DNA from: Myxococcota bacterium | Lineage (GTDB): Bacteria; Myxococcota_A; UBA9160; UBA6930 | Direction: 5' to 3' | DNA length: 64,000 nucleotides | NCBI GenBank assembly: GCA_965223705.1 | Contig: OZ245015.1 | Span: 672,001-736,000 of the forward strand | Shown here: positions 1-64,000 of the stretch, in pieces | Layout: every line of letters starts with the position of its first letter | How positions within the stretch are numbered: position 1 is the stretch's first letter | Notes under the pieces: model-generated | What the model was told of the DNA's origin: nothing | Database searches by the model: none | What the model saw: only the letters and a program-made list of their open reading frames with translations | Translations under genes and position numbers: made by a program

Positions 1-384
1 CTCGGTACGTACGTGCTCTCCGCCGGTTACTACGACGCGTACTACCGCAAAGCGCAACAGGTGAGGACTTTGCTGCGGCGCGACTTCGACGCCGCTTTCG
101 AGGCCTGCGACGTGTTGGCGACGCCGACGACACCGGAAGTCGCGTTCCCGTTCGGAGCGAAGAAGGACCCGCTCACGATGTATCTTTCCGACGTGTTCAC
201 GGTGTCGGCGAACCTGGTCGGCGCGCCCGGCCTCTCGATCCCGTGCGGGCTCGTCGACGGATTGCCGGCCGGGCTCCAGCTACTCGGCCGACCCGGTGAC
301 GATCCCACGCCACTGCGGGTGGCCGCCGCGTTCCAGAAGGTCCGCCCCTTCGAGACCTCGCCGCCGGGGAGGGCGGCCGCGTGA
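1..384 (+). CDS. gatA: Asp/Glu-tRNA amidotransferase subunit A (3' end, partial)
   Basis: Frame 1 reads [15 protein letters not shown]...PTTP...[26 protein letters not shown] (amidase C-terminus); stop overlaps gatB start. Confidence 0.96.
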
Positions 385-1859
385 CCGAGCATCCCGACTA
401 CGAAGTGGTGATCGGACTCGAGGTGCACGTTCACCTCGACACCCGATCGAAACTCTTCTCGCCGTGCCCCGTCGAGTACGGGGGAGAACCGAATACGAGC
501 GTTTCGGAGATTTGCTTGGCGCTTCCGGGGACGCTTCCCGTGATCTCCGAGGAAGCGGTGCGCTGTGCCGTCCGGGCCGGGTTCGCGACGCACTGCGAGA
601 TCCATCCTTTCTCGGTATTCGCGCGCAAACACTACTTTTATCCCGACTTGCCGAAGGGCTACCAGATCTCGCAGTTCGAAGAGCCGCTCGCCACGGGCGG
701 CTACGTCGAGATCGAGGGCGCCGACGGGGCGCCCTTGCGGATTCGGCTGACGCGCATCCACATGGAAGAAGACGCCGGCAAGTCGATTCACGACGATGCG
801 ACAGCCGGTTCCGACGCCACGCTCATCGATCTCAATCGGGCGGGCGTGCCGCTGATCGAGATCGTTTCCGAGCCGGATTTGCGATCCCCCGAAGACGCCG
901 CCTCCTACCTGCGGAGTCTCCACCGAACTCTCCGCTACGCCGCGGTGTCCTTGGCCGACATGGAAAAGGGCCAGTTTCGATGCGACGCCAACATCTCGTT
1001 GCGACCGCACGGTGAGAAAGAGTTCGGCACGCGGACCGAGATCAAGAACTTGAATTCGTTCCGTTCCGTCGAGTTCGCACTACACGCCGAGATTCGTCGT
1101 CAGGCCGACTTGCTCGATGCGGGGGAATCGATCGTTCAAGCGACCATGGGCTATGACGCCGAACGCGATCGGACCTTTGTGATGCGGACGAAAGAAAACG
1201 CCGACGACTACCGTTACTTTCCCGATCCGGATCTCATCCCACTGCAGCTTTCCGAGGCGTTCATCGAGGAGATTCGAGCGGCGCTCCCCGAGCTGCCCTC
1301 CGCGCGGCGCGCGCGGTTCGTCGCCGAGTACGGCCTTTCGGAATACGACGCCGAGGTGCTGACCAACAGTCGGGCGCTCGCCGAGCTGTTCGAGCGGACC
1401 CTCGCCGCGAGCGGCGAAGACGCGCCTCTCGAGAAGCGCGCAAAGACAGCCGCAAACTGGATTACACAGGACGTCTTGGCCGCACTCAAGGAGCGCGACC
1501 TCGAGGTCGACAGCAGCGAACTCACGCCCGAGGCCTTGGGTGAGTTGATCCGATTGGTGAGCTCCGGCTCGGTGACGGCGAAGAACGCGCGCGATCTTCT
1601 TCCCGAGCTACTGCTCGAAGGGGGGTCGCCAGAAGCTCTCGTGCGCGAGCGCGGCCTCGCCGCCGTCTCCGATTCCGCGACGTTGTTGCCGATTATCGAT
1701 GCCGTCCTGGCTGAACACGCGGAAGCCGTCGCCAGCTACCGCGAAGGTGAGGCGAAGTCGCTCAATTTTCTGATGGGTCAAGTGATGCGGAAGACCCAAG
1801 GCAAAGCGAACGCGGCCGAGGTGCGCGCGCTACTCGTCGACAAACTCGGCTCGGGTTGA
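381..1859 (+). CDS. gatB: Asp/Glu-tRNA amidotransferase subunit B
   Basis: [48 protein letters not shown] motifs. Confidence 0.98.
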
Positions 1860-1884
1860 TCGGCGCGCTGGGGGTGAGGGTTTC

Positions 1885-4038
1885 ATGAAGCGATTATTCC
1901 GAGTGATGCTGGTGCTTTCGGCCGTGCTGGTTCTCGCGCTCGTCGCGGCGGTCGTGTTGCTGCCCAAACTCGCCGAGAGCGAAGAAGTCCGTCGACAATT
2001 GATGGCCGCGGGTTCCGAGGCCACGGGGCGGGACGTCGCGTTCGGCGAGCTCGACGTCGCGTTGTTGCCGCCGGGATTGCGAATGACCGACGCCCGCGTG
2101 TCGGGTGTGGCGGAAAGCGATCCTCCGTTTCTCGAGGCGGCGACAATCGATCTCCGCCTTTCCTGGCTTTCGCTCCTCTCGTTCTCCGTCGTCGTCGATT
2201 CTCTCGTCGTCGAGGGAGCGACCCTTCGTATGGTGCGGGGAGAGGATGGCCTGGTGCTCCCCATCCTCGAGACCGATACAGAGGGCGCATCGCCGACGGA
2301 GGCCCCCTCGGCGTCGGAGGCTCCCGCCGGCAGTGCCGAAGATGAGGCGCTTTCCCTCGCGGTTCGCGATGTGCGGTTGCGCGAGACGCGGGTCATTTTC
2401 GAGGATCAGACGACGGAGCCGCCGGTGCTCGTCGAAGTGTCGAATCTCGCCGGCCACGCGGAAGGCTCCTTGCTCCCGCGACGCCTCGACTTCGATTTCT
2501 CCGGAGGACTCTCGAGCGGAGGAAGCTTGCGACTCCACGGGCACGCCTCGGCGGACGGTGAGGCGGAGGTAAAGGTCGATTTGTCCGACGTTCGAATCGA
2601 TCCCTTCGCCGTCTATGCACCGCCGACGATGGGGGCGCTCGCGGGGAGCCTTTCCGGTGAGGTTGCGATCGAGCACGCGGCACAAAGCGGTGAGGCGGAC
2701 CGACTCGTTTTCGATCTCCGCCTCGATGAAGGGGACGTCGCGCTCGACGATGTGACGATGCGCGGCGCGCTCAAGGCGAGTGGCGTGCTGCGAGATCCTA
2801 CGGGCTCGCCCGCCGGAGACTTCAGCATCGACGCGACGTCGGCGGAGCTCCGCTACGCCGAATCCTTTGCGAAACCGGTGGGCACGCCGGCACGCGCTAC
2901 GGGCAAGCTCGCTGCGGGCAGCGACGGTGTGGTCCGTATCGAGGGCACGAAGCTCAAGGTCGACGCGCTCGAAGCGGATGTCGACGCCGAGGTCGGCGAC
3001 GCGACGGAGGTCGAGATCACCGCGCCGGCTTTTGAGCTCGGCTCCGTCGCGCGTCTTTTCCCCGACGCGACATCGGACAAGAGCGTCTCCGGGAAAGCGG
3101 CGTTTCGCAAGTTTGTGTTCCGACAGACGGGCGACCAGTTCGCGTTTTCAGGTGAAGCCGAACTCGCAAAGCTCGCCATCGCCGGAGGCGACGCGCCACC
3201 GGTCGAAATCTCGGGTGTCTTCGCCGGCTCGGGGAACGCGCTGGCGAGTGAGAACTTGGCGGTCACCGTCGGGAAGCAGGTCCTCCCGCTCGCCCTCAGG
3301 CTCAGCGAACTCGATACGTCGCCCCGTTTCCACGTGTCCGGGAAAGCGCAGGACTTGGACAGTCAAGCGCTCCTCGCGGCCCTTGCGGGCACCGACGACA
3401 AATTGTCAGGACCGCTCGATCTCGATCTCGACTTGCGCGGCCCGCTCTCGGAGGAAGCGCTCGGCGCCATGGGCGGGCGCGTCGCGTTCGAAGTCCGCCC
3501 GGGCCAGCTGCGCGGCGTTTCTCTGCTCGAGTCAGTCGGAGACCAGCTGGGTTTCCTGGGGCAAGCCGCGCTCGCAGTCGGAGAAAAGGAAGGTGGTCGT
3601 TCCCTCAAACGCCTCTACGGCGACGAGTTCGAGGTTCTCTCCGGAAGTTTCGACATCGTCCGCGGTATCGCGCGCACCGAGGATCTTCAGCTCATCTATC
3701 GCGAGTACGACGTGAAGCTCCGCGGTGCGATCGCGCTGGCCGATCTCGGCCTCGACATGAGCGGCACCCTCACGCTGAATGAGGAGGCCAAGGAAGCGCT
3801 CGGGACGGGTGCAGAAGCGAAACCCAAGCGGGTCATTCCCTTGGCGCACGTCGGAGGAACCGCGAACGCTCCGAAAGTGACGGTGCGGGCGGACGACGCG
3901 CTGTCCATCGTTCGTAGCGTTCGCCCCGACAAAGTCGAAAAACTCTCCGACGAAATCGATGAACGATTGGGAGAGGGCGCCGGCAAGCAAGTCCTCGACG
4001 CGCTCGAAGGGTTTCTCGGTGGCGGACGCCGGAACTGA
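1885..4038 (+). CDS. AsmA-family protein
   Basis: N-terminal TM anchor followed by [18 protein letters not shown] and a beta-rich body; C-terminal AsmA-like segment ([17 protein letters not shown]...GGTANAPKV). Confidence 0.75.
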
Positions 4039-5107
4039 CGTCGCCAGAACAGGGAGCGCGCCGAACGACTGGTACACGCTGCGCTGGTCGGGAGACGCCC
4101 TGGAGCTCCTCGACCAACGGGCACTCCCCGACGTCGAACGTTATCTGCGCTTGACCCACGTCGAAGAAGTTGCCGAGGCGATCGAATCCCTGGCAATCCG
4201 CGGCGCCCCGGCGATCGGCTGCGCGGCGGCCTTCGGGCTGGTGTGTGCGGCCAACACGGCGAAGGCCAAAGACCTCGTGGGCCTGCGGGCTGCGCTCGAC
4301 ACCGCACGGGATCGCCTCAACCGCACCCGACCCACAGCGGTGAACCTCGCCTGGGCACTGTCGCGCATGGCGATGGTGTGGTCTCCGCCTCGGACCTACG
4401 ACGGTCCGTCGAAACTCCGGGACGCGCTTCTCGCCGAAGCCCAGGACATTCTTCGCGAAGACGTCGCAGCGTGTCGCGCAATTGGAGCGGCCGCACTTCC
4501 GCTCGTCCCTGACGGGGCGCGCATTCTCACCCACTGCAACGCCGGCGCGTTGGCGACGGCGGGCTACGGCACCGCACTCGGCGTGGTTCGTGCCGCCCAC
4601 GAGGCCGGGCGGAACGTCGTCGTCCTCGCGGATGAGACGCGTCCCTTCCTTCAGGGCGCTCGCTTGACGGCCTGGGAGCTCGCTCGCGACGAGATTCCGG
4701 TCACCGTGGTGACCGACAACATGGCGGGTTACCTGATGCGCGAAGGCGACGTGGATCTCGTCGTCGTCGGCGCCGACCGCATCGCCCGCAACGGCGACGT
4801 TGCGAACAAAATCGGCACGTACGCCGTCGCCGTGCTCGCCCGCGAACACGGCATTCCCTTTTGCGTGGCAGCGCCGTGTTCGACCGTCGACTTGGCGACC
4901 GCGTCGGGAGAATCGATTCCGATCGAGGAACGCGGGCGGGAAGAAGTCGCAACCATCGGCGGCCAGAACATTCTGCCCGCGGGCGTGCCGGTGCGGCATC
5001 CGGCCTTCGACGTCACACCGGCCGCACTCGTCGCCGCGATCGTCACGGAAAAGGGAATCGCGCGACCGCCCTACGAAACGTCCCTCCGCGAGATGATGAG
5101 CAAGTAA
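4019..5107 (+). CDS. mtnA: S-methyl-5-thioribose-1-phosphate isomerase
   Basis: [50 protein letters not shown]. Start placed at GTG 4019 (uncertain). Confidence 0.95.
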
Positions 5108-5232
5108 GCGGCACGTGGACCGCATCCACGACGCGTCGTTCGGCCGCGTTGCGAGTGAGAGCTGTCACGCTGGCTTCGTTCCCTTCTGGCGATACCTCCC
5201 TCGAGCGACGGGCTCGTTCACAGGAGGTTCCC

Positions 5233-7197
5233 ATGGCGCCGCGCATTCTTCTCGCCGACGACGATCGACACTTTGCCGATATCCTCGCCAAGGCACTTTC
5301 CGCTGCCGGTTATGAAATGAGCGTCTGCTACGACGGCGAACGCGCGGTGTCGATGGCCCGCGAGCAGTCCCCGGAACTCGTGATCCTCGATGTCTTGTTG
5401 CCCCAGCGCGATGGCTTCTCCGCACTGCAGGCGATCCGCGCGGACACGGAAATTGAGCGGCAACCCGCGGCTCTGCTGCTCACCGGTTGCTCTCCGACAG
5501 CTCGCTACAGAACGCGCGCGCACGAACTCGCGGCGGAAGCCCTGCTGACGAAGCCACTTCCGTTGGACGAAATCCAGGCGCGCGTCGCGAAAGCCATCGG
5601 CAGCGGGCCGCCGGTCCAGGCTGGGGGGCGAGGACCGTCGCTCCACGGGGAGCTCGAGAAGACGCCTCTTCCGGCGGTGTTGCACCAACTCCACGGTATG
5701 CGGGCGAGCGGTGTGCTCGTTCTCGAGAACGGTGACGAAAAACGAGGAATCGAGCTCTCGGACGGGCAGCTCTCGTCCGTGCAGTCGAACTTGCGCAGCG
5801 AATGCCTGGGCAACTTGCTCGCCGCCGCGGGCAAGATCAGCTGGGACGTGATGCACGAATCGCTCCGCCGCGTGAAGCAGGGAGAGGGGCTGCAGGGCCA
5901 GATCTTGTTGGCGATGCACATGCTCGACGAGGAAGATCTCGCGCGGGCGCTGCGGCAACAGGCGGACGAGAAGCTCTTTCAGGCCTTCGCCTGGGCCCGA
6001 GGGAGTTATCAGTTCGCGAGCGGAGCGGCTCTCAAAACGAAGAATCGGCTCCGCCTGAAGCGGAGTGTTGCGAACGCCATCATGCAGGGCGTGCGGTCCC
6101 GCACGCCGTTCTCGGTGATCGAACGCTTCTTTTCGGAGAGCGGCCCCGGGTATCTGATCCCCTCGGAGCGTCCGTTCTACCGCTTCCAAGAGATCGATCT
6201 GGCCACCGACGAGGAGCAGCTCTTCGCCGAACTCGCCGACGGGCTCGTCATTCCCGAAGGCCTGCCCCGAGACGAGGCGCTACTTCGAGCGCTCTACGGC
6301 TTCATCGCGACCGAGCTCGTCGAGTTCCGTCGCGGTGTTCCGCCGGCGGCGGCACCGAAGCAGACCGCAGCCGAGGTCGTGCAGCCGACGAAACGCGGCG
6401 CCAGCGAACGCCGCGGTCGGGGGCCCCAGCTGTCCGAGCGGTCGGCCTTCGAAGCGACGCTTCGCGCAGACTTGGCGCGCCTCGCCAAGGAGTTCCACGG
6501 GGCCGACGCATTCGGCGTCCTCGGAGTTCCCGAGCGCACGAACGACGCGGAAGTCCGAGCCGCGTACATCGAGCTGGCGAAGCGCACCCACCCGGACCGA
6601 CTGAACGCCGTCGGCGCGCCGGTGCGCGCTCTGGCCGAAGACGTGTTTGCCCGGGTGTCCGAGGCCTACGAGGCGCTCTCCACCGCGGAGGGCCGCCAGG
6701 AAGTGATTCGGGCTCGGCGCGAGCGTCCCCGAGACGAGGCGGACCTCGACGAAGGTCGGCGCGCGCTCGAGGCCGAGCTGGCGTTCCAAAAGGGGGACGC
6801 CGCGCTCTCCCACAGCCAGTTCGAGAAAGCCGAGGAGTATTTCCGCTCGGCGAGCGAAAGCTATCCCGAGGAAGGCGAATATCTGGCGCACTGGGCGCTC
6901 GCGTCGTACTTGGCGGCTCCGGATGAGGCCGGACGCCTCCAGGAATCGATCGAGATGGCGCTCCAGGCCCGCAGGCTCTCACCGCAGCGGGAGAAGATCT
7001 ACCTGGTACTCGGCAAGCTCTACAAGGCGGCCGATCGCGCGCCCCTGGCGGAGCGCATGTTCGGTCGCGCCGTCGAACTCGATCCGGATTGCCTCGAGGC
7101 CGTGCGCGAACTCCGGCTCCTCGACATGCGGCGAGGACGCAAGCGGTTCGGCAAAGGCCCCGGAATCCTTCGGCGTTTTTGGCGGGGTGCTTCCTAG
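5233..7197 (+). CDS. Response regulator with central DUF4388-like region, DnaJ J-domain and TPRs
   Basis: GGAGG RBS before ATG 5233; REC (ILLADDD...LVILDVLLP...KP); J-domain AFGVLGV...AYIELAKRTHPDR; C-terminal TPR helices. Confidence 0.8.
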   Translation: MAPRILLADDDRHFADILAKALSAAGYEMSVCYDGERAVSMAREQSPELVILDVLLPQRDGFSALQAIRADTEIERQPAALLLTGCSPTARYRTRAHELAAEALLTKPLPLDEIQARVAKAIGSGPPVQAGGRGPSLHGELEKTPLPAVLHQLHGMRASGVLVLENGDEKRGIELSDGQLSSVQSNLRSECLGNLLAAAGKISWDVMHESLRRVKQGEGLQGQILLAMHMLDEEDLARALRQQADEKLFQAFAWARGSYQFASGAALKTKNRLRLKRSVANAIMQGVRSRTPFSVIERFFSESGPGYLIPSERPFYRFQEIDLATDEEQLFAELADGLVIPEGLPRDEALLRALYGFIATELVEFRRGVPPAAAPKQTAAEVVQPTKRGASERRGRGPQLSERSAFEATLRADLARLAKEFHGADAFGVLGVPERTNDAEVRAAYIELAKRTHPDRLNAVGAPVRALAEDVFARVSEAYEALSTAEGRQEVIRARRERPRDEADLDEGRRALEAELAFQKGDAALSHSQFEKAEEYFRSASESYPEEGEYLAHWALASYLAAPDEAGRLQESIEMALQARRLSPQREKIYLVLGKLYKAADRAPLAERMFGRAVELDPDCLEAVRELRLLDMRRGRKRFGKGPGILRRFWRGAS

Positions 7198-7276
7198 GGT
7201 CAGCAAGCTCGCTACTCTTCCTCTTCTGCGTTGCGGCAGCACCGTCGCAGCAGCACCTAGGGCCGGGAGAGTGACG

Positions 7277-8197
7277 ATGACGGAGATTCGGGGCGAAAAG
7301 ATCTGGCTCGACGGGGAGATGGTCGACTGGGACGACGCCAACGTCCACATCCTGACCCACACCCTTCACTACGGGCTCGGTGTATTCGAAGGCATCCGCT
7401 GCTACCGGACCGACGACAACCGTTCGGCCGTGTTCCGCCTTCCCGAACACACGCGCCGGCTTTTTCAATCGGCGCATATCAACTTGATGGAGATCCCGTT
7501 CGACGAGGCGACCGTTTCGGCGGCGGTCCTCGAGACGCTCCGAGCGAACGGGCTGGCGGAAGGATACGTCCGACCCATCGCGTTTCTCGGAAGCGGTGCG
7601 ATGGGGCTCTATCCCGCGGACAACCCGGTGCGACTCGGCATCATCGCGTGGCCCTGGGGTGCGTACTTGGGAGACGAGGGGCTCGAACGCGGAATCCGCG
7701 CGAAGGTCTCCACGTTTGCCCGCCATCACGTGAACGCAAAACTCACCAAAGGGAAGACCTGCGGCGACTACGTCAACTCGATCCTGGCGAAACGCGAAGC
7801 GGTCCTCGACGGTTACGACGAAGCGATCATGCTCGACACGCAGGGGCTGGTTTCCGAAGCGTCTGGCGAGAACATCTTCATCGTTCGCAACGGTGAGATC
7901 CGAACACCACAGCTCCCGACGATCCTCGACGGCATCACCCGTGCGGCCATCATCGAGATGGCGAAGGACAAGAGCATCCCGGTGGTCGAAACGCCGATCA
8001 CGCGGGATGAACTCTACGTCGCGGACGAAGTGTTCCTCACCGGAACCGCTGCCGAGGTGACGCCCATCCGCGAGATCGACCGCCGCACCGTCGGAGTCGG
8101 ACGCCGCGGTCCCATCGCGAAGACGCTGCAAGAGACTTTCTTCAAGGCGGTTTCGGGTTCCGAACCCAAATACGAGAAGTGGCTCACGTACCTGTAG
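7277..8197 (+). CDS. ilvE: Branched-chain amino acid aminotransferase
   Basis: IWLDGEMV, LHYGLGVFEGIR, EASGENIF, LDGITR, EVFLTGTAAEVTPI. Confidence 0.96.
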   Translation: MTEIRGEKIWLDGEMVDWDDANVHILTHTLHYGLGVFEGIRCYRTDDNRSAVFRLPEHTRRLFQSAHINLMEIPFDEATVSAAVLETLRANGLAEGYVRPIAFLGSGAMGLYPADNPVRLGIIAWPWGAYLGDEGLERGIRAKVSTFARHHVNAKLTKGKTCGDYVNSILAKREAVLDGYDEAIMLDTQGLVSEASGENIFIVRNGEIRTPQLPTILDGITRAAIIEMAKDKSIPVVETPITRDELYVADEVFLTGTAAEVTPIREIDRRTVGVGRRGPIAKTLQETFFKAVSGSEPKYEKWLTYL

Positions 8198-8203
8198 CGT
8201 CCG

Positions 8204-8533
8204 CTAATTGATGCGATGCTCGGCGACGTAGCGCCCGGCTTCGAAACTGTCGAAGAACTCCGACAACATCGGATGAGAAACCGGTTGCGGGCGGGGATCT
8301 GCGCGCAAGTGCCGCTCGGCGACGTACGTCATTTGATCGCCGTCGTGGACCAACACGTGGTACCAGGGCGCGTCTTTGGGAGGCCGGGAGCGCGCGACGT
8401 GCTCGTACCAATCGTCCGAGAGTTCGAAGCGCGAATCGACGTCGACAATCACACCGCGGTAGCCAAACCGTTCGTGAACGACGAGTTGGCCCACGGTGAA
8501 CTTCGCGCCGCGATCGGTGTCGCTGGTACCCAT
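8204..8533 (-). CDS. hspQ: Heat shock protein HspQ (YccV-like domain)
   Basis: AKFTVGQLVVHERFGYRGVIVDVD...PWYHVLV...TYVAE, ending RIN. Confidence 0.9.
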   Translation of the reverse strand: MGTSDTDRGAKFTVGQLVVHERFGYRGVIVDVDSRFELSDDWYEHVARSRPPKDAPWYHVLVHDGDQMTYVAERHLRADPRPQPVSHPMLSEFFDSFEAGRYVAEHRIN

Positions 8534-8586
8534 GACCCGAAAGCGTACTCGAGTGTCGGCGCGTCGGCTCGCTTCGGCAAGTCGCC

Positions 8587-9423
8587 GTGAAGATCGTTCT
8601 CAGTCGCAAGGGCTTTGACTCGAGTAGCGGCGGCATGCCGAGTCCGATCTTACCGTCCGGTCAAATCGTTTCGCTGCCGATTCCCGATCCGTCGTCGCCC
8701 GTTCGATACGCCGACCTCGCCGTCGTTCGGGAAAGCATGGGGGACCTCGTCGCGTCCTTGAGTCGCGGGCGCATTCGGGAAAGCGAGGGCGCCCACCTCG
8801 ATCCGGATCTGTCCGCGCGCGTGTGTCCGCGCCCCGAAGGCTTCAGGGGGGCATTCGGACAGTGCGGCGCCGCAGCGAGGCACCTCGAGCGCGAAGGCGT
8901 CGGGCGCGGCGATTTGTTTCTCTTCTTCGGATGGTTCCGCGAGGTGGAACGGACCGCGAAAGGCTTTGCGTTTCGCCGCGGCGCGCCCGATCTACATCTC
9001 TTGTTCGGCTGGTTGCAAGTCGCGAGCGTGCAGCCGGTGGAGGACGTCGAGGATCGGCGCTGTGCGCGGCATCCGCATCACTTCGGCCGGCGTCCCGAGC
9101 CGAACCACCTCTATCTCGCCGCGCGAAAGCTCGACGTGTTGGGCCCCGGTCTCGGCAAGGGCGGGGCTGGTCTGTTCGCGCGCCTCGCTCCCGCACGCGT
9201 GCTGACCGCGGCGGACTCCAAGCGGAGCGAATGGGAACTGCCGTCTTGGTTCAAGCCGCGGAGGGGTCGGTTTCCGCTCACCTATCACGGAGACGCGGCG
9301 CGCTACCGGGTTCGGAACGGCGGGGTCCGGTTGCAGAGCGTCGCGCGCGGACAAGAGTTCGTCCTCGACACGACGCACTACCCCGAAGCGATCGCGTGGG
9401 CGCGATCGATGTTCATGCCCTGA
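8587..9423 (+). CDS. Nmad3-like protein (nucleotide modification-associated domain 3)
   Basis: N-terminal KIVLSRKGFDSSSGGMPSPILP..SLPIP, HLDPDL, GAFGQ, GDLFLFFGWFR and C-terminal RGQEFVL match my recollection of Nmad3. Confidence 0.7.
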   Translation: MKIVLSRKGFDSSSGGMPSPILPSGQIVSLPIPDPSSPVRYADLAVVRESMGDLVASLSRGRIRESEGAHLDPDLSARVCPRPEGFRGAFGQCGAAARHLEREGVGRGDLFLFFGWFREVERTAKGFAFRRGAPDLHLLFGWLQVASVQPVEDVEDRRCARHPHHFGRRPEPNHLYLAARKLDVLGPGLGKGGAGLFARLAPARVLTAADSKRSEWELPSWFKPRRGRFPLTYHGDAARYRVRNGGVRLQSVARGQEFVLDTTHYPEAIAWARSMFMP

Positions 9424-9437
9424 GAGCGCGCGAGGCG

Positions 9438-9734
9438 CTAGTGGCTCGCGATGGGATCGACGAAGACGAAGCGCGCCGGTTCGTGAACGAGGTATTTGTA
9501 GGGAACCCCGATCTCCTTCGGTCGCGAGATCGCCGTCACCCCGGCGGCGGGGATGAACAAGAGGGTGCCGACGCCCAACATGATGAGACCCAAGGGGCGC
9601 ATGACGAGAATGTCCGTCAGCGGTCCCGCGGGCTCGGCCTCGGCCTCTTCAATACTGGTTCTCGCCATCCCGGGCGTCGCCAGCGCGGCGGCGAGCAACA
9701 GGGTCGAGACAAAGCGGAAGATCGATTTCTTCAT
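9438..9734 (-). CDS. Small exported/membrane hypothetical protein
   Basis: Signal peptide MKKSIFRFVSTLLLAAALA followed by DILVMRPLG and a hydrophobic segment. Confidence 0.7.
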   Translation of the reverse strand: MKKSIFRFVSTLLLAAALATPGMARTSIEEAEAEPAGPLTDILVMRPLGLIMLGVGTLLFIPAAGVTAISRPKEIGVPYKYLVHEPARFVFVDPIASH

Positions 9735-9868
9735 GGGTGTTCCCCTCAATCGTGAAACGCTTGTCTCTGTATCGGTCGGCGCGCGTCGAAGATCAACCCC
9801 GCGGTAACCGGCAAAAAACGCTCACGAGCCGGCAACTCCCGGCCCTTCGCTACGCTCCGCGACCGAAG

Positions 9869-10657
9869 ATGGTGAAGCTCCACTCCGAAGTCGTCGGGCA
9901 GGGGACGCCGATGCTCCTCATGCACGGCTTCGCCGGCAGTGCGCGCAATTTTCGACCGCAGGCGCGGGCTTTCGCGGATGCCTTCCGCACGCTGACCTTC
10001 GATGCGCGCGGTCACGGTCGAAGCGAAGCGCCGGAAGACCCCGCAGCGTATTCCGTTGCGCATTTCGTCGAAGACGCCAGGGAGCTGCTCGACCGGAACG
10101 GGATGCAGCAGGCTGTGGTCGGGGGCTTGTCGATGGGCGCCGCGATCGCTTTGTCGTTTGCCCAGCGCTACCCCGAGCGCGTCCACGCACTGGTGCTCGC
10201 CTCGATCCCGGCCGGTCGCGGTTCGAGCGATGGCGTGGCCGCGATCGCCGAAGAGTTCGCCTCGATGATCGAGACGCGCGGGCTCGAGGCCGCGGGCGAA
10301 CGTTTCGTCTGGGGCGAGAAGTCGGGGCTTGATGAGGCGACGCGCCCGTGGGTACGGCAGGGTTTTCTCGAGCACGCGCCCCACGGCCTCGCCCATACAC
10401 TACGTGGTGTAATCGCAGCGATCCCCACCTGGTCGGAGTCGAAGGCCGAACTCGAAGCCATCGCGATACCGGCGCTGGTCGTCGCAGGTGCACTCGATCC
10501 GCCTTCCCGCAGCGCCGGCGAAATCGTGGCCCGCACCTTGCCGAAGGGCCAGTTCGTCTGCATCGAGGACGGCGGTCACGTGGTGAACCTTTCGGCGAGA
10601 GACGCATTCAACGACGCGATGCGCGCCTTCCTCGAGCGATTTGTAGCGACGTCGTAA
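9869..10657 (+). CDS. Alpha/beta hydrolase (MenH/PcaD-like)
   Basis: HGF, DARGHGRS, GLSMG nucleophile elbow, GALD, GGHVVN catalytic His. Confidence 0.88.
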   Translation: MVKLHSEVVGQGTPMLLMHGFAGSARNFRPQARAFADAFRTLTFDARGHGRSEAPEDPAAYSVAHFVEDARELLDRNGMQQAVVGGLSMGAAIALSFAQRYPERVHALVLASIPAGRGSSDGVAAIAEEFASMIETRGLEAAGERFVWGEKSGLDEATRPWVRQGFLEHAPHGLAHTLRGVIAAIPTWSESKAELEAIAIPALVVAGALDPPSRSAGEIVARTLPKGQFVCIEDGGHVVNLSARDAFNDAMRAFLERFVATS

Positions 10658-11187
10658 TGCGCATCGAGCCTCTCGTCAGCGAGGAAGCGCTGCGAGCGCG
10701 GATCGGATCGCTGGTCGACGCTCTGTACCGAGACTTTGCGGATTCGCAACTGACCGTGTTGTGCATCGCGACCGGAGCGCGGCGGTTCGTCGCGGATCTC
10801 GATGCGGGGTTGCGGGCGCGAAACCTGAGGCCGGCTCACACCGAAGTTCGGGTCCACCGCTCCGACGGAACGGAGCTTGGGCCCGTACAGATCGGATCCC
10901 TGGACGCGGAAGCGCTCCGGGATCGCGACGTCTTGATCGTAGACGACATTGTCGACGAAGGTCTGACGCTCCAGGCGGTGATTGAACTGGTCGAGACCAC
11001 CTGCGAAGTGCGCACCATTCGGACCGCGGTCCTCGTCGACAAACGCGAACGACGTCGCGTCGACGTTCCGCTCGACTACGTGGGTTTCCGCGTCGAGCGC
11101 GGCTGGGTCATCGGCTACGGGATGGATCTCGACGGAGCCCACCGCGAGCTCGACTGGATCGGGGTGGCGGTCGACGACCGCTTCTAG
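10657..11187 (+). CDS. hpt: Hypoxanthine phosphoribosyltransferase-like
   Basis: PRPP motif VLIVDDIVDEGLTL; LVDKRERR, DYVGF, WVIGYGMD; TAATG coupling to the upstream gene. Confidence 0.82.
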   Translation: MRIEPLVSEEALRARIGSLVDALYRDFADSQLTVLCIATGARRFVADLDAGLRARNLRPAHTEVRVHRSDGTELGPVQIGSLDAEALRDRDVLIVDDIVDEGLTLQAVIELVETTCEVRTIRTAVLVDKRERRRVDVPLDYVGFRVERGWVIGYGMDLDGAHRELDWIGVAVDDRF

Positions 11188-11513
11188 CCGGCCGGCGCAT
11201 TCGCATCGAGCGCGCGCAAGCGCCGGAACGGGTAGATGCCGGATTCGTGCCCGTCGCTCCAAGCGATCTGGACCGCGTAGCGTCCCACCGACGAGAGTTT
11301 CACGGGGTGGACGTCGTCGGGGACGCTTTCTGCGTCGAGTAGACCTCGTCCACTCCACTCGTCGACGCATTGCGCGCAACCGCAAGCCAGCCGAAGTTCG
11401 CGAACATCGAAACGGCTCGTGTGGCCGTCGGCCCAGGCGATTTCCAGGGTCGTCGCGTCGCCCTGGCGGATCGCGGTCGGGGTGGTTTCGTCAGAGGGGG
11501 AGGCGTCGGACAT
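11184..11513 (-). CDS. DUF971 / GBBH-N-like protein
   Basis: IAWADGH...LRLACGCAQCVDEW...VGRYAVQIAWSDGHESGIY. Confidence 0.88.
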   Translation of the reverse strand: MSDASPSDETTPTAIRQGDATTLEIAWADGHTSRFDVRELRLACGCAQCVDEWSGRGLLDAESVPDDVHPVKLSSVGRYAVQIAWSDGHESGIYPFRRLRALDANAPAG

Positions 11514-11539
11514 CACGCTCCATGCTAGCCTCGACCGCA

Positions 11540-12226
11540 ATGAGCCCGGAAGCCTTCGGAACCATTGCAATTCTCGGCGGTACCGGCGACCAAGGCCTCG
11601 GCTTGGCGCTTCGGTTGGTCAGCGCGGGGTGTCACGTCGTCATCGGTTCGCGGGACAAGGCGAAGGCCGAAGCCGCTGCCGCGGAGGTCAAGCGGGCCGT
11701 CCCCGACGCGCGTGTCGAAGGGCGTGCCAACCCGGAGGCGGCCGAGGGAGCCGCGATCGTCTTTCTCTCGATTCCGTTCGAGAATACGGTCTCAACGCTG
11801 GCGTCGGTCCGAGACGCGCTCACGCCGGGGCAGATCGTCGTTTCGATGGTCGTGCCGCTCGCCACCGCGATCGGGGACCGCCCGACACGCACCGTGGGCG
11901 TCCACCAAGGATCGGCGGCCGAGCTGGTCGAGGGCCTCGTGCCCGAGGACGTCGCCGTTGTCGGCGCTCTCCAGAATGTCTCAGCTCACCGCCTCAAGGA
12001 CTTGAGCGTCGAGATGGACTGCGACGTCGTCGTTTGCGGGGAGCGGCGAGCTCGAGAGCACATCGCTTCCCTGTGTGACCTGATCCCCGGGCTCCGGGGG
12101 GTGAACGGCGGCCTTCTCGCGAACGCCAGGATCGTCGAGGATCTGACGGCGCTGATCATCGGGCTCAACATCCGGTACAAGGTCTCGGGCGGTATCGGCA
12201 TTCGCTTTCCGGGAATTCCACGATGA
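11540..12226 (+). CDS. npdG: NADPH-dependent F420 reductase
   Basis: IAILGGTGDQGLGLA, VVIGSR, GSAAE, QNVSAH, CDVVVCG, NARIVEDLTALIIGLNIRYK. Confidence 0.88.
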   Translation: MSPEAFGTIAILGGTGDQGLGLALRLVSAGCHVVIGSRDKAKAEAAAAEVKRAVPDARVEGRANPEAAEGAAIVFLSIPFENTVSTLASVRDALTPGQIVVSMVVPLATAIGDRPTRTVGVHQGSAAELVEGLVPEDVAVVGALQNVSAHRLKDLSVEMDCDVVVCGERRAREHIASLCDLIPGLRGVNGGLLANARIVEDLTALIIGLNIRYKVSGGIGIRFPGIPR

Positions 12227-12951
12227 ATGTCCACGCGCTCGCCGAACAGCACTTCTCCGAGCGCGTCGCGCTAAATCCGTATCCGGGCCGGGGCCTGGCC
12301 CTCTGTCGCGGAGAAGACGGCGGATGGCTTGTGATCTACTGGATCATGGGGCGCTCCGCGAACAGCCGAAATCGTCGGTTTGTCCTCGAGGGATCCGATC
12401 TCAGAACGGAACCGGTCGATCTCGCGGCGGTCGAGGATCCGTCGCTCATCATCTACCGCGCGATGGGTGTTCTCGGGCGCCGTTTCGTGGTGACCAACGG
12501 GGATCAGACCGACACGATCCTCACCGGGCTCGAGTCGGGGCAGAGTTTCGAGCTCGCTCTCGAGAAACGCGAGCGCGAGCCGGACGCTCCGAACTACACG
12601 CCTCGGATCAGCGGTTTGCTGGATCTCGACGGCGGTGCCCCGCGGATGGCGCTGTCGGTGCTTTCCGCGAACCTCGCCGATCCAGCGGAAACGGACCGGA
12701 ACGCGTACCGGCCAGCGCTCCCGCCAGCTGGGTTCGGGCGGGCTCTGACCACCTACGAGGGCGACGGAAACCCGTTGCCTCCGTTCCGCGGCGAGCCGCT
12801 CTGGTTTCCCGCGGGGGGGTCGCCCGAAGAGGTTCTCGGACGGTACTGGGCCGCTCTCCATCCCGAGAACCGGGTCGCGCTCGCCGTGCGTTGGATCTCG
12901 CGTGACGGCTCCTCGTCGCGCACCCTCGTTCGCAATCAGCACGACGCTTAA
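12223..12951 (+). CDS. IMP cyclohydrolase-like protein (PurO-type Ntn fold)
   Basis: NPYPGRG, YWIMGRSANSRNR, DPSLIIY, VTNGDQTD, EPDAPNYTPRISG. Confidence 0.82.
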   Translation: MNVHALAEQHFSERVALNPYPGRGLALCRGEDGGWLVIYWIMGRSANSRNRRFVLEGSDLRTEPVDLAAVEDPSLIIYRAMGVLGRRFVVTNGDQTDTILTGLESGQSFELALEKREREPDAPNYTPRISGLLDLDGGAPRMALSVLSANLADPAETDRNAYRPALPPAGFGRALTTYEGDGNPLPPFRGEPLWFPAGGSPEEVLGRYWAALHPENRVALAVRWISRDGSSSRTLVRNQHDA

Positions 12952-13006
12952 CGCCTCTTCGCGCGTGGACTCTACCCCATCGGGTTTTTCCCCGAGGGGC
13001 ATACGC

Positions 13007-13054
13007 AAACCAGTGTTTGTGTAGCAGTGTCTAACCAGACACAAGATTTTGTGG
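13007..13054. promoter_or_regulatory. Tandem NrdR boxes
   Basis: ACACAAGATTTTGTGG (13039-13054) fits acaCwAtATaTwGtg; a weaker AAACCAGTGTTTGTGT (13007-13022) starts 32 bp upstream; both lie upstream of nrdJ. Confidence 0.7.
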
Positions 13055-13557
13055 TTCGACCGATTTTTAGGGTTGACGCTTTTGTGCCTCGGGAGTTAAC
13101 AAGACCGTCACGGGGATGAGTCTCCTTCCGGCGGCCTGGGGGGGTTCGAGAGAACTGGCGGCTGCCGGAGGGATTGAGCTTGGAAGCGGGACGGAGGACC
13201 TGCCCTCGCTCGGGGGCCCCGGGGAGTTCCCGGGGCCTCACTCGACCTCCGAGATTTTTAGCGGATGAAGCGCGCGGCAGGAGCGCGCCAGGGTCTTCCG
13301 GACCGCGGCCATCGCGAGCTGATTCGCGAGTGATGGCTCGCCGGGCGCCCGACGCTCTGGGCTCTTCGGGCAGTACGCCGCTCCGAGTGCTCTGACCGTT
13401 GGCAGACAGCTGGCAGAAGCTCGGGGCATCTCGGCCGGCTACTTCCCGTCGCGCTGAGGCGGCGGCATCGAGATGTGGCGCGAGCGACGCGTACTACGCG
13501 CTAACGCGGGTGATGGACGAGAGTCGGGCCGAGTAGGGCACAATTTAGGGGGGCGAT

Positions 13558-16377
13558 GTGAACGAGGTGGTGGTGAAGCAAGGTGGCTCGCGGCAAGAGG
13601 TTCGAACGTCGGCGGCCGGGTCGGCGAAGAGGACCCGCTCGCGGGGTGGTTCGAAGGGGCGCACGACCAAAAAGTCGCGCGCCCGCGGTCTGCGGATTTC
13701 ACGTCGCTTCACCGAAGCCGGTGTCTCACCCTACGACGAGGTCCAGTGGGAGCTCCGGACAGCCGCAATCAGCAACGAGCGCGGCGAGATCATCTTCGAA
13801 CAGACGGACGTCGAGATCCCCGCGAGCTGGTCACAGTTGGCCACCAACGTCGTGGTCTCGAAATACTTCCGCGGCCACCTGGGTTCGCCGGAGCGAGAGC
13901 GGAGCGTTCGTCAACTGATCGGACGCGTCGTCGGGAAGATCTGCGAATGGGGCGACCGATCGGGCTACTTCGCGACCCCCGAAGATCGAGACGCGTTTAG
14001 CGACGAGCTGACGTACCTGTTGCTTCACCAGAAGCTCGCGTTCAACAGCCCGGTATGGTTCAACTTGGGTGTGAAGGACACGCCGCAGCAAGCGAGCGCC
14101 TGCTTCATCAACTCCGTCGACGACACCATGGAATCGATCATGGATCTCGCGAAGACCGAGGCCATGCTCTTCAAGGGCGGGTCGGGGACGGGCTCCAACC
14201 TCTCGGGGATCCGCTCTTCGAAGGAGCGACTCGCCGGCGGCGGCACCGCGTCGGGGCCGGTGTCGTTCATGAAGGGCTACGACGCGTTCGCGGGTGTCGT
14301 GAAGTCGGGCGGCAAGACGCGCCGCGCGGCCAAGATGGTCATCCTGAACGTCGACCATCCGGACATCCGCGAGTTCATTCAGTGCAAGGCCGAAGAAGAG
14401 AAGAAGGCGTGGAGCCTGATCGACGCGGGCTACGACGGCGGCTTCAACGTACCGGGCGGCGCCTACGATTCCGTGTTCTTCCAGAACGCCAATCACTCGG
14501 TGCGCGTAACGGACGAATTCATGCAGGCCGCCGTCGACGGGCGGCCCTGGCAGACTCGCGCGGTAACGACGGGGGAGACGGTCGACACGTACGAAGCATC
14601 TGAGCTCCTCGGCGAGATCTCGGAGGCCGCACACGTTTGCGGCGATCCGGGGATGCAGTACGACACGACGATCAACCGCTGGAATCCGGTGAAGAATTCG
14701 GGCCGGATTCACTCGAGCAATCCGTGCTCCGAATACATGTTCCTCGACGACACGGCCTGCAACCTGGCGAGCCTCAACCTGATGACGTTCGTCGATGCGG
14801 GCGGTGAGTTCTGCGTCGACGATTTTCGGCGGGCGGCGGCTCTTTCGATCCTCGCTCAGGAAATCGTGGTCGATCACGCCGACTACCCGACGCCGGAGAT
14901 CGCGAAGAACAGTCATCTGTACCGACCGTTGGGTCTCGGCTACGCGAACCTCGGCGCGGTTCTCATGTCCCAGGGCCTTCCCTACGACAGCGATGAGGGG
15001 CGCAACGTCTCGGCGAGCATCACGTCACTCATGTGCGGTGAGGCCTATCGCATGAGTGCGGAGATCGCCGGAGCGATGGGTCCGTTCGCGCGCTACCGCG
15101 CGAACCGCAAGCCCTTCCTCGAAGTGATCGGCATGCACAAAACCTGCGCGGAAGGGGTTCCGGCCGCCGGTGTGCAAGAAGACCTGTGGCAAGCGGCGCG
15201 AAGCGCCTGGGCGGACGCGCTCGAGCTCGGTGAGCGCAACGGCTACAAGAACGGTCAAGTCACCGTCCTGGCGCCGACCGGCACGATCGCGTTCATGATG
15301 GATTGCGACACGACGGGTGTCGAACCCGACATCGCGCTCGTCAAGTACAAGAAGCTGGTGGGTGGCGGTCTCTTGAAGATCGTCAACCAGACCGTTCCGA
15401 TGGCGTTGGCCAAGCTGGGCTACAGCGAAGACCAAGTCCGTGAAATCGTCGCGTACGTCGATGAGAAGGAGACGATCGAAGGCGCACCGGGACTCGCCGA
15501 CGAGCATCTCCCGGTCTTCGATTGCGCGTTTCGGCCGGTCAACGGCCAGCGCTCGATTCATTGGCGCGGGCACATTCGGATGATGGGGGCAGTGCAACCG
15601 TTCCTGTCGGGGGCGATCAGCAAGACGGTGAACCTCCCCAACGACGCGAGCGTCGAGGATTTGCGCGAGGCCTACCTAGAAGGTTGGCGCCTCGGACTCA
15701 AGGCGCTCGCTGTCTACCGAGACGGGAGCAAGCGGACGCAACCGCTCAACGCCGGCAAGGAGGAAGAGGTCGACAACGTGATCTCCCTCGAAGAGCGCCG
15801 GCCGTCGCGGCGCAAGCTGCCGGACGAACGCTCGGCGGTGACGCACAAGTTCTCGATCGCCGGGCACGAGGGCTACTTGACCGTGGGGCTCTACGAAGAC
15901 GGCAACCCGGGCGAAATTTTCCTTCGCATGTCGAAGGAAGGAAGCACGGTGTCGGGTCTGATGGATTCCATCGCGGTCATGACCTCGATGGCGCTTCAGT
16001 ACGGCGTGCCGCTCAAAGCGTTGGTCGACAAGTTCAGTCACACCCGGTTCGAGCCGGCGGGCTTTACGAACAATCGAGAGATTCCCATGGCGAAATCTCC
16101 GATGGACTACATCTTCCGCTTCCTGGGAAACCGTTTCTTGCAGGACGTAGAGACGCCCGACGAACAGGAACTCAATGCGGAAGATTCGGGTCTGATTCCG
16201 TCGCTACCCGAGGCGCCGCGCGTCGCGATCGCGGGCGGCTCGGGAGATGTTGCACCCGGGGCGTCCTTTATCAATCAAGCCGATGCACCGAGTTGCAGCG
16301 AGTGCGGAGACATCATGGTCCGCAACGGCGCCTGCTACAAATGCATGACGTGCGGGAGTACCAGCGGCTGCAGTTAG
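13558..16377 (+). CDS. nrdJ: Vitamin B12-dependent (class II) ribonucleotide reductase
   Basis: FNSPVWFN, SACFI, GGKTRRAAKM, SNPCSEY, APTGTI, SGAISKTVN; C-terminal TSCPD-like domain and a CxxC...CxxC...GCS tail. Confidence 0.96.
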   Translation: MNEVVVKQGGSRQEVRTSAAGSAKRTRSRGGSKGRTTKKSRARGLRISRRFTEAGVSPYDEVQWELRTAAISNERGEIIFEQTDVEIPASWSQLATNVVVSKYFRGHLGSPERERSVRQLIGRVVGKICEWGDRSGYFATPEDRDAFSDELTYLLLHQKLAFNSPVWFNLGVKDTPQQASACFINSVDDTMESIMDLAKTEAMLFKGGSGTGSNLSGIRSSKERLAGGGTASGPVSFMKGYDAFAGVVKSGGKTRRAAKMVILNVDHPDIREFIQCKAEEEKKAWSLIDAGYDGGFNVPGGAYDSVFFQNANHSVRVTDEFMQAAVDGRPWQTRAVTTGETVDTYEASELLGEISEAAHVCGDPGMQYDTTINRWNPVKNSGRIHSSNPCSEYMFLDDTACNLASLNLMTFVDAGGEFCVDDFRRAAALSILAQEIVVDHADYPTPEIAKNSHLYRPLGLGYANLGAVLMSQGLPYDSDEGRNVSASITSLMCGEAYRMSAEIAGAMGPFARYRANRKPFLEVIGMHKTCAEGVPAAGVQEDLWQAARSAWADALELGERNGYKNGQVTVLAPTGTIAFMMDCDTTGVEPDIALVKYKKLVGGGLLKIVNQTVPMALAKLGYSEDQVREIVAYVDEKETIEGAPGLADEHLPVFDCAFRPVNGQRSIHWRGHIRMMGAVQPFLSGAISKTVNLPNDASVEDLREAYLEGWRLGLKALAVYRDGSKRTQPLNAGKEEEVDNVISLEERRPSRRKLPDERSAVTHKFSIAGHEGYLTVGLYEDGNPGEIFLRMSKEGSTVSGLMDSIAVMTSMALQYGVPLKALVDKFSHTRFEPAGFTNNREIPMAKSPMDYIFRFLGNRFLQDVETPDEQELNAEDSGLIPSLPEAPRVAIAGGSGDVAPGASFINQADAPSCSECGDIMVRNGACYKCMTCGSTSGCS

Positions 16378-16387
16378 CTGTAGAGCG

Positions 16388-16765
16388 CTAGTAGATCCAA
16401 CGACCGTTCTGGAAGCGGAAGATCTCGGTGATCGGGCTGCGGCCCGCGACCTTGCAGTTGCGCGCGGCATCCGCACATCGAAGCTGCTGGTAGCGGAGAA
16501 TTCCCACGTAGGGGGCGCCCGCGTGCCCCGTCGGCTTGAGCTCCATTCGGTAGTCGTCTCCGTAGCCGGTGTAGCCGGTTCCGGCGCGCTCAGCGTTCGC
16601 ACGGTTTTGTTCGCCCGCGCGCTGCATCTTGCCCATCCATTCGCGCGCGAATCGCTCAAACGAGGCTTTCGCTTCGGGCTCACCGGCAGGCGCGCCCGCA
16701 AGAGCCGCCGGAGCGGTGAAGAGGAGGGTGGCACCCAGTAAGGCCAGGAGGATTTTCGGAGCCAT
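16388..16765 (-). CDS. Secreted hypothetical protein
   Basis: GGAG RBS, signal peptide MAPKILLALLGATLLFTAPAALA, ends EIFRFQNGRWIY. Confidence 0.65.
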   Translation of the reverse strand: MAPKILLALLGATLLFTAPAALAGAPAGEPEAKASFERFAREWMGKMQRAGEQNRANAERAGTGYTGYGDDYRMELKPTGHAGAPYVGILRYQQLRCADAARNCKVAGRSPITEIFRFQNGRWIY

Positions 16766-17066
16766 GACGATCATCTCCAAACCGATGTCCCCACCCCGAA
16801 AACCGGGGTCAATATACATCGGTTCTTCACGAACTCGACACCGCCGGGTGCGCTGCCCTCTCACCCTACTCAGGGTATTGGGCAACGGTCAAGCGCTCCC
16901 AGAGACTGTCTGAGTTCTCTGTCGGACCAACCGCCGTTTCGGATCATTCAGCGCAAACCTTTCCCGCCGGGGGAATAGATGGCATTCCCATGGCAAGGGA
17001 GAGGCATTTCGCCGTCAAATGGCCTTCCCCGTGGGCCGTAAGCTGGATCGAGGGTAATTTCTTGCC

Positions 17067-17747
17067 ATGGCGCAACGAATACTGGTTGTCGATGACGAAC
17101 CGGATCTCCTCGAGCTCGTTCGCTTCAACCTGGTCCAGGCTGGCTATATCGTCGATACGGCCGAGGCCGGTGAGGAAGGCCTCTCGAAGGCTCGTCGAGC
17201 GGTACCGGACCTGATCGTTCTCGACGTGATGCTGCCGGATCTTCCGGGAACGGAAGTTTGCCGGAGGCTGCGCGCCGAACCGAGCTTGGCGGAAACGCCG
17301 GTGTTGATGCTCACCGCCAAGTCCGAGGAAGTCGACCGAGTCGTCGGCTTCGAGATCGGCGCGGATGACTACGTCACCAAGCCCTTCAGCCCCCGCGAGC
17401 TCACGCTTCGGATTCAGGCCATCCTCCGCCGTTCGGGTACGCCGCGCGAAGAGCAAGACGTGCTGGAGCACGGCACCCTCCGCATCGACCGGGATCGGCA
17501 TCGCTGCTGGGTGTTGGACGAGCCGGTCTCCCTGACCGCGAAAGAGTTCCGCCTGCTCTCCTCGCTGATGAGCCGTGCGGGGCGGGTGATGACGAGGGAC
17601 TCTCTTCTCGACGAGGTGTGGGGTTCCGATATCACGGTCACGACACGGACGATCGATACCCACCTCAAGCGACTCCGAGAAAAGCTGGGAGACGCGGGCG
17701 ATCTCATCGAGACGGTACGGGGCGTAGGCTACCGATTCGCCGAGTAG
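17067..17747 (+). CDS. phoB: OmpR-family response regulator, PhoB-like
   Basis: REC plus winged helix (GADDYVTKPFSPREL, RTIDTHLKRLREKLG, IETVRGVGY); heads the pst locus. Confidence 0.88.
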   Translation: MAQRILVVDDEPDLLELVRFNLVQAGYIVDTAEAGEEGLSKARRAVPDLIVLDVMLPDLPGTEVCRRLRAEPSLAETPVLMLTAKSEEVDRVVGFEIGADDYVTKPFSPRELTLRIQAILRRSGTPREEQDVLEHGTLRIDRDRHRCWVLDEPVSLTAKEFRLLSSLMSRAGRVMTRDSLLDEVWGSDITVTTRTIDTHLKRLREKLGDAGDLIETVRGVGYRFAE

Positions 17748-17749
17748 CG

Positions 17750-19105
17750 TTGGATCGGCTTACGCGCCGGCTCTGTGTCTCCGGGCTGCTGGTCGCAGCC
17801 TGTACCGCTTTCACGTACGCGGCCGTTTCTGGCAAGTTTTCCCTGCTGGCGACGATTGGAGCCGCCGCTGTCTGCGGCGTCGCGATTGCGATCGCGGCCT
17901 GGACCGTTCGTCGCCGCCTCGGCGAACCGATCGACGCGCTGCAAAGAACGCTCGATCGCTTCGGTGAGGGAGAACTCGAGACCCCTGTTCCGCCCCGCCA
18001 GTACGGCGATGTCCGAAGCTTGTCGCGTTCGCTCGAGGCGATGCGTGAAAGACTGCACCGCCGTCTCGAGGCGGCGGAATCCGAAGGCGCGCAGCTTCGC
18101 GCGGTTTTGGCGGACATGGTGGAAGGCGTCGTCGTCCTCGACACCAGGGGTCGCATTCAAGTCGTCAACCAGCGGTTGCGCCAGCTCGCCGATGTTTGGG
18201 GGGAAGCCGACGGTCGCCACTACTGGGAGTTCTTCCGGCACAGCGCACTTGTGGAAGCGCTGCGCAGCGCGCTCGAGAGTGACGCGGTGTTCGTGACGGA
18301 AGTGACGTTCGGAGCGAAAGACGGGCGCGTGGTACAGATGCACGCGACCGGCTTCGGAAGCAGCGGGACAACCATCGGAACCGTCGCCGTCTTTCACGAT
18401 ATCACCGAGCTGCGACGGCTCGAGCGGGTGCGCCGCGATTTCGTCGCGAACGTCTCCCACGAGCTGAAGACACCGCTGACCGCCATTCGCGGATTCGCCG
18501 AGACATTGCGCGTAGAGGAGGTGCCCGACGATCAGCGGGATCGGTATCTGGGCATCATCGAGCGGCACGCGAAAAGGCTGACGCGCCTGATCGAAGACCT
18601 GATGGCGCTCTCCAGAGTCGAAGGCGGTACGGAGGCCCTCAACCCGGAGGTGGTCGACATCCGCCGCCTCGTGGCCGGGACGCTCTCGGACATGTCCGGC
18701 CAGATCGAGGCGCGCAAGCTCGAAATCAACGAAGACCATCAGGGTGCCTGCCTGGCTTACGCCGACCGGCTCGCCGTCGAGCAGATCCTGGTCAACCTGA
18801 TCGACAACGCGGCCAAGTACAGCGACCCGGGAGGTCGCATCGAGATCCGCACGCGAACCGGGCCCAACACAATTCGGATTTCCGTCGCCGACAGCGGGAT
18901 CGGGATTCCCGATGGAGAGCACGACCGAATTTTCGAGCGCTTCTATCGCGTCGACGCCGCCCGCGGCCGCGACGTCGCCGGTACCGGACTCGGTTTGGCC
19001 ATCGTTCGCCATCTTCTTCAATTGAGCGGCGGCGAAATCGCGGTCGAATCCGAGCACGGCACGGGCTCGACCTTCACCGTTTCGCTACCGACGCCACCGA
19101 ATTGA
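17750..19105 (+). CDS. phoR: Sensor histidine kinase, PhoR-like (TM-HAMP-PAS-HisKA-HATPase)
   Basis: RRDFVANVSHELKTPLT, NLIDNAAKY, FERFYRVD, GTGLGLAIV. Start (TTG 17750) uncertain. Confidence 0.88.
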   Translation: MDRLTRRLCVSGLLVAACTAFTYAAVSGKFSLLATIGAAAVCGVAIAIAAWTVRRRLGEPIDALQRTLDRFGEGELETPVPPRQYGDVRSLSRSLEAMRERLHRRLEAAESEGAQLRAVLADMVEGVVVLDTRGRIQVVNQRLRQLADVWGEADGRHYWEFFRHSALVEALRSALESDAVFVTEVTFGAKDGRVVQMHATGFGSSGTTIGTVAVFHDITELRRLERVRRDFVANVSHELKTPLTAIRGFAETLRVEEVPDDQRDRYLGIIERHAKRLTRLIEDLMALSRVEGGTEALNPEVVDIRRLVAGTLSDMSGQIEARKLEINEDHQGACLAYADRLAVEQILVNLIDNAAKYSDPGGRIEIRTRTGPNTIRISVADSGIGIPDGEHDRIFERFYRVDAARGRDVAGTGLGLAIVRHLLQLSGGEIAVESEHGTGSTFTVSLPTPPN

Positions 19106-19153
19106 AATCCGCTCCGCGGCGAGAAGCCACGATTCCTGCGAATCGAAACGCTT

Positions 19154-19175
19154 CCGTCACTGTTTTGTCACAGCA
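19154..19175 (+). promoter_or_regulatory. Pho box upstream of the porin gene
   Basis: CCGTCAC-TGTT-TTGTCAC: two GTCAC half-sites with an 11-bp period. Confidence 0.7.
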
Positions 19176-19242
19176 GTCCCGTTAACTGCGGCCGACGGTC
19201 GACAGTCCGTAGCCACGGGCCGGCCGTGGAGGGGAATGGGAC

Positions 19243-20544
19243 TTGACGAACGTACTTCGAGCGACCGCAATCCGCGGATTCGCATGGGCAACGTGTCTCG
19301 CAATCGCGCTCGGTGCCGGCGCGCCCGCAGCTGCCGGAGAGGCCGTCATCGACGACGTCCTGGGAATTCTCAAACAACGGGGGATTCTCGACGAAAACCA
19401 GTACAGCGAACTCACGGCGAAAAACGCGGTTTATGAAGAATCGCGCCAATCACTCCTCAGCCGTTTCGAGTTTTCGGGCGATCTTCGCGCGCGCCACGAG
19501 AGCTTCTGGTTCGACCGCGATCCGTTGGGTGTCGAAGCTTCGAATCGCTACCGGCTGCGCTACCGGCTACGCCTGAATGGGAAGGCCGCCGTCAACGAGT
19601 GGCTGTCGGTCGGTTTCCAACTCGCGACGGGAGAGGACCACAACAGCGGGAACAGCACGCTCGGCTCGAGCGTGAACGGCGACCCCCAGGAATGGGACGC
19701 CCACGGCATCTTCCTCCGGAAAGCCTATCTCGAGGCGAGGCTCCCGTTTGAAAACGTCAAGAGCTCGGTCCACTTCGGAAAGGTCAGCAACCCGTTTCGG
19801 TGGAAGATCGGCAAGGACTACTTGTGGGACGGCGATATCAATCCCGAGGGCGTCGCTGTCAAGATGGCGACGAATCTCTCAGAGAACGCCTCCGCCTTCA
19901 TGAACTTGGGCTACTTCATCGTCGATGAGGAGAGCGGAGGAAAGGATCCCCACATGTTCGGCGCTCAGGTCGGAGGCGAGGTCGGCGTCAGCGACAGCCT
20001 CGCCTTCGGAGGGCGGCTCTCGTACTACAACTGGCGTTCCCTGCAGAGCGACTTCATCGCACGCAACGCGGCAGACGGAAACATCGCCGGCGGTGTGGAA
20101 GGCGGGACCGACAACGAGATCAGCGTCGGCGAGCTGTCGCTCTACGCGAAGCTCTCATCGATCGATGGCTGGCCGATTCTCGCCTACGGCACGTACGCGC
20201 AGAACTTCGATGCGGAGAGCACGCTCGGCGCTTCGAAAGAAGATTCCGCCTTCGGCATCGGATTCGAGATCGGCGACAAGAAGCACATCGTCAAACTGGG
20301 CGCGGCCTACTGGGAAATGGAGGCGAACGCGCTGCCGGCGAATTTCGTCGACAGCAACTTGTTCGACGGCCACACGAACCGGGAGGGTTTCGTCTTTTAC
20401 GGTTCCAAGACCGTTCTCAAGAACACGGATCTCAATCTGACGTTGTTCATGGGTGAAGAGCTCGAGGACGACGCGGCTTTCGCCGCCGATCTCGGAAATT
20501 CGGATCGGATCCGATTCCAGACCGATCTCGTCGTGAAGTTCTAG
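19243..20544 (+). CDS. Putative outer-membrane porin (phosphate-starvation locus)
   Basis: Signal peptide; LKQRGIL N-terminal helix; FSGDLRARHE, RYRLRYRLRL, WDGDINPEG; C-terminal Phe (DLVVKF). Confidence 0.82.
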   Translation: MTNVLRATAIRGFAWATCLAIALGAGAPAAAGEAVIDDVLGILKQRGILDENQYSELTAKNAVYEESRQSLLSRFEFSGDLRARHESFWFDRDPLGVEASNRYRLRYRLRLNGKAAVNEWLSVGFQLATGEDHNSGNSTLGSSVNGDPQEWDAHGIFLRKAYLEARLPFENVKSSVHFGKVSNPFRWKIGKDYLWDGDINPEGVAVKMATNLSENASAFMNLGYFIVDEESGGKDPHMFGAQVGGEVGVSDSLAFGGRLSYYNWRSLQSDFIARNAADGNIAGGVEGGTDNEISVGELSLYAKLSSIDGWPILAYGTYAQNFDAESTLGASKEDSAFGIGFEIGDKKHIVKLGAAYWEMEANALPANFVDSNLFDGHTNREGFVFYGSKTVLKNTDLNLTLFMGEELEDDAAFAADLGNSDRIRFQTDLVVKF

Positions 20545-20572
20545 GCCTTTCGGTGACCCTGCGGGGATTGAA

Positions 20573-20590
20573 ACTTCATCGATCTGTAAC
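20573..20590 (+). promoter_or_regulatory. Candidate Pho box upstream of pstS
   Basis: ACTTCAT-CGAT-CTGTAAC, 11-bp period, about 80 bp before pstS. Confidence 0.5.
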
Positions 20591-20668
20591 GAAGACGCGC
20601 ACAGTCGCGCCGTCCAACCGGGTAGCCTCCCGGGCCAGGCCCAGGGAAACAAAGGGATATCACGCTAC

Positions 20669-21718
20669 ATGATGAAAACGACTCTTCGTACGTCCAGTGT
20701 GCTCGCGATCGCATGCGCGGCCACTTTCGCTTTGCACGCCGATTCCGCCGCCGCGCGGGATGAAATCCGCATTGTCGGTTCATCGACGGTGTTTCCGTTC
20801 TCCACTGCTGTCGCCGAGAGCTTCGGCCGCAAGACGTCCTTCAAGACACCGGTCGTCGAAAGTACGGGTTCCGGTGGCGGGTTGAAGCTCTTCTGTGCCG
20901 GCACGGGTGTCGACACTCCCGACATCACGAACGCATCGCGTCGCATCAAGGCTTCCGAAGTCGAGAACTGTGCAAGCAACGGCGTGACGGACATTATCGA
21001 GATCAAGATCGGCTTCGACGGTATCGTCCTCGCCAACGCGAAAAAGGCCGCTCGCATGTCCTTGACGAAGGAGCAGATCTTCCGCGCGCTCGCGAAAGAC
21101 ATCCCCGTGGACGGCAAGCTCGTGCCGAACCCCTATAAAACCTGGAAGGACGTCGACGCGTCTCTTCCGGATCGCCGTATCGAGGTCCTCGGGCCGCCGC
21201 CTACGTCCGGCACGCGCGACGCGTTCGTCGAGCTGGCCATGGAAGGGGGCGCAAAGGCGATCCCGATGCTGGCCGAGCAGAGAGAAAAAGACAAGAAAGC
21301 GTTCAAGGCGATCGCCCACGCGATCCGCGAAGACGGCGCGTACGTGGAGGCGGGCGAGAACGACAACCTGATCGTCCAGAAGCTCGAAGCGAATCCCGAC
21401 GCCTTGGGAATCTTCGGCTTCTCCTTCCTTGACCAGAACGCCGACAAAGTCCAGGGCAGCTTGGTCGACAACACGGAGCCGACGTTCGAGAACATCGCCA
21501 GCGGCGATTACGGCGTTTCGCGCTCCCTCTACTTCTACGTGAAGAAAGCCCACATCGGAGTCGTTCCCGGCGTGGAAGAATTCATCAACGAATTCACGAG
21601 CGAAGCGGCCGGCGGCGAAGAAGGTTACCTCGCCGATCGCGGCCTCATCCCGCTACCGGCCGGCGATCGAAAGAAAGTCCGGGACGACGGAGCGAGCCTA
21701 GCCCTCCTCGAGATGTAG
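20669..21718 (+). CDS. pstS: Phosphate ABC transporter substrate-binding protein
   Basis: IVGSSTVFPF, ESTGSGGG, NASRRIK, GPPPTSGTRDAF, YGVSRSLYFY. Confidence 0.95.
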   Translation: MMKTTLRTSSVLAIACAATFALHADSAAARDEIRIVGSSTVFPFSTAVAESFGRKTSFKTPVVESTGSGGGLKLFCAGTGVDTPDITNASRRIKASEVENCASNGVTDIIEIKIGFDGIVLANAKKAARMSLTKEQIFRALAKDIPVDGKLVPNPYKTWKDVDASLPDRRIEVLGPPPTSGTRDAFVELAMEGGAKAIPMLAEQREKDKKAFKAIAHAIREDGAYVEAGENDNLIVQKLEANPDALGIFGFSFLDQNADKVQGSLVDNTEPTFENIASGDYGVSRSLYFYVKKAHIGVVPGVEEFINEFTSEAAGGEEGYLADRGLIPLPAGDRKKVRDDGASLALLEM

Positions 21719-21734
21719 AATGGCCTCGAGGTAA

Positions 21735-21763
21735 GAGCGGCCGCGGTAACCCCGCGGCCGCTC
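21735..21763 (+). terminator. Intercistronic stem-loop between pstS and pstC
   Basis: GAGCGGCCGCGG-TAACC-CCGCGGCCGCTC perfect 12-bp stem; no U-tract, so more likely mRNA-stabilising than terminating. Confidence 0.55.
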
Positions 21764-21767
21764 ACCC

Positions 21768-23162
21768 TTGGGTGTACTGCCTGTGAATCTAGTTGCCATC
21801 GCCACGTTGCTGCTGCTCACAGCCTCGGCCTTCGTGTTGGGAAGGCGGCGCGCGTTGGCTCTCGTGGGACCCTCCGTCCCCAAACTCCACTCCCGTCCGC
21901 ACTACTACGGTCACTACGTCGCGATTTGGTGCGGTGTTCCAGCGCTACTCGTCGTCTTGGCGTTTCAGCTCGGTTTTCCATGGCTCGCCGACGGACTGAT
22001 CGCAGCGGACGCCCCGGCGGAGGTTCGCGCCGCCGGCTCGGAGACGCTCTCGCGTTGGGTCGCGGACGCGCGGAGCTTGGCCGCGGGCGAGTCGGCGATC
22101 CTCGAGGCCGATGACCGTCTCCGCGCGGCATCGAGGCGCGCGGTGAGCCTCGACCGGATCGGAAATGCTTCGCTTCTCGTTCTGGTGCTAGCCGCTGCGG
22201 CGGCTGGCTTGGCGACCGCGCTTCGCCGCGTTGAACCGAACCTCCGGGCGCGACCCGTCGTCGAAAACGCGGTACGCGCGGTGTTGGCGGGCTGTTCGTC
22301 CACCGCGATTTTCGTGACGGTCGGGATCGTATTGTCCCTGGTTTTCGAGGCGGCGCGTTTCTTCGCCCTCGTATCACCGGCGGAGTTCCTCTTCGACACT
22401 ACCTGGAGTCCCCAGACGGCCCTGCGCAGCGATCAAGTCGGCGCATCGGGAACGTTCGGGGCCGTCCCCGTCTTTGCCGGAACGCTCCTCATCACCGCGA
22501 TCGCCATGTCCGTCGCCGTGCCGATCGGACTGATGTCGGCCATCTACCTGTCGGAATACGCGGGGCCGCGCATGCGTTCGATCGTGAAGCCCCTGTTGGA
22601 AATTCTGGCCGGCATTCCCACCGTCGTCTATGGCTTCTTCGCGGCGCTCAGCGTCGCTCCCTGGGTGCGGCGGTTCGGTGAGTCACTCGGCCTCGAAGTC
22701 GCTTCCGAGAGTGCGTTGGCGGCTGGGCTGGTGATGGGAGTGATGATCATTCCCTTTGTCTCTTCGCTTTCGGACGACGTCATCAACGCGGTGCCGAGCG
22801 CACTGCGAGAGGGCTCGCTCGGGCTCGGGGCCACGCGCTCCGAAACCGTTGTCCGAGTCGTACTGCCCGCGGCGCTTCCCGGCATCGTCGGTTCGATCTT
22901 GCTCGCGGTGTCTCGTGCGATCGGGGAGACGATGATCGTCGTGATGGCGGCGGGCTTGGCTGCGAATCTGACGGCCAACCCGTTTGCGGCCGTGACCACG
23001 GTGACTGTTCAGATCGTGACACTGTTGGTCGGCGACCAAGAGTTCGACAGCGCGAAGACCCTCGCGGCGTTTGCCCTCGGACTTCTCTTGTTCTGCGTGA
23101 CGCTCGCGCTGAACGTTCTGGCTCTTCACGTCGTGCGGCGCTACCGGGAACAATATGACTGA
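21768..23162 (+). CDS. pstC: Phosphate ABC transporter permease
   Basis: KPLLEILAGIPTVVYG, LREGSLGLGAT, SRAIGETMIV. Confidence 0.95.
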   Translation: MGVLPVNLVAIATLLLLTASAFVLGRRRALALVGPSVPKLHSRPHYYGHYVAIWCGVPALLVVLAFQLGFPWLADGLIAADAPAEVRAAGSETLSRWVADARSLAAGESAILEADDRLRAASRRAVSLDRIGNASLLVLVLAAAAAGLATALRRVEPNLRARPVVENAVRAVLAGCSSTAIFVTVGIVLSLVFEAARFFALVSPAEFLFDTTWSPQTALRSDQVGASGTFGAVPVFAGTLLITAIAMSVAVPIGLMSAIYLSEYAGPRMRSIVKPLLEILAGIPTVVYGFFAALSVAPWVRRFGESLGLEVASESALAAGLVMGVMIIPFVSSLSDDVINAVPSALREGSLGLGATRSETVVRVVLPAALPGIVGSILLAVSRAIGETMIVVMAAGLAANLTANPFAAVTTVTVQIVTLLVGDQEFDSAKTLAAFALGLLLFCVTLALNVLALHVVRRYREQYD

Positions 23163-24447
23163 GTCGGGAATGAGCACCCATGCATCGGAAGCGGCCAAGA
23201 AGCGGCGCGCCAGGCGACACGCGAGAGAGCGCTGGTTTCGATGGACGGGCTTCGCCGCGATTTCGCTGGCCCTCGGAGCGCTGGCCATCTTGATGGTCAC
23301 GATCGGTGTGCGAGGTGTGCCCGGCTTCTACCGCCACGTCGTAGCCCTGGATGTCCAGTTTGATGCGGAGCGACTCGGCACCGACCTGAGCCTGGATCCG
23401 GAGCTCCGAAACGGAAATTTTGGCGCCTGGGTGAAGGACGCGTTGCAAGTGTCCTACCCCGACGTTACGTCGCGGCGAGATCGTCGCGCCCTCGGCAAGC
23501 TGGTGTCGAGCGGAGCGCCGTACCAACTTCGCGAGCTTCTGCTCGAGGAACCGGACCGTTTAGGTGGGCGACACCGCGTCGTCGTGCCCCTTTCGGCCGA
23601 TGCGGACACGTTCCTCAAAGGGACGATTTCCCGCGATTTGCCCGAGGCCGACCGAAACATAAGCGACGCGCAGATCGCGTGGCTCGACGGATGGGAGGCG
23701 GAAGGCCGAATCGAACGTGTCCTCAACCGGGACTTCTTCACATCGGGGGACAGCCGCGATCCCGAGCTCGCCGGTATCTGGGGAGCCGTCGTCGGGTCTT
23801 TCTGGGCACTCCTGATCGCGTTGGCCGTGTCCTTCCCAGTCGGCGTTGCCGCCGCCGTTCATTTGGAAGAGTTCGCAAAGAAGAGCCGGTTGAACGACTT
23901 CATCGAAGTCAACATCAACAACCTCGCCGCAGTGCCTTCCATCGTGTTCGGTCTACTCGGACTCGCGGTCTTCTTAAACTTCATCGGGATGCCACGATCC
24001 GCGCCACTGGTCGGAGGGATGGTGCTTTCGCTGATGACCCTTCCCGTCGTGATCATCGCGTCGCGTTCGGCGATTGGTGCGGTTCCGCCGTCGATTCGAG
24101 AGGCGGCACTCGGGATGGGGGCTTCGCGCTTGCAGGTCGTCACCCATCACGTTCTTCCACTGGCATTGCCGGGCATCATGACCGGGACCATCATCGGAAT
24201 GGCCCGGGCCCTGGGCGAAACGGCCCCGCTTCTGATGATCGGTATGGTGGCGTTTATCGTCGACGTCCCGGACGGGCCGTTGGCGCCGTCCACGGCCCTG
24301 CCGGTCCAAATCTACTTGTGGGCGGACAGCCCCGAGCGAGCTTTCGTCGAAAAGACCTCTGCGGCCATTCTTGTGCTTCTCGCTTTCCTCATTGCTATGA
24401 ACCTGGTCGCAGTCCTTCTACGGAACCGGTTCGAGCGACGCTGGTAG
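23155..24447 (+). CDS. pstA: Phosphate ABC transporter permease
   Basis: NNLAAVPSIVFGLLG, IREAALGMGAS, ARALGETAPL, ends RFERRW. Confidence 0.95.
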   Translation: MTESGMSTHASEAAKKRRARRHARERWFRWTGFAAISLALGALAILMVTIGVRGVPGFYRHVVALDVQFDAERLGTDLSLDPELRNGNFGAWVKDALQVSYPDVTSRRDRRALGKLVSSGAPYQLRELLLEEPDRLGGRHRVVVPLSADADTFLKGTISRDLPEADRNISDAQIAWLDGWEAEGRIERVLNRDFFTSGDSRDPELAGIWGAVVGSFWALLIALAVSFPVGVAAAVHLEEFAKKSRLNDFIEVNINNLAAVPSIVFGLLGLAVFLNFIGMPRSAPLVGGMVLSLMTLPVVIIASRSAIGAVPPSIREAALGMGASRLQVVTHHVLPLALPGIMTGTIIGMARALGETAPLLMIGMVAFIVDVPDGPLAPSTALPVQIYLWADSPERAFVEKTSAAILVLLAFLIAMNLVAVLLRNRFERRW

Positions 24448-24456
24448 GGAGGATTG

Positions 24457-25230
24457 ATGCCGGGACCTGAATATTTGACCAAGATCAGCACACGTGATCT
24501 CAGCGTCTTTTACGGGGACAAGCAGGCCATCTTCGATGTCAATCTCGATATCGGAGCGCGCCGGGTCACCGCGTTGATCGGCCCTTCGGGCTGCGGCAAG
24601 TCGACTTACCTGCGTTGTCTCAACCGCATGAACGATGTCATCGAATCGTGCCGCGTGGAAGGCAAGATCACAATCGACGGCGACGACATCTACGATCGAT
24701 CGATCGACCCGGTGCAGCTTCGTGCTCGGGTCGGCATGGTGTTTCAGAAGCCGAACCCGTTCCCGAAATCCATTTTCGAGAACGTCGCCTACGGGCCCCG
24801 GATTCACGGGTTGGCAAACGGCCGCGAAGAACTCGAGCACATCGTCGTTACCAGTCTCGAGCGGGCGGGCTTGTTCGACGAAGTGAAGGACCGCCTCCAC
24901 GAACCGGGCACCGGGTTGTCAGGAGGACAGCAGCAACGGTTGTGTATCGCCCGGGCGATCGCCGTCGATCCCGACGTGATCTTGATGGACGAGCCGTGCT
25001 CTGCTCTCGATCCCATCGCTACGGCGAAGATCGAAGAGCTCATGACGGAGTTGCGAGAGAAGTATACGATCGTCATCGTGACGCACTCTATGCAACAAGC
25101 GGGACGGGTCTCGCAACGAACGGCGTTCTTCCATCTGGGCGTGTTGATCGAAGAGGGCGAGACTGGACAGATTTTTACCGACCCCAAACACGAAATGACT
25201 CAGGACTACATTACTGGGCGCTTCGGTTAG
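24457..25230 (+). CDS. pstB: Phosphate ABC transporter ATPase
   Basis: [40 protein letters not shown]. Confidence 0.97.
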
Positions 25231-25243
25231 ATCGGGAGATGCG

Positions 25244-25924
25244 ATGACACGCATCGTCGAGCCGTTCATTCAGGATCTGCGCGAGAAGGTGCTCCAGATG
25301 GGGCGTCTTTCCGAGGAGATCCTCGAGAAATCGATGCGGGCCGTGTTCGATCGCGACCGCGAGCTCGCCGATGAGATCGGCAAAGACGATCTCGAAATCG
25401 ACCGCTTCGACCTGTTGATCGATGAGTCGGTGCTCAGGGCCTTGGCACTTCAAGCGCCACTCGCCGATGACCTCCGCTTGGTCATCGCGATCAAGATGAT
25501 GGCAACGGATCTCGAGCGCGTCGGAGATCTCGCCCGCAACATCGCAAAATGCGCAGTCCGCCTCTCGGAGCATCCGGAAGTCACGGTACCTTCGAAGCTC
25601 AAAGATCTCGCGTACGAGGCGCAACGTCTGCTCCGCCGTGCGATGGACAGCTTCAGCCGAAGCGACGTGCTGCGCGCCGAGAGCGTTCTCGACGACGACG
25701 ATCAAGTCGATTCCGATCAGGACGAGGTCGTCCGCCAAGCGGTTCTTCAGATTACGCAGCACCCGGAGCTCAGCAGCCAAGGAATCGATTTCATTTTGAT
25801 CGCAAAGAACCTCGAGCGCGTGGCCGATCACGCGACGAATATCGCGGAAGAAGTGATCCTCTGGACCGACGGCCGCAACTTGAAGCACGCGGGCAAGCTC
25901 CAGACCGGAGCGTCTGGCGCTTAG
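25244..25924 (+). CDS. phoU: Phosphate signalling protein PhoU
   Basis: QAPLADDLR, DLERVGDLA, LERVADHATNIAE. Confidence 0.95.
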   Translation: MTRIVEPFIQDLREKVLQMGRLSEEILEKSMRAVFDRDRELADEIGKDDLEIDRFDLLIDESVLRALALQAPLADDLRLVIAIKMMATDLERVGDLARNIAKCAVRLSEHPEVTVPSKLKDLAYEAQRLLRRAMDSFSRSDVLRAESVLDDDDQVDSDQDEVVRQAVLQITQHPELSSQGIDFILIAKNLERVADHATNIAEEVILWTDGRNLKHAGKLQTGASGA

Positions 25925-25948
25925 CCAGGCGCCTTCGATTTCCGGCCG

Positions 25949-26776
25949 ATGAATCGAAGCGATCAGGCCATCGAAGAGCGCTTCATCGAACTCATGGTTC
26001 CCGCCGCGCGTCACGCCGCGCGCATCGCGAGTGCGCTCGAGGGCCAAGTAGCGAACCGCCCGAAAGCCGGCGAAGCCACGCCGGTGAAAGCGGCGCTGAC
26101 AATTGCCGATTCCGCGGCGCAAGAAGCCATCCTGGTGCCGCTGGCCGATGGGCTGCCAAACGTCATGTTGCGCGCGGAGGAAGATACGCCGAGCGTTCGG
26201 CGGTTTCCGACGGAGAGTCCGCATTTGGTTGTCGTCGATCCCATCGACGGAACCCTCCACGCCTATCTCGAGAGGGCCGGGCCGTACAGCGTCATGATCG
26301 GTCTCGCGCGCGGCGATCGTTACCGCGCGTCGGTCATCGCACTTCCGCGAGAGAACATCCTCGTCTACGGGGTTTCCGGAAGCGAAGCGCGAGTCGAGCC
26401 ATTGAGCGAGGACGGGGCGCCCGTTCCTTCCGAAGTGGACGGACGCGATGTTCTCGTTTCTCAGGGCGTTTCCGAGGACGTACGCGGCCGAATTCGCGAA
26501 GCCGGCTTCAGGCCGCGTTTCGGGAGCGGCGGCGCCATTGCGCTCGCTCCGCTTCTTCCAGGCGTCAGCGCCGGTCTTCGGGTGAGCGAGGGCCCGGAAG
26601 GTGTGAGCATTCGCGGTCGCATCGGTGTGTTGCTCTCGCGATGCCGAGAAGGAGTTGCCGTCGCGTCGCGCGACGGTGATTTTCCGGACGACCTTTCGAC
26701 CCCTTGTCACACACTTCTAGTCGCTCGTCGAACGGAAGAGATCGAGATGCTGCGCGCGGCGCTTCGCACACGCTGA
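25949..26776 (+). CDS. Inositol monophosphatase-family protein (atypical)
   Basis: ADSAAQE, AEE and VVVDPIDGT metal-binding motif. Confidence 0.7.
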   Translation: MNRSDQAIEERFIELMVPAARHAARIASALEGQVANRPKAGEATPVKAALTIADSAAQEAILVPLADGLPNVMLRAEEDTPSVRRFPTESPHLVVVDPIDGTLHAYLERAGPYSVMIGLARGDRYRASVIALPRENILVYGVSGSEARVEPLSEDGAPVPSEVDGRDVLVSQGVSEDVRGRIREAGFRPRFGSGGAIALAPLLPGVSAGLRVSEGPEGVSIRGRIGVLLSRCREGVAVASRDGDFPDDLSTPCHTLLVARRTEEIEMLRAALRTR

Positions 26777-26779
26777 GGG

Positions 26780-28444
26780 CTACATGTTCGTGTAGTCCGG
26801 TCCCTCGCCGCCCTCAGGTGGTGTCCACGTGATCACCTGATAGGGGTCGGCGATGTCGCACGTCTTGCAATGGACGCAGTTTTCGTGGTGGATAAAGAGC
26901 TTCTTCTTTCCGGGATTGTCCGTATCGTCGACCATCTCGTAGACCGCTGCCGGACAAAACGACTCGCAGGGGTTCCCGTATTCGACCGAACACACGTCCC
27001 GACATAGGTCGGTATCGGCGACGACAAGGTGCGACGGCTGGTCGGCTTCGTGCTGCGTGCCACTGAAGCCGACGAGATGCTCCTTCGTGAAGGTGAGCTT
27101 GCCGTCGAACTCAAACTCGGGCTTGTTCCGCTTGTGGGGCGGGAGCTCTGACAGCTTTTTGTAGTGCTTGTACCCGGGTTTGAACTTGATCCGATCCTGC
27201 AGGCCCGCTCCGTCGGTCAGGAATTGGCGCACGGGTTCGTTGAGGAAGAAGAACGGCAATCCTTTCGTGAAAGCACCGTGGAAATTTCTCGCGGCGTAGT
27301 GCTCATCGTAAGCCCAGCTCCGCCGATAGCGCTCCGCGTAACCGCCCAAAGTGGTTGTGCTGTAGTCGTCTGCCGCGATCGCGTCGGCGATGGCTTCCGC
27401 CGCCATCATTCCCGACTTCATCGCCATATGGACGCCGGCGAGTCGCTCCGCATTGCAGAACCCGGCGGAATCGCCGATCAACATCGCACCGTCGGTGTAG
27501 AGCTTCGGTTGCGAATACAGACCGCCCATCGGAATGGCTTTTGCGCCGTAGCGGATCAGCTCGCCACCTTCGAGTAGGTCGCGCATAAAGGGATGCGTCT
27601 TGAAGCGCTGCGCCGTCAGGTGCGGGTCGTGGTAGGGGTTCTCGGCGTCTAAGGCGCTGACGAACCCGTAGGACACGAGGTTGTCTTTCATGTCGTAGAG
27701 CCACATACCACCGAACGCGTTCAGAAGTTCGTGTGCCACGATGCCGTGAATGACACGCCCCGGCCGGTGCTTCTCGGGCTTGATCTTCCAGATTTCCTTG
27801 ATGCCGGTTTCGAAGACCTGGGGATTCTCCCCGTGTAAATCGAATCGGTCGATCAGCTGCTTCGACAACGTCCCGCGAACGCCCTCGCCGAGTACCGTGA
27901 CCTTGGCGAGAATGTCCATCCCGGGCTGGTACGTGCCCTTCGGCTTGCCCTCTCGATCGACACCCATATCACCCATCCGGACGCCCACGACACGCCCGTT
28001 CTCGATGAGGAGTTTGTCCCCGGCGAACCCCGGATAGATCTCGACCCCGGCGGCTTCACAGCGCTCGCCCAACCACTTGACCACGTTGCTGAGCGATACG
28101 ACGTGGTAGCCCTTCTTCTTGAAGAAGGGCGGGTTGATGGGCGAGCGCAATTTCGCTTTCGGAAAGAAGAAATACGTCATGTCGTTGTCGCAGACGTATT
28201 CCGTCGGGAACCCCTGTTCGGCGAAATCGGGAATGAGCTCGCGAATCGCTTTGGGGTTCATGACGGCGCCGGAAAGCATGTGATCACCGATTTCGGCGGA
28301 CTTCTCAATGACGAGGATCGTGGGAGGCTCGAGACCCCGCGATTCGACCTCCTGCATCAGCCTGAGAGCGGAGGCCATGGTGGCCGGCCCCGCACCGACG
28401 TACAGGACATCGACTTCCATGTTTTCTCGTTCGGGCTGACTCAT
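26780..28444 (-). CDS. Electron transfer flavoprotein-quinone oxidoreductase
   Basis: VGAGPA FAD motif, LSGAV, GDSAGF..GVHMAMKSG, CPAAVYE, NCVHCKTCDI, PPEGGEGPDY. Confidence 0.93.
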   Translation of the reverse strand: MSQPERENMEVDVLYVGAGPATMASALRLMQEVESRGLEPPTILVIEKSAEIGDHMLSGAVMNPKAIRELIPDFAEQGFPTEYVCDNDMTYFFFPKAKLRSPINPPFFKKKGYHVVSLSNVVKWLGERCEAAGVEIYPGFAGDKLLIENGRVVGVRMGDMGVDREGKPKGTYQPGMDILAKVTVLGEGVRGTLSKQLIDRFDLHGENPQVFETGIKEIWKIKPEKHRPGRVIHGIVAHELLNAFGGMWLYDMKDNLVSYGFVSALDAENPYHDPHLTAQRFKTHPFMRDLLEGGELIRYGAKAIPMGGLYSQPKLYTDGAMLIGDSAGFCNAERLAGVHMAMKSGMMAAEAIADAIAADDYSTTTLGGYAERYRRSWAYDEHYAARNFHGAFTKGLPFFFLNEPVRQFLTDGAGLQDRIKFKPGYKHYKKLSELPPHKRNKPEFEFDGKLTFTKEHLVGFSGTQHEADQPSHLVVADTDLCRDVCSVEYGNPCESFCPAAVYEMVDDTDNPGKKKLFIHHENCVHCKTCDIADPYQVITWTPPEGGEGPDYTNM

Positions 28445-28479
28445 GCTGGGCTCCCATTCATTTTCCCCACCATAGATGA

Positions 28480-30041
<1,562 letters not shown>

Positions 30042-30070
30042 CGATCGGTTCCGGGCCGTATACTGGCGCC

Positions 30071-31084
30071 ATGAGCCGTCGCGTGCCCAATCCGCGTGCC
30101 CCGTCGCATCGCGAAACTTCGGTGAACGAAGCCGCTGTCGAGTTCGTCGGAATCGTTCGCGACTTTTTGTTGGGGAGCCGCGCGCTGTTGCGAATTGCGG
30201 AGAGCTTTCGCGCCGGCTCGTTGCAGTTCGGCGAAGTCGAAGCGCTTGTCGGCGACACGACCGACAGCGTTCTGTTCCGTTTGAAGGAGCGCTGCCACGC
30301 CTTGTTCCGCGGAACGTCGACCGGGCTCGCTCGGGAAGCCGTGTTCGACCTCGCGGTCGGCGCGTTGTTTCACGAGGCGATGAAGTTCCGAGAAAACTTC
30401 TACCAACAGGCCGTGTATGCGCCGAAGCTGTTGTCCCTGGAAGCTCGGGGTGACGAAGACGCGCGGCGCTTGCTCGATGCGTCGCGGGAGCTCCTCGCGG
30501 CGTCGAAGGATCGTTCGGAAGGCGTCCTGCGCGAACTCATGCGCTGGCACGGAGAAACCACGCAGCAATTCCAGCGGCTGGTCATCACGCATCGAGACAA
30601 CGCCTACGTGACGCGCTTCTTTCTCGAACACCGGCAGCTCGCGGAAGAGGCGATGGACGAACCGATCGATGCATTGTTGTCGCGTTTTTGGGGTGATCCG
30701 GAAGCCGCATACCGACGCGCCGCGCGCTCTTTTCTCGACGGAGGGCATTTTGACGACGCGCTTTTGTGCCTCGCGTCTGCCGGTAGCGACCGAGACGGCG
30801 ACCTCGAGCGTTGGGGTGCCTACGCCCGCGGGATGAAGGCGTACCTCGCGTCGGACTACGCGGTGGCCGTCCGCGAGCTCGGGCATTGGTGTCGCGACCG
30901 TCGCGCGGAACCGGCGTTTGCGAGCCTCGCACTGGCGGCGCTCACGCGCGCGAGCGTCGCACTCGCCGAGCGGGGTGAAACCGGGCTCGCCACGGAAGCG
31001 AAGGAGCTTTGCGAGCTCGCCCACCGCTTGGACGAGCGAGAAGGCGCGACTCACGCGGATTCGGATCGTTCCCGCGACCGGTAG
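30071..31084 (+). CDS. Hypothetical all-helical protein (TPR-like C-terminus)
   Basis: 337-aa ORF filling the gap between MFS and lgt; LFRLKERCHALFR and DLAVGALFHEAMKFREN look like conserved motifs. Confidence 0.65.
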   Translation: MSRRVPNPRAPSHRETSVNEAAVEFVGIVRDFLLGSRALLRIAESFRAGSLQFGEVEALVGDTTDSVLFRLKERCHALFRGTSTGLAREAVFDLAVGALFHEAMKFRENFYQQAVYAPKLLSLEARGDEDARRLLDASRELLAASKDRSEGVLRELMRWHGETTQQFQRLVITHRDNAYVTRFFLEHRQLAEEAMDEPIDALLSRFWGDPEAAYRRAARSFLDGGHFDDALLCLASAGSDRDGDLERWGAYARGMKAYLASDYAVAVRELGHWCRDRRAEPAFASLALAALTRASVALAERGETGLATEAKELCELAHRLDEREGATHADSDRSRDR

Positions 31085-31797
31085 TAGAGCCACCCGGAAA
31101 CACCCGCGACGATCAGCCCCAGCCCGATCCACTGCGGTTCCGTCAGGCCGAGCGCCACTTTCGGGTTCACGCGCAGCATCTCGATAAAGAACCGCCCCAG
31201 GCCGTTGGCCGCCAGATACTCACCGAACAAGAACGGGCTCTTGTGTCTGCGTTTCCAAAGGATCGCAGCCACCGGGAGCAACCAAGCCACTTCGTAGAGC
31301 TGCGTCGGGTGCACCGGCACGTCGGTCGGTGGCGCACCTTGTGGAAAAGCGACACCCCACGGCAAGTCCGTCGGGTGTCCGTAATCGTCCCCGACGAGAA
31401 AGCACCCGATGCGTCCAAGGGATTGGCCGAGCGCCGCGCCGACGGCCACGCACGAGGTGTACATGCGAACGGAGATGCCGTGGATTCGGCAACCCAAGGC
31501 ACCGATCGCGATTCCGCCCAGCAGGCCTCCGTACCACGTGATTCCCTCTCGGGCGAAGAAGAGTGACGCGAACGGCTGGCCCGTCCGCAGCCCCACGTCG
31601 ATCGCGTAGTAGAGCTTCGAACCGAGGACGCCCCCGACCATCACGTACAGAAGCAGCGTCGTCGCGATCTCCGGGTCCTGGCCGAACTCCCGCAACCGAA
31701 TGGCGGAGATCCACGTAGCGACCAAGAAACCCGCGGCCATCATCACCCCGAAGGTGCTGATCTGGAAGCCAAACGGTTCGAAGAGAATCGGGTACAC
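31051..31797 (-). CDS. lgt: Prolipoprotein diacylglyceryl transferase
   Basis: GITWYGG, GRIGCFLVGDDYG, HPTQLYE, RFFIEMLR. Confidence 0.93.
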   Translation of the reverse strand: MYPILFEPFGFQISTFGVMMAAGFLVATWISAIRLREFGQDPEIATTLLLYVMVGGVLGSKLYYAIDVGLRTGQPFASLFFAREGITWYGGLLGGIAIGALGCRIHGISVRMYTSCVAVGAALGQSLGRIGCFLVGDDYGHPTDLPWGVAFPQGAPPTDVPVHPTQLYEVAWLLPVAAILWKRRHKSPFLFGEYLAANGLGRFFIEMLRVNPKVALGLTEPQWIGLGLIVAGVSGWLYYRSRERSESA

Positions 31798-32044
31798 GAT
31801 ATTCCCCCGCAGAAATGCAGGGATTAGCAGCAGCAGAGGACCCGCGCATTCGCGCCATCCCGCAGACGCCGAGCGGCAGAAATACGCCTCGGCGACGTAG
31901 TTCCGCGGCAAAAAAAACGCGCGTGAAGCGCCCGAGGGGATCTGGTTCGGAGTTGTCGGGGGTATTCCGATACACCGTAGGTCCCGCGGGAGATTGCGTC
32001 GGCCGAGCCACGCTACCTTCTTTGCGGATGTGGAGGTGAGACGG

Positions 32045-32593
32045 ATGCCGGCTCACAATCGAGGCAGGGTATGGCTGCTTGTCGCCATCGCCGGAGTCAT
32101 GCTCTTCGGCGGCACGCCCTCCGTGCGTCCGCCGGCGCCCGAGCCCGTCGCCGTTTCGGCACGGGGCCTCGACGCCGCGACGATTTCGGCGCTCATCCTC
32201 GACGTGAATCCGACGCTCTCTACTGTTGAAGCGGATCGAATCGGAAACTCGGTCGTGCGCTACAGCACGAAATACGGTCTCGACGCGGAAATTGTGACCG
32301 CCGTGTTGTTGGTCGAGAGCACGGCGCGCCCTTGGGCGAAGAGTCCTAAGGGCGCCCGGGGGCTGATGCAGGTCATGCCCTATATGGCGCGGCCCCTTGG
32401 AATGGTCGGCAACCTGAACACGATCGAGTCGAACATCGAAGCGGGCTGCGTGATCCTGGCCGGAAACATCCGCCGCCTGGGCGAACAGGATGGAATCTCC
32501 GCCTATTTCTGGGGTTCCAACATTCGCGGCGTCGCCTACTTGAATCGTATTCAGGCGGCGCGTGAGAAAGTTCGACACTTCCTCGCTTCCTGA
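32045..32593 (+). CDS. Lytic transglycosylase (SLT domain)
   Basis: AVLLVES, SPKGARGLMQVMP, NIEAG; N-terminal signal/TM. Confidence 0.88.
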   Translation: MPAHNRGRVWLLVAIAGVMLFGGTPSVRPPAPEPVAVSARGLDAATISALILDVNPTLSTVEADRIGNSVVRYSTKYGLDAEIVTAVLLVESTARPWAKSPKGARGLMQVMPYMARPLGMVGNLNTIESNIEAGCVILAGNIRRLGEQDGISAYFWGSNIRGVAYLNRIQAAREKVRHFLAS

Positions 32594-32610
32594 GCCGAGC
32601 CGCCGGCTCG

Positions 32611-33495
32611 ATGGGGTCGTGCGCGATGTCCGCCGCAGCCGATAACGCAAGGATTCGAAGTCACGACCCGATTCGGCGCACGGAGTCCTACGTCGGCTGC
32701 GCCGGCGAACGGCTGTTCTTGCGAAGCTGGGTCGGAGCGAGGCCCGCGCGCACGGTCGTCTTCCACCACGATCTAGCGGATCACAGCGGCCGCTACGATC
32801 GCTTTGCCATGTGGCTGGCCGAGCGTGAGACCGCGGTCTACGCGTTCGACGCCCGAGGTCACGGACTTTCCGGTGGTTCGCGCGGACACGTTACCTCCGC
32901 CGGCGATTGGATCTCCGACCTCGACGTGGTGTTGTCCGAAGTCGGCCTGCGAAGTCCGGCGGCTCCGATCTATTTGGCGGGACATGGGCTCGGAGCCCTC
33001 GTCGTGCTCGAGCGCTTGTTGCGCGGCCGCATCGCCGCCCACGGCGGCATCCTGATCGACGTACCGTACGAGGCGGATTGGCCCGTCGAGGCGAGACGCA
33101 CGGCTCGAGGTTGGAGTGTCGTGTGGCCGCGCAAGCGCTTCCACCTGGCGATCGATCCTCGCACGCGCTGCAGCGACGACGACGTCTTGCGTCGTTACCT
33201 CGAGGACGAGCGCATCGATCCGACGGTGAGCGCCCGATTCGCCGACGCGTGCACAGGTCTGCGAAAGCGCGCTTTCGCCGCGGCCGAGAACGCGGACAAG
33301 CCGCTACTCGTGCTGCGGGGCGACGGGGCGCTCATCGGCGGCGGCGAGCTGTCTGAAAGCTCGTGGGCGAACAGCTCCGCGGCGGTGGTTCGGCACTACC
33401 CGGGAATGCGGCACGAGGTGCTTCAGGAGCCCGGGCGAGAGCGGGTCTTCGCCGACATTCTCGCCTGGCTCGAGGAAAGGAAGAGCGGGATATGA
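32611..33495 (+). CDS. Lysophospholipase-like alpha/beta-fold protein with a degenerate active site
   Basis: DHSGRY, DARGHGLSGG.RGH, YPGMRHEVLQE; the nucleophile elbow reads GHGLG. Confidence 0.78.
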   Translation: MGSCAMSAAADNARIRSHDPIRRTESYVGCAGERLFLRSWVGARPARTVVFHHDLADHSGRYDRFAMWLAERETAVYAFDARGHGLSGGSRGHVTSAGDWISDLDVVLSEVGLRSPAAPIYLAGHGLGALVVLERLLRGRIAAHGGILIDVPYEADWPVEARRTARGWSVVWPRKRFHLAIDPRTRCSDDDVLRRYLEDERIDPTVSARFADACTGLRKRAFAAAENADKPLLVLRGDGALIGGGELSESSWANSSAAVVRHYPGMRHEVLQEPGRERVFADILAWLEERKSGI

Positions 33496-34010
33496 CGGAA
33501 CTGAGCCACCTGGACGCCGAGGGCCGAGCCCACATGGTGAACGTCGGGAGAAAACCCGTAACCCGACGGGTCTGCGTCGCTGCCGGGGAGGTTGAGATGA
33601 ACGTCGAGACGGTCCGCCGGATCGCCGAAGGCGACACCCCGAAAGGCGACGTGCTCGCCACGGCCCGCATCGCGGGGATCCAGGCGGCCAAGCGAACCGC
33701 GGAGTGGATCCCCCTCGCGCATCCGCTGCCTCTCGACGCGGTTCACATCGATCTGCGCCCCGAGGAGGTCGGAGGCGCCGGGTTCGTTCGGATCGAGGCA
33801 CGGGTGGAGGCCGAGGCCCGCACAGGCGTCGAGATGGAGGCCCTGGTGGCCGTCTCCGCGGCCGGCTTGACCATTTACGACATGTGCAAGGCCGTGGACC
33901 GGCGAATGTCCTTGAGCGCTGTGCGTCTCATCAGCAAGACCGGCGGTAAGAGTGGCACCTTCACACGCGAAGCAGGCGCCGAGCTAGACTCGGCGGGCCC
34001 TGAACGCTGA
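33492..34010 (+). CDS. moaC: Cyclic pyranopterin monophosphate synthase
   Basis: LSHLD..GRAHMVNV, KGDVLATARIAGIQAAK, TGVEMEAL, TIYDMCKAVD. Confidence 0.96.
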   Translation: MTELSHLDAEGRAHMVNVGRKPVTRRVCVAAGEVEMNVETVRRIAEGDTPKGDVLATARIAGIQAAKRTAEWIPLAHPLPLDAVHIDLRPEEVGGAGFVRIEARVEAEARTGVEMEALVAVSAAGLTIYDMCKAVDRRMSLSAVRLISKTGGKSGTFTREAGAELDSAGPER

Positions 34011-34040
34011 AACCGTTGCGGAACCGGCTACGTAGGGTCG

Positions 34041-34733
34041 GTGTCCTTTCCGAGCGTGACACTCCTTGCGACCACGCTCCAAGACCGAGGCGGAAAACTG
34101 GCCGACTTGCCTGCCGACGCCACTGTCGAAGAGATCGACCCCGATCTCGAGCTCGTCCGCCGCTGGCAAGCGGGCGACCTCGATGCTTTCTCGGATCTCG
34201 TCAAACGGCACGAGCAGCGGGTCTTCCGCCTGCTTCTCCGAATGCTGGGTTCGCGAGAAGAAGCCGAAGACGTCGCCCAAGAGACCTTCCTGAACCTCCA
34301 CCGCCACGGGCACCGCTTCCGCAGCGAGTCGCGTTTTTCCACGTTCGTCTACCGGGTCGCCGTCAACGCGGCGCTCAACCGCCGGCGAAGCCTCGGTCGA
34401 AAGCGGGCGCGGATGGAAGCGCTGGCCGAGCGCCAGGCCGCCGGAGACCATCTTCCCCAAGCACCGCGCGGACCCGAGGAAGCGGCCGGAGGCGGCGAGA
34501 TCCAGGTGCGCGTCCAGGACGCGATCACGAAGTTGCCGCCGAACCTGAGGGCGCCCCTCGTGCTGTATGACATCGAAGGTCAGCCCTACGCGGAGATCGC
34601 CAAGAGCCTGGGGGTCGCCGAAGGGACCGTGAAATCGAGAATCCACCGCGCTCGCGCTGCGCTGCGCGGCTTGTTGGGGGATCTCGCCCCCGGCCGAAAC
34701 GCCGATAGCGTGGCACACTCCGGAGAAAGCTGA
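34041..34733 (+). CDS. ECF RNA polymerase sigma factor
   Basis: AEDVAQETF, FSTFVYRVAVN (region 2); YAEIAKSLGVAEGTVKSRIHRAR (region 4). Start uncertain. Confidence 0.92.
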   Translation: MSFPSVTLLATTLQDRGGKLADLPADATVEEIDPDLELVRRWQAGDLDAFSDLVKRHEQRVFRLLLRMLGSREEAEDVAQETFLNLHRHGHRFRSESRFSTFVYRVAVNAALNRRRSLGRKRARMEALAERQAAGDHLPQAPRGPEEAAGGGEIQVRVQDAITKLPPNLRAPLVLYDIEGQPYAEIAKSLGVAEGTVKSRIHRARAALRGLLGDLAPGRNADSVAHSGES

Positions 34734-34736
34734 GCG

Positions 34737-35729
34737 ATGAACGAGACACTGAACTCCACCGATCTGTCGAGCCGCGTCGACGAGCTGAGCGCCTATCTAG
34801 AAGGCGATCTCAACCCGGGACGCGCCGCCGAACTCGAGCGAGAGCTCGAATCCAACGATGCGCTTCGAGACGAATTGACGGCGCTCAGGAGCCTGCGGCT
34901 AACGCTCCGGGAACTACCGGATCCCGAGGTGCCCTTCGGTCTTTCGACGCGGGTGATGGCGCGGGTGCGGGACGGCGAAGCGAACCCCGGTTGGTTTCAG
35001 TCCATGCGTTCGTGGTTCGGGGGCTCCGGTTTTTCTTCGCTGGGAACCGCGGCGTGCGGCTTTGCCGCCGCGGCGTTCCTTTTCGGTACGGACGCCGGAC
35101 AAGGGCTCCTCGGCAACACCGGCCCGGGTCTCACAGGGGCGCCGTCTCAACTACTGGATAGCGCCGAAGCCCCGCCTCGCCTCAAGCAGGGGTTCATCCC
35201 CGAAGTGGATCGAATTGATACCGTGTCTCGTCCCGGTTCGGGCAGCCTGACGCGGGCGCCGCGCATCGCGGATCCGGCGACGACGGCGCGCCCGCCCCAG
35301 TCGGCACCGCCGCTCCGTGCGGAGCGCGCCGCGAGCGACACGGCGCAGCGCGAGGTGTTTGCGGTGGTGCGGCCTCCCGAGCCGGTGGCAGAAGTCGAAC
35401 GCGTCGATGCGCAGGCCGCGGCGACGGTCGAAACCCGCGACCGACTCGATTTCCGAAGCTGCCTCGTCGCGAACCCGGTCGGAGACCCGGCCTGCGACAA
35501 GACCTATCAGCACTGGGTCGATCTCGCACAAAACAATCGCACAGCGTTTCAGCGAGAAATGGAGACGGTTCCCGGACCGGTTCGCGATGTCTGGCTCCAG
35601 CAGCTCGCCTCGTTTGCGCGGCGCAGCGGCCAGGTCTTCGCCGTCGCGCCGGCACCGCGCGTCGAAACGGGCCCGGGGCGATCCTTCCCGCCGCCGAGCG
35701 CTCTCGGGTTCGGTCCCAACTCGCGCTAG
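34737..35729 (+). CDS. Putative anti-sigma factor
   Basis: ELSAYLEGDL N-terminal anti-sigma-like helix, a single TM-like segment, 3 bp downstream of the ECF sigma. Confidence 0.72.
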   Translation: MNETLNSTDLSSRVDELSAYLEGDLNPGRAAELERELESNDALRDELTALRSLRLTLRELPDPEVPFGLSTRVMARVRDGEANPGWFQSMRSWFGGSGFSSLGTAACGFAAAAFLFGTDAGQGLLGNTGPGLTGAPSQLLDSAEAPPRLKQGFIPEVDRIDTVSRPGSGSLTRAPRIADPATTARPPQSAPPLRAERAASDTAQREVFAVVRPPEPVAEVERVDAQAAATVETRDRLDFRSCLVANPVGDPACDKTYQHWVDLAQNNRTAFQREMETVPGPVRDVWLQQLASFARRSGQVFAVAPAPRVETGPGRSFPPPSALGFGPNSR

Positions 35730-35769
35730 CTCATCCGCTTCTCACCCGCCGGTCCCGTCTTGAGGTCGC

Positions 35770-36474
35770 ATGGCCGAAAGACTCGTCCGCGATGCGGACA
35801 GAACGAATGGGCCGCGAGAGCGTCTTGCGGCTCTCGGGACCACTTCCCTTTCCGACGCTGAACTCCTGGCGGTGCTCCTGGGGAGCGGGAGCGCTGCGGC
35901 CAGCGCCGGGACCCTCGCAGCGCAACTCCTCGAGCGGTTCAGGGGGCTCCGGGGCGTCGGCTCGGCGCGCGAAGCGGAGTTGCAAACACTTCCCGGTGTC
36001 GGGTTGGCAAAAGCGGCGACCATCGCGGCGGCGTTCGAGGTGGGTCGGCGCGTCGCCGGAGAAACGTTGCCCGCCGGAACCCCGGTCACGGAACCGGAGC
36101 GCGTTTATCGCGCCTTCCACGCACGCGTCCGCGACGCTCGGCAAGAATCCTTTTGGACGTTGCTCCTCGATGGCCGCCACCGGCTCAAACGGGAGGTCGC
36201 CGTCACACGGGGGACCCTGACGGCCAGTCTCGTTCATCCGCGGGAAGTCTTTGGTCCCGCGGTTCGAGAATCCGCGGCAGCGGTGATCCTGGTGCACAAT
36301 CATCCGAGCGGCGATCCGCGACCGAGCCGGGAGGACATTGCGATCACGCGCCGGCTCGCGCGGGCGGGGCAGCTACTCGGAATTCCCGTCTTGGACCACG
36401 TCGTGGTCGCCGAGCGCGGGTGGGTGAGTCTGAACGAGTTCGGGGCCCTCCGGGGAGTCGGAGATCGCTCATGA
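35770..36474 (+). CDS. radC: RadC/JAB-domain protein
   Basis: PRERL, LSDAELLA, VHPREVF, HNHPSGDP.PS.ED, LDHVVV. Confidence 0.93.
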   Translation: MAERLVRDADRTNGPRERLAALGTTSLSDAELLAVLLGSGSAAASAGTLAAQLLERFRGLRGVGSAREAELQTLPGVGLAKAATIAAAFEVGRRVAGETLPAGTPVTEPERVYRAFHARVRDARQESFWTLLLDGRHRLKREVAVTRGTLTASLVHPREVFGPAVRESAAAVILVHNHPSGDPRPSREDIAITRRLARAGQLLGIPVLDHVVVAERGWVSLNEFGALRGVGDRS

Positions 36475-36872
36475 GCGATTCGAGGACCGCCGATAGCGAC
36501 CCTGTGAGCCAGGATCGCATCGACACGCCTCCCCTTGAAACGCAGGACGACCGCCGTCGCGCCGACCGGGCCGACCTCGCCGTGCGGGTCGAATACGAAA
36601 CCGTCGATGCGCTCTTCAGCGACTTTACGCGCAACGTGAATGAGGGCGGGCTGTTTATCGAGACCGACCAACCCGCGCCCCTCGATTCGACGATCGCTCT
36701 GCACTTCTGCCTGCCGGGGAGCGACGTGCCCATCAAGGCCAGCGGTCGCGTTGTCCGCTTGTCGGTTCCGCCCGAACCGGCGGGCATGGCGGTGATGTTC
36801 GAGGAACTCGACGCGGAAGCTCGCGAACAGATCAATGCGCTCGTTCGAGAGCTTCGCTCTCGACCCGCCTAG
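36471..36872 (+). CDS. PilZ-domain protein (TIGR02266-like)
   Basis: RRRADR (RxxxR) and NVNEGGLF motifs. Confidence 0.85.
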   Translation: MSDSRTADSDPVSQDRIDTPPLETQDDRRRADRADLAVRVEYETVDALFSDFTRNVNEGGLFIETDQPAPLDSTIALHFCLPGSDVPIKASGRVVRLSVPPEPAGMAVMFEELDAEAREQINALVRELRSRPA

Positions 36873-36878
36873 CCCCGA

Positions 36879-37310
36879 CTAGAACGGAATGTCGTCCCCG
36901 GACGGCGGAGGCGGCTCGCCGCCCCCGGACATGCCACCGCGGCCGCCGTCATCGGGCATGCCACCGCCACCACTACCGCCGCGGCCGCCCAAGAACTGGA
37001 CCGTTTGAGCCACGATCTCTGTGGTGTTGCGCTTCTGGCCCTCGCGGTCTTCCCACTCGCGGCTCTGGATCCGGCCCTCGATATAGACCGAACGCCCTTT
37101 CGAGAGGTACTGCGCGCAGAGCTCGGCGGTCTTGCCCCACGCGACGATGCGATGCCACTCCGTGCGCTCTTCGCGCTGACCCTCTTTAGAATTCCAGCGA
37201 TCGGTGGTTGCCACCGAAAAATTCGCCACCGCCTGACCGTTCTGCGTGTAGCGCAACTCGGGATCGCGCCCGAGATTGCCGACCAAGATGACTTTGTTGA
37301 CGCTCGCCAT
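36879..37310 (-). CDS. ssb: Single-stranded DNA-binding protein
   Basis: [18 protein letters not shown]...DDIPF. Confidence 0.98.
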
Positions 37311-37439
37311 GAGGGGAATTCTCCGTCGGTGGGGATCGGTTTCGCGATCATTCCGCGGGTCGCCGAGCGCGTCAACCGATAACGCGAAGAATAAACGATT
37401 CCTCGCTTCCGTCGGTGAACTCCCGGTAGCATCCGATGT

Positions 37440-38171
37440 GTGATCTACGCCATTCGCTACTTGCTGATCGGGGTCTACACGGTTTTCTGGGCCACCCTCG
37501 CAATGCTTGCCGCGGTGCTGGATCGAAGCGGTCGCGGCGTCATTTGGATCGTCGAGACCTGGATCCGCTGGATTTTTTCAACCTGCGGGATCCGGGTGGA
37601 GACCCACGGCCTCGAGCACGTCGATTCTTCAGGCTCCTACGTGGTGATGTGCAACCACCAGAGCGTGATCGACATCGGCGCCTTGGTTGTGTCGTTGCCT
37701 GTCACGTGGCGGTTCGTAGCGAAACGGGAACTCACCCGGGTGCCGTTTTTCGGTTGGGCGCTGCGTCTGTCGGATCACATCATCATCGACCGCGGCGATC
37801 GCGAGCGGGCGGTCGAGAGCCTTCGGCAAGCGGCTGAGCGGATCCGGGCGGGGATCAGCGTCGTCATTTTCCCCGAAGGCACGCGAAGCGAAGATGGAGA
37901 ACTTCGATCGTTCAAGAGCGGCGGCTTTCACTTGGCCCTCGAAGCCGGGGTGCCGATCCTTCCCGTGACGGTTTCCGGGAGCCAGCAGATCACGCCCAAG
38001 GGCTCCCTTCGCGTCGAGAGCGGCCTGGTGGCGACCCGCTTCGGTCCGCCGATTCCAACGGAAGGCCTCACAACGGCGGACCGCGCGGCGCTGAAAGATC
38101 GGGTTCGCGAAGCCATCCTCGCCGGTTTTGATTCGACGCTGCAAAACCCCAACAGTTTTCCCGGAAAGTGA
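37440..38171 (+). CDS. plsC: 1-acyl-sn-glycerol-3-phosphate acyltransferase
   Basis: NHQSVID, FVAKREL, FPEGTRS. Confidence 0.88.
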
Positions 38172-38245
38172 TAGAAACCCCTCCCTTGGCGCTTTCTCCG
38201 ACCCGCCGGTAAGTTCAGCCGCTTCGTCTCGCGGGGTGAGAGGCG

Positions 38246-40687
<2,442 letters not shown>

Positions 40688-40721
40688 CGAATCTTCGGAA
40701 TCCGCCTGCGTCGGAGAGTGC

Positions 40722-41435
40722 ATGCCCGCAAGAACCCGCGCCACTTCGCTCGCGGCCGCGTTGCTCGTCGGCCTGCTCCTCGGCATCGGTGCCCAGGGCG
40801 GCGGCGAGACGGATCGGGAGCACCCCGCACGCAACGGTTCGGGCTGCGCAGAATCGCTGTCGGTACGCGTCCAGGCGTACTACGACCGGATTCGCGGGCT
40901 CCGCGCAGATTTCGAACAAGTGAGCCGCAGCGTGGCGCTCGGCGCCGGAGAGGCCGCGACCCAATCCTCGAGGGGCAACGTCACGCTCGCCAAACCCGGG
41001 AGAATGCGGTGGGAATACACCGGGCCCGAGCCGAGTCTCGTCGTCAGCGACGGAACCACGTTGTGGATCTACGATCCGGAAGCCTCGGAAGTCCAGGTTC
41101 TTCCGATGACGGGAGACAGCCTGAGCGGGGCGGGACTTCAATTCCTCTTCGGCGAGGGCAAGCTCACGGACGCGTTTCAGATTGCGGCCCGGCGTTGCGA
41201 TACGGATCGGCCGGAGCTTGTACTGACGCCCAAGGACGAAGCGCTCTTCGAAAGGATCATCCTCGAGGTCGATCCCGAAACCGGAGTGGCCCGCGGGACC
41301 GAGATTCGAGACCTCTTCGGAAACCGCACGGAGCTCGTGCTTCACGACATCGAGACCGACGGCGACTTCGACGACGGAATGTTTCGGTTCGAGCCGCCCG
41401 AGGGCACCCGAGTCCACCGACTCGAAGGGCCGTAG
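40722..41435 (+). CDS. lolA: Outer-membrane lipoprotein carrier LolA
   Basis: ADFEQ, KPGRMRWEY, VSDGTTLWIYDP, FRFEPPEG; follows ftsK. Confidence 0.88.
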   Translation: MPARTRATSLAAALLVGLLLGIGAQGGGETDREHPARNGSGCAESLSVRVQAYYDRIRGLRADFEQVSRSVALGAGEAATQSSRGNVTLAKPGRMRWEYTGPEPSLVVSDGTTLWIYDPEASEVQVLPMTGDSLSGAGLQFLFGEGKLTDAFQIAARRCDTDRPELVLTPKDEALFERIILEVDPETGVARGTEIRDLFGNRTELVLHDIETDGDFDDGMFRFEPPEGTRVHRLEGP

Positions 41436-41694
41436 GCCGACGCCTTTGCGCGCCCATTAAAGGGAACACCGCTTCCGGGATTGCGGTGGAACCGCGTACT
41501 CCACCCGAGAAAAGCGTCAAAATCGTGTCACGGCGTCGGCAGACTTGCATCTCGAAACGGCATGCGCGGCGCAATTGACGGTCCAACCCGGCGCTTTTTC
41601 AGGAAAGCGATTCCCCGCGCAGGGGCGCGGTGCGAAATCATCAAAAAGTGTTTTATTTTCGAATAGTTAGCTTGCCCGCGGGGGCCCCGTCCGG

Positions 41695-41722
41695 TTGACA
41701 GCCGGGGGGCGTCTGATATTCT
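41695..41722 (+). promoter_or_regulatory. Candidate sigma-70 promoter
   Basis: TTGACA (41695)-16 bp-TATTCT with an extended TG, in an AT-rich intergenic patch. Confidence 0.55.
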
Positions 41723-42043
41723 TAGTTTCCTAAAAGTAGAGAAAAAACAAGCACTTGCGAGTTTTTTCTCGTGTCCGGGCACCCGACGGAGAGGGTAGGA
41801 CGTCGGAAGCGGCGAAGGAGGCGCGCAACGAGAGCCGCTTCGCGACCCGCTTTTGGCTCCTTTTGTCGAGAAATGGCCGGGTGTCGAAGGGAATTGTTTG
41901 TTAGACCGCCCGAACCAAGCCTGGATGGTCGGAAAACGGCACGCAACGGCCTCCGAAAGCCCGCGCGGTCGGTGCACTCTTGGTGAGGGTTATTTCGTCC
42001 GGTTGGAGCCGGCAGCCATAGAGCCCACCCTCTTCCGCTCACG

Positions 42044-42059
42044 CGGCACGGGCTTTGCA
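42044..42059 (+). promoter_or_regulatory. Candidate sigma-54 (-24/-12) promoter of the proteasome operon
   Basis: CGGCACGGGCTTTGCA versus consensus TGGCACG-N4-TTGCW, exact GG-N10-GC spacing, about 60 bp before the arc ATG. Confidence 0.65.
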
Positions 42060-42117
42060 CTAGTGGGCTGCGGGAAACTCGTCCCAGGTGGCGGGTTCGA
42101 AAAGGGGAGAGGGCGCG

Positions 42118-43977
42118 ATGAGCGAGTTCGATTCGGATTCTTCAGACGGACGAGGAGGCCCCTCGGGCCGGAGATTTGGGCGCGGCGATCGCCGTCCCGT
42201 CCCGGTATCTCCCCGCGGCGAGCGGGGGGGCGACGGGGAGCGTGAGCGAGCCATGGCCCGGTCTTTCCAAGAAGAAATTGAAGACCTCCGGGAAGCGATG
42301 CGCTTCTTCGGGGGCGATTCAGTGGAGTTTCGCCGCCGCTTAGACCGCGTGCTGGCCGAGCACGAGGCGCTGCGCCGTCGCTTCCACGTGTCTCGCGAAC
42401 AGCTGACCGACGCCGAGCGGCAGAACGAGAAGCTCGTGCACACGTTGCAGGAAGCGAAGCAGCAGATCGAGCTGCTGAAAGAGGAAGTCGACAAGCTCTG
42501 CGCGCCGCCGAACACTTACGGCGTCTACCAGCGCTCGAACAAGAACGGAACGGTTGAAATCGTCGTGGACGGGCGCCACATGCGCGTCAATGCCCATCCC
42601 GATCTCGATGTCTCGACGCTCGAAGAGGGCCAACTGGTCGTCCTGAACGAAGCGTTCAACGTCGTCGAGTCGTCGGGCTTCACGCAACGCGGTGAGATCG
42701 CGGCGGTTGTCGAGTTGCTCGGCGACGGTCGGGCGATTGTCCTCGGGCACACGGACGACGAACGCGTCGTGACCCTCGCGTCACCTCTGCGAGCCGGCAA
42801 GTTGAAGGCCGGGGACAACATCCTGTTCGACCCGCGCACGCAGTACGCGTTCGAGAAGATGCCGAAGTCCGCGGCCGAAGAAGTCGCGCTGGAAGAGATT
42901 CCGGACGTGACGTATTCGAACATCGGCGGACTCGACGAGCAGGTCGAGATCCTGCGCGACGCGATCGAGCTTCCCTACATGCACCCGGAAGTGTTCCTCG
43001 AGCACAAGCTGTCGCCTCCGAAGGGCATCCTGCTCTACGGCCCTCCGGGCTGCGGCAAGACGCTCATCGCAAAGGCCGTCGCGAACAGTCTCGCGAAGAG
43101 CATCGAGAAGCGTACAGGGCGGGCCACGCCGGCTTACTTCCTCAACGTGAAGGGCCCGGAGCTTCTGAACAAGTACGTCGGCGAGACCGAGCACAAGATT
43201 CGCGAGGTCTTCCGACGCGCCCGCGAGAAAGCGAACGAAGACGTCCCGGTCGTGATCTTCTTCGACGAGATGGATTCGCTCTTCCGCATGCGCGGTTCGG
43301 GCATCTCCTCCGATATGGAGGCGACGGTTGTCGCACAGTTCCTGTCGGAGATCGACGGCGTCGAATCGCTGAAGAACGTGATCGTGATCGGCGCGAGCAA
43401 CAGGCAGGATCTCATCGATCCGGCGGTGCTCCGCCCGGGACGCCTCGACCTGAAGGTCAAGGTCAATCGCCCGGACGAAGCTGCCGCGCGCGACATCTTC
43501 TCGAAGTACCTGACGACGGATCTTCCGTTCCACGCGGATGCGGAGCGCCACTACGGCAGCGATCCGGCGAAGATCGTCGACGGCATGCTCGCCGAGGTCA
43601 TCGAGGGCATGTACTCGACCGGAGAAGAGAACAAGTTCCTCGAGGTGACCTACGCCAAGGGCGAGCGTGAGATCTTCTACTTCAAGGATTTCTCGAGCGG
43701 CGCAATGATCGAAAACATCGTGGCGCGCGCCAAGAAGAAGGCCGTGAAGCGGGCGATCGACCACGACGAGCGTGGTATCAAGGCCGACGATCTCCACGAA
43801 GCGGTGCGGGAAGAGTTCAAAGAGAACGAAGATCTTCCGAACACCACCAACCCCGACGATTGGGCGCGGATCTCCGGACGCAAGGGCGAGCGCATCATCA
43901 ACGTGCGCACGCTCATCACCGGGATCAGCCGCAAAGAGCGCTCGATCGAGAACATCGAGTCGGGGCAATACGTCTAG
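42118..43977 (+). CDS. arc: Proteasome-associated AAA ATPase (ARC/Mpa)
   Basis: N-terminal coiled coil ending KLCAPP, OB-like region, GPPGCGKT, FLNVKGPELLNKYVGE, FFDEMDS, ENEDLPNTTNPDDWARISG, C-terminal GQYV. Alternative start 42253. Confidence 0.96.
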   Translation: MSEFDSDSSDGRGGPSGRRFGRGDRRPVPVSPRGERGGDGERERAMARSFQEEIEDLREAMRFFGGDSVEFRRRLDRVLAEHEALRRRFHVSREQLTDAERQNEKLVHTLQEAKQQIELLKEEVDKLCAPPNTYGVYQRSNKNGTVEIVVDGRHMRVNAHPDLDVSTLEEGQLVVLNEAFNVVESSGFTQRGEIAAVVELLGDGRAIVLGHTDDERVVTLASPLRAGKLKAGDNILFDPRTQYAFEKMPKSAAEEVALEEIPDVTYSNIGGLDEQVEILRDAIELPYMHPEVFLEHKLSPPKGILLYGPPGCGKTLIAKAVANSLAKSIEKRTGRATPAYFLNVKGPELLNKYVGETEHKIREVFRRAREKANEDVPVVIFFDEMDSLFRMRGSGISSDMEATVVAQFLSEIDGVESLKNVIVIGASNRQDLIDPAVLRPGRLDLKVKVNRPDEAAARDIFSKYLTTDLPFHADAERHYGSDPAKIVDGMLAEVIEGMYSTGEENKFLEVTYAKGEREIFYFKDFSSGAMIENIVARAKKKAVKRAIDHDERGIKADDLHEAVREEFKENEDLPNTTNPDDWARISGRKGERIINVRTLITGISRKERSIENIESGQYV

Positions 43978-43980
43978 GGC

Positions 43981-44002
43981 CCCGGCCCTCCGGAGGGCCG
44001 GG
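43981..44002 (+). terminator. Stem-loop between arc and dop
   Basis: CCCGGCCCTC-CG-GAGGGCCGGG perfect inverted repeat, with only a short CTTT after it. Confidence 0.5.
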
Positions 44003-44031
44003 AGCTTTGCAACCGCGATTGAGGAGCCTGG

Positions 44032-45516
44032 ATGGCGATACCCAAAGTGATGGGTACGGAGATCGAATACGGAATCACCGTTCAAAACGACAGTGACTTC
44101 GATCCCATTTCCAGCTGCGTCCTTTTGGTCAACGCCTACCGCGAAGACCACGAAGGGCAGATCCTCTGGGATTACGATCAGGAAAATCCGCTAGCAGACG
44201 CCCGCGGTTTTCAGGTCGACGGCGAGAAGTACACGCCGAACCAGCAAGAGAACATCGCTCGCAACAAGACGCTGGTGAACGGCGCGCGCTACTACGTCGA
44301 CCACGCGCATCCGGAGTACTCCTGCCCGGAAGTGACGAACGCCCGGGATCTCGTGATCCACGAGAAGGCCGGCGAGCGCATCCTCGAGTTGTCTCGCCGC
44401 GAAGCGAACGCATTGCTCCCCGCCGGTACGCAGATGTTGATCTACAAGAACAACAGCGACCGGAAGGGCAACAGCTACGGGTCACACGAGAACTACTTGA
44501 TGGACCGTCGCACGTCCTTCAAGCAGATCGTCGAGTACCTGATGCCGTTCTTCGTAAGCCGTCAGGTCTACACCGGCGCGGGAAAGGTCGGCAGCGAAAA
44601 CCGCGCGCAGCCTTGCGACTACCAGACGAGCCAGCGATCGGATTTCTTCGAAACCGAAGTTGCGCTCGACACGATGGTGAAACGACCCATCATCAACACG
44701 CGCGACGAGCCGCACGCCGACCGCGAAAAGTATCGCCGCCTGCACGTCATCGTCGGCGACTCGAACATGAGCGAGTACACGATCTTCCTGCGCAACGGAG
44801 CGACGGCCCTGGTGCTCGAGATGATCGAAGACGGAGCGATCGACCGCGATTTCTCCCTGCGGGACCCCGTGCGCGCGATCAAGGAAGTGTCTCATGACAT
44901 CGCCTGCAAGCGCCCGCTGGAGTTGCAGAGCGGGCGCAAGCTCACCGCGGTTGAGATGCAAAAGGAGTATCTCGAGCTCGCCGAGCGCCACTTCGCGAGC
45001 CGGGAAATCTCCGAAGAGCAGCGCGACGTATTGAACAAATGGGCCTACGTGCTCGACACGCTATCGGGCGAGCCACGCGATCTGGCCCGTGAGATCGACT
45101 GGATCATCAAGCTCCAGATGATCGAAGGGTTCATGGACCGGAAGGGTCTCGACTGGGAATCGAGCCAGGTACAGATGCTCGACCTGCAATACCACGATCT
45201 CCGACCGAACAAGGGGCTGTACTACCTTCTCGAGAGGCAGGACAAGGTCGAGCGCATCGTGACGGACGACGAGATCACACGGGCGATCACACGTCCGCCC
45301 GAAGACACTCGGGCGTATTTCCGCGGAGAATGCCTGCGCAAATATGGAAGCGAGGTCTTCGGCGTGAACTGGGATTCGATTTCTTTCGGAATCGGCGACG
45401 ATCCCATCAAGCGCGTGCTGATGGCAGAACCCCTCAAGGGTTCGCGGCAACACGTCGAGGAACTATTGGCGACTTCGCCGACTGCGGCGGAGTTGGTCGT
45501 TAACCTCCGAGCCTAG
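44032..45516 (+). CDS. dop: Pup deamidase/depupylase Dop
   Basis: MGTEIEYG, Dop loop WDYDQENPLADARG, NGARYYVDHAHPEYS, INTRDEPHAD. Confidence 0.92.
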   Translation: MAIPKVMGTEIEYGITVQNDSDFDPISSCVLLVNAYREDHEGQILWDYDQENPLADARGFQVDGEKYTPNQQENIARNKTLVNGARYYVDHAHPEYSCPEVTNARDLVIHEKAGERILELSRREANALLPAGTQMLIYKNNSDRKGNSYGSHENYLMDRRTSFKQIVEYLMPFFVSRQVYTGAGKVGSENRAQPCDYQTSQRSDFFETEVALDTMVKRPIINTRDEPHADREKYRRLHVIVGDSNMSEYTIFLRNGATALVLEMIEDGAIDRDFSLRDPVRAIKEVSHDIACKRPLELQSGRKLTAVEMQKEYLELAERHFASREISEEQRDVLNKWAYVLDTLSGEPRDLAREIDWIIKLQMIEGFMDRKGLDWESSQVQMLDLQYHDLRPNKGLYYLLERQDKVERIVTDDEITRAITRPPEDTRAYFRGECLRKYGSEVFGVNWDSISFGIGDDPIKRVLMAEPLKGSRQHVEELLATSPTAAELVVNLRA

Positions 45517-45543
45517 AACGATGGGTCCGGACGGGAGAGAGTG

Positions 45544-45816
45544 ATGAGTCGAAAATTCCGAGCGGAACACAGCGCCAACGCGAACGACGCAGCGTTTGGA
45601 TTCGTCCGCGCCGCCGAGAGCACCCAGAAGCAGAAACAAGGCGGCGGTGGCGAAGGCGGCGACGGTGAGAAGAGCGGCGATGGGGCCCAGAAGCTCGCCA
45701 AGAAGGGCGAAGAGCTCAAAGAAGAAATGGACGCGCTGGTAGACGAGATCGACGAAGTCCTCGAAGAAAACGCCGAGGAGTTCGTGAAGAACTACGTCCA
45801 GCGCGGCGGCGAATAA
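45544..45816 (+). CDS. pup: Prokaryotic ubiquitin-like protein Pup
   Basis: DALVDEIDEVLEENAEEFVKNYVQRGGE-stop, a classic Pup C-terminus; lies between dop and prcB. Confidence 0.95.
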   Translation: MSRKFRAEHSANANDAAFGFVRAAESTQKQKQGGGGEGGDGEKSGDGAQKLAKKGEELKEEMDALVDEIDEVLEENAEEFVKNYVQRGGE

Positions 45817-45838
45817 CAGCAACCAGCGAAGTACAGCG

Positions 45839-45865
45839 GCGGGGTTCGCGGAAGCGAAACCCCGC
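45839..45865 (+). other. GNRA-capped hairpin between pup and prcB
   Basis: GCGGGGTTCGC-GGAA-GCGAA(A)CCCCGC. Confidence 0.5.
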
Positions 45866-45900
45866 GACGGCGGTATCGCGCGACGGCGGAGGGGACGTCA

Positions 45901-46698
45901 GTGCGCTTCCGGTTTCACGATGGCTATTTCGGATCGAGCTTTTCCGAGCTCGTCGATTCGGAATGTCCCAATCTGCGACCCGATTTCGACAAATGGAAAG
46001 ACAACGCCGGGACGCTGAGTTCCGAGGGCACGACGGTGCTGGCGCTCCGGTACGAATCCGGCGTGCTGATGGCGGGCGATCGATTGGCGACCATGGGAAA
46101 CCTCGTCGCTTCCCGCGAGATCCAGAAAGTCTATGCAACCGATCCGCACTCGCTGATGGCGATCGCAGGCGCGGCAGGGCCCGCGATCGACATGGCGCGA
46201 CTCCTCCGGATTCAACTCGAACACTACGAAAAGATCGAAGGCGCCCCGCTCGAGCTCGAAGGTAAGGCCAACACGCTCGCAGGGCTGATCAAACAGCACC
46301 TGCCAATGGCGATGCAGGGTCTCGTGGTTGTTCCGCTCTTCGCGGGCTTCGACCACCGACGGCAACTGGGCCGCCTGTGGCGCTACGAGCCGACCGGCGG
46401 TCGCTACGAAGAGCGCAACTTTGACAGCGTCGGTTCCGGATCGATGTTCGCGCGCGAGTCGCTGAAGAAGTCGTATCACCAACAGCCGACGCGGGAGGAC
46501 GCGCTGCGGATGGCGGTCGAGGCGCTCACCGATGCCGCTGACGAAGATACGGCGACCGGCGGTGTCGATCCCATCCGCGGCATCTATCCGTTGATGAAAA
46601 TCTGTGATCGCGACGGCATCACGGATATCGCCGACGAGGAAGTCGGCGCGATTTACGAAACGATCGTCTCCGCGCGCCGGGACCGAGGAGTTCGCTAG
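45901..46698 (+). CDS. prcB: 20S proteasome beta subunit
   Basis: Propeptide with GSSF; G|TTVLAL (Thr1 at 46030), AGDRLATMG, GSGSMFAR, ADEDTATGG. Confidence 0.96.
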   Translation: MRFRFHDGYFGSSFSELVDSECPNLRPDFDKWKDNAGTLSSEGTTVLALRYESGVLMAGDRLATMGNLVASREIQKVYATDPHSLMAIAGAAGPAIDMARLLRIQLEHYEKIEGAPLELEGKANTLAGLIKQHLPMAMQGLVVVPLFAGFDHRRQLGRLWRYEPTGGRYEERNFDSVGSGSMFARESLKKSYHQQPTREDALRMAVEALTDAADEDTATGGVDPIRGIYPLMKICDRDGITDIADEEVGAIYETIVSARRDRGVR

Positions 46699-46700
46699 CC

Positions 46701-47399
46701 ATGTCGCTTCCGTTCTACGTCTCGCCGGAGCAGATGACGCAAGACAAGGCGGAGTTCGCGCGCAAAGGCATCGCGCGCGGGCGCTCCCTCGTTACGCTCG
46801 AATTCGCCGACGGCATTCTGCTCGTCGCGGAGAACCCGCTCAATCTCTCGAAGATCGGCGAAATCTACGATCGCATCGGGTTTGCCGGCGTCGGCAAGTA
46901 CAGCGAGTTCGATCGGCTCCGCCAGATGGGGATCCAGTACGCGGACATTCAGGGGTTCCGTTTCAGTCGGGAAGACGTGCGCGCGAAAGCCCTTGCGAAC
47001 CTGTATTCCCAGACCATCGGCGACGAGTTCAACCGCTCGATCAAACCGCTCGAGGTGGAAATCGTGGTCGCGGAAGTCGGCGACCCCGAAAGCCCCCACC
47101 ACGCCGCGAACTCGCTCTACAACGTCAATTTCGACGGCAGTATTCTCGAACTCGAAGGTCACTGTGTGATCGGTGGCGCGAACGAGAACGTCAAAAGGCA
47201 CGTAGAGACGAACTATCAGGAAAATATGCCCCTAGGGGAAGCTCTTCGTCTGGGCCGGGATGCACTACAGCGTGCAGAGAACGGCACCACGGACCTCCCC
47301 GCGGAGAGCCTCGAGGTTTGCTTGTTGGACCAGAACCGGCCCGGCCGAAAGTTTCGCCGACTTTCTGCCGATGAAGTTCGGGTTACGCTGGATCGGTAG
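46701..47399 (+). CDS. prcA: 20S proteasome alpha subunit
   Basis: MSLPFYVSPEQ...EFARKGIARGRS, KIGEIYDRIGFAGVGKYSEF, KPLEVEI, LEVCLLD. Confidence 0.96.
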   Translation: MSLPFYVSPEQMTQDKAEFARKGIARGRSLVTLEFADGILLVAENPLNLSKIGEIYDRIGFAGVGKYSEFDRLRQMGIQYADIQGFRFSREDVRAKALANLYSQTIGDEFNRSIKPLEVEIVVAEVGDPESPHHAANSLYNVNFDGSILELEGHCVIGGANENVKRHVETNYQENMPLGEALRLGRDALQRAENGTTDLPAESLEVCLLDQNRPGRKFRRLSADEVRVTLDR

Positions 47400-47416
47400 G
47401 GAAGGCCGGGTCGGTC

Positions 47417-48823
47417 GTGCAGAAGCGCATTTTCGGAGTCGAAACCGAATACGGCATCATTTTCACGCCGGAGGGTCGTAAGACACTCCCGGTGGAGAAG
47501 GCGATCCGCTTCCTCTTCGAAAAGCTGATCACCACCGAGCACTTCCTCAACGTATTCCTCGAGAACGGCGCCAGGTTCTACCAGGACACCGGGTGCCACC
47601 CCGAATACGCGACGCCCGAGTGCGCGGCGCCGCGCCAGCTCATCGTCTACGACAAGGCCGGAGAGCGGATTCTCGAAGATCTTCAGAACTACGCCGAAGA
47701 GAAGATCCGGGAAGAGCGCATCGCCGGGAAGCTCTCCATCTTCAAGAACAACACGGATTTCGTGGGCAACAGCTACGGTTGCCACGAGAACTACCTGGTC
47801 GATCGCGACGTCGACTTCTACTACCTGGCCGAGCAGCTGATCCCGTTTCTCGTGACCCGGCAGGTGTACTCAGGCGCCGGCAAGGTCTTCCAGACGCAAG
47901 ACGGCGTTCATTACTGCGTCAGCCAGCGCGCGCAGCACATCTACCAGAAGATCTCCGGAACGACGACGAACGATCGTTCGATCATCAACACCCGGGACGA
48001 ACCTCACGCCGATCGCGAGAAGTATCGGCGCCTTCACGTGATCGTCGGCGACTCCAACATGTCGGAGTACACGAACTTCCTGAAGATCGGCGCTTGCGCC
48101 GTTGTCCTCCAGATGATCGAGGACAACTACATCAACAAGGACTTCACCCTGCGCAACCCGGTGAAGGCCATCAAAGACATCTCCCACGACACGACGTGCA
48201 AGCGGAAGCTGCGCCTCGACAACGGTCGCGAGTACTCACCCATCGAGATTCAGCGCGAATACTGTGAGATGGCGCTCAAGTACATCGAGGACTACCCGGT
48301 CAGCGATGAGCTCCGACAGTCCGTGTCGATGTGGGAGCACGTGCTCGATTGTCTCGAGGACGATCCCGACAAGCTCGATCGCAAGGTCGATTGGGTCATC
48401 AAGCGCAAGATGATTCAGTCTGTGATCGACAAGCGCGGCATGCGCTGGTCCGATCCTCGCATCTTCATGCTCGATCTTCAGTACCACGACATTCGCGTGA
48501 ATCGAGGCCTCTACTACCTCCTCGAGCGACGCGGCGCCGTGGACCGCATTCTGAACGACGACGAGATCATCAAAGCGAAGACCGAGCCGCCGCCGGACAC
48601 ACGCGCGAGGATGCGCGGCGAGTTCATCAAGCTCGCTCGCCAGAACGGAATTCAGTACGACCTCGACTGGTCGAATATCCGGCTCGGAAACTTGTTGAAC
48701 GTACGCGTGATTTGCAACAACCCCTTCGAGACCGACACGGAAAAAGTGGCCGAGCTCGTGAAGACGATCCAGAAGACCAACCTGCGCAAGACGAGCCTTT
48801 CGAAGCTCGTCATTCAATCGTAG
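47417..48823 (+). CDS. pafA: Pup-protein ligase PafA
   Basis: RIFGVETEYG, FLENGARFYQDTGCHPEYATPEC, KNNTD..GNSYGCHENY, SQRAQHI; no Dop loop. Confidence 0.93.
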   Translation: MQKRIFGVETEYGIIFTPEGRKTLPVEKAIRFLFEKLITTEHFLNVFLENGARFYQDTGCHPEYATPECAAPRQLIVYDKAGERILEDLQNYAEEKIREERIAGKLSIFKNNTDFVGNSYGCHENYLVDRDVDFYYLAEQLIPFLVTRQVYSGAGKVFQTQDGVHYCVSQRAQHIYQKISGTTTNDRSIINTRDEPHADREKYRRLHVIVGDSNMSEYTNFLKIGACAVVLQMIEDNYINKDFTLRNPVKAIKDISHDTTCKRKLRLDNGREYSPIEIQREYCEMALKYIEDYPVSDELRQSVSMWEHVLDCLEDDPDKLDRKVDWVIKRKMIQSVIDKRGMRWSDPRIFMLDLQYHDIRVNRGLYYLLERRGAVDRILNDDEIIKAKTEPPPDTRARMRGEFIKLARQNGIQYDLDWSNIRLGNLLNVRVICNNPFETDTEKVAELVKTIQKTNLRKTSLSKLVIQS

Positions 48824-48835
48824 GGCGCACCGACC

Positions 48836-49213
48836 ATGCCGGTGAGTGACGGTGGCGGGCATCTGCGGGCGGTTCCGGAAGGCGACGGTCCCGCCGAGGC
48901 TCCGTCGGCTCCTCCTCGCGCGTCCGGTTCCGGTGGCCGCGCGCGTATCGTGTTGCTGTCCGCCCTCGCCTTGGGACTCCTCGTCGCAGGCTTCGGTTGG
49001 TTTACCTCGCAGCAGCGCGCCACCGCCCTTCAGGCCAAGCTCGACGCGGTGAGCGGGCAGCTCCGCGACAGCGAGAACGCGCTCCGTGCGACGACTGAGG
49101 AGCTCGCGGCTCGTAGGTCTCACTTCGCGCGGGTGAAGAGCTCGGTCGACGCGTTGGCCGTCGAGCTCGACGGGCTCCGATCGGTCATCCGAGAAGAGCC
49201 GAAACGTCCGTAG
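48836..49213 (+). CDS. Hypothetical single-TM coiled-coil protein
   Basis: TM segment IVLLSALALGLLVAGFGWF followed by a heptad-like helix; starts 12 bp after the pafA stop. Confidence 0.65.
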   Translation: MPVSDGGGHLRAVPEGDGPAEAPSAPPRASGSGGRARIVLLSALALGLLVAGFGWFTSQQRATALQAKLDAVSGQLRDSENALRATTEELAARRSHFARVKSSVDALAVELDGLRSVIREEPKRP

Positions 49214-49416
49214 CTCCCGCGTTCTCGGCCTCTCTAAGCGCAACCCCTGCGCAGTCTCTCATCAGAAACACGCAGTTGTAACGCTCTCGCGAGAGTCTTC
49301 CACGCTCACGCAAGAATTCGTCTAGGCACTGCAAATTGCTACTCAGCACAATGCGAAGCACGGCCGATACATCCTCCGGAGTCTAAGCCCCCATCTCCGT
49401 GCGGAGGATGACTGCG

Positions 49417-50451
49417 ATGTTGTTCGACCCGATCGCAGGAAGAATGTCGAGCGATCTAGCGATCGATCTAGGGACCGCGAATACGTTGGTCTACGTTCGC
49501 GGCAAAGGGCTCATTTGTTCAGAGCCTTCGGTTGTCGCCGTCACCGACGATGAATCGGGCCGCCAGAAGGTGCTCGCCGTCGGTCACGAGGCGAAGGAAA
49601 TGCTCGGGCGAACGCCCGGGGGCATCCAGGCGATCCGCCCGATCAAAGACGGTGTGATCGCGGACTTCGAAATTACCGAGGCGATGCTCCGCTACTTCAT
49701 CCAGCGAGCGCACAATCGTCGCAAGCTGGTCCGCCCCCGAATCGTTATCTGCGTGCCGCCGTGTATCACGAGCGTCGAGAAGCGCGCTGTTCGCGAATCG
49801 GCGTTGTCCGCGGGAGCGCGCGAGGTGTTTCTCATCGAAGAGCCCATGGCCGCGGCGATCGGAGCCGGGCTCGACGTGACGGCTCCGACGGGCAACATGG
49901 TCGTCGATATCGGTGGCGGCACCACGGATGTCGCCGTGATCTCGTTGTCGGGAATCGTGACGTCACGATCGATCCGCTGCGGCGGCGACTCGATGGACGA
50001 AGCGATCATCAACTACGTGAAGCGCAAGTACAACATGCTGATCGGCGAACGGACCGCCGAGAACATCAAGATGACCATCGCGACGGCCTCCGCCACGTCG
50101 AAGACCGAGACGATGGAGATCAAAGGCCGCGATCTGGTGGCCGGCATCCCGAAAGTCGTTGTCACGACGAGCGACGAGATTCGAGAATCTCTCGTCGAGC
50201 CGATCAGCGCCATCGTAGAGACCGTGCATCTGGCGCTCGAACGAACGCCGCCCGAGCTCGCCGCCGACATCGTCGATCGCGGGATCATGTTGGTCGGTGG
50301 TGGCTCGCTCCTGCGCGACCTCGATCAGGTGCTGCGCCAAGAGACGAAGCTACCGATCCTGCGCAGCGAGGATCCTTTCACCGCCGTAGTCCACGGTGCC
50401 GGTGTGGCCCTCGATAACCTCGAGCTGCTCCGAGACGTCGCGATCCGCTAG
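49417..50451 (+). CDS. mreB: Rod shape-determining protein MreB
   Basis: IDLGTANT, EPSVVA, EEPMAAAIG, DIGGGTT, PPELAADI; GGAGG RBS. Confidence 0.97.
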   Translation: MLFDPIAGRMSSDLAIDLGTANTLVYVRGKGLICSEPSVVAVTDDESGRQKVLAVGHEAKEMLGRTPGGIQAIRPIKDGVIADFEITEAMLRYFIQRAHNRRKLVRPRIVICVPPCITSVEKRAVRESALSAGAREVFLIEEPMAAAIGAGLDVTAPTGNMVVDIGGGTTDVAVISLSGIVTSRSIRCGGDSMDEAIINYVKRKYNMLIGERTAENIKMTIATASATSKTETMEIKGRDLVAGIPKVVVTTSDEIRESLVEPISAIVETVHLALERTPPELAADIVDRGIMLVGGGSLLRDLDQVLRQETKLPILRSEDPFTAVVHGAGVALDNLELLRDVAIR

Positions 50452-50469
50452 GCGCTAGCGTTCGCCGAT

Positions 50470-51465
50470 CTATCGGCCGCGCTGAAAGCGGTCGACGGCT
50501 CGCGCGTGCTCGCTGTACGTCTTCGAGAAGACGTGGCTTCCGTCTCCGCGGGACACAAAGAAGAGGAACTCCGAGTCCTCCGGCTCGACGACCGCGCGCA
50601 ACGCGGCGGCGCCCGGGTTCGCGATCGGACCCGGCGGCAGCCCTTTGATCTGGTAGGTGTTGTAGGGGTTCGTGTCGTCGTTTAGATGCGCTCGCGTCAA
50701 GTTCCCGTCGAAGTTCTCGACGCCGTAGATGACCGTCGGATCCGTCTGTAGACGCATTCCCTTGGCGAGACGATTGAGGAACACCGAGGCGATGCGCGGT
50801 CTCTCGTGCGCGACACCGGTTTCTTTTTCGATAATCGAGGCGAGCGTCACGACGTCGTGCATCGAAAGGCCGGCTTTCTCAGACGCGTCTTCGATCGTTC
50901 GCCACGTGGCGAGGAACTGCTCCCCGAACGCCTCGAGGACGGCGCGCGTGCCGAGGCCACGCGCGAGGCGATAGGTCTCGGGGAACAAGTAACCCTCGAA
51001 ACTGTCGCCCTCGAGACCCAGCTCGTTCAGCCAGGTCGTGTTGGCAACGCCTTCGAGGAAGTCGTCGCGATCGGCCAACCCGGCTTCGTCCAGGCGAACG
51101 GCAATTTCGGTCGCGCGCAAGCCTTCGGGGATGCTGACGGTGCGCATGCGCACCCAGCCCTCGGTGAGCCGTTCGAGAATTTGGTGCGCCGATTCGCGCG
51201 GAGATAGCTCGTACTCGCCGGCCCGCAGTTCGCTGCCGAGACCCCGGTAGCGGGCGAGCCATTCAAACGCGAATGCGTCGACGAGCCCGGCGCTTTCGAG
51301 CTGCGCAGCCACTGCGCCGAGGGTGACGCCTTCCGCCACCTCGAAGTCGACCGACGGGCCGTCGGGATCGCGGGGGCCGAGCGCGATCTTGACCCAAAGG
51401 GCTGCAGCCGCTGCGCCGAAGACCGCAACGGTCGAGATGCCCAGTACGAACCAACGCCACTTCAT
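50470..51465 (-). CDS. mltG: Endolytic transglycosylase MltG
   Basis: IPEG, EGYLFPETY, LASIIEKET, LQTDPTVIYG, PYNTY..GLPPGPIANPG. Confidence 0.95.
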   Translation of the reverse strand: MKWRWFVLGISTVAVFGAAAAALWVKIALGPRDPDGPSVDFEVAEGVTLGAVAAQLESAGLVDAFAFEWLARYRGLGSELRAGEYELSPRESAHQILERLTEGWVRMRTVSIPEGLRATEIAVRLDEAGLADRDDFLEGVANTTWLNELGLEGDSFEGYLFPETYRLARGLGTRAVLEAFGEQFLATWRTIEDASEKAGLSMHDVVTLASIIEKETGVAHERPRIASVFLNRLAKGMRLQTDPTVIYGVENFDGNLTRAHLNDDTNPYNTYQIKGLPPGPIANPGAAALRAVVEPEDSEFLFFVSRGDGSHVFSKTYSEHARAVDRFQRGR

Positions 51466-51890
51466 CGCTGATGACGCTCGAGCCAGGTGCGCAGGATGAG
51501 CGCCGCCGCCGCTTCGTCGAGTTGACCGCGGGCCCGGCGACGCTGTCTGCGCGAGCGCTTCGGTTGTAGCGAATCGAGATCCCGCGCGGCTTGTTGCGAC
51601 GTCATGCGCTCGTCGACGGTGTCGACGGTCAACGAGGTCGCGTTCCGAAGCGCCTCGGCGAAGGCGAGCGCCGCTTCGGCTTCGGGGCCTTTTCGGCCGT
51701 CCATATGAAGGGGTAAGCCGATCACGATGTGCTCGATTTCGCGTTCTCGTACCCAAACCGAAAGAGCCCCGAGGTCGGCGCGCAAGTTCTTTCGCTCGAG
51801 GTGTCCCGCCGGCAGTGCGAGTACACCGTCCGGATCCGATACTGCGAGGCCGATTCTCCGAGCGCCATAATCGATCCCCAGCACGCGCAT
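51462..51890 (-). CDS. ruvX: YqgF/RuvX nuclease
   Basis: LGIDYGARRIGLAVSD, IGLP, VDERMTS, DEAAAALIL. Confidence 0.93.
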   Translation of the reverse strand: MRVLGIDYGARRIGLAVSDPDGVLALPAGHLERKNLRADLGALSVWVREREIEHIVIGLPLHMDGRKGPEAEAALAFAEALRNATSLTVDTVDERMTSQQAARDLDSLQPKRSRRQRRRARGQLDEAAAALILRTWLERHQR

Positions 51891-51900
51891 GGGTGTTGAC

Positions 51901-54141
51901 TCAGCGAGATTCTTCCGCGGAGGACGCGTCTTCTTTCAACCACGCCTCGCGTCGACTGAGTGCGAGCTCCGCGGCCCGCTTGAGCTGTGCGTCTCGACTT
52001 TCACCGACCCGCGACAACGCGGCCGCGGCGTCGTCTCCGGGGATCTTGGCCAAAGCGCCGATCGCCGTGAGCTTGAGCTCCCGCAACTTGCGGCGGCCGA
52101 AGCGTTTCTTTCTTTGCAGGAGCTCCGCCAAGATCGGCGCGCACTCGGGCTGGCCCTGTTTGCCGAGCGCAAAAATCACTTCTTTCGCGCTCTCGTTGTC
52201 GTCTTCCGCAAGGCAAGAAGCGAGGGCTTGCGCCAAGGTCTCGCGCACTCCGGGGCCCTGGCAGCGGCCGAGCGCCACCGCGGCTTGGCGTCGCAGCTCG
52301 TCGCGTCCGTGAAGCAGGGCTCCGCGCAAGGCGTTGACAGCTTCGGCGTCGTCGCGGTTTGCGAGCGCACCCGCCGCTTCTTCGCGGATCGCGCCCTGTT
52401 CGTGGTTCAGCAATTTCGCGAGGGGCCCAACCGGAGCGGGTAAGTTGAACTCTCGCAGCAACCGAGCCGTAGAGAGCAGCGACGCCGGGTCGGAGTTCAT
52501 GAGCTGGGCCAAGACCGCATCGCGCGCGGGCTCACCCAAGCTCGCAAAGAGCTTCGCGCCGGCTTGCCGGCGATCTTCGTCGCGCTCTTTGACGAGGTCC
52601 CGAAGGAGGACGGGCGCCGTACGCTCCGGGAGGGCCTGCAGGATCTTCGCCGCTGGGCCTTCCGAGTCGCCGTCCTCGAGACTCCGTTCGAGCCAGTTCT
52701 CGAGTCCTCCGTCGTGCGCGAGAGAATTGAGGCCCCGCAGTGCGTGTTCGCCGCGCGGCGTACCGTCGAACTCCTCTGCGTGGCCGGCGAGGAGCAGCGC
52801 GAGGTCGAAGGACACTTCTGAACGATCCGTCGGGAGCGCGTACAACACGGCTTCGAGGGTAGGCTCGTAGGCGGTCTCGTCGGCCGCTCCCAGCTGGACA
52901 AGCAATTCGTCGTAGTCGGTGGTGTTCTCGCCGAGAGGTGCGTCTCTCGGCGCGGGCGGTTCCGCGACCACCGGCGCCGACGGCGCGACCGTTCCGTCGT
53001 CGGTTTCCAGCTGCGGCAGAGCGGACGCTTCGCCGTCGTCACGCTCGTCGATCTCGAGTTGCGGTAGCTCCGTATCGTCGGAGAAATCGGCGACTGTCTG
53101 TGCGTTCGCGTCGAGCTCGCTCCCGGTATCGAGGTCGGTGATTTCCGCACCTTCGTCGGTTTCGAGAACGTCGGCGTCGGTTTCGCCGGGATCGAGCGGC
53201 TGCGTGTCTCCCGCCGCGAGCGGCTGCGTGTCGCTCGCCCGGTTCGTCGAGGTCTCGGAGGTCGGCGGGAGCGCGCGCGCGAAACGTTCGCTCGTCAGAT
53301 CGGAGAGTGTGTCGAAGAGGCTCGACATCTCGCTGTCCGCGAGGGGAATCGGTGCCGGCCGGTACGGGTTCGTGTGTCGCTCCGGAGGAGCTGCGTCGGA
53401 CACGGGCTCGTCGAGCTCCATGGGGCTCGGTTCCGGCGTTGCATTCGTCAAGATCGAATCGTCTTCCGCCACGGGTTCGGACTCGATGGAATCAGTTTCC
53501 GCCACGGAACCGGTTCCGGCGACGGTGTTGTACCCGGCGGAATCGGCTTCCCCGATGGTGTCGTACCCGGCGGAATCGGCTTCCCCGATGGTGTCATCCG
53601 CGACGTCGGGAAGCGGGATGAGCTGGTCGAGGGCGCGAAGCGAAGGCTGCTCCTCGGGCTTTTCCTCTTCGACCACGTCGCGCAATGGCGGGGGCGCGGA
53701 GGGCGCGACACCGTTGATCAGCAGGCCGCTCGGCGCCCGCCGGTAGACCGACCAGGCAAAGCCACCTTCGCGCTCGATATCTTCGTTTCTCATCACGAGC
53801 GCTTCGAAGAACGCCGCGAAGGCATCGGCCTCGAGGTCGCTCGAAAAACGCAGTTCGCAGGCTCCCCGGTCCAGCAGGGCGTTGTGGAACTTCCCGAGTT
53901 CGCGTTGCATCGCCGGCGGCTCGCCACAGCCGGTGTGCATGCCGTCGGCGTCGATCGCAACGGACAGGTCACCGTGGCGATCCAGATCCGCTCGCCACAG
54001 TTTGAAGGCGCGGTCGAACATGGAAACCAGGCGCCGATCACCGGGGCCATAGTGGGCCCGCGCACGATGTACGCGCGCCGCTTCGAGTAGTAGAGCCGAG
54101 GTGTCCGAAGACACCCGGTTGGCACGGGACATTTCCGTCAT
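51901..54141 (-). CDS. HEAT-repeat protein with a long acidic linker
   Basis: C-terminal HEAT repeats (IREEAAGALA, LRRQAAVALG, AIGALAKI); central Asp/Glu/Pro-rich region. Confidence 0.75.
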   Translation of the reverse strand: MTEMSRANRVSSDTSALLLEAARVHRARAHYGPGDRRLVSMFDRAFKLWRADLDRHGDLSVAIDADGMHTGCGEPPAMQRELGKFHNALLDRGACELRFSSDLEADAFAAFFEALVMRNEDIEREGGFAWSVYRRAPSGLLINGVAPSAPPPLRDVVEEEKPEEQPSLRALDQLIPLPDVADDTIGEADSAGYDTIGEADSAGYNTVAGTGSVAETDSIESEPVAEDDSILTNATPEPSPMELDEPVSDAAPPERHTNPYRPAPIPLADSEMSSLFDTLSDLTSERFARALPPTSETSTNRASDTQPLAAGDTQPLDPGETDADVLETDEGAEITDLDTGSELDANAQTVADFSDDTELPQLEIDERDDGEASALPQLETDDGTVAPSAPVVAEPPAPRDAPLGENTTDYDELLVQLGAADETAYEPTLEAVLYALPTDRSEVSFDLALLLAGHAEEFDGTPRGEHALRGLNSLAHDGGLENWLERSLEDGDSEGPAAKILQALPERTAPVLLRDLVKERDEDRRQAGAKLFASLGEPARDAVLAQLMNSDPASLLSTARLLREFNLPAPVGPLAKLLNHEQGAIREEAAGALANRDDAEAVNALRGALLHGRDELRRQAAVALGRCQGPGVRETLAQALASCLAEDDNESAKEVIFALGKQGQPECAPILAELLQRKKRFGRRKLRELKLTAIGALAKIPGDDAAAALSRVGESRDAQLKRAAELALSRREAWLKEDASSAEESR
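53530..53595. repeat. Exact 33-bp tandem duplication (in frame; DTIGEADSAGY x2)
   Basis: GTACCCGGCGGAATCGGCTTCCCCGATGGTGTC at 53530-53562 and 53563-53595. Confidence 0.92.
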
Positions 54142-54321
54142 TCGGATTTCCGAGACGTTCCTTCGGAGTTATACCGACTCATCGTCCCGTTTCCCGGGCC
54201 GCTTGACCGGGCACCGAGACGCGGTGCTTTTCCCCGTCGGTGACCCGCGATAAATTCTTCATGAGAGAGCCCCCCCGGTCTCTCAGCATCGGACGGCCTC
54301 ATCCCAGTCGGCCTGAAGCGG

Positions 54322-54900
54322 TTGCACACACCGCTCTCGGGCGGCGAGGGTATCGTTTCAGAATCCACACTCACAGAGCGGGCCGCGGTGATCCTCGCCA
54401 CTTGGGGGGGTGTAGGATTTTTGCCGCGCGCGCCCGGTACCTGGGCTTCGTTGTGTGCGGTCGGCATTTTCGTGTTATTTTCGCCGTCGAGGGTTTGGGG
54501 TTGGCTCATCGCGTGCACCGCTGCCAGCGCGCTCGGTGTCTGGGCTTCCGCAATCGCCGAACGGGTGTTCGAACGCGCCGACGACGGCCGCATTGTAATC
54601 GACGAGATCGCGGGTCAATGGATCGCCTTGTTGCCCTTGGCGGCTCTGGCCACACCTCCCTTGGGAGAGGGGGCCGCGATGCGGGAGGGCGTTTTTTGGG
54701 GAGGGGCTGTGACCGCATTCGTCGCTTTCCGGTGCTTTGATATCTGGAAGCCGGGCCCGATTCGGCGCGCCGACAGTGGCGCCTGGGTCGGAAAACGCGG
54801 CGGAGTGTCGGTCATGCTCGACGATGTTTTGGCTGGTGTTGCGGCGGCCTTGGTTGTCACGGCATACCTGGGACTGGCGGGCGCACTGGGGACGATGTGA
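54322..54900 (+). CDS. pgpA: Phosphatidylglycerophosphatase A
   Basis: APGTWAS, DDGRIVIDEIAG, FRCFDIWKPGPI, VMLDDVLAG. Start uncertain. Confidence 0.9.
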   Translation: MHTPLSGGEGIVSESTLTERAAVILATWGGVGFLPRAPGTWASLCAVGIFVLFSPSRVWGWLIACTAASALGVWASAIAERVFERADDGRIVIDEIAGQWIALLPLAALATPPLGEGAAMREGVFWGGAVTAFVAFRCFDIWKPGPIRRADSGAWVGKRGGVSVMLDDVLAGVAAALVVTAYLGLAGALGTM

Positions 54901-56186
54901 TGAAAGCGGAAGTGCTGACCATCGGCGACGAACTCCTCCGCGGTGAGATCGTCGATTCGAACAAGAGCTTTTTGTCCGATCGTCTGCTGCAGCTCGACAT
55001 CGAGACCCGCTTCCACACTACTGTCGCCGACGACCGGGAGGATATCGAGCGCGCCTTTCGACAGGCCGCAGAACGCTCCGACGTCGTCCTTGTTTCGGGC
55101 GGCTTAGGGCCCACCCGCGACGACATCACCGTCGCGGTTCTAGCGGAGACCTTCGGGCTCGAGCTCGTCCTCGACGAGGCAGCCCTCGCCGAACTCGAGG
55201 CGTTTTTCGAGCGGCTGGGGCGCAAAATGGCCGAGCTCAACCGCAAACAAGTGTATTTCCCCGAAGGCGCCGAGATCCTCGCGAATCCGATCGGCACGGC
55301 TCCGGGCTGCATGGTCGAGCAGGGTCGAGCTCTGATTTTCTGCATGCCCGGCGTCCCCCGAGAGCTCTACCGCATGATGGACGAGCAAGTCCTCCCCCGC
55401 ATCGCCTCGCGGATGTCCCAAGGCATGGTCGTCCGCGCTCGTCTGCTGCGAACGTTCGGCATCGGAGAATCGAACCTCGACGAAGAGCTCGGCGACATCG
55501 CGCGCGACGATCCGAACGTGAGCCTCGGGTTTCGGACCTCGTTTCCCGACAATTACTTGCGCCCCGTCGTGCGCGCACCGAACGAGGCCGAGGCCGAGGC
55601 CAAGCTCTCGGCTGTTTGTGAGGCGATCCGGTCGCGCCTGGGCTTTTTGGTCTACGGGGAGGGGGAAACCTCTCTTCCCGAGGTCGTTGGCGAAGGGCTC
55701 GTCGAGGCCGGCAAAACCCTGGCGACGGCCGAATCGTGTACCGGCGGTCTCATCGCTCAGCGGATTACCGACATCCCGGGATCCTCTCGCTACTTCCTCG
55801 GCGGCGTGGCCGCTTATGCGAATGAGGCGAAGCGCGAGCTCCTCGGAGTGGACGAACTGCTTTTGAAAGAACACGGAGCGGTCTCCGAGCCCGTCGCTCG
55901 GGCGATGGCCGAAGGCGCCCGCGCGCGGTTCGGCGCGGATATCGCCGTGTCGACTACCGGAATCTCCGGGCCCGGCGGAGGCAGCGAGGAAAAGCCCGTC
56001 GGCTTGGTATGGATGGCGCTTGCCGACGCTTCGGGCACTGAATCTCACGACTACGTCATACGGCTCGATCGGAGCCGCCACCGGGAACTCACGGCGCAGC
56101 TGGCGCTCGATTGGGTGCGCCGTCGGTTGATGGGTGTGCCGCGAGCGGCGCCGCGTTTTCTGGCGCGACCGGGTTCTTCGACATGA
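54897..56186 (+). CDS. cinA: Competence/damage-inducible protein A (MoCF + PncC)
   Basis: IGDELLRG, GGLGPTRDD, PGVPRE, AESCTGG, TTGISGPGGG. Confidence 0.95.
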   Translation: MMKAEVLTIGDELLRGEIVDSNKSFLSDRLLQLDIETRFHTTVADDREDIERAFRQAAERSDVVLVSGGLGPTRDDITVAVLAETFGLELVLDEAALAELEAFFERLGRKMAELNRKQVYFPEGAEILANPIGTAPGCMVEQGRALIFCMPGVPRELYRMMDEQVLPRIASRMSQGMVVRARLLRTFGIGESNLDEELGDIARDDPNVSLGFRTSFPDNYLRPVVRAPNEAEAEAKLSAVCEAIRSRLGFLVYGEGETSLPEVVGEGLVEAGKTLATAESCTGGLIAQRITDIPGSSRYFLGGVAAYANEAKRELLGVDELLLKEHGAVSEPVARAMAEGARARFGADIAVSTTGISGPGGGSEEKPVGLVWMALADASGTESHDYVIRLDRSRHRELTAQLALDWVRRRLMGVPRAAPRFLARPGSST

Positions 56187-56830
56187 GTATCCACAAGGGT
56201 GTGTCCTCGCCGCTGCGCGCATTCGTCGGGGTTTCGGTCCCGGCCTCGGTTCGTCGCGAGCTCGCCGCGCGGGTGGCCGGCTTGCGGCGTGCGTCCGAGG
56301 GCAGCTCCGATCAACGCGGGTGGGTTCGCACGGCGAACTATCACGTGACGTTGCGTTTTCTCGGCAACGTGGCGCGAGATGACGTCGCTGAAATCGAGCG
56401 CCGTCTCGAGGCGGCGCTTGCGGAGCATCCACCGTTTCTCGTCGAAACCGGCGAAATGTTCTGGCTGCGCGCTCATCGCAACCGCTCGGTCTTGGCTCTG
56501 TCGCTCCTGCCCGAAGGTTCGCTGCAAGAACTCGCCTCTCGCGTTGCGACGGCGTTTTCCGCAAACCGCGGGGACGATCGTCCTTTTGTTCCGCACTTGA
56601 CCCTGGCGCGGCTCCCGCGAGCTGTGCGCCGGACGCTTCGCATGGGCGCGCTCAGCTCCGACTCGATGTCGTGCTCTTGGGAAGTACGCGAAGTGACACT
56701 GTTCGAAAGCCGACAGACGGCGAAGGGTGTTTCCTACGAAACGCTTGCTTCGATACCGCTAAGCGTCCCGAACCTCACACCCCGCATTGTCCACCAAGGA
56801 GAACCATATGGCCCGCAACGATTCCAGTGA
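56183..56830 (+). CDS. thpR: RNA 2',3'-cyclic phosphodiesterase (2H)
   Basis: Two HxT motifs, YHVTLRFLG and PHLTLAR. Confidence 0.88.
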
Positions 56831-57914
56831 CCGCAAGTCTGCAAGTGTGTCCGATATCAAACCAGGCGGTGCACGCGACAAAGCGATCGCACTGGCCCTT
56901 TCAACCATCGAAAAGCAATTCGGTAAAGGCGCCATCCTCACGATGAACGAGGATGCGGTCGACCCCGAAGCCGAAGCTTTCTCAAGTGGTTCGCCGAGCC
57001 TCGATTTCGCGCTCGGCATCGGCGGGTATCCGCGCGGTCGGGTGATCGAGATCTTCGGCCCGGAGTCGAGCGGCAAGACGACGCTCACGCTCCACGCGGT
57101 GGCCGAAGTGCAACGAACCGGTGGTGTCGCGGCGTTTATCGACGCAGAGCACGCGCTCGATGTGCACTATGCGCGCCGACTCGGGGTGAACGTCGAAGAT
57201 CTCCTCGTGTCGCAACCCGACACCGGTGAGCAGGCGCTCGAAATCGCCGACGTGCTCTTGCGGTCCGGCGCTGTCGATCTCGTGGTCATCGACTCGGTGG
57301 CCGCGCTGGTGCCTCGGGCGGAAATCGAAGGCGAAATGGGTGATACCCACGTCGGCCTTCAGGCGCGCCTGATGAGTCAAGCACTTCGGAAGCTCACCGG
57401 GACCGTCTCGAAATCGAACGCAACCGTCATGTTCATCAACCAGATCCGCATGAAGATCGGCGTGATGTTCGGAAACCCCGAGACAACGAGCGGCGGAAAC
57501 GCACTGAAATTCTACTCGTCGGTGCGCCTCGACGTGCGACGCATCGCCGCTTTGAAAGACGGCGACGAAGTGGTGGGCAACCGCACACGGGTCAAAGTCG
57601 TCAAGAACAAAGTCGCTCCTCCCTTCCGCCAAGCGGAGTTCGACATTTTGTACAACCAGGGAATTTCCCTCGAAGGGGATCTCATCGATCTAGGTGTGGA
57701 CGCGGGCCAGATCGAAAAGAGCGGCTCGTGGTACTCCTATGATGGGGAGCGCATCGGTCAAGGTCGCGAGAACGCGCGGCGCTTCTTGCGGGAGAACGTC
57801 GATATTCGCGAACGCATCGCTGAGGCGGTGTATCTGGCCAAGGGCCTGAAGCGGAGAGTGCGCGCTCGGGAGGAGGAACAAGAGCCGGCGGAGGCCGAAG
57901 CGAAGGAGGCCTAG
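56808..57914 (+). CDS. recA: Recombinase A
   Basis: [38 protein letters not shown]. Confidence 0.99.
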
Positions 57915-59518
57915 TCGACGAGCGCGGGCAGTCGGTGCAGGCCGAGTGTGGAAACCCCGATCACGCGAAGCGGCGTTTCCATCGGGAAGGGCGGAGCATC
58001 GAGGATCTCGGTACGGCCCGTTTCGGTTGGCACCTCAAGTCTCGCCGCCCGGCCCGGCCCCAAGACCAGGCGGAACGCGGCTTTGGGGTCGAGCTTCGAG
58101 CGCTCGAGTGCGGTCTGCAGCGTCTCCGCGTAGTCTGGAAAACCGGCGCGCAGTTGCGACGCGGGGATGTCGCGGCTCGTTTGACAGGTACTGGGCCCCG
58201 CCGCCGTGGCGAGGGACTCCCACGTCCCCGCGCGGAGGTCGATGCTCACCAGCTGACAGCCGCCGTCGACATAGCGGAGGTCCACGGCCCGGTCCCCGCG
58301 CTGCGTCAGAGCGAATTCAGGGCGTCCGAAGCGCCCGGTGCGTCCACAGGCTTCGCCGGGAAGACGCGCTTCCACCGTTGCGCCGCCCGGGCGGGTCACG
58401 CGCAGGACGGTGGTCGGAAGACCGGTGTTCGGGTCGACCCGTTGGTGTCGGGTGAAGGTCCGGTCGCGCCAGCGAAGTGCGGCGCGGTCGTGTCGGTCCT
58501 CGTCGCCGGCGACCACGGGGTCGATCCGCGTCGCCGCGTTCGCAGGGGCGGCGGGGTCGACGGGCTTCGGAGTAGCCGTCCAGCGCACTCCCTGTGGCGT
58601 GGGGCTCGGCGGTCGTGAGGCCGGCAGTGCAGCGGAGTCTCGCGCGGTGCGGTCAAACAACACGCGGGCGAAGCGACCCATGCCCGGTGGAGTCCGAGAC
58701 GTGCTCGGGCGGTCTGGATCGCGCCACTGAAGGCTTTCTTCGAGCCAGGCGAGTTCTCCGTCGGAGATCCAGGCCAGCCGACCCACTTCGGGCCGCAGGC
58801 GGACCGGCGCCGCATGGGCGATGACCGGGGGGCCATGTTCTCCCAGCTCGAGGATCTGGAGACGGAGCGTCGTCGTCGCATCCCTCTGGCGCGTCACCAT
58901 ACGAGCGAGGTGAACGCCGTCGGGCGCAAGCGCTGCGTCGAGGACGGGGCCCCGACAATTCATCCCGAAACCGAAGGGACGCTTGGCCGCTATCGATCCC
59001 GAATCGCGCGGTTCATCCCGAGCGATCGCGACCTCCTGCAACGCGTTCCAGGCCTTCCAGAAGCCGGGCGCCTCGCGGGGCGCCGCCGGGACCGGTCGAC
59101 AAGAGTCGCGGCGAGCTTCGGCGGTTACGCCGTCGCGTAGCACCACTCGGACAGAGCCGTCATCGAGGGCCGCTGCGCGGTCGGCGCACGAGAAACCGTC
59201 TCGGATCACGCCGACGACCGCGCTCCTCGCTTCAAACCAGGGCCAGGCGGAGAATCCATCCTTGTGGAGATTTCCGAAGCGAAAGCGGCCGTTCTCGTCG
59301 GTCGTGGCTTCACGGTGACCCAGAAGATCCCATTCTCCGAGGATCTCGTCGTAGCTCCCGTCGAATCGGACGACCACGTGAGCTCCGGCTATGGGTTCGC
59401 CACGGGTGTCGACGACCGCGCCGTGAAGTCCGGGCGCACGCTTGAGGGGTAGGGGGATGCACCCGGTTGCTCCTGCGAGCAAGCCGGTTGCGAGGATCGC
59501 GGCGGCCCAGACGCGCAT
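57911..59518 (-). CDS. Hypothetical lipoprotein (carboxypeptidase-regulatory-like N-domain)
   Basis: Lipobox-like [26 protein letters not shown]...[10 protein letters not shown]; several Cys. Confidence 0.6.
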
Positions 59519-59745
59519 GGGTTCGGGATCGGCGGTCGATCCTTCCAACTTGAGATGCGTTTCCCCGAGGGTTCACGAGGATTTCTGGATTCCGATGCCT
59601 ACGGGCTGCAGCTCGGCGAACCGCTCGGCCCGCCCGCCGTAGGCCAGTGCCATCTCAAGGCAAATGAGCCGCATGTCGAAAGGAATTCCTGGAGTCAACT
59701 CGATTCAACATGGACCCGCGGGTGCGGGGTTCCGGAGACCTTTGA

Positions 59746-60936
59746 ATGCCGATGGAGCTCAACGAGATTCTCAAGATCGCCCTCAAGGGCGGCGCGTCGG
59801 ACATTCACCTCAAGTCCGGATTGCCCCCGATGTTCCGTCTCGATGGGGCGCTCGTTCCGCTGAAGAACGCCGAGCGGCTCTTGCCCGAAGAGCTTCAGAA
59901 AATGGCGTATTCCATCATGAATCCGGTCCAGAAAGCCCGCTTCGAAGAAGCGCGCGACGCCGACTTGGCCTACGGAATCGCCGGCCTCGGACGTTTTCGC
60001 GTCAACGTCTTCCAGCAGCGCGGCACGATCGGGATCGTCTTCCGCGTGATTCCCTTCGGCGTGAAGTCGATCGAGCAACTGCACCTGCCGAAAGTGATCG
60101 AGAAAGTCGCGATGGAAAGCCGCGGACTGATTCTCGTCACGGGGACCACGGGTTCGGGTAAGTCGACGTCTCTCGCCGCAATGATCGACTACATCAACAC
60201 CCACAAGACTTCGCACATCATGACGTGCGAGGACCCCATCGAATTCCTGATTCGGGACCGACGCTCGATCGTGAATCAGCGCGAGATCGGCGTCGACACC
60301 CAGAGCTTCTCGGCCTCCCTGCGCGCCGCTCTGCGGCAGGACCCGGACGTCATCCTGGTCGGCGAGATGCGCGATTTCGAGACGATCGAAACGGCACTCA
60401 CAGCTGCTGAGACCGGACACCTGGTCCTCAGCACGCTTCACACCCTCGATGCCGTCGAGACCGTCAACCGCATTGTCTCGGTGTTTCCCCCGTACCAGCA
60501 GAAGCAGGTAAGGCTGCAGCTGAGCGCCATTCTCAAGGCGGTCATCTCCCAGCGCCTGGTGCCTCGCGCCGACGGCAAGGGTCGCGTCCCCGCCCTCGAA
60601 GTCATGCGCTCGACGGCGCGCGTTCGCGAGTGCATTTCCGACAAGGACCGGACGAAAGAACTCCACGACGCAATTGCGAAGGGCTTCACCACCTACGGAA
60701 TGCAGACCTTCGATCAGTCGCTGATGCACCTCGTCAAAGGCGAGCTCGTGACCTACGACGAGGCCTTGAAGCACGTGTCGAACCCGGACGATTTCGCCCT
60801 GCGGTTCCGCGGAATCGCTTCCACATCCGACGGGACCTGGGACGACTTCGAAGGCGACGACGAGGACAAGGTCGAAGAGACTCTCGAAGAAGAGGTCTCG
60901 GAAGACGGCGCCGCCGACTTCATCGAACGGTTCTAG
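59746..60936 (+). CDS. pilT: Type IV pilus retraction ATPase (PilT/PilU family)
   Basis: ASDIHL, GTTGSGKST, EDPIE, LRQDPDVILVGEMRD, AETGHLVLSTLHT, GMQTFDQSL. Confidence 0.9.
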   Translation: MPMELNEILKIALKGGASDIHLKSGLPPMFRLDGALVPLKNAERLLPEELQKMAYSIMNPVQKARFEEARDADLAYGIAGLGRFRVNVFQQRGTIGIVFRVIPFGVKSIEQLHLPKVIEKVAMESRGLILVTGTTGSGKSTSLAAMIDYINTHKTSHIMTCEDPIEFLIRDRRSIVNQREIGVDTQSFSASLRAALRQDPDVILVGEMRDFETIETALTAAETGHLVLSTLHTLDAVETVNRIVSVFPPYQQKQVRLQLSAILKAVISQRLVPRADGKGRVPALEVMRSTARVRECISDKDRTKELHDAIAKGFTTYGMQTFDQSLMHLVKGELVTYDEALKHVSNPDDFALRFRGIASTSDGTWDDFEGDDEDKVEETLEEEVSEDGAADFIERF

Positions 60937-60982
60937 GCCCCTTACCCGCAGGCAGCTATCCTCCGCTCGAGGAGGTCGCCGT

Positions 60983-63634
60983 TTGTCCCGTTCGTCCGCG
61001 AAGCAACCAACCGCTAAGGAAATTCGCGAGCTCTTTCTCCATTTCTTCGAGGAGAAGGGGCACCGGCGGGTTGCCAGCGCGCCGCTCCTACCCGACTCCG
61101 ATCCGACGCTGATGTTCGTCAACGCCGGGATGGTCCCGTTCAAGCGCGTCTTCCTGGGCGAGGAGACCCGGGACTATCGGCGGGCGACCACGTCGCAGAA
61201 ATGCATGCGGGTCTCCGGGAAGCACAACGATCTCGAGAATGTCGGGCGCACACCGCGCCACCACACGTTTTTCGAGATGCTGGGAAATTTTTCCTTCGGC
61301 GACTACTTCAAGGAAGACGCCATCGCCTACGCGTGGGAGCTCGTCACCGAAACCCTGGGCATTCCCGACGATCATCTCGTGGTCAGCGTGTTCCGGGAGG
61401 ACGACGAGGCCGCCGACATCTGGGAGAACCGGGTCGGTCTTCCGCGAGAACGAATCTATCGCCTGGACGAAGACGAGAATTTCTGGTCGATGGGAGACAC
61501 GGGGCCATGCGGCCCTTGTTCGGAGATTCACTACGACTACCAGCCGGGAGGCGCGTACGACGAAGACGATCCGTCCTCCGAGACCGGTCGTTTCCTCGAA
61601 ATCTGGAACCTCGTCTTCATGCAGTTCGACCGGGACGCGGCGGGCACCCTGACACCGCTGCCCGCTCCGTGTGTCGACACGGGGGCGGGGCTCGAACGAC
61701 TCGCGGCGGTGCTCCAGGGCGCGCCCTCAAACTACGACACGGATCTGTTTCGCGGCATCATCGCGCGCGCTTCGGAGCTCTCTGGGAAGTCGCCGGGGGA
61801 AAGTTCCGAGACGGACGTCTCGCTCCGCGTGATCGCCGATCACGCTCGGGCGGTTTCGTTTCTGGTAGGCGACGGCGTGCTCCCGAGCAACGAAGGGCGC
61901 GGTTACGTCCTTCGACGCATTTTGCGGCGCGCGGCCCGGCACGGTGTCTTGCTCGGAATGGATCGCCCGTTCCTACACGAGGTGACCGGAGCGGTCGTCG
62001 ACGAGATGGGCGAGGCGTATCCCGAGCTGGTCGATCGAAAGGCGTACATCGCCGATCGCGTCCGCCGCGAAGAAGAGCGGTTTCTCGAGACACTCTCCAA
62101 AGGGCTGTCCCTTTTGGAAGACGAGATCAAGGCGGTCAAAGAAAGCGGTCGTCGCGAGTTACCGGGCGCCGTCGTGTTCAAGCTCTACGACACGTATGGC
62201 TTCCCGACGGATCTCACAGAAGACATCTTGCGCGGGCACGACGTCACCCTCGACGAAGCGGGTTTTCAGCGCGAAATGGAAGCGCAGCGCGAGCGATCTC
62301 GAGAAGCGTGGAAGGGCAGCGGAGACGCTCTGGTCTCCGAAATCTACGGACGCATCGCATCGGATATCACCTGCGCGTTTCACGGTCACGGCGAGCTCGA
62401 AGGCCGTTCGGAAATCCGAGTGGTCATCCGCGACGGTGAGCCCGTCGCGGAAGCGGGTGAAGGCGATGCCGTCGAAATCGTGGTCGAGGCCACACCGTTC
62501 TACCCGGAAGGGGGCGGTCAAGTCGGTGATCGCGGCACGATTTCGACGGACGACGGAGAAGTTTCGATCGACGAGACCGCAAAGCCTGTCGACGGCCTCA
62601 TCGTGCATCGCGGTCGGGTCGAGCGGGGAACCCTTCGGGTCGGCGCCGACGCGCGGCTTTCTGTCGATGCCGTCGCTCGCGCCGCAACGGTGCGCAACCA
62701 CTCGGGGACGCATTTGCTCCATGCGGCGCTGCGACGCGTTCTGGGCGAACAGGCGATGCAAAAGGGTTCGCTCGTCTCCCCCGAGCGCCTGCGCTTCGAC
62801 TTCACTCATGACGCGCCGCTCACGCCGGAGGAGCGCGACCGGATCGAGGATTTCGTCAACACCTGGATCGAAGAAAATGCCGGGGCACAGATCCGCGAGC
62901 TGCCTTACAAGGAAGCGATCGAGGCCGGTGCGATCGCGATCTTCGAAGAAAAATACGGGGACAAGGTGCGCGTCGTTTCCTTCGGCGACGTTTCAACGGA
63001 GCTTTGCGGTGGGACCCACGCGGGGGCGACCGGCGATATCGGAGTCCTGAAGATCGTGTCGGAAACCGGGATCGCCGCAGGTGTTCGACGCGTCGAGGCG
63101 CTGACGGGACTCTCGGCCTTGTCCTACTTGCGCGATCAGGAGACCGGCCTTCGCGAGATCGGCGAGCTACTCCGGGTTCCGGCCAACGAAGCTGCGGCGC
63201 GTGTCGAGAAGCTCTTGGAAGAACGAAAGGCCCTGGAGCGCACCATCGCCGAGCTGCGTTCCGAGCAGCGCGGGGCGACATCGGCAGATCTTCTCGACGA
63301 TGCGCGGGAAGTGAACGGGATTCGCGTTCTCGCCGCTAAGGTGGAAGGCGCGAGTGGCAAAGAGTTGCGCGGCATGGTCGACGATCTCCGCGCTCGACTG
63401 GGGAGCGGCGTCGTGCTGCTCGCCGCGGAAAGCGACGGACGCGCGAGCCTCGCCCTCGGTGTGACACCCGATCTGACGGAGCGCCTGCGTGCCGGCGATC
63501 TCGTCCGAGAAGTCGCCCAGGTCTTGGGCGGCAAAGGCGGAGGGCGACCCGACTTCGCCCAGGCCGGCGGTCCCGATGCGGCGAAGCTCGGCGAGGCGTT
63601 CGAAAAGCTCGACCAACTCGTCTCCGCGGCATGA
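60983..63634 (+). CDS. alaS: Alanine-tRNA ligase
   Basis: FVNAGM, HHTFFEMLGNFSFGDYFK, editing motifs NHSGTHLLH and ELCGGTH, GGKGGGRPDFAQAGG. Confidence 0.99.
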   Translation: MSRSSAKQPTAKEIRELFLHFFEEKGHRRVASAPLLPDSDPTLMFVNAGMVPFKRVFLGEETRDYRRATTSQKCMRVSGKHNDLENVGRTPRHHTFFEMLGNFSFGDYFKEDAIAYAWELVTETLGIPDDHLVVSVFREDDEAADIWENRVGLPRERIYRLDEDENFWSMGDTGPCGPCSEIHYDYQPGGAYDEDDPSSETGRFLEIWNLVFMQFDRDAAGTLTPLPAPCVDTGAGLERLAAVLQGAPSNYDTDLFRGIIARASELSGKSPGESSETDVSLRVIADHARAVSFLVGDGVLPSNEGRGYVLRRILRRAARHGVLLGMDRPFLHEVTGAVVDEMGEAYPELVDRKAYIADRVRREEERFLETLSKGLSLLEDEIKAVKESGRRELPGAVVFKLYDTYGFPTDLTEDILRGHDVTLDEAGFQREMEAQRERSREAWKGSGDALVSEIYGRIASDITCAFHGHGELEGRSEIRVVIRDGEPVAEAGEGDAVEIVVEATPFYPEGGGQVGDRGTISTDDGEVSIDETAKPVDGLIVHRGRVERGTLRVGADARLSVDAVARAATVRNHSGTHLLHAALRRVLGEQAMQKGSLVSPERLRFDFTHDAPLTPEERDRIEDFVNTWIEENAGAQIRELPYKEAIEAGAIAIFEEKYGDKVRVVSFGDVSTELCGGTHAGATGDIGVLKIVSETGIAAGVRRVEALTGLSALSYLRDQETGLREIGELLRVPANEAAARVEKLLEERKALERTIAELRSEQRGATSADLLDDAREVNGIRVLAAKVEGASGKELRGMVDDLRARLGSGVVLLAAESDGRASLALGVTPDLTERLRAGDLVREVAQVLGGKGGGRPDFAQAGGPDAAKLGEAFEKLDQLVSAA

Positions 63635-64000
63635 GTCCGGCTGAACGCGTCCGCGAGGTACGCGTCGGCGACTGCACGATCGGGGGGTCGCACCCGATCC
63701 GCGTGCAGTCGATGACGACCACCGACACGAAAGACGTCCGGGCTACGGCGGACCAAGCGGAAGCGCTCGCCGCCGCCGGATGTGAAATCGTTCGCGTGAC
63801 GGCTCCGTCGCAACGAGATGCAGAAGCCCTCGCGGAAATCCGCGCCGAGCTCGATCGCCGCGGCGTCCACGTGCCGCTCGTGGCCGACATTCACTTCACG
63901 CCAAACGCCGCTCTCCTCGCCGCGGAAGCCGTCGAAAAAGTTCGCGTCAACCCCGGAAATTTCGCAGACAAAAAGCGCTTCGAGGTGCGCGAATACACCG
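63631..64000 (+). CDS. ispG: (E)-4-hydroxy-3-methylbut-2-enyl-diphosphate synthase (5' part; runs off the window)
   Basis: Not in the ORF track; my translation gives IGGSHPIRVQSMTTTDT...GCEIVRV...PLVADIHF...KVRVNPGNF. Confidence 0.95.
   Translation, partial: MSPAERVREVRVGDCTIGGSHPIRVQSMTTTDTKDVRATADQAEALAAAGCEIVRVTAPSQRDAEALAEIRAELDRRGVHVPLVADIHFTPNAALLAAEAVEKVRVNPGNFADKKRFEVREYT

Follow-up and report, generated by a model that had tools for sequence, protein, structure and literature searches.

A complete Pup-proteasome operon with conserved accessory features in a diderm class of Myxococcota

The window analysed here, a 64,000-nucleotide stretch of a Myxococcota genome, carries six intact open reading frames, all on the + strand and in the order arc-dop-pup-prcB-prcA-pafA, between positions 42118 and 48823. 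The first, arc/mpa (42118..43977), encodes a proteasomal AAA+ unfoldase with a coiled coil, two OB domains, an AAA domain and a C-terminal GQYV; dop (44032..45516) encodes a depupylase/deamidase with the Dop-loop and the catalytic Asp90, and pup (45544..45816) a 90-residue Pup with the C-terminus GGE. These are followed by prcB (45901..46698), a 20S beta subunit with a 43-residue propeptide, its Thr1 codon at 46030, and Asp17 and Lys33; by prcA (46701..47399), the 20S alpha subunit; and by pafA (47417..48823), a Pup ligase with Glu9, Glu11, Asp57, His123, Thr183, Thr184, Arg193 and Trp418, without the Dop-loop and with a remodelled alpha-loop. In a profile scan all six products exceeded the curated NCBIfam cut-offs: Arc with 735.6 bits (TIGR03689, cut-off 504.75), Dop with 572.4 (TIGR03688, 492.3), Pup with 55.6 (TIGR03687, 41.45), PrcB with 297 (TIGR03690, 191.9), PrcA with 278.3 (TIGR03691, 139.05) and PafA, narrowly, with 557.2 (TIGR03686, 551.3). 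The catalytic residues of PafA, Dop, PrcB and Mpa line up with solved structures, and across the whole genome the Pup-ligase pair and the prcB/prcA pair each occur once. The initial annotation had described six contiguous intact genes with Walker A/B motifs, a GQYV tail, Pup GGE and the Thr1 of PrcB, all of which we see, and had called the system complete, as the passing of its own cut-off by each of the six components confirms. Beyond pafA, a 125-residue ORF (48836..49213, + strand) with one hydrophobic segment and then a coiled-coil-like stretch may or may not belong with the operon; many relatives have ORFs resembling it, at low identity, between pafA and mreB, and in the ESM Atlas it matched unnamed clusters only, at 0.90. 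An Rfam scan of the 64-kb window gave no structured RNA match.

Arc matches PF17758, PF16450 and PF00004, and its coiled coil, two OB domains, AAA domain and GQYL-type C-terminus are features of Arc/Mpa proteins (PMC8142254). Across 65 relatives the C-terminus is GQYL in 61 and GQYV in three (64/65 together), so that the GQYV ending found here is unlike that of most relatives. Most relatives carry an N-terminal helix motif that is decayed in this Arc; Arc N-termini fall within proteasome ATPase clusters in the ESM Atlas. A role of the motif as an amphipathic membrane anchor is not supported: its hydrophobic/polar pattern appears helix-like by eye, but its hydrophobic moment of 0.74 is equalled in 9.4% of shuffles and the motif is lost in this genome. 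Dop aligns over its full length with 4b0r/5lrt, Dop-loop included, and has the catalytic Asp-His-Ala-His, while the second alpha-loop Thr is Met in 94/94 class sequences. Pup matches PF05639, and a Pfam scan of the tag returned this family alone and no UBact family; a search of the genome with PF20513 (UBact) gave no match, with a control that was also silent. Among relatives, all 69 intact Pup C-termini are GGE or GGQ, and most Pups of the class have an N-terminal extension of about 20 residues ahead of the canonical Pup start (here ~45544-45615, + strand). In PrcB, Thr1 is residue 44, and Thr1, Asp17 and Lys33 are present in 107/107 beta subunits; two residues before Thr1, this PrcB has Glu where 105 of the 107 have His. 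This genome thus departs from its relatives at three points, namely GQYV, the Glu before Gly-Thr1 and the decayed Arc N-terminal motif.

PafA is distinguished by its alpha-loop and its tail. The loop is identical in 97/98 sequences, and 261 of 468 PafA columns are invariant in 35 sequences. Compared with Table 1 of Hecht et al. (PMC7947786), whose sequence set may omit this clade, our PafA has the M. smegmatis PafA residue at 8 of the 22 listed positions and the Dop residue at one only; within the alpha-loop, which that paper terms a discriminatory factor, 2 of 9 listed residues are kept. The C-terminal extension (residues 451-468; 48767..48820, + strand) is near-invariant in the class and missing from Nonomuraea PafA. 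It is predicted to be disordered, having low confidence in the AlphaFold2 model, and an amphipathic helix was rejected for its last 15 residues, which give moments of 0.09-0.27. A tie of the tail to the Pup leader or the Arc helix is unlikely, as the tail persists where either of these is absent.

The region 5' of arc contains two predicted promoter motifs. About 420 nt 5' of arc lies a sigma-70-type motif (41695..41722, + strand; TTGACA, 16 nt, TATTCT, with TG ahead of the -10 box) matching 10 of 12 consensus positions, and about 60 nt 5' of arc lies a sigma-54 (-24/-12) motif (42045..42059, + strand), which is the sole match in the window against 0.08 expected. Between them is a weak candidate for an IHF-like site (41745..41757, + strand), with one mismatch to the IHF consensus. 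Using patterns loosened after inspection of the data, and counting related genomes that are not independent, we searched 34 intergenic regions between lolA and arc: 29 have a similar sigma-70-type motif (mean in shuffles 0.4, maximum 2), 32 the sigma-54 motif (mean 1.1, maximum 5) and 8 the IHF-like site (mean 1.9, maximum 5). The sigma-54 motif has GG at -24 and GC at -12 with 10-nt spacing and lies at a conserved distance from arc, and the genome encodes rpoN plus 20 sigma-54 activator domains. An alignment of the intergenic regions showed no evident conserved activator site. The start of arc is ATG; an in-frame GTG at 42088 precedes both the conserved start and the ribosome-binding-like site.

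The host had been taken for a diderm resembling Myxococcota, in agreement with a lolA that passes TIGR00547 (123.8 bits, cut-off 112), with Porin_5 and AsmA/DUF748 proteins encoded in the window and with two Omp85 genes on the same 4.54-Mb contig. The lolA gene is not directly upstream of arc, as had been stated; the two genes are about 680 nt apart, and the intergenic stretch holds the two promoter motifs. It lies 5' of arc in 59/80 related loci, the remaining 21 comprising 20 that end within the operon and one lone pafA, and in most loci the operon is flanked by ftsK-lolA on one side and mreB on the other. The lolA-arc and pafA-mreB junctions, which the initial annotation had marked for checking, are kept in relatives, and both are bridged by contigs of public runs, although these come from one sample, possibly the source sample, and so are not independent. 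The genome also encodes HslVU, ClpP and four Lon proteases, and its chief protease is not necessarily the proteasome. A PAC2 chaperone gene is unlinked to the operon; it is present in 28/38 class genomes and in 0/163 other genomes of the phylum. A Bpa/PafE profile search of the genome gave no match, and its positive control was likewise silent.

We then view the operon across the host class, which we infer to be UBA9160/"Vahlivitia". Pup-ligase genes are present in 148/151 genomes of the class, HslV coexisting with the Pup-proteasome genes in 129 of the 151, and a proteasome beta subunit scores over the cut-off in 37/38 class genomes, against 0/163 other genomes of the phylum. Of the 15 flank splits with strong support in the flanking-gene tree (33 rows), the operon tree shares 13 and conflicts with none, at a distance rho of 0.92; the operon genes have GC3 values of 0.76-0.84, compared with 0.74-0.82 for host genes. 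Mobile carriage was rejected, the plasmid collection giving two records and the phage collection one, all below 60% identity. These results support the operon being a class-wide, vertically inherited core trait; the description of Pup/UBact loci outside the well-known phyla as sporadic thus fails for this lineage. Hecht et al. (PMC7947786) mention sporadic homologues in draft Proteobacteria. In PafA trees that contain no named Nitrospirae sequence, the host class falls outside an actinobacterial clade (Ilumatobacteraceae, Nonomuraea and Dermatophilus rows) with support of 100/98, and its closest relative beyond the class is Ca. Moduliflexus. The sister relation to Moduliflexota-type PafA is only moderately supported, with an SH-aLRT of 96 in a quick tree (rows L107 and L108 included, L102 absent) and 89/60 under a mixture model.

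Among known systems, the actinobacterial one (structures from Mycobacterium, Rhodococcus, Acidothermus and Corynebacterium) shares with this locus the six genes in the same order, the catalytic residues, the Thr1 protease, the GQY[L/V] docking tail, a Dop-loop in Dop only and an unlinked PAC2. It differs in that here the host is a diderm, PafA lies outside the actinobacterial clade and HslVU coexists, and in the remodelled fixed alpha-loop, the 18-residue PafA tail, the Pup N-terminal extension and the tandem sigma-70/sigma-54 motifs; actinobacteria are without HslVU according to Barandun et al. (PMC3511204). Ca. Moduliflexus/Moduliflexota-type loci and a Ca. Entotheonellia Dop are known from genomes alone. 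The Moduliflexota-type loci have PafA 60-65% identical to ours with an almost identical alpha-loop, the genes in the same order, the GQYL and GGE endings, an Arc N-terminal helix motif in 4/4 and a PafA C-terminal extension, but that tail is shorter and basic-aromatic, the neighbours are other genes, and no sigma-54 motif was found 5' of arc in 4/4. Gram-negative bacteria also have UBact-type systems, reportedly described by Lehmann in 2017, in which a PafA/Dop-like pair, a small tag and a proteasome occur in diderms. The tag here differs, its sole Pfam match being the Pup family (PF05639), in line with its TIGR03687 match, and a divergent locus group with Arc lacking GQYL, which we tentatively take to be UBact-type, is only ~40% identical. 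Nitrospirae (Leptospirillum) resemble the present host in having a complete system in a Gram-negative bacterium (PMC3511204, PMC7947786, PMC5666114), and differ in belonging to another phylum; HslV and 20S were both noted in a Leptospirillum metagenome (PMC3235984). PafA-family genes also occur in the Myxococcota relative Plesiocystis, which like Rhodopirellula has membrane-inserted PafA-like proteins with transmembrane inserts and no linked proteasome (Iyer 2008, PMC2588565). A third PafA-family paralogue resembling this type is found in the other order of the class and is absent from this genome.

We consider it likely that the locus encodes a Pup-proteasome system that works and is vertically inherited, and that it was acquired a single time, in the ancestor of class UBA9160 or earlier. 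By homology, PafA would activate Pup at its terminal Glu with ATP and couple it to a target lysine; since Pup ends in GGE here, deamidation would not be needed, and Dop would remove and recycle Pup, deamidating it as well in relatives with GGQ. Arc would bind Pup via its coiled coil, unfold the target and dock on the alpha ring through GQYV, and PrcB, after self-cleavage behind Gly43 to expose Thr44, would allow the 20S core to degrade the target. The unlinked PAC2 protein probably aids 20S assembly. The sigma-70 promoter may provide basal expression, with the sigma-54 promoter raising it upon activation by an enhancer-binding protein. Our best guess for the inducing signal, at somewhat less than even odds, is nitrogen or general starvation, by analogy with amino-acid recycling in mycobacteria and with sigma-54 regulons. 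With its remodelled fixed alpha-loop, this PafA probably has a target range unlike that of its actinobacterial counterparts, and the conserved tail probably serves in binding or turnover.

Another way to view the conservation of PafA, which we think unlikely, is that it tags a narrow conserved target set or forms part of a fixed complex, with division or envelope proteins for instance, instead of serving broad starvation recycling. Across orders, PafA is 84% identical at the amino-acid level against 76% for MreB, and this, the nearly unvarying alpha-loop, the many invariant columns and the position between ftsK-lolA and mreB would all fit such specialisation. However, the near-identical alpha-loop amid other neighbours in the Moduliflexota-type loci means that the neighbourhood may be plain synteny, and pupylation enzymes cluster tightly by sequence in proteasome-bearing actinobacteria too, according to Barandun et al. 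(PMC3511204). A recent sweep of pafA as the source of its conservation was rejected, as divergence at its fourfold sites is similar to that in neighbouring genes (fourfold-site identity 0.37-0.53, with divergence about equal in all genes compared).

It is similarly doubtful that UBA9160, Moduliflexota and probably Entotheonellia form a distinct old Gram-negative branch, not a late actinobacterial loan, that works differently: with a removable Pup leader, its own PafA alpha-loop, a tail that docks a partner or drives turnover, an Arc tethered in most members by its N-terminal helix, perhaps to the inner membrane, and a sigma-54 burst of proteolysis alongside HslVU, Clp and Lon. Less probable still is that pupylation is mainly a reversible regulatory or remodelling tag acting via Arc and Dop, the 20S being secondary or eroding. 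Proteasome-less Corynebacterium, in which tagging occurs without a proteasome, is the model for this reading, and it would accord with PrcA and PrcB changing faster than the other operon products (49% and 52% identity across orders), with the HslVU, ClpP and Lon of this genome, and with its GQYV and unusual propeptide residue. Against this, beta subunits are near-universal in the class with all three active-site residues invariant, the docking tail is kept in all but one relative, and PAC2 is co-distributed. An assembly chimera, or recent horizontal transfer of the operon out of Actinobacteria or Nitrospirota, favoured by nothing except that the system is best known from Actinobacteria, has a negligible probability given the conserved upstream lolA, the bridged junctions, the congruent operon and flank trees, the host-like codon composition and the position of PafA beyond the actinobacterial clade.

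We return to the likely reading of a working, inherited Pup-proteasome system. The core of it is already known, as the initial annotation had judged in calling it not wholly unprecedented, and nothing points to new chemistry; the novelty lies in the host group and in the conserved, putatively functional add-ons, namely the two predicted promoter motifs, the reshaped target-binding loop and the PafA tail. It had also been called uncharacterised in this lineage: the literature searched yielded no characterisation here, though proteins of Myxococcota MAGs already carry these names in databases. The class-wide coexistence with HslV overturns a claim of 2008 that the two never occur in one bacterium, a minor point, as later papers had dropped mutual exclusivity. 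In the earlier work consulted, bacterial proteasomes are portrayed as actinobacterial, and transfer from Actinobacteria is taken to explain Nitrospirae and the sporadic cases in draft genomes (PMC3511204, PMC5666114, PMC7947786). A PafA with a different, fixed target-binding loop is a natural variant that makes PafA target choice testable by expression in E. coli, and a diderm class with the system as a core trait and its PafA outside the actinobacterial clade provides a large sample for testing the account of origin by transfer.

We examined the window for the complete Pup-proteasome operon claimed in the initial annotation, and that claim held: the six ORFs of arc-dop-pup-prcB-prcA-pafA (42118-48823) are all intact and in one orientation, and in a profile search each protein passed its NCBIfam equivalog cut-off, PafA narrowly (557.2 vs 551.3). 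PafA, Dop, PrcB and Mpa/Arc align near full length to structures 4b0t, 4b0r, 1q5r and 7px9, with their catalytic residues present. The genome (4.56 Mb in 2 contigs, completeness 95%, contamination 0.6%) holds one Dop/PafA pair; its sole further proteasome-fold gene is hslV, in an intact hslV-hslU pair 3' of an xerC-like gene on contig 1 (G000:C1:1077724-1079615). In three loci from other genomes (L031, L043, L057), unrelated genes of 1.0-1.9 kb separate prcA from pafA, which suggests that separate expression of pafA is possible there.

The Gram-negative, Myxococcota-like host was likewise borne out. The best 80 PafA relatives among GTDB-type genomes are mostly labelled Myxococcota or Deltaproteobacteria MAGs, with a minority under other submitter labels (e.g. 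Spirochaetales, Geobacter), and include the isolates UBA6930, sister of the window in two PafA trees, and SZUA-336, which we take to be the name of the class's second order. Markers of a diderm envelope are lolA and the genes of a porin and an AsmA-like protein, all within the window, and two Omp85 genes carried by its contig. A 2026 preprint (10.64898/2026.07.10.737566) assigns family UBA6930 to class Vahlivitia, previously UBA9160 of Myxococcota_A, and we infer that name for the host class. Pup-ligase family genes occur in 148/151 class genomes (102/104 high-quality ones) and 71/72 genera; in a 401-genome sample they were matched in 76/78 class genomes vs 10/323 others, the latter matches being much weaker. 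A 20S beta model exceeded its cut-off in 37/38 class genomes vs 0/163 others of the phylum, 49 of which gave weak matches only, and the PAC2 family followed the same pattern (28/38 vs 0/163); the window genome's gene for this proteasome assembly chaperone, confined to the class within that phylum sample, lies directly 3' of a two-component pair (G000:C1:854166-854942). HslV is present in 131/151 class genomes, and together with Pup ligase in 129/151 when two surveys are compared, and was not found in 11/22 genomes of the window's own family. We conclude that the Pup-proteasome system is real, intact and class-wide.

The operon's surroundings bear on how it was acquired. lolA precedes arc in 59/80 loci (of the 21 others, 20 end inside the operon and one is a lone pafA), and mreB lies downstream in 67/80. 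Using the 32 loci with all nine genes plus the window, we compared a five-protein operon tree with a four-gene flank tree: of the 15 flank splits with strong support, 13 recur in the operon tree, with 0 conflicts and a distance rho of 0.92; operon GC3, moreover, is that of host genes. On this synteny, congruence and composition we reject a recent import. An assembly chimera is rejected on the same conserved neighbours, tree congruence and GC3, and on public-run contigs that span both junctions flagged for checking, lolA-arc (40034-42429) and pafA-mreB (48145-49704), the runs being from one sample, possibly the source. The gene content, motifs, conservation and inheritance of the system are shown directly by these data. 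Lone pafA copies outside the operon, 81-83% identical and with the tail intact, occur at L232:6898-8514, behind a prcA fragment, and at L102:6927-8330.

Against 1.84 billion cluster representatives, PafA had a sole non-class relative at 63% identity, in a cluster bearing the name Ca. Moduliflexus flocculans, before the next full-length matches dropped to 48%; the closest non-class Dop cluster was Ca. Entotheonellia (62%). Four Moduliflexota-type metagenome loci have the identical six-gene order. In a check for nesting among actinobacterial PafA proteins the class fell outside: a mixture-model PafA tree (33 rows) gave an actinobacterial clade (100/98) excluding the class (100/98), and joined class and Moduliflexota-type rows at 89/60 (96 in a quick LG+G4 tree of 52 rows), these trees having a weak root and no named Nitrospirae row. 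Many metagenome loci (L159-L230) carry Arc-Dop pairs (~40% identity), with two aliphatic residues rather than GQYL ending Arc, and are possibly a UBact-type system. A locus labelled bacteriophage (MT835496.1; L258:4759-9377) has arc-dop-pup-pafA without proteasome genes, and may be a mislabelled piece of actinobacterial chromosome.

PafA is the most conserved of the proteins compared with the class's other order (PafA 84%, MreB 76%, Arc 69%, Dop 67%, PrcB 52%, PrcA 49%), fourfold sites being 0.38-0.47 identical in all these genes. The alpha-loop, which Hecht et al. (PMC7947786) link with target binding and with the distinction between ligase and hydrolase, is invariant in 97/98 class sequences, where it keeps only 2/9 of the PafA-type residues listed by those authors and retains Thr183, Thr184 and Arg193. 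At the C-terminus, the window's PafA is ~18 residues longer than that of Nonomuraea, an actinobacterium whose PafA lacks this class extension. The terminus SKLVIQS closes 79/79 intact ends in PafA-selected loci and 36/36 in hand-picked loci, the two sets overlapping. Since the tail is conserved yet poorly ordered in an AlphaFold2 model (mean pLDDT 91; residues 457-468 below 50), we suggest that it is a putative binding or degradation motif. The target range of PafA may be distinct, a step proposed more tentatively than the core pathway.

Additions also occur at the N-termini of Pup and Arc. Among 103 distinct class Pups (70 ending in GGE, 33 in GGQ), a longer start accompanied by a ribosome-site-like motif is present in 77, whereas 23 have the short canonical start only and 3 are ambiguous; the window's has the long start only. 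The extensions, of ~20 residues, end in hydrophobic residues and Ala-Ala just before the short-Pup start in 62/77 (loose pattern), and removal of this leader would be a guess. An Arc N-terminal motif of GFVRDVMRRIS type is present in 69/86 (strict pattern; several of the 17 non-matching Arcs have close variants) and resembles that of 4/4 Moduliflexota-type loci; a test of the motif for amphipathicity gave no significant result. The window's copy is decayed, the letters being confirmed by contigs from two public runs.

Upstream of arc, a sigma-54 motif at 42045-42059 is the window's sole match (0.08 expected). We hand-picked 40 loci over 9 of 11 families from the Pup-ligase survey, not by PafA score, 33 of which gave usable lolA-arc regions (34 including the window). 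In 32/34 of these regions a relaxed sigma-54 motif sits 41-127 nt 5' of arc (shuffle mean 1.1, max 5), and in 29/34 there is a sigma-70-type motif further 5' (shuffle mean 0.4, max 2; window 41695-41722), with both patterns tuned after data inspection and related genomes non-independent. Moduliflexota-type loci lack the sigma-54 motif before arc (4/4). The genome encodes rpoN and 20 activator domains. Expression may be basal plus sigma-54-inducible, again held less firmly than the core pathway. Starvation, by analogy, would be a trigger with somewhat less than an even chance.

Further members of the PafA/Dop family exist. Five other-order genomes (L246:1474-3276; L247-L250) carry a third such gene (~600 aa, long hydrophobic insert), resembling the membrane-inserted Plesiocystis/Rhodopirellula type of Iyer 2008 (PMC2588565); in L246 and L248 it sits between genes that by eye look mutM/fpg-like and gatA-like, and no Pup was apparent. 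Two class genomes have divergent second systems (L233:5211-9917, L234:963-6645), each combining an Arc-like ATPase with two genes of PafA/Dop type (~30% identity), and L234 has a small ORF with a GGE end between them. Elsewhere in the window are an Nmad3 (nucleotide-modification-associated domain 3) protein (8587-9423; PF18754, E 6e-76), an ordinary response regulator, histidine kinase, porin, phosphate ABC transporter and phoU cluster (17067-25924), and, on the minus strand, a 746-aa protein (51901-54141) whose long central part is acidic and of low complexity, and which also has a short tandem repeat and HEAT repeats at its C-terminus.

The system had been called uncharacterised in this lineage, which stood in part: open PMC papers and bioRxiv yielded no literature on pupylation in Myxococcota, on a proteasome in UBA9160 or Moduliflexus, or on proteasome/Pup in Entotheonella, and nothing evidently related on PafA/pupylation with sigma54 in the text available there, but NCBI annotation already names the operon proteins in Myxococcota MAGs. 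On the model of the characterised actinobacterial pathway, as given in PMC8142254 and PMC2588565, PafA would ligate Pup-Glu to lysines of targets, Dop would recycle Pup, and Arc would unfold targets, feeding the 20S core. Counting against this simple reading are the window's GQYV, Glu before Gly-Thr1 and lost Arc motif, a Thr-to-Met change in Dop, and the genome's full set of further proteases. By every sequence test but one, that of the discriminating PafA-type positions listed by Hecht et al., of which 8 of 22 match, the system is a known-family member. Its conserved add-ons warrant terming it a variant of that family, one which, judged by sequence, lies outside the actinobacterial PafA clade.
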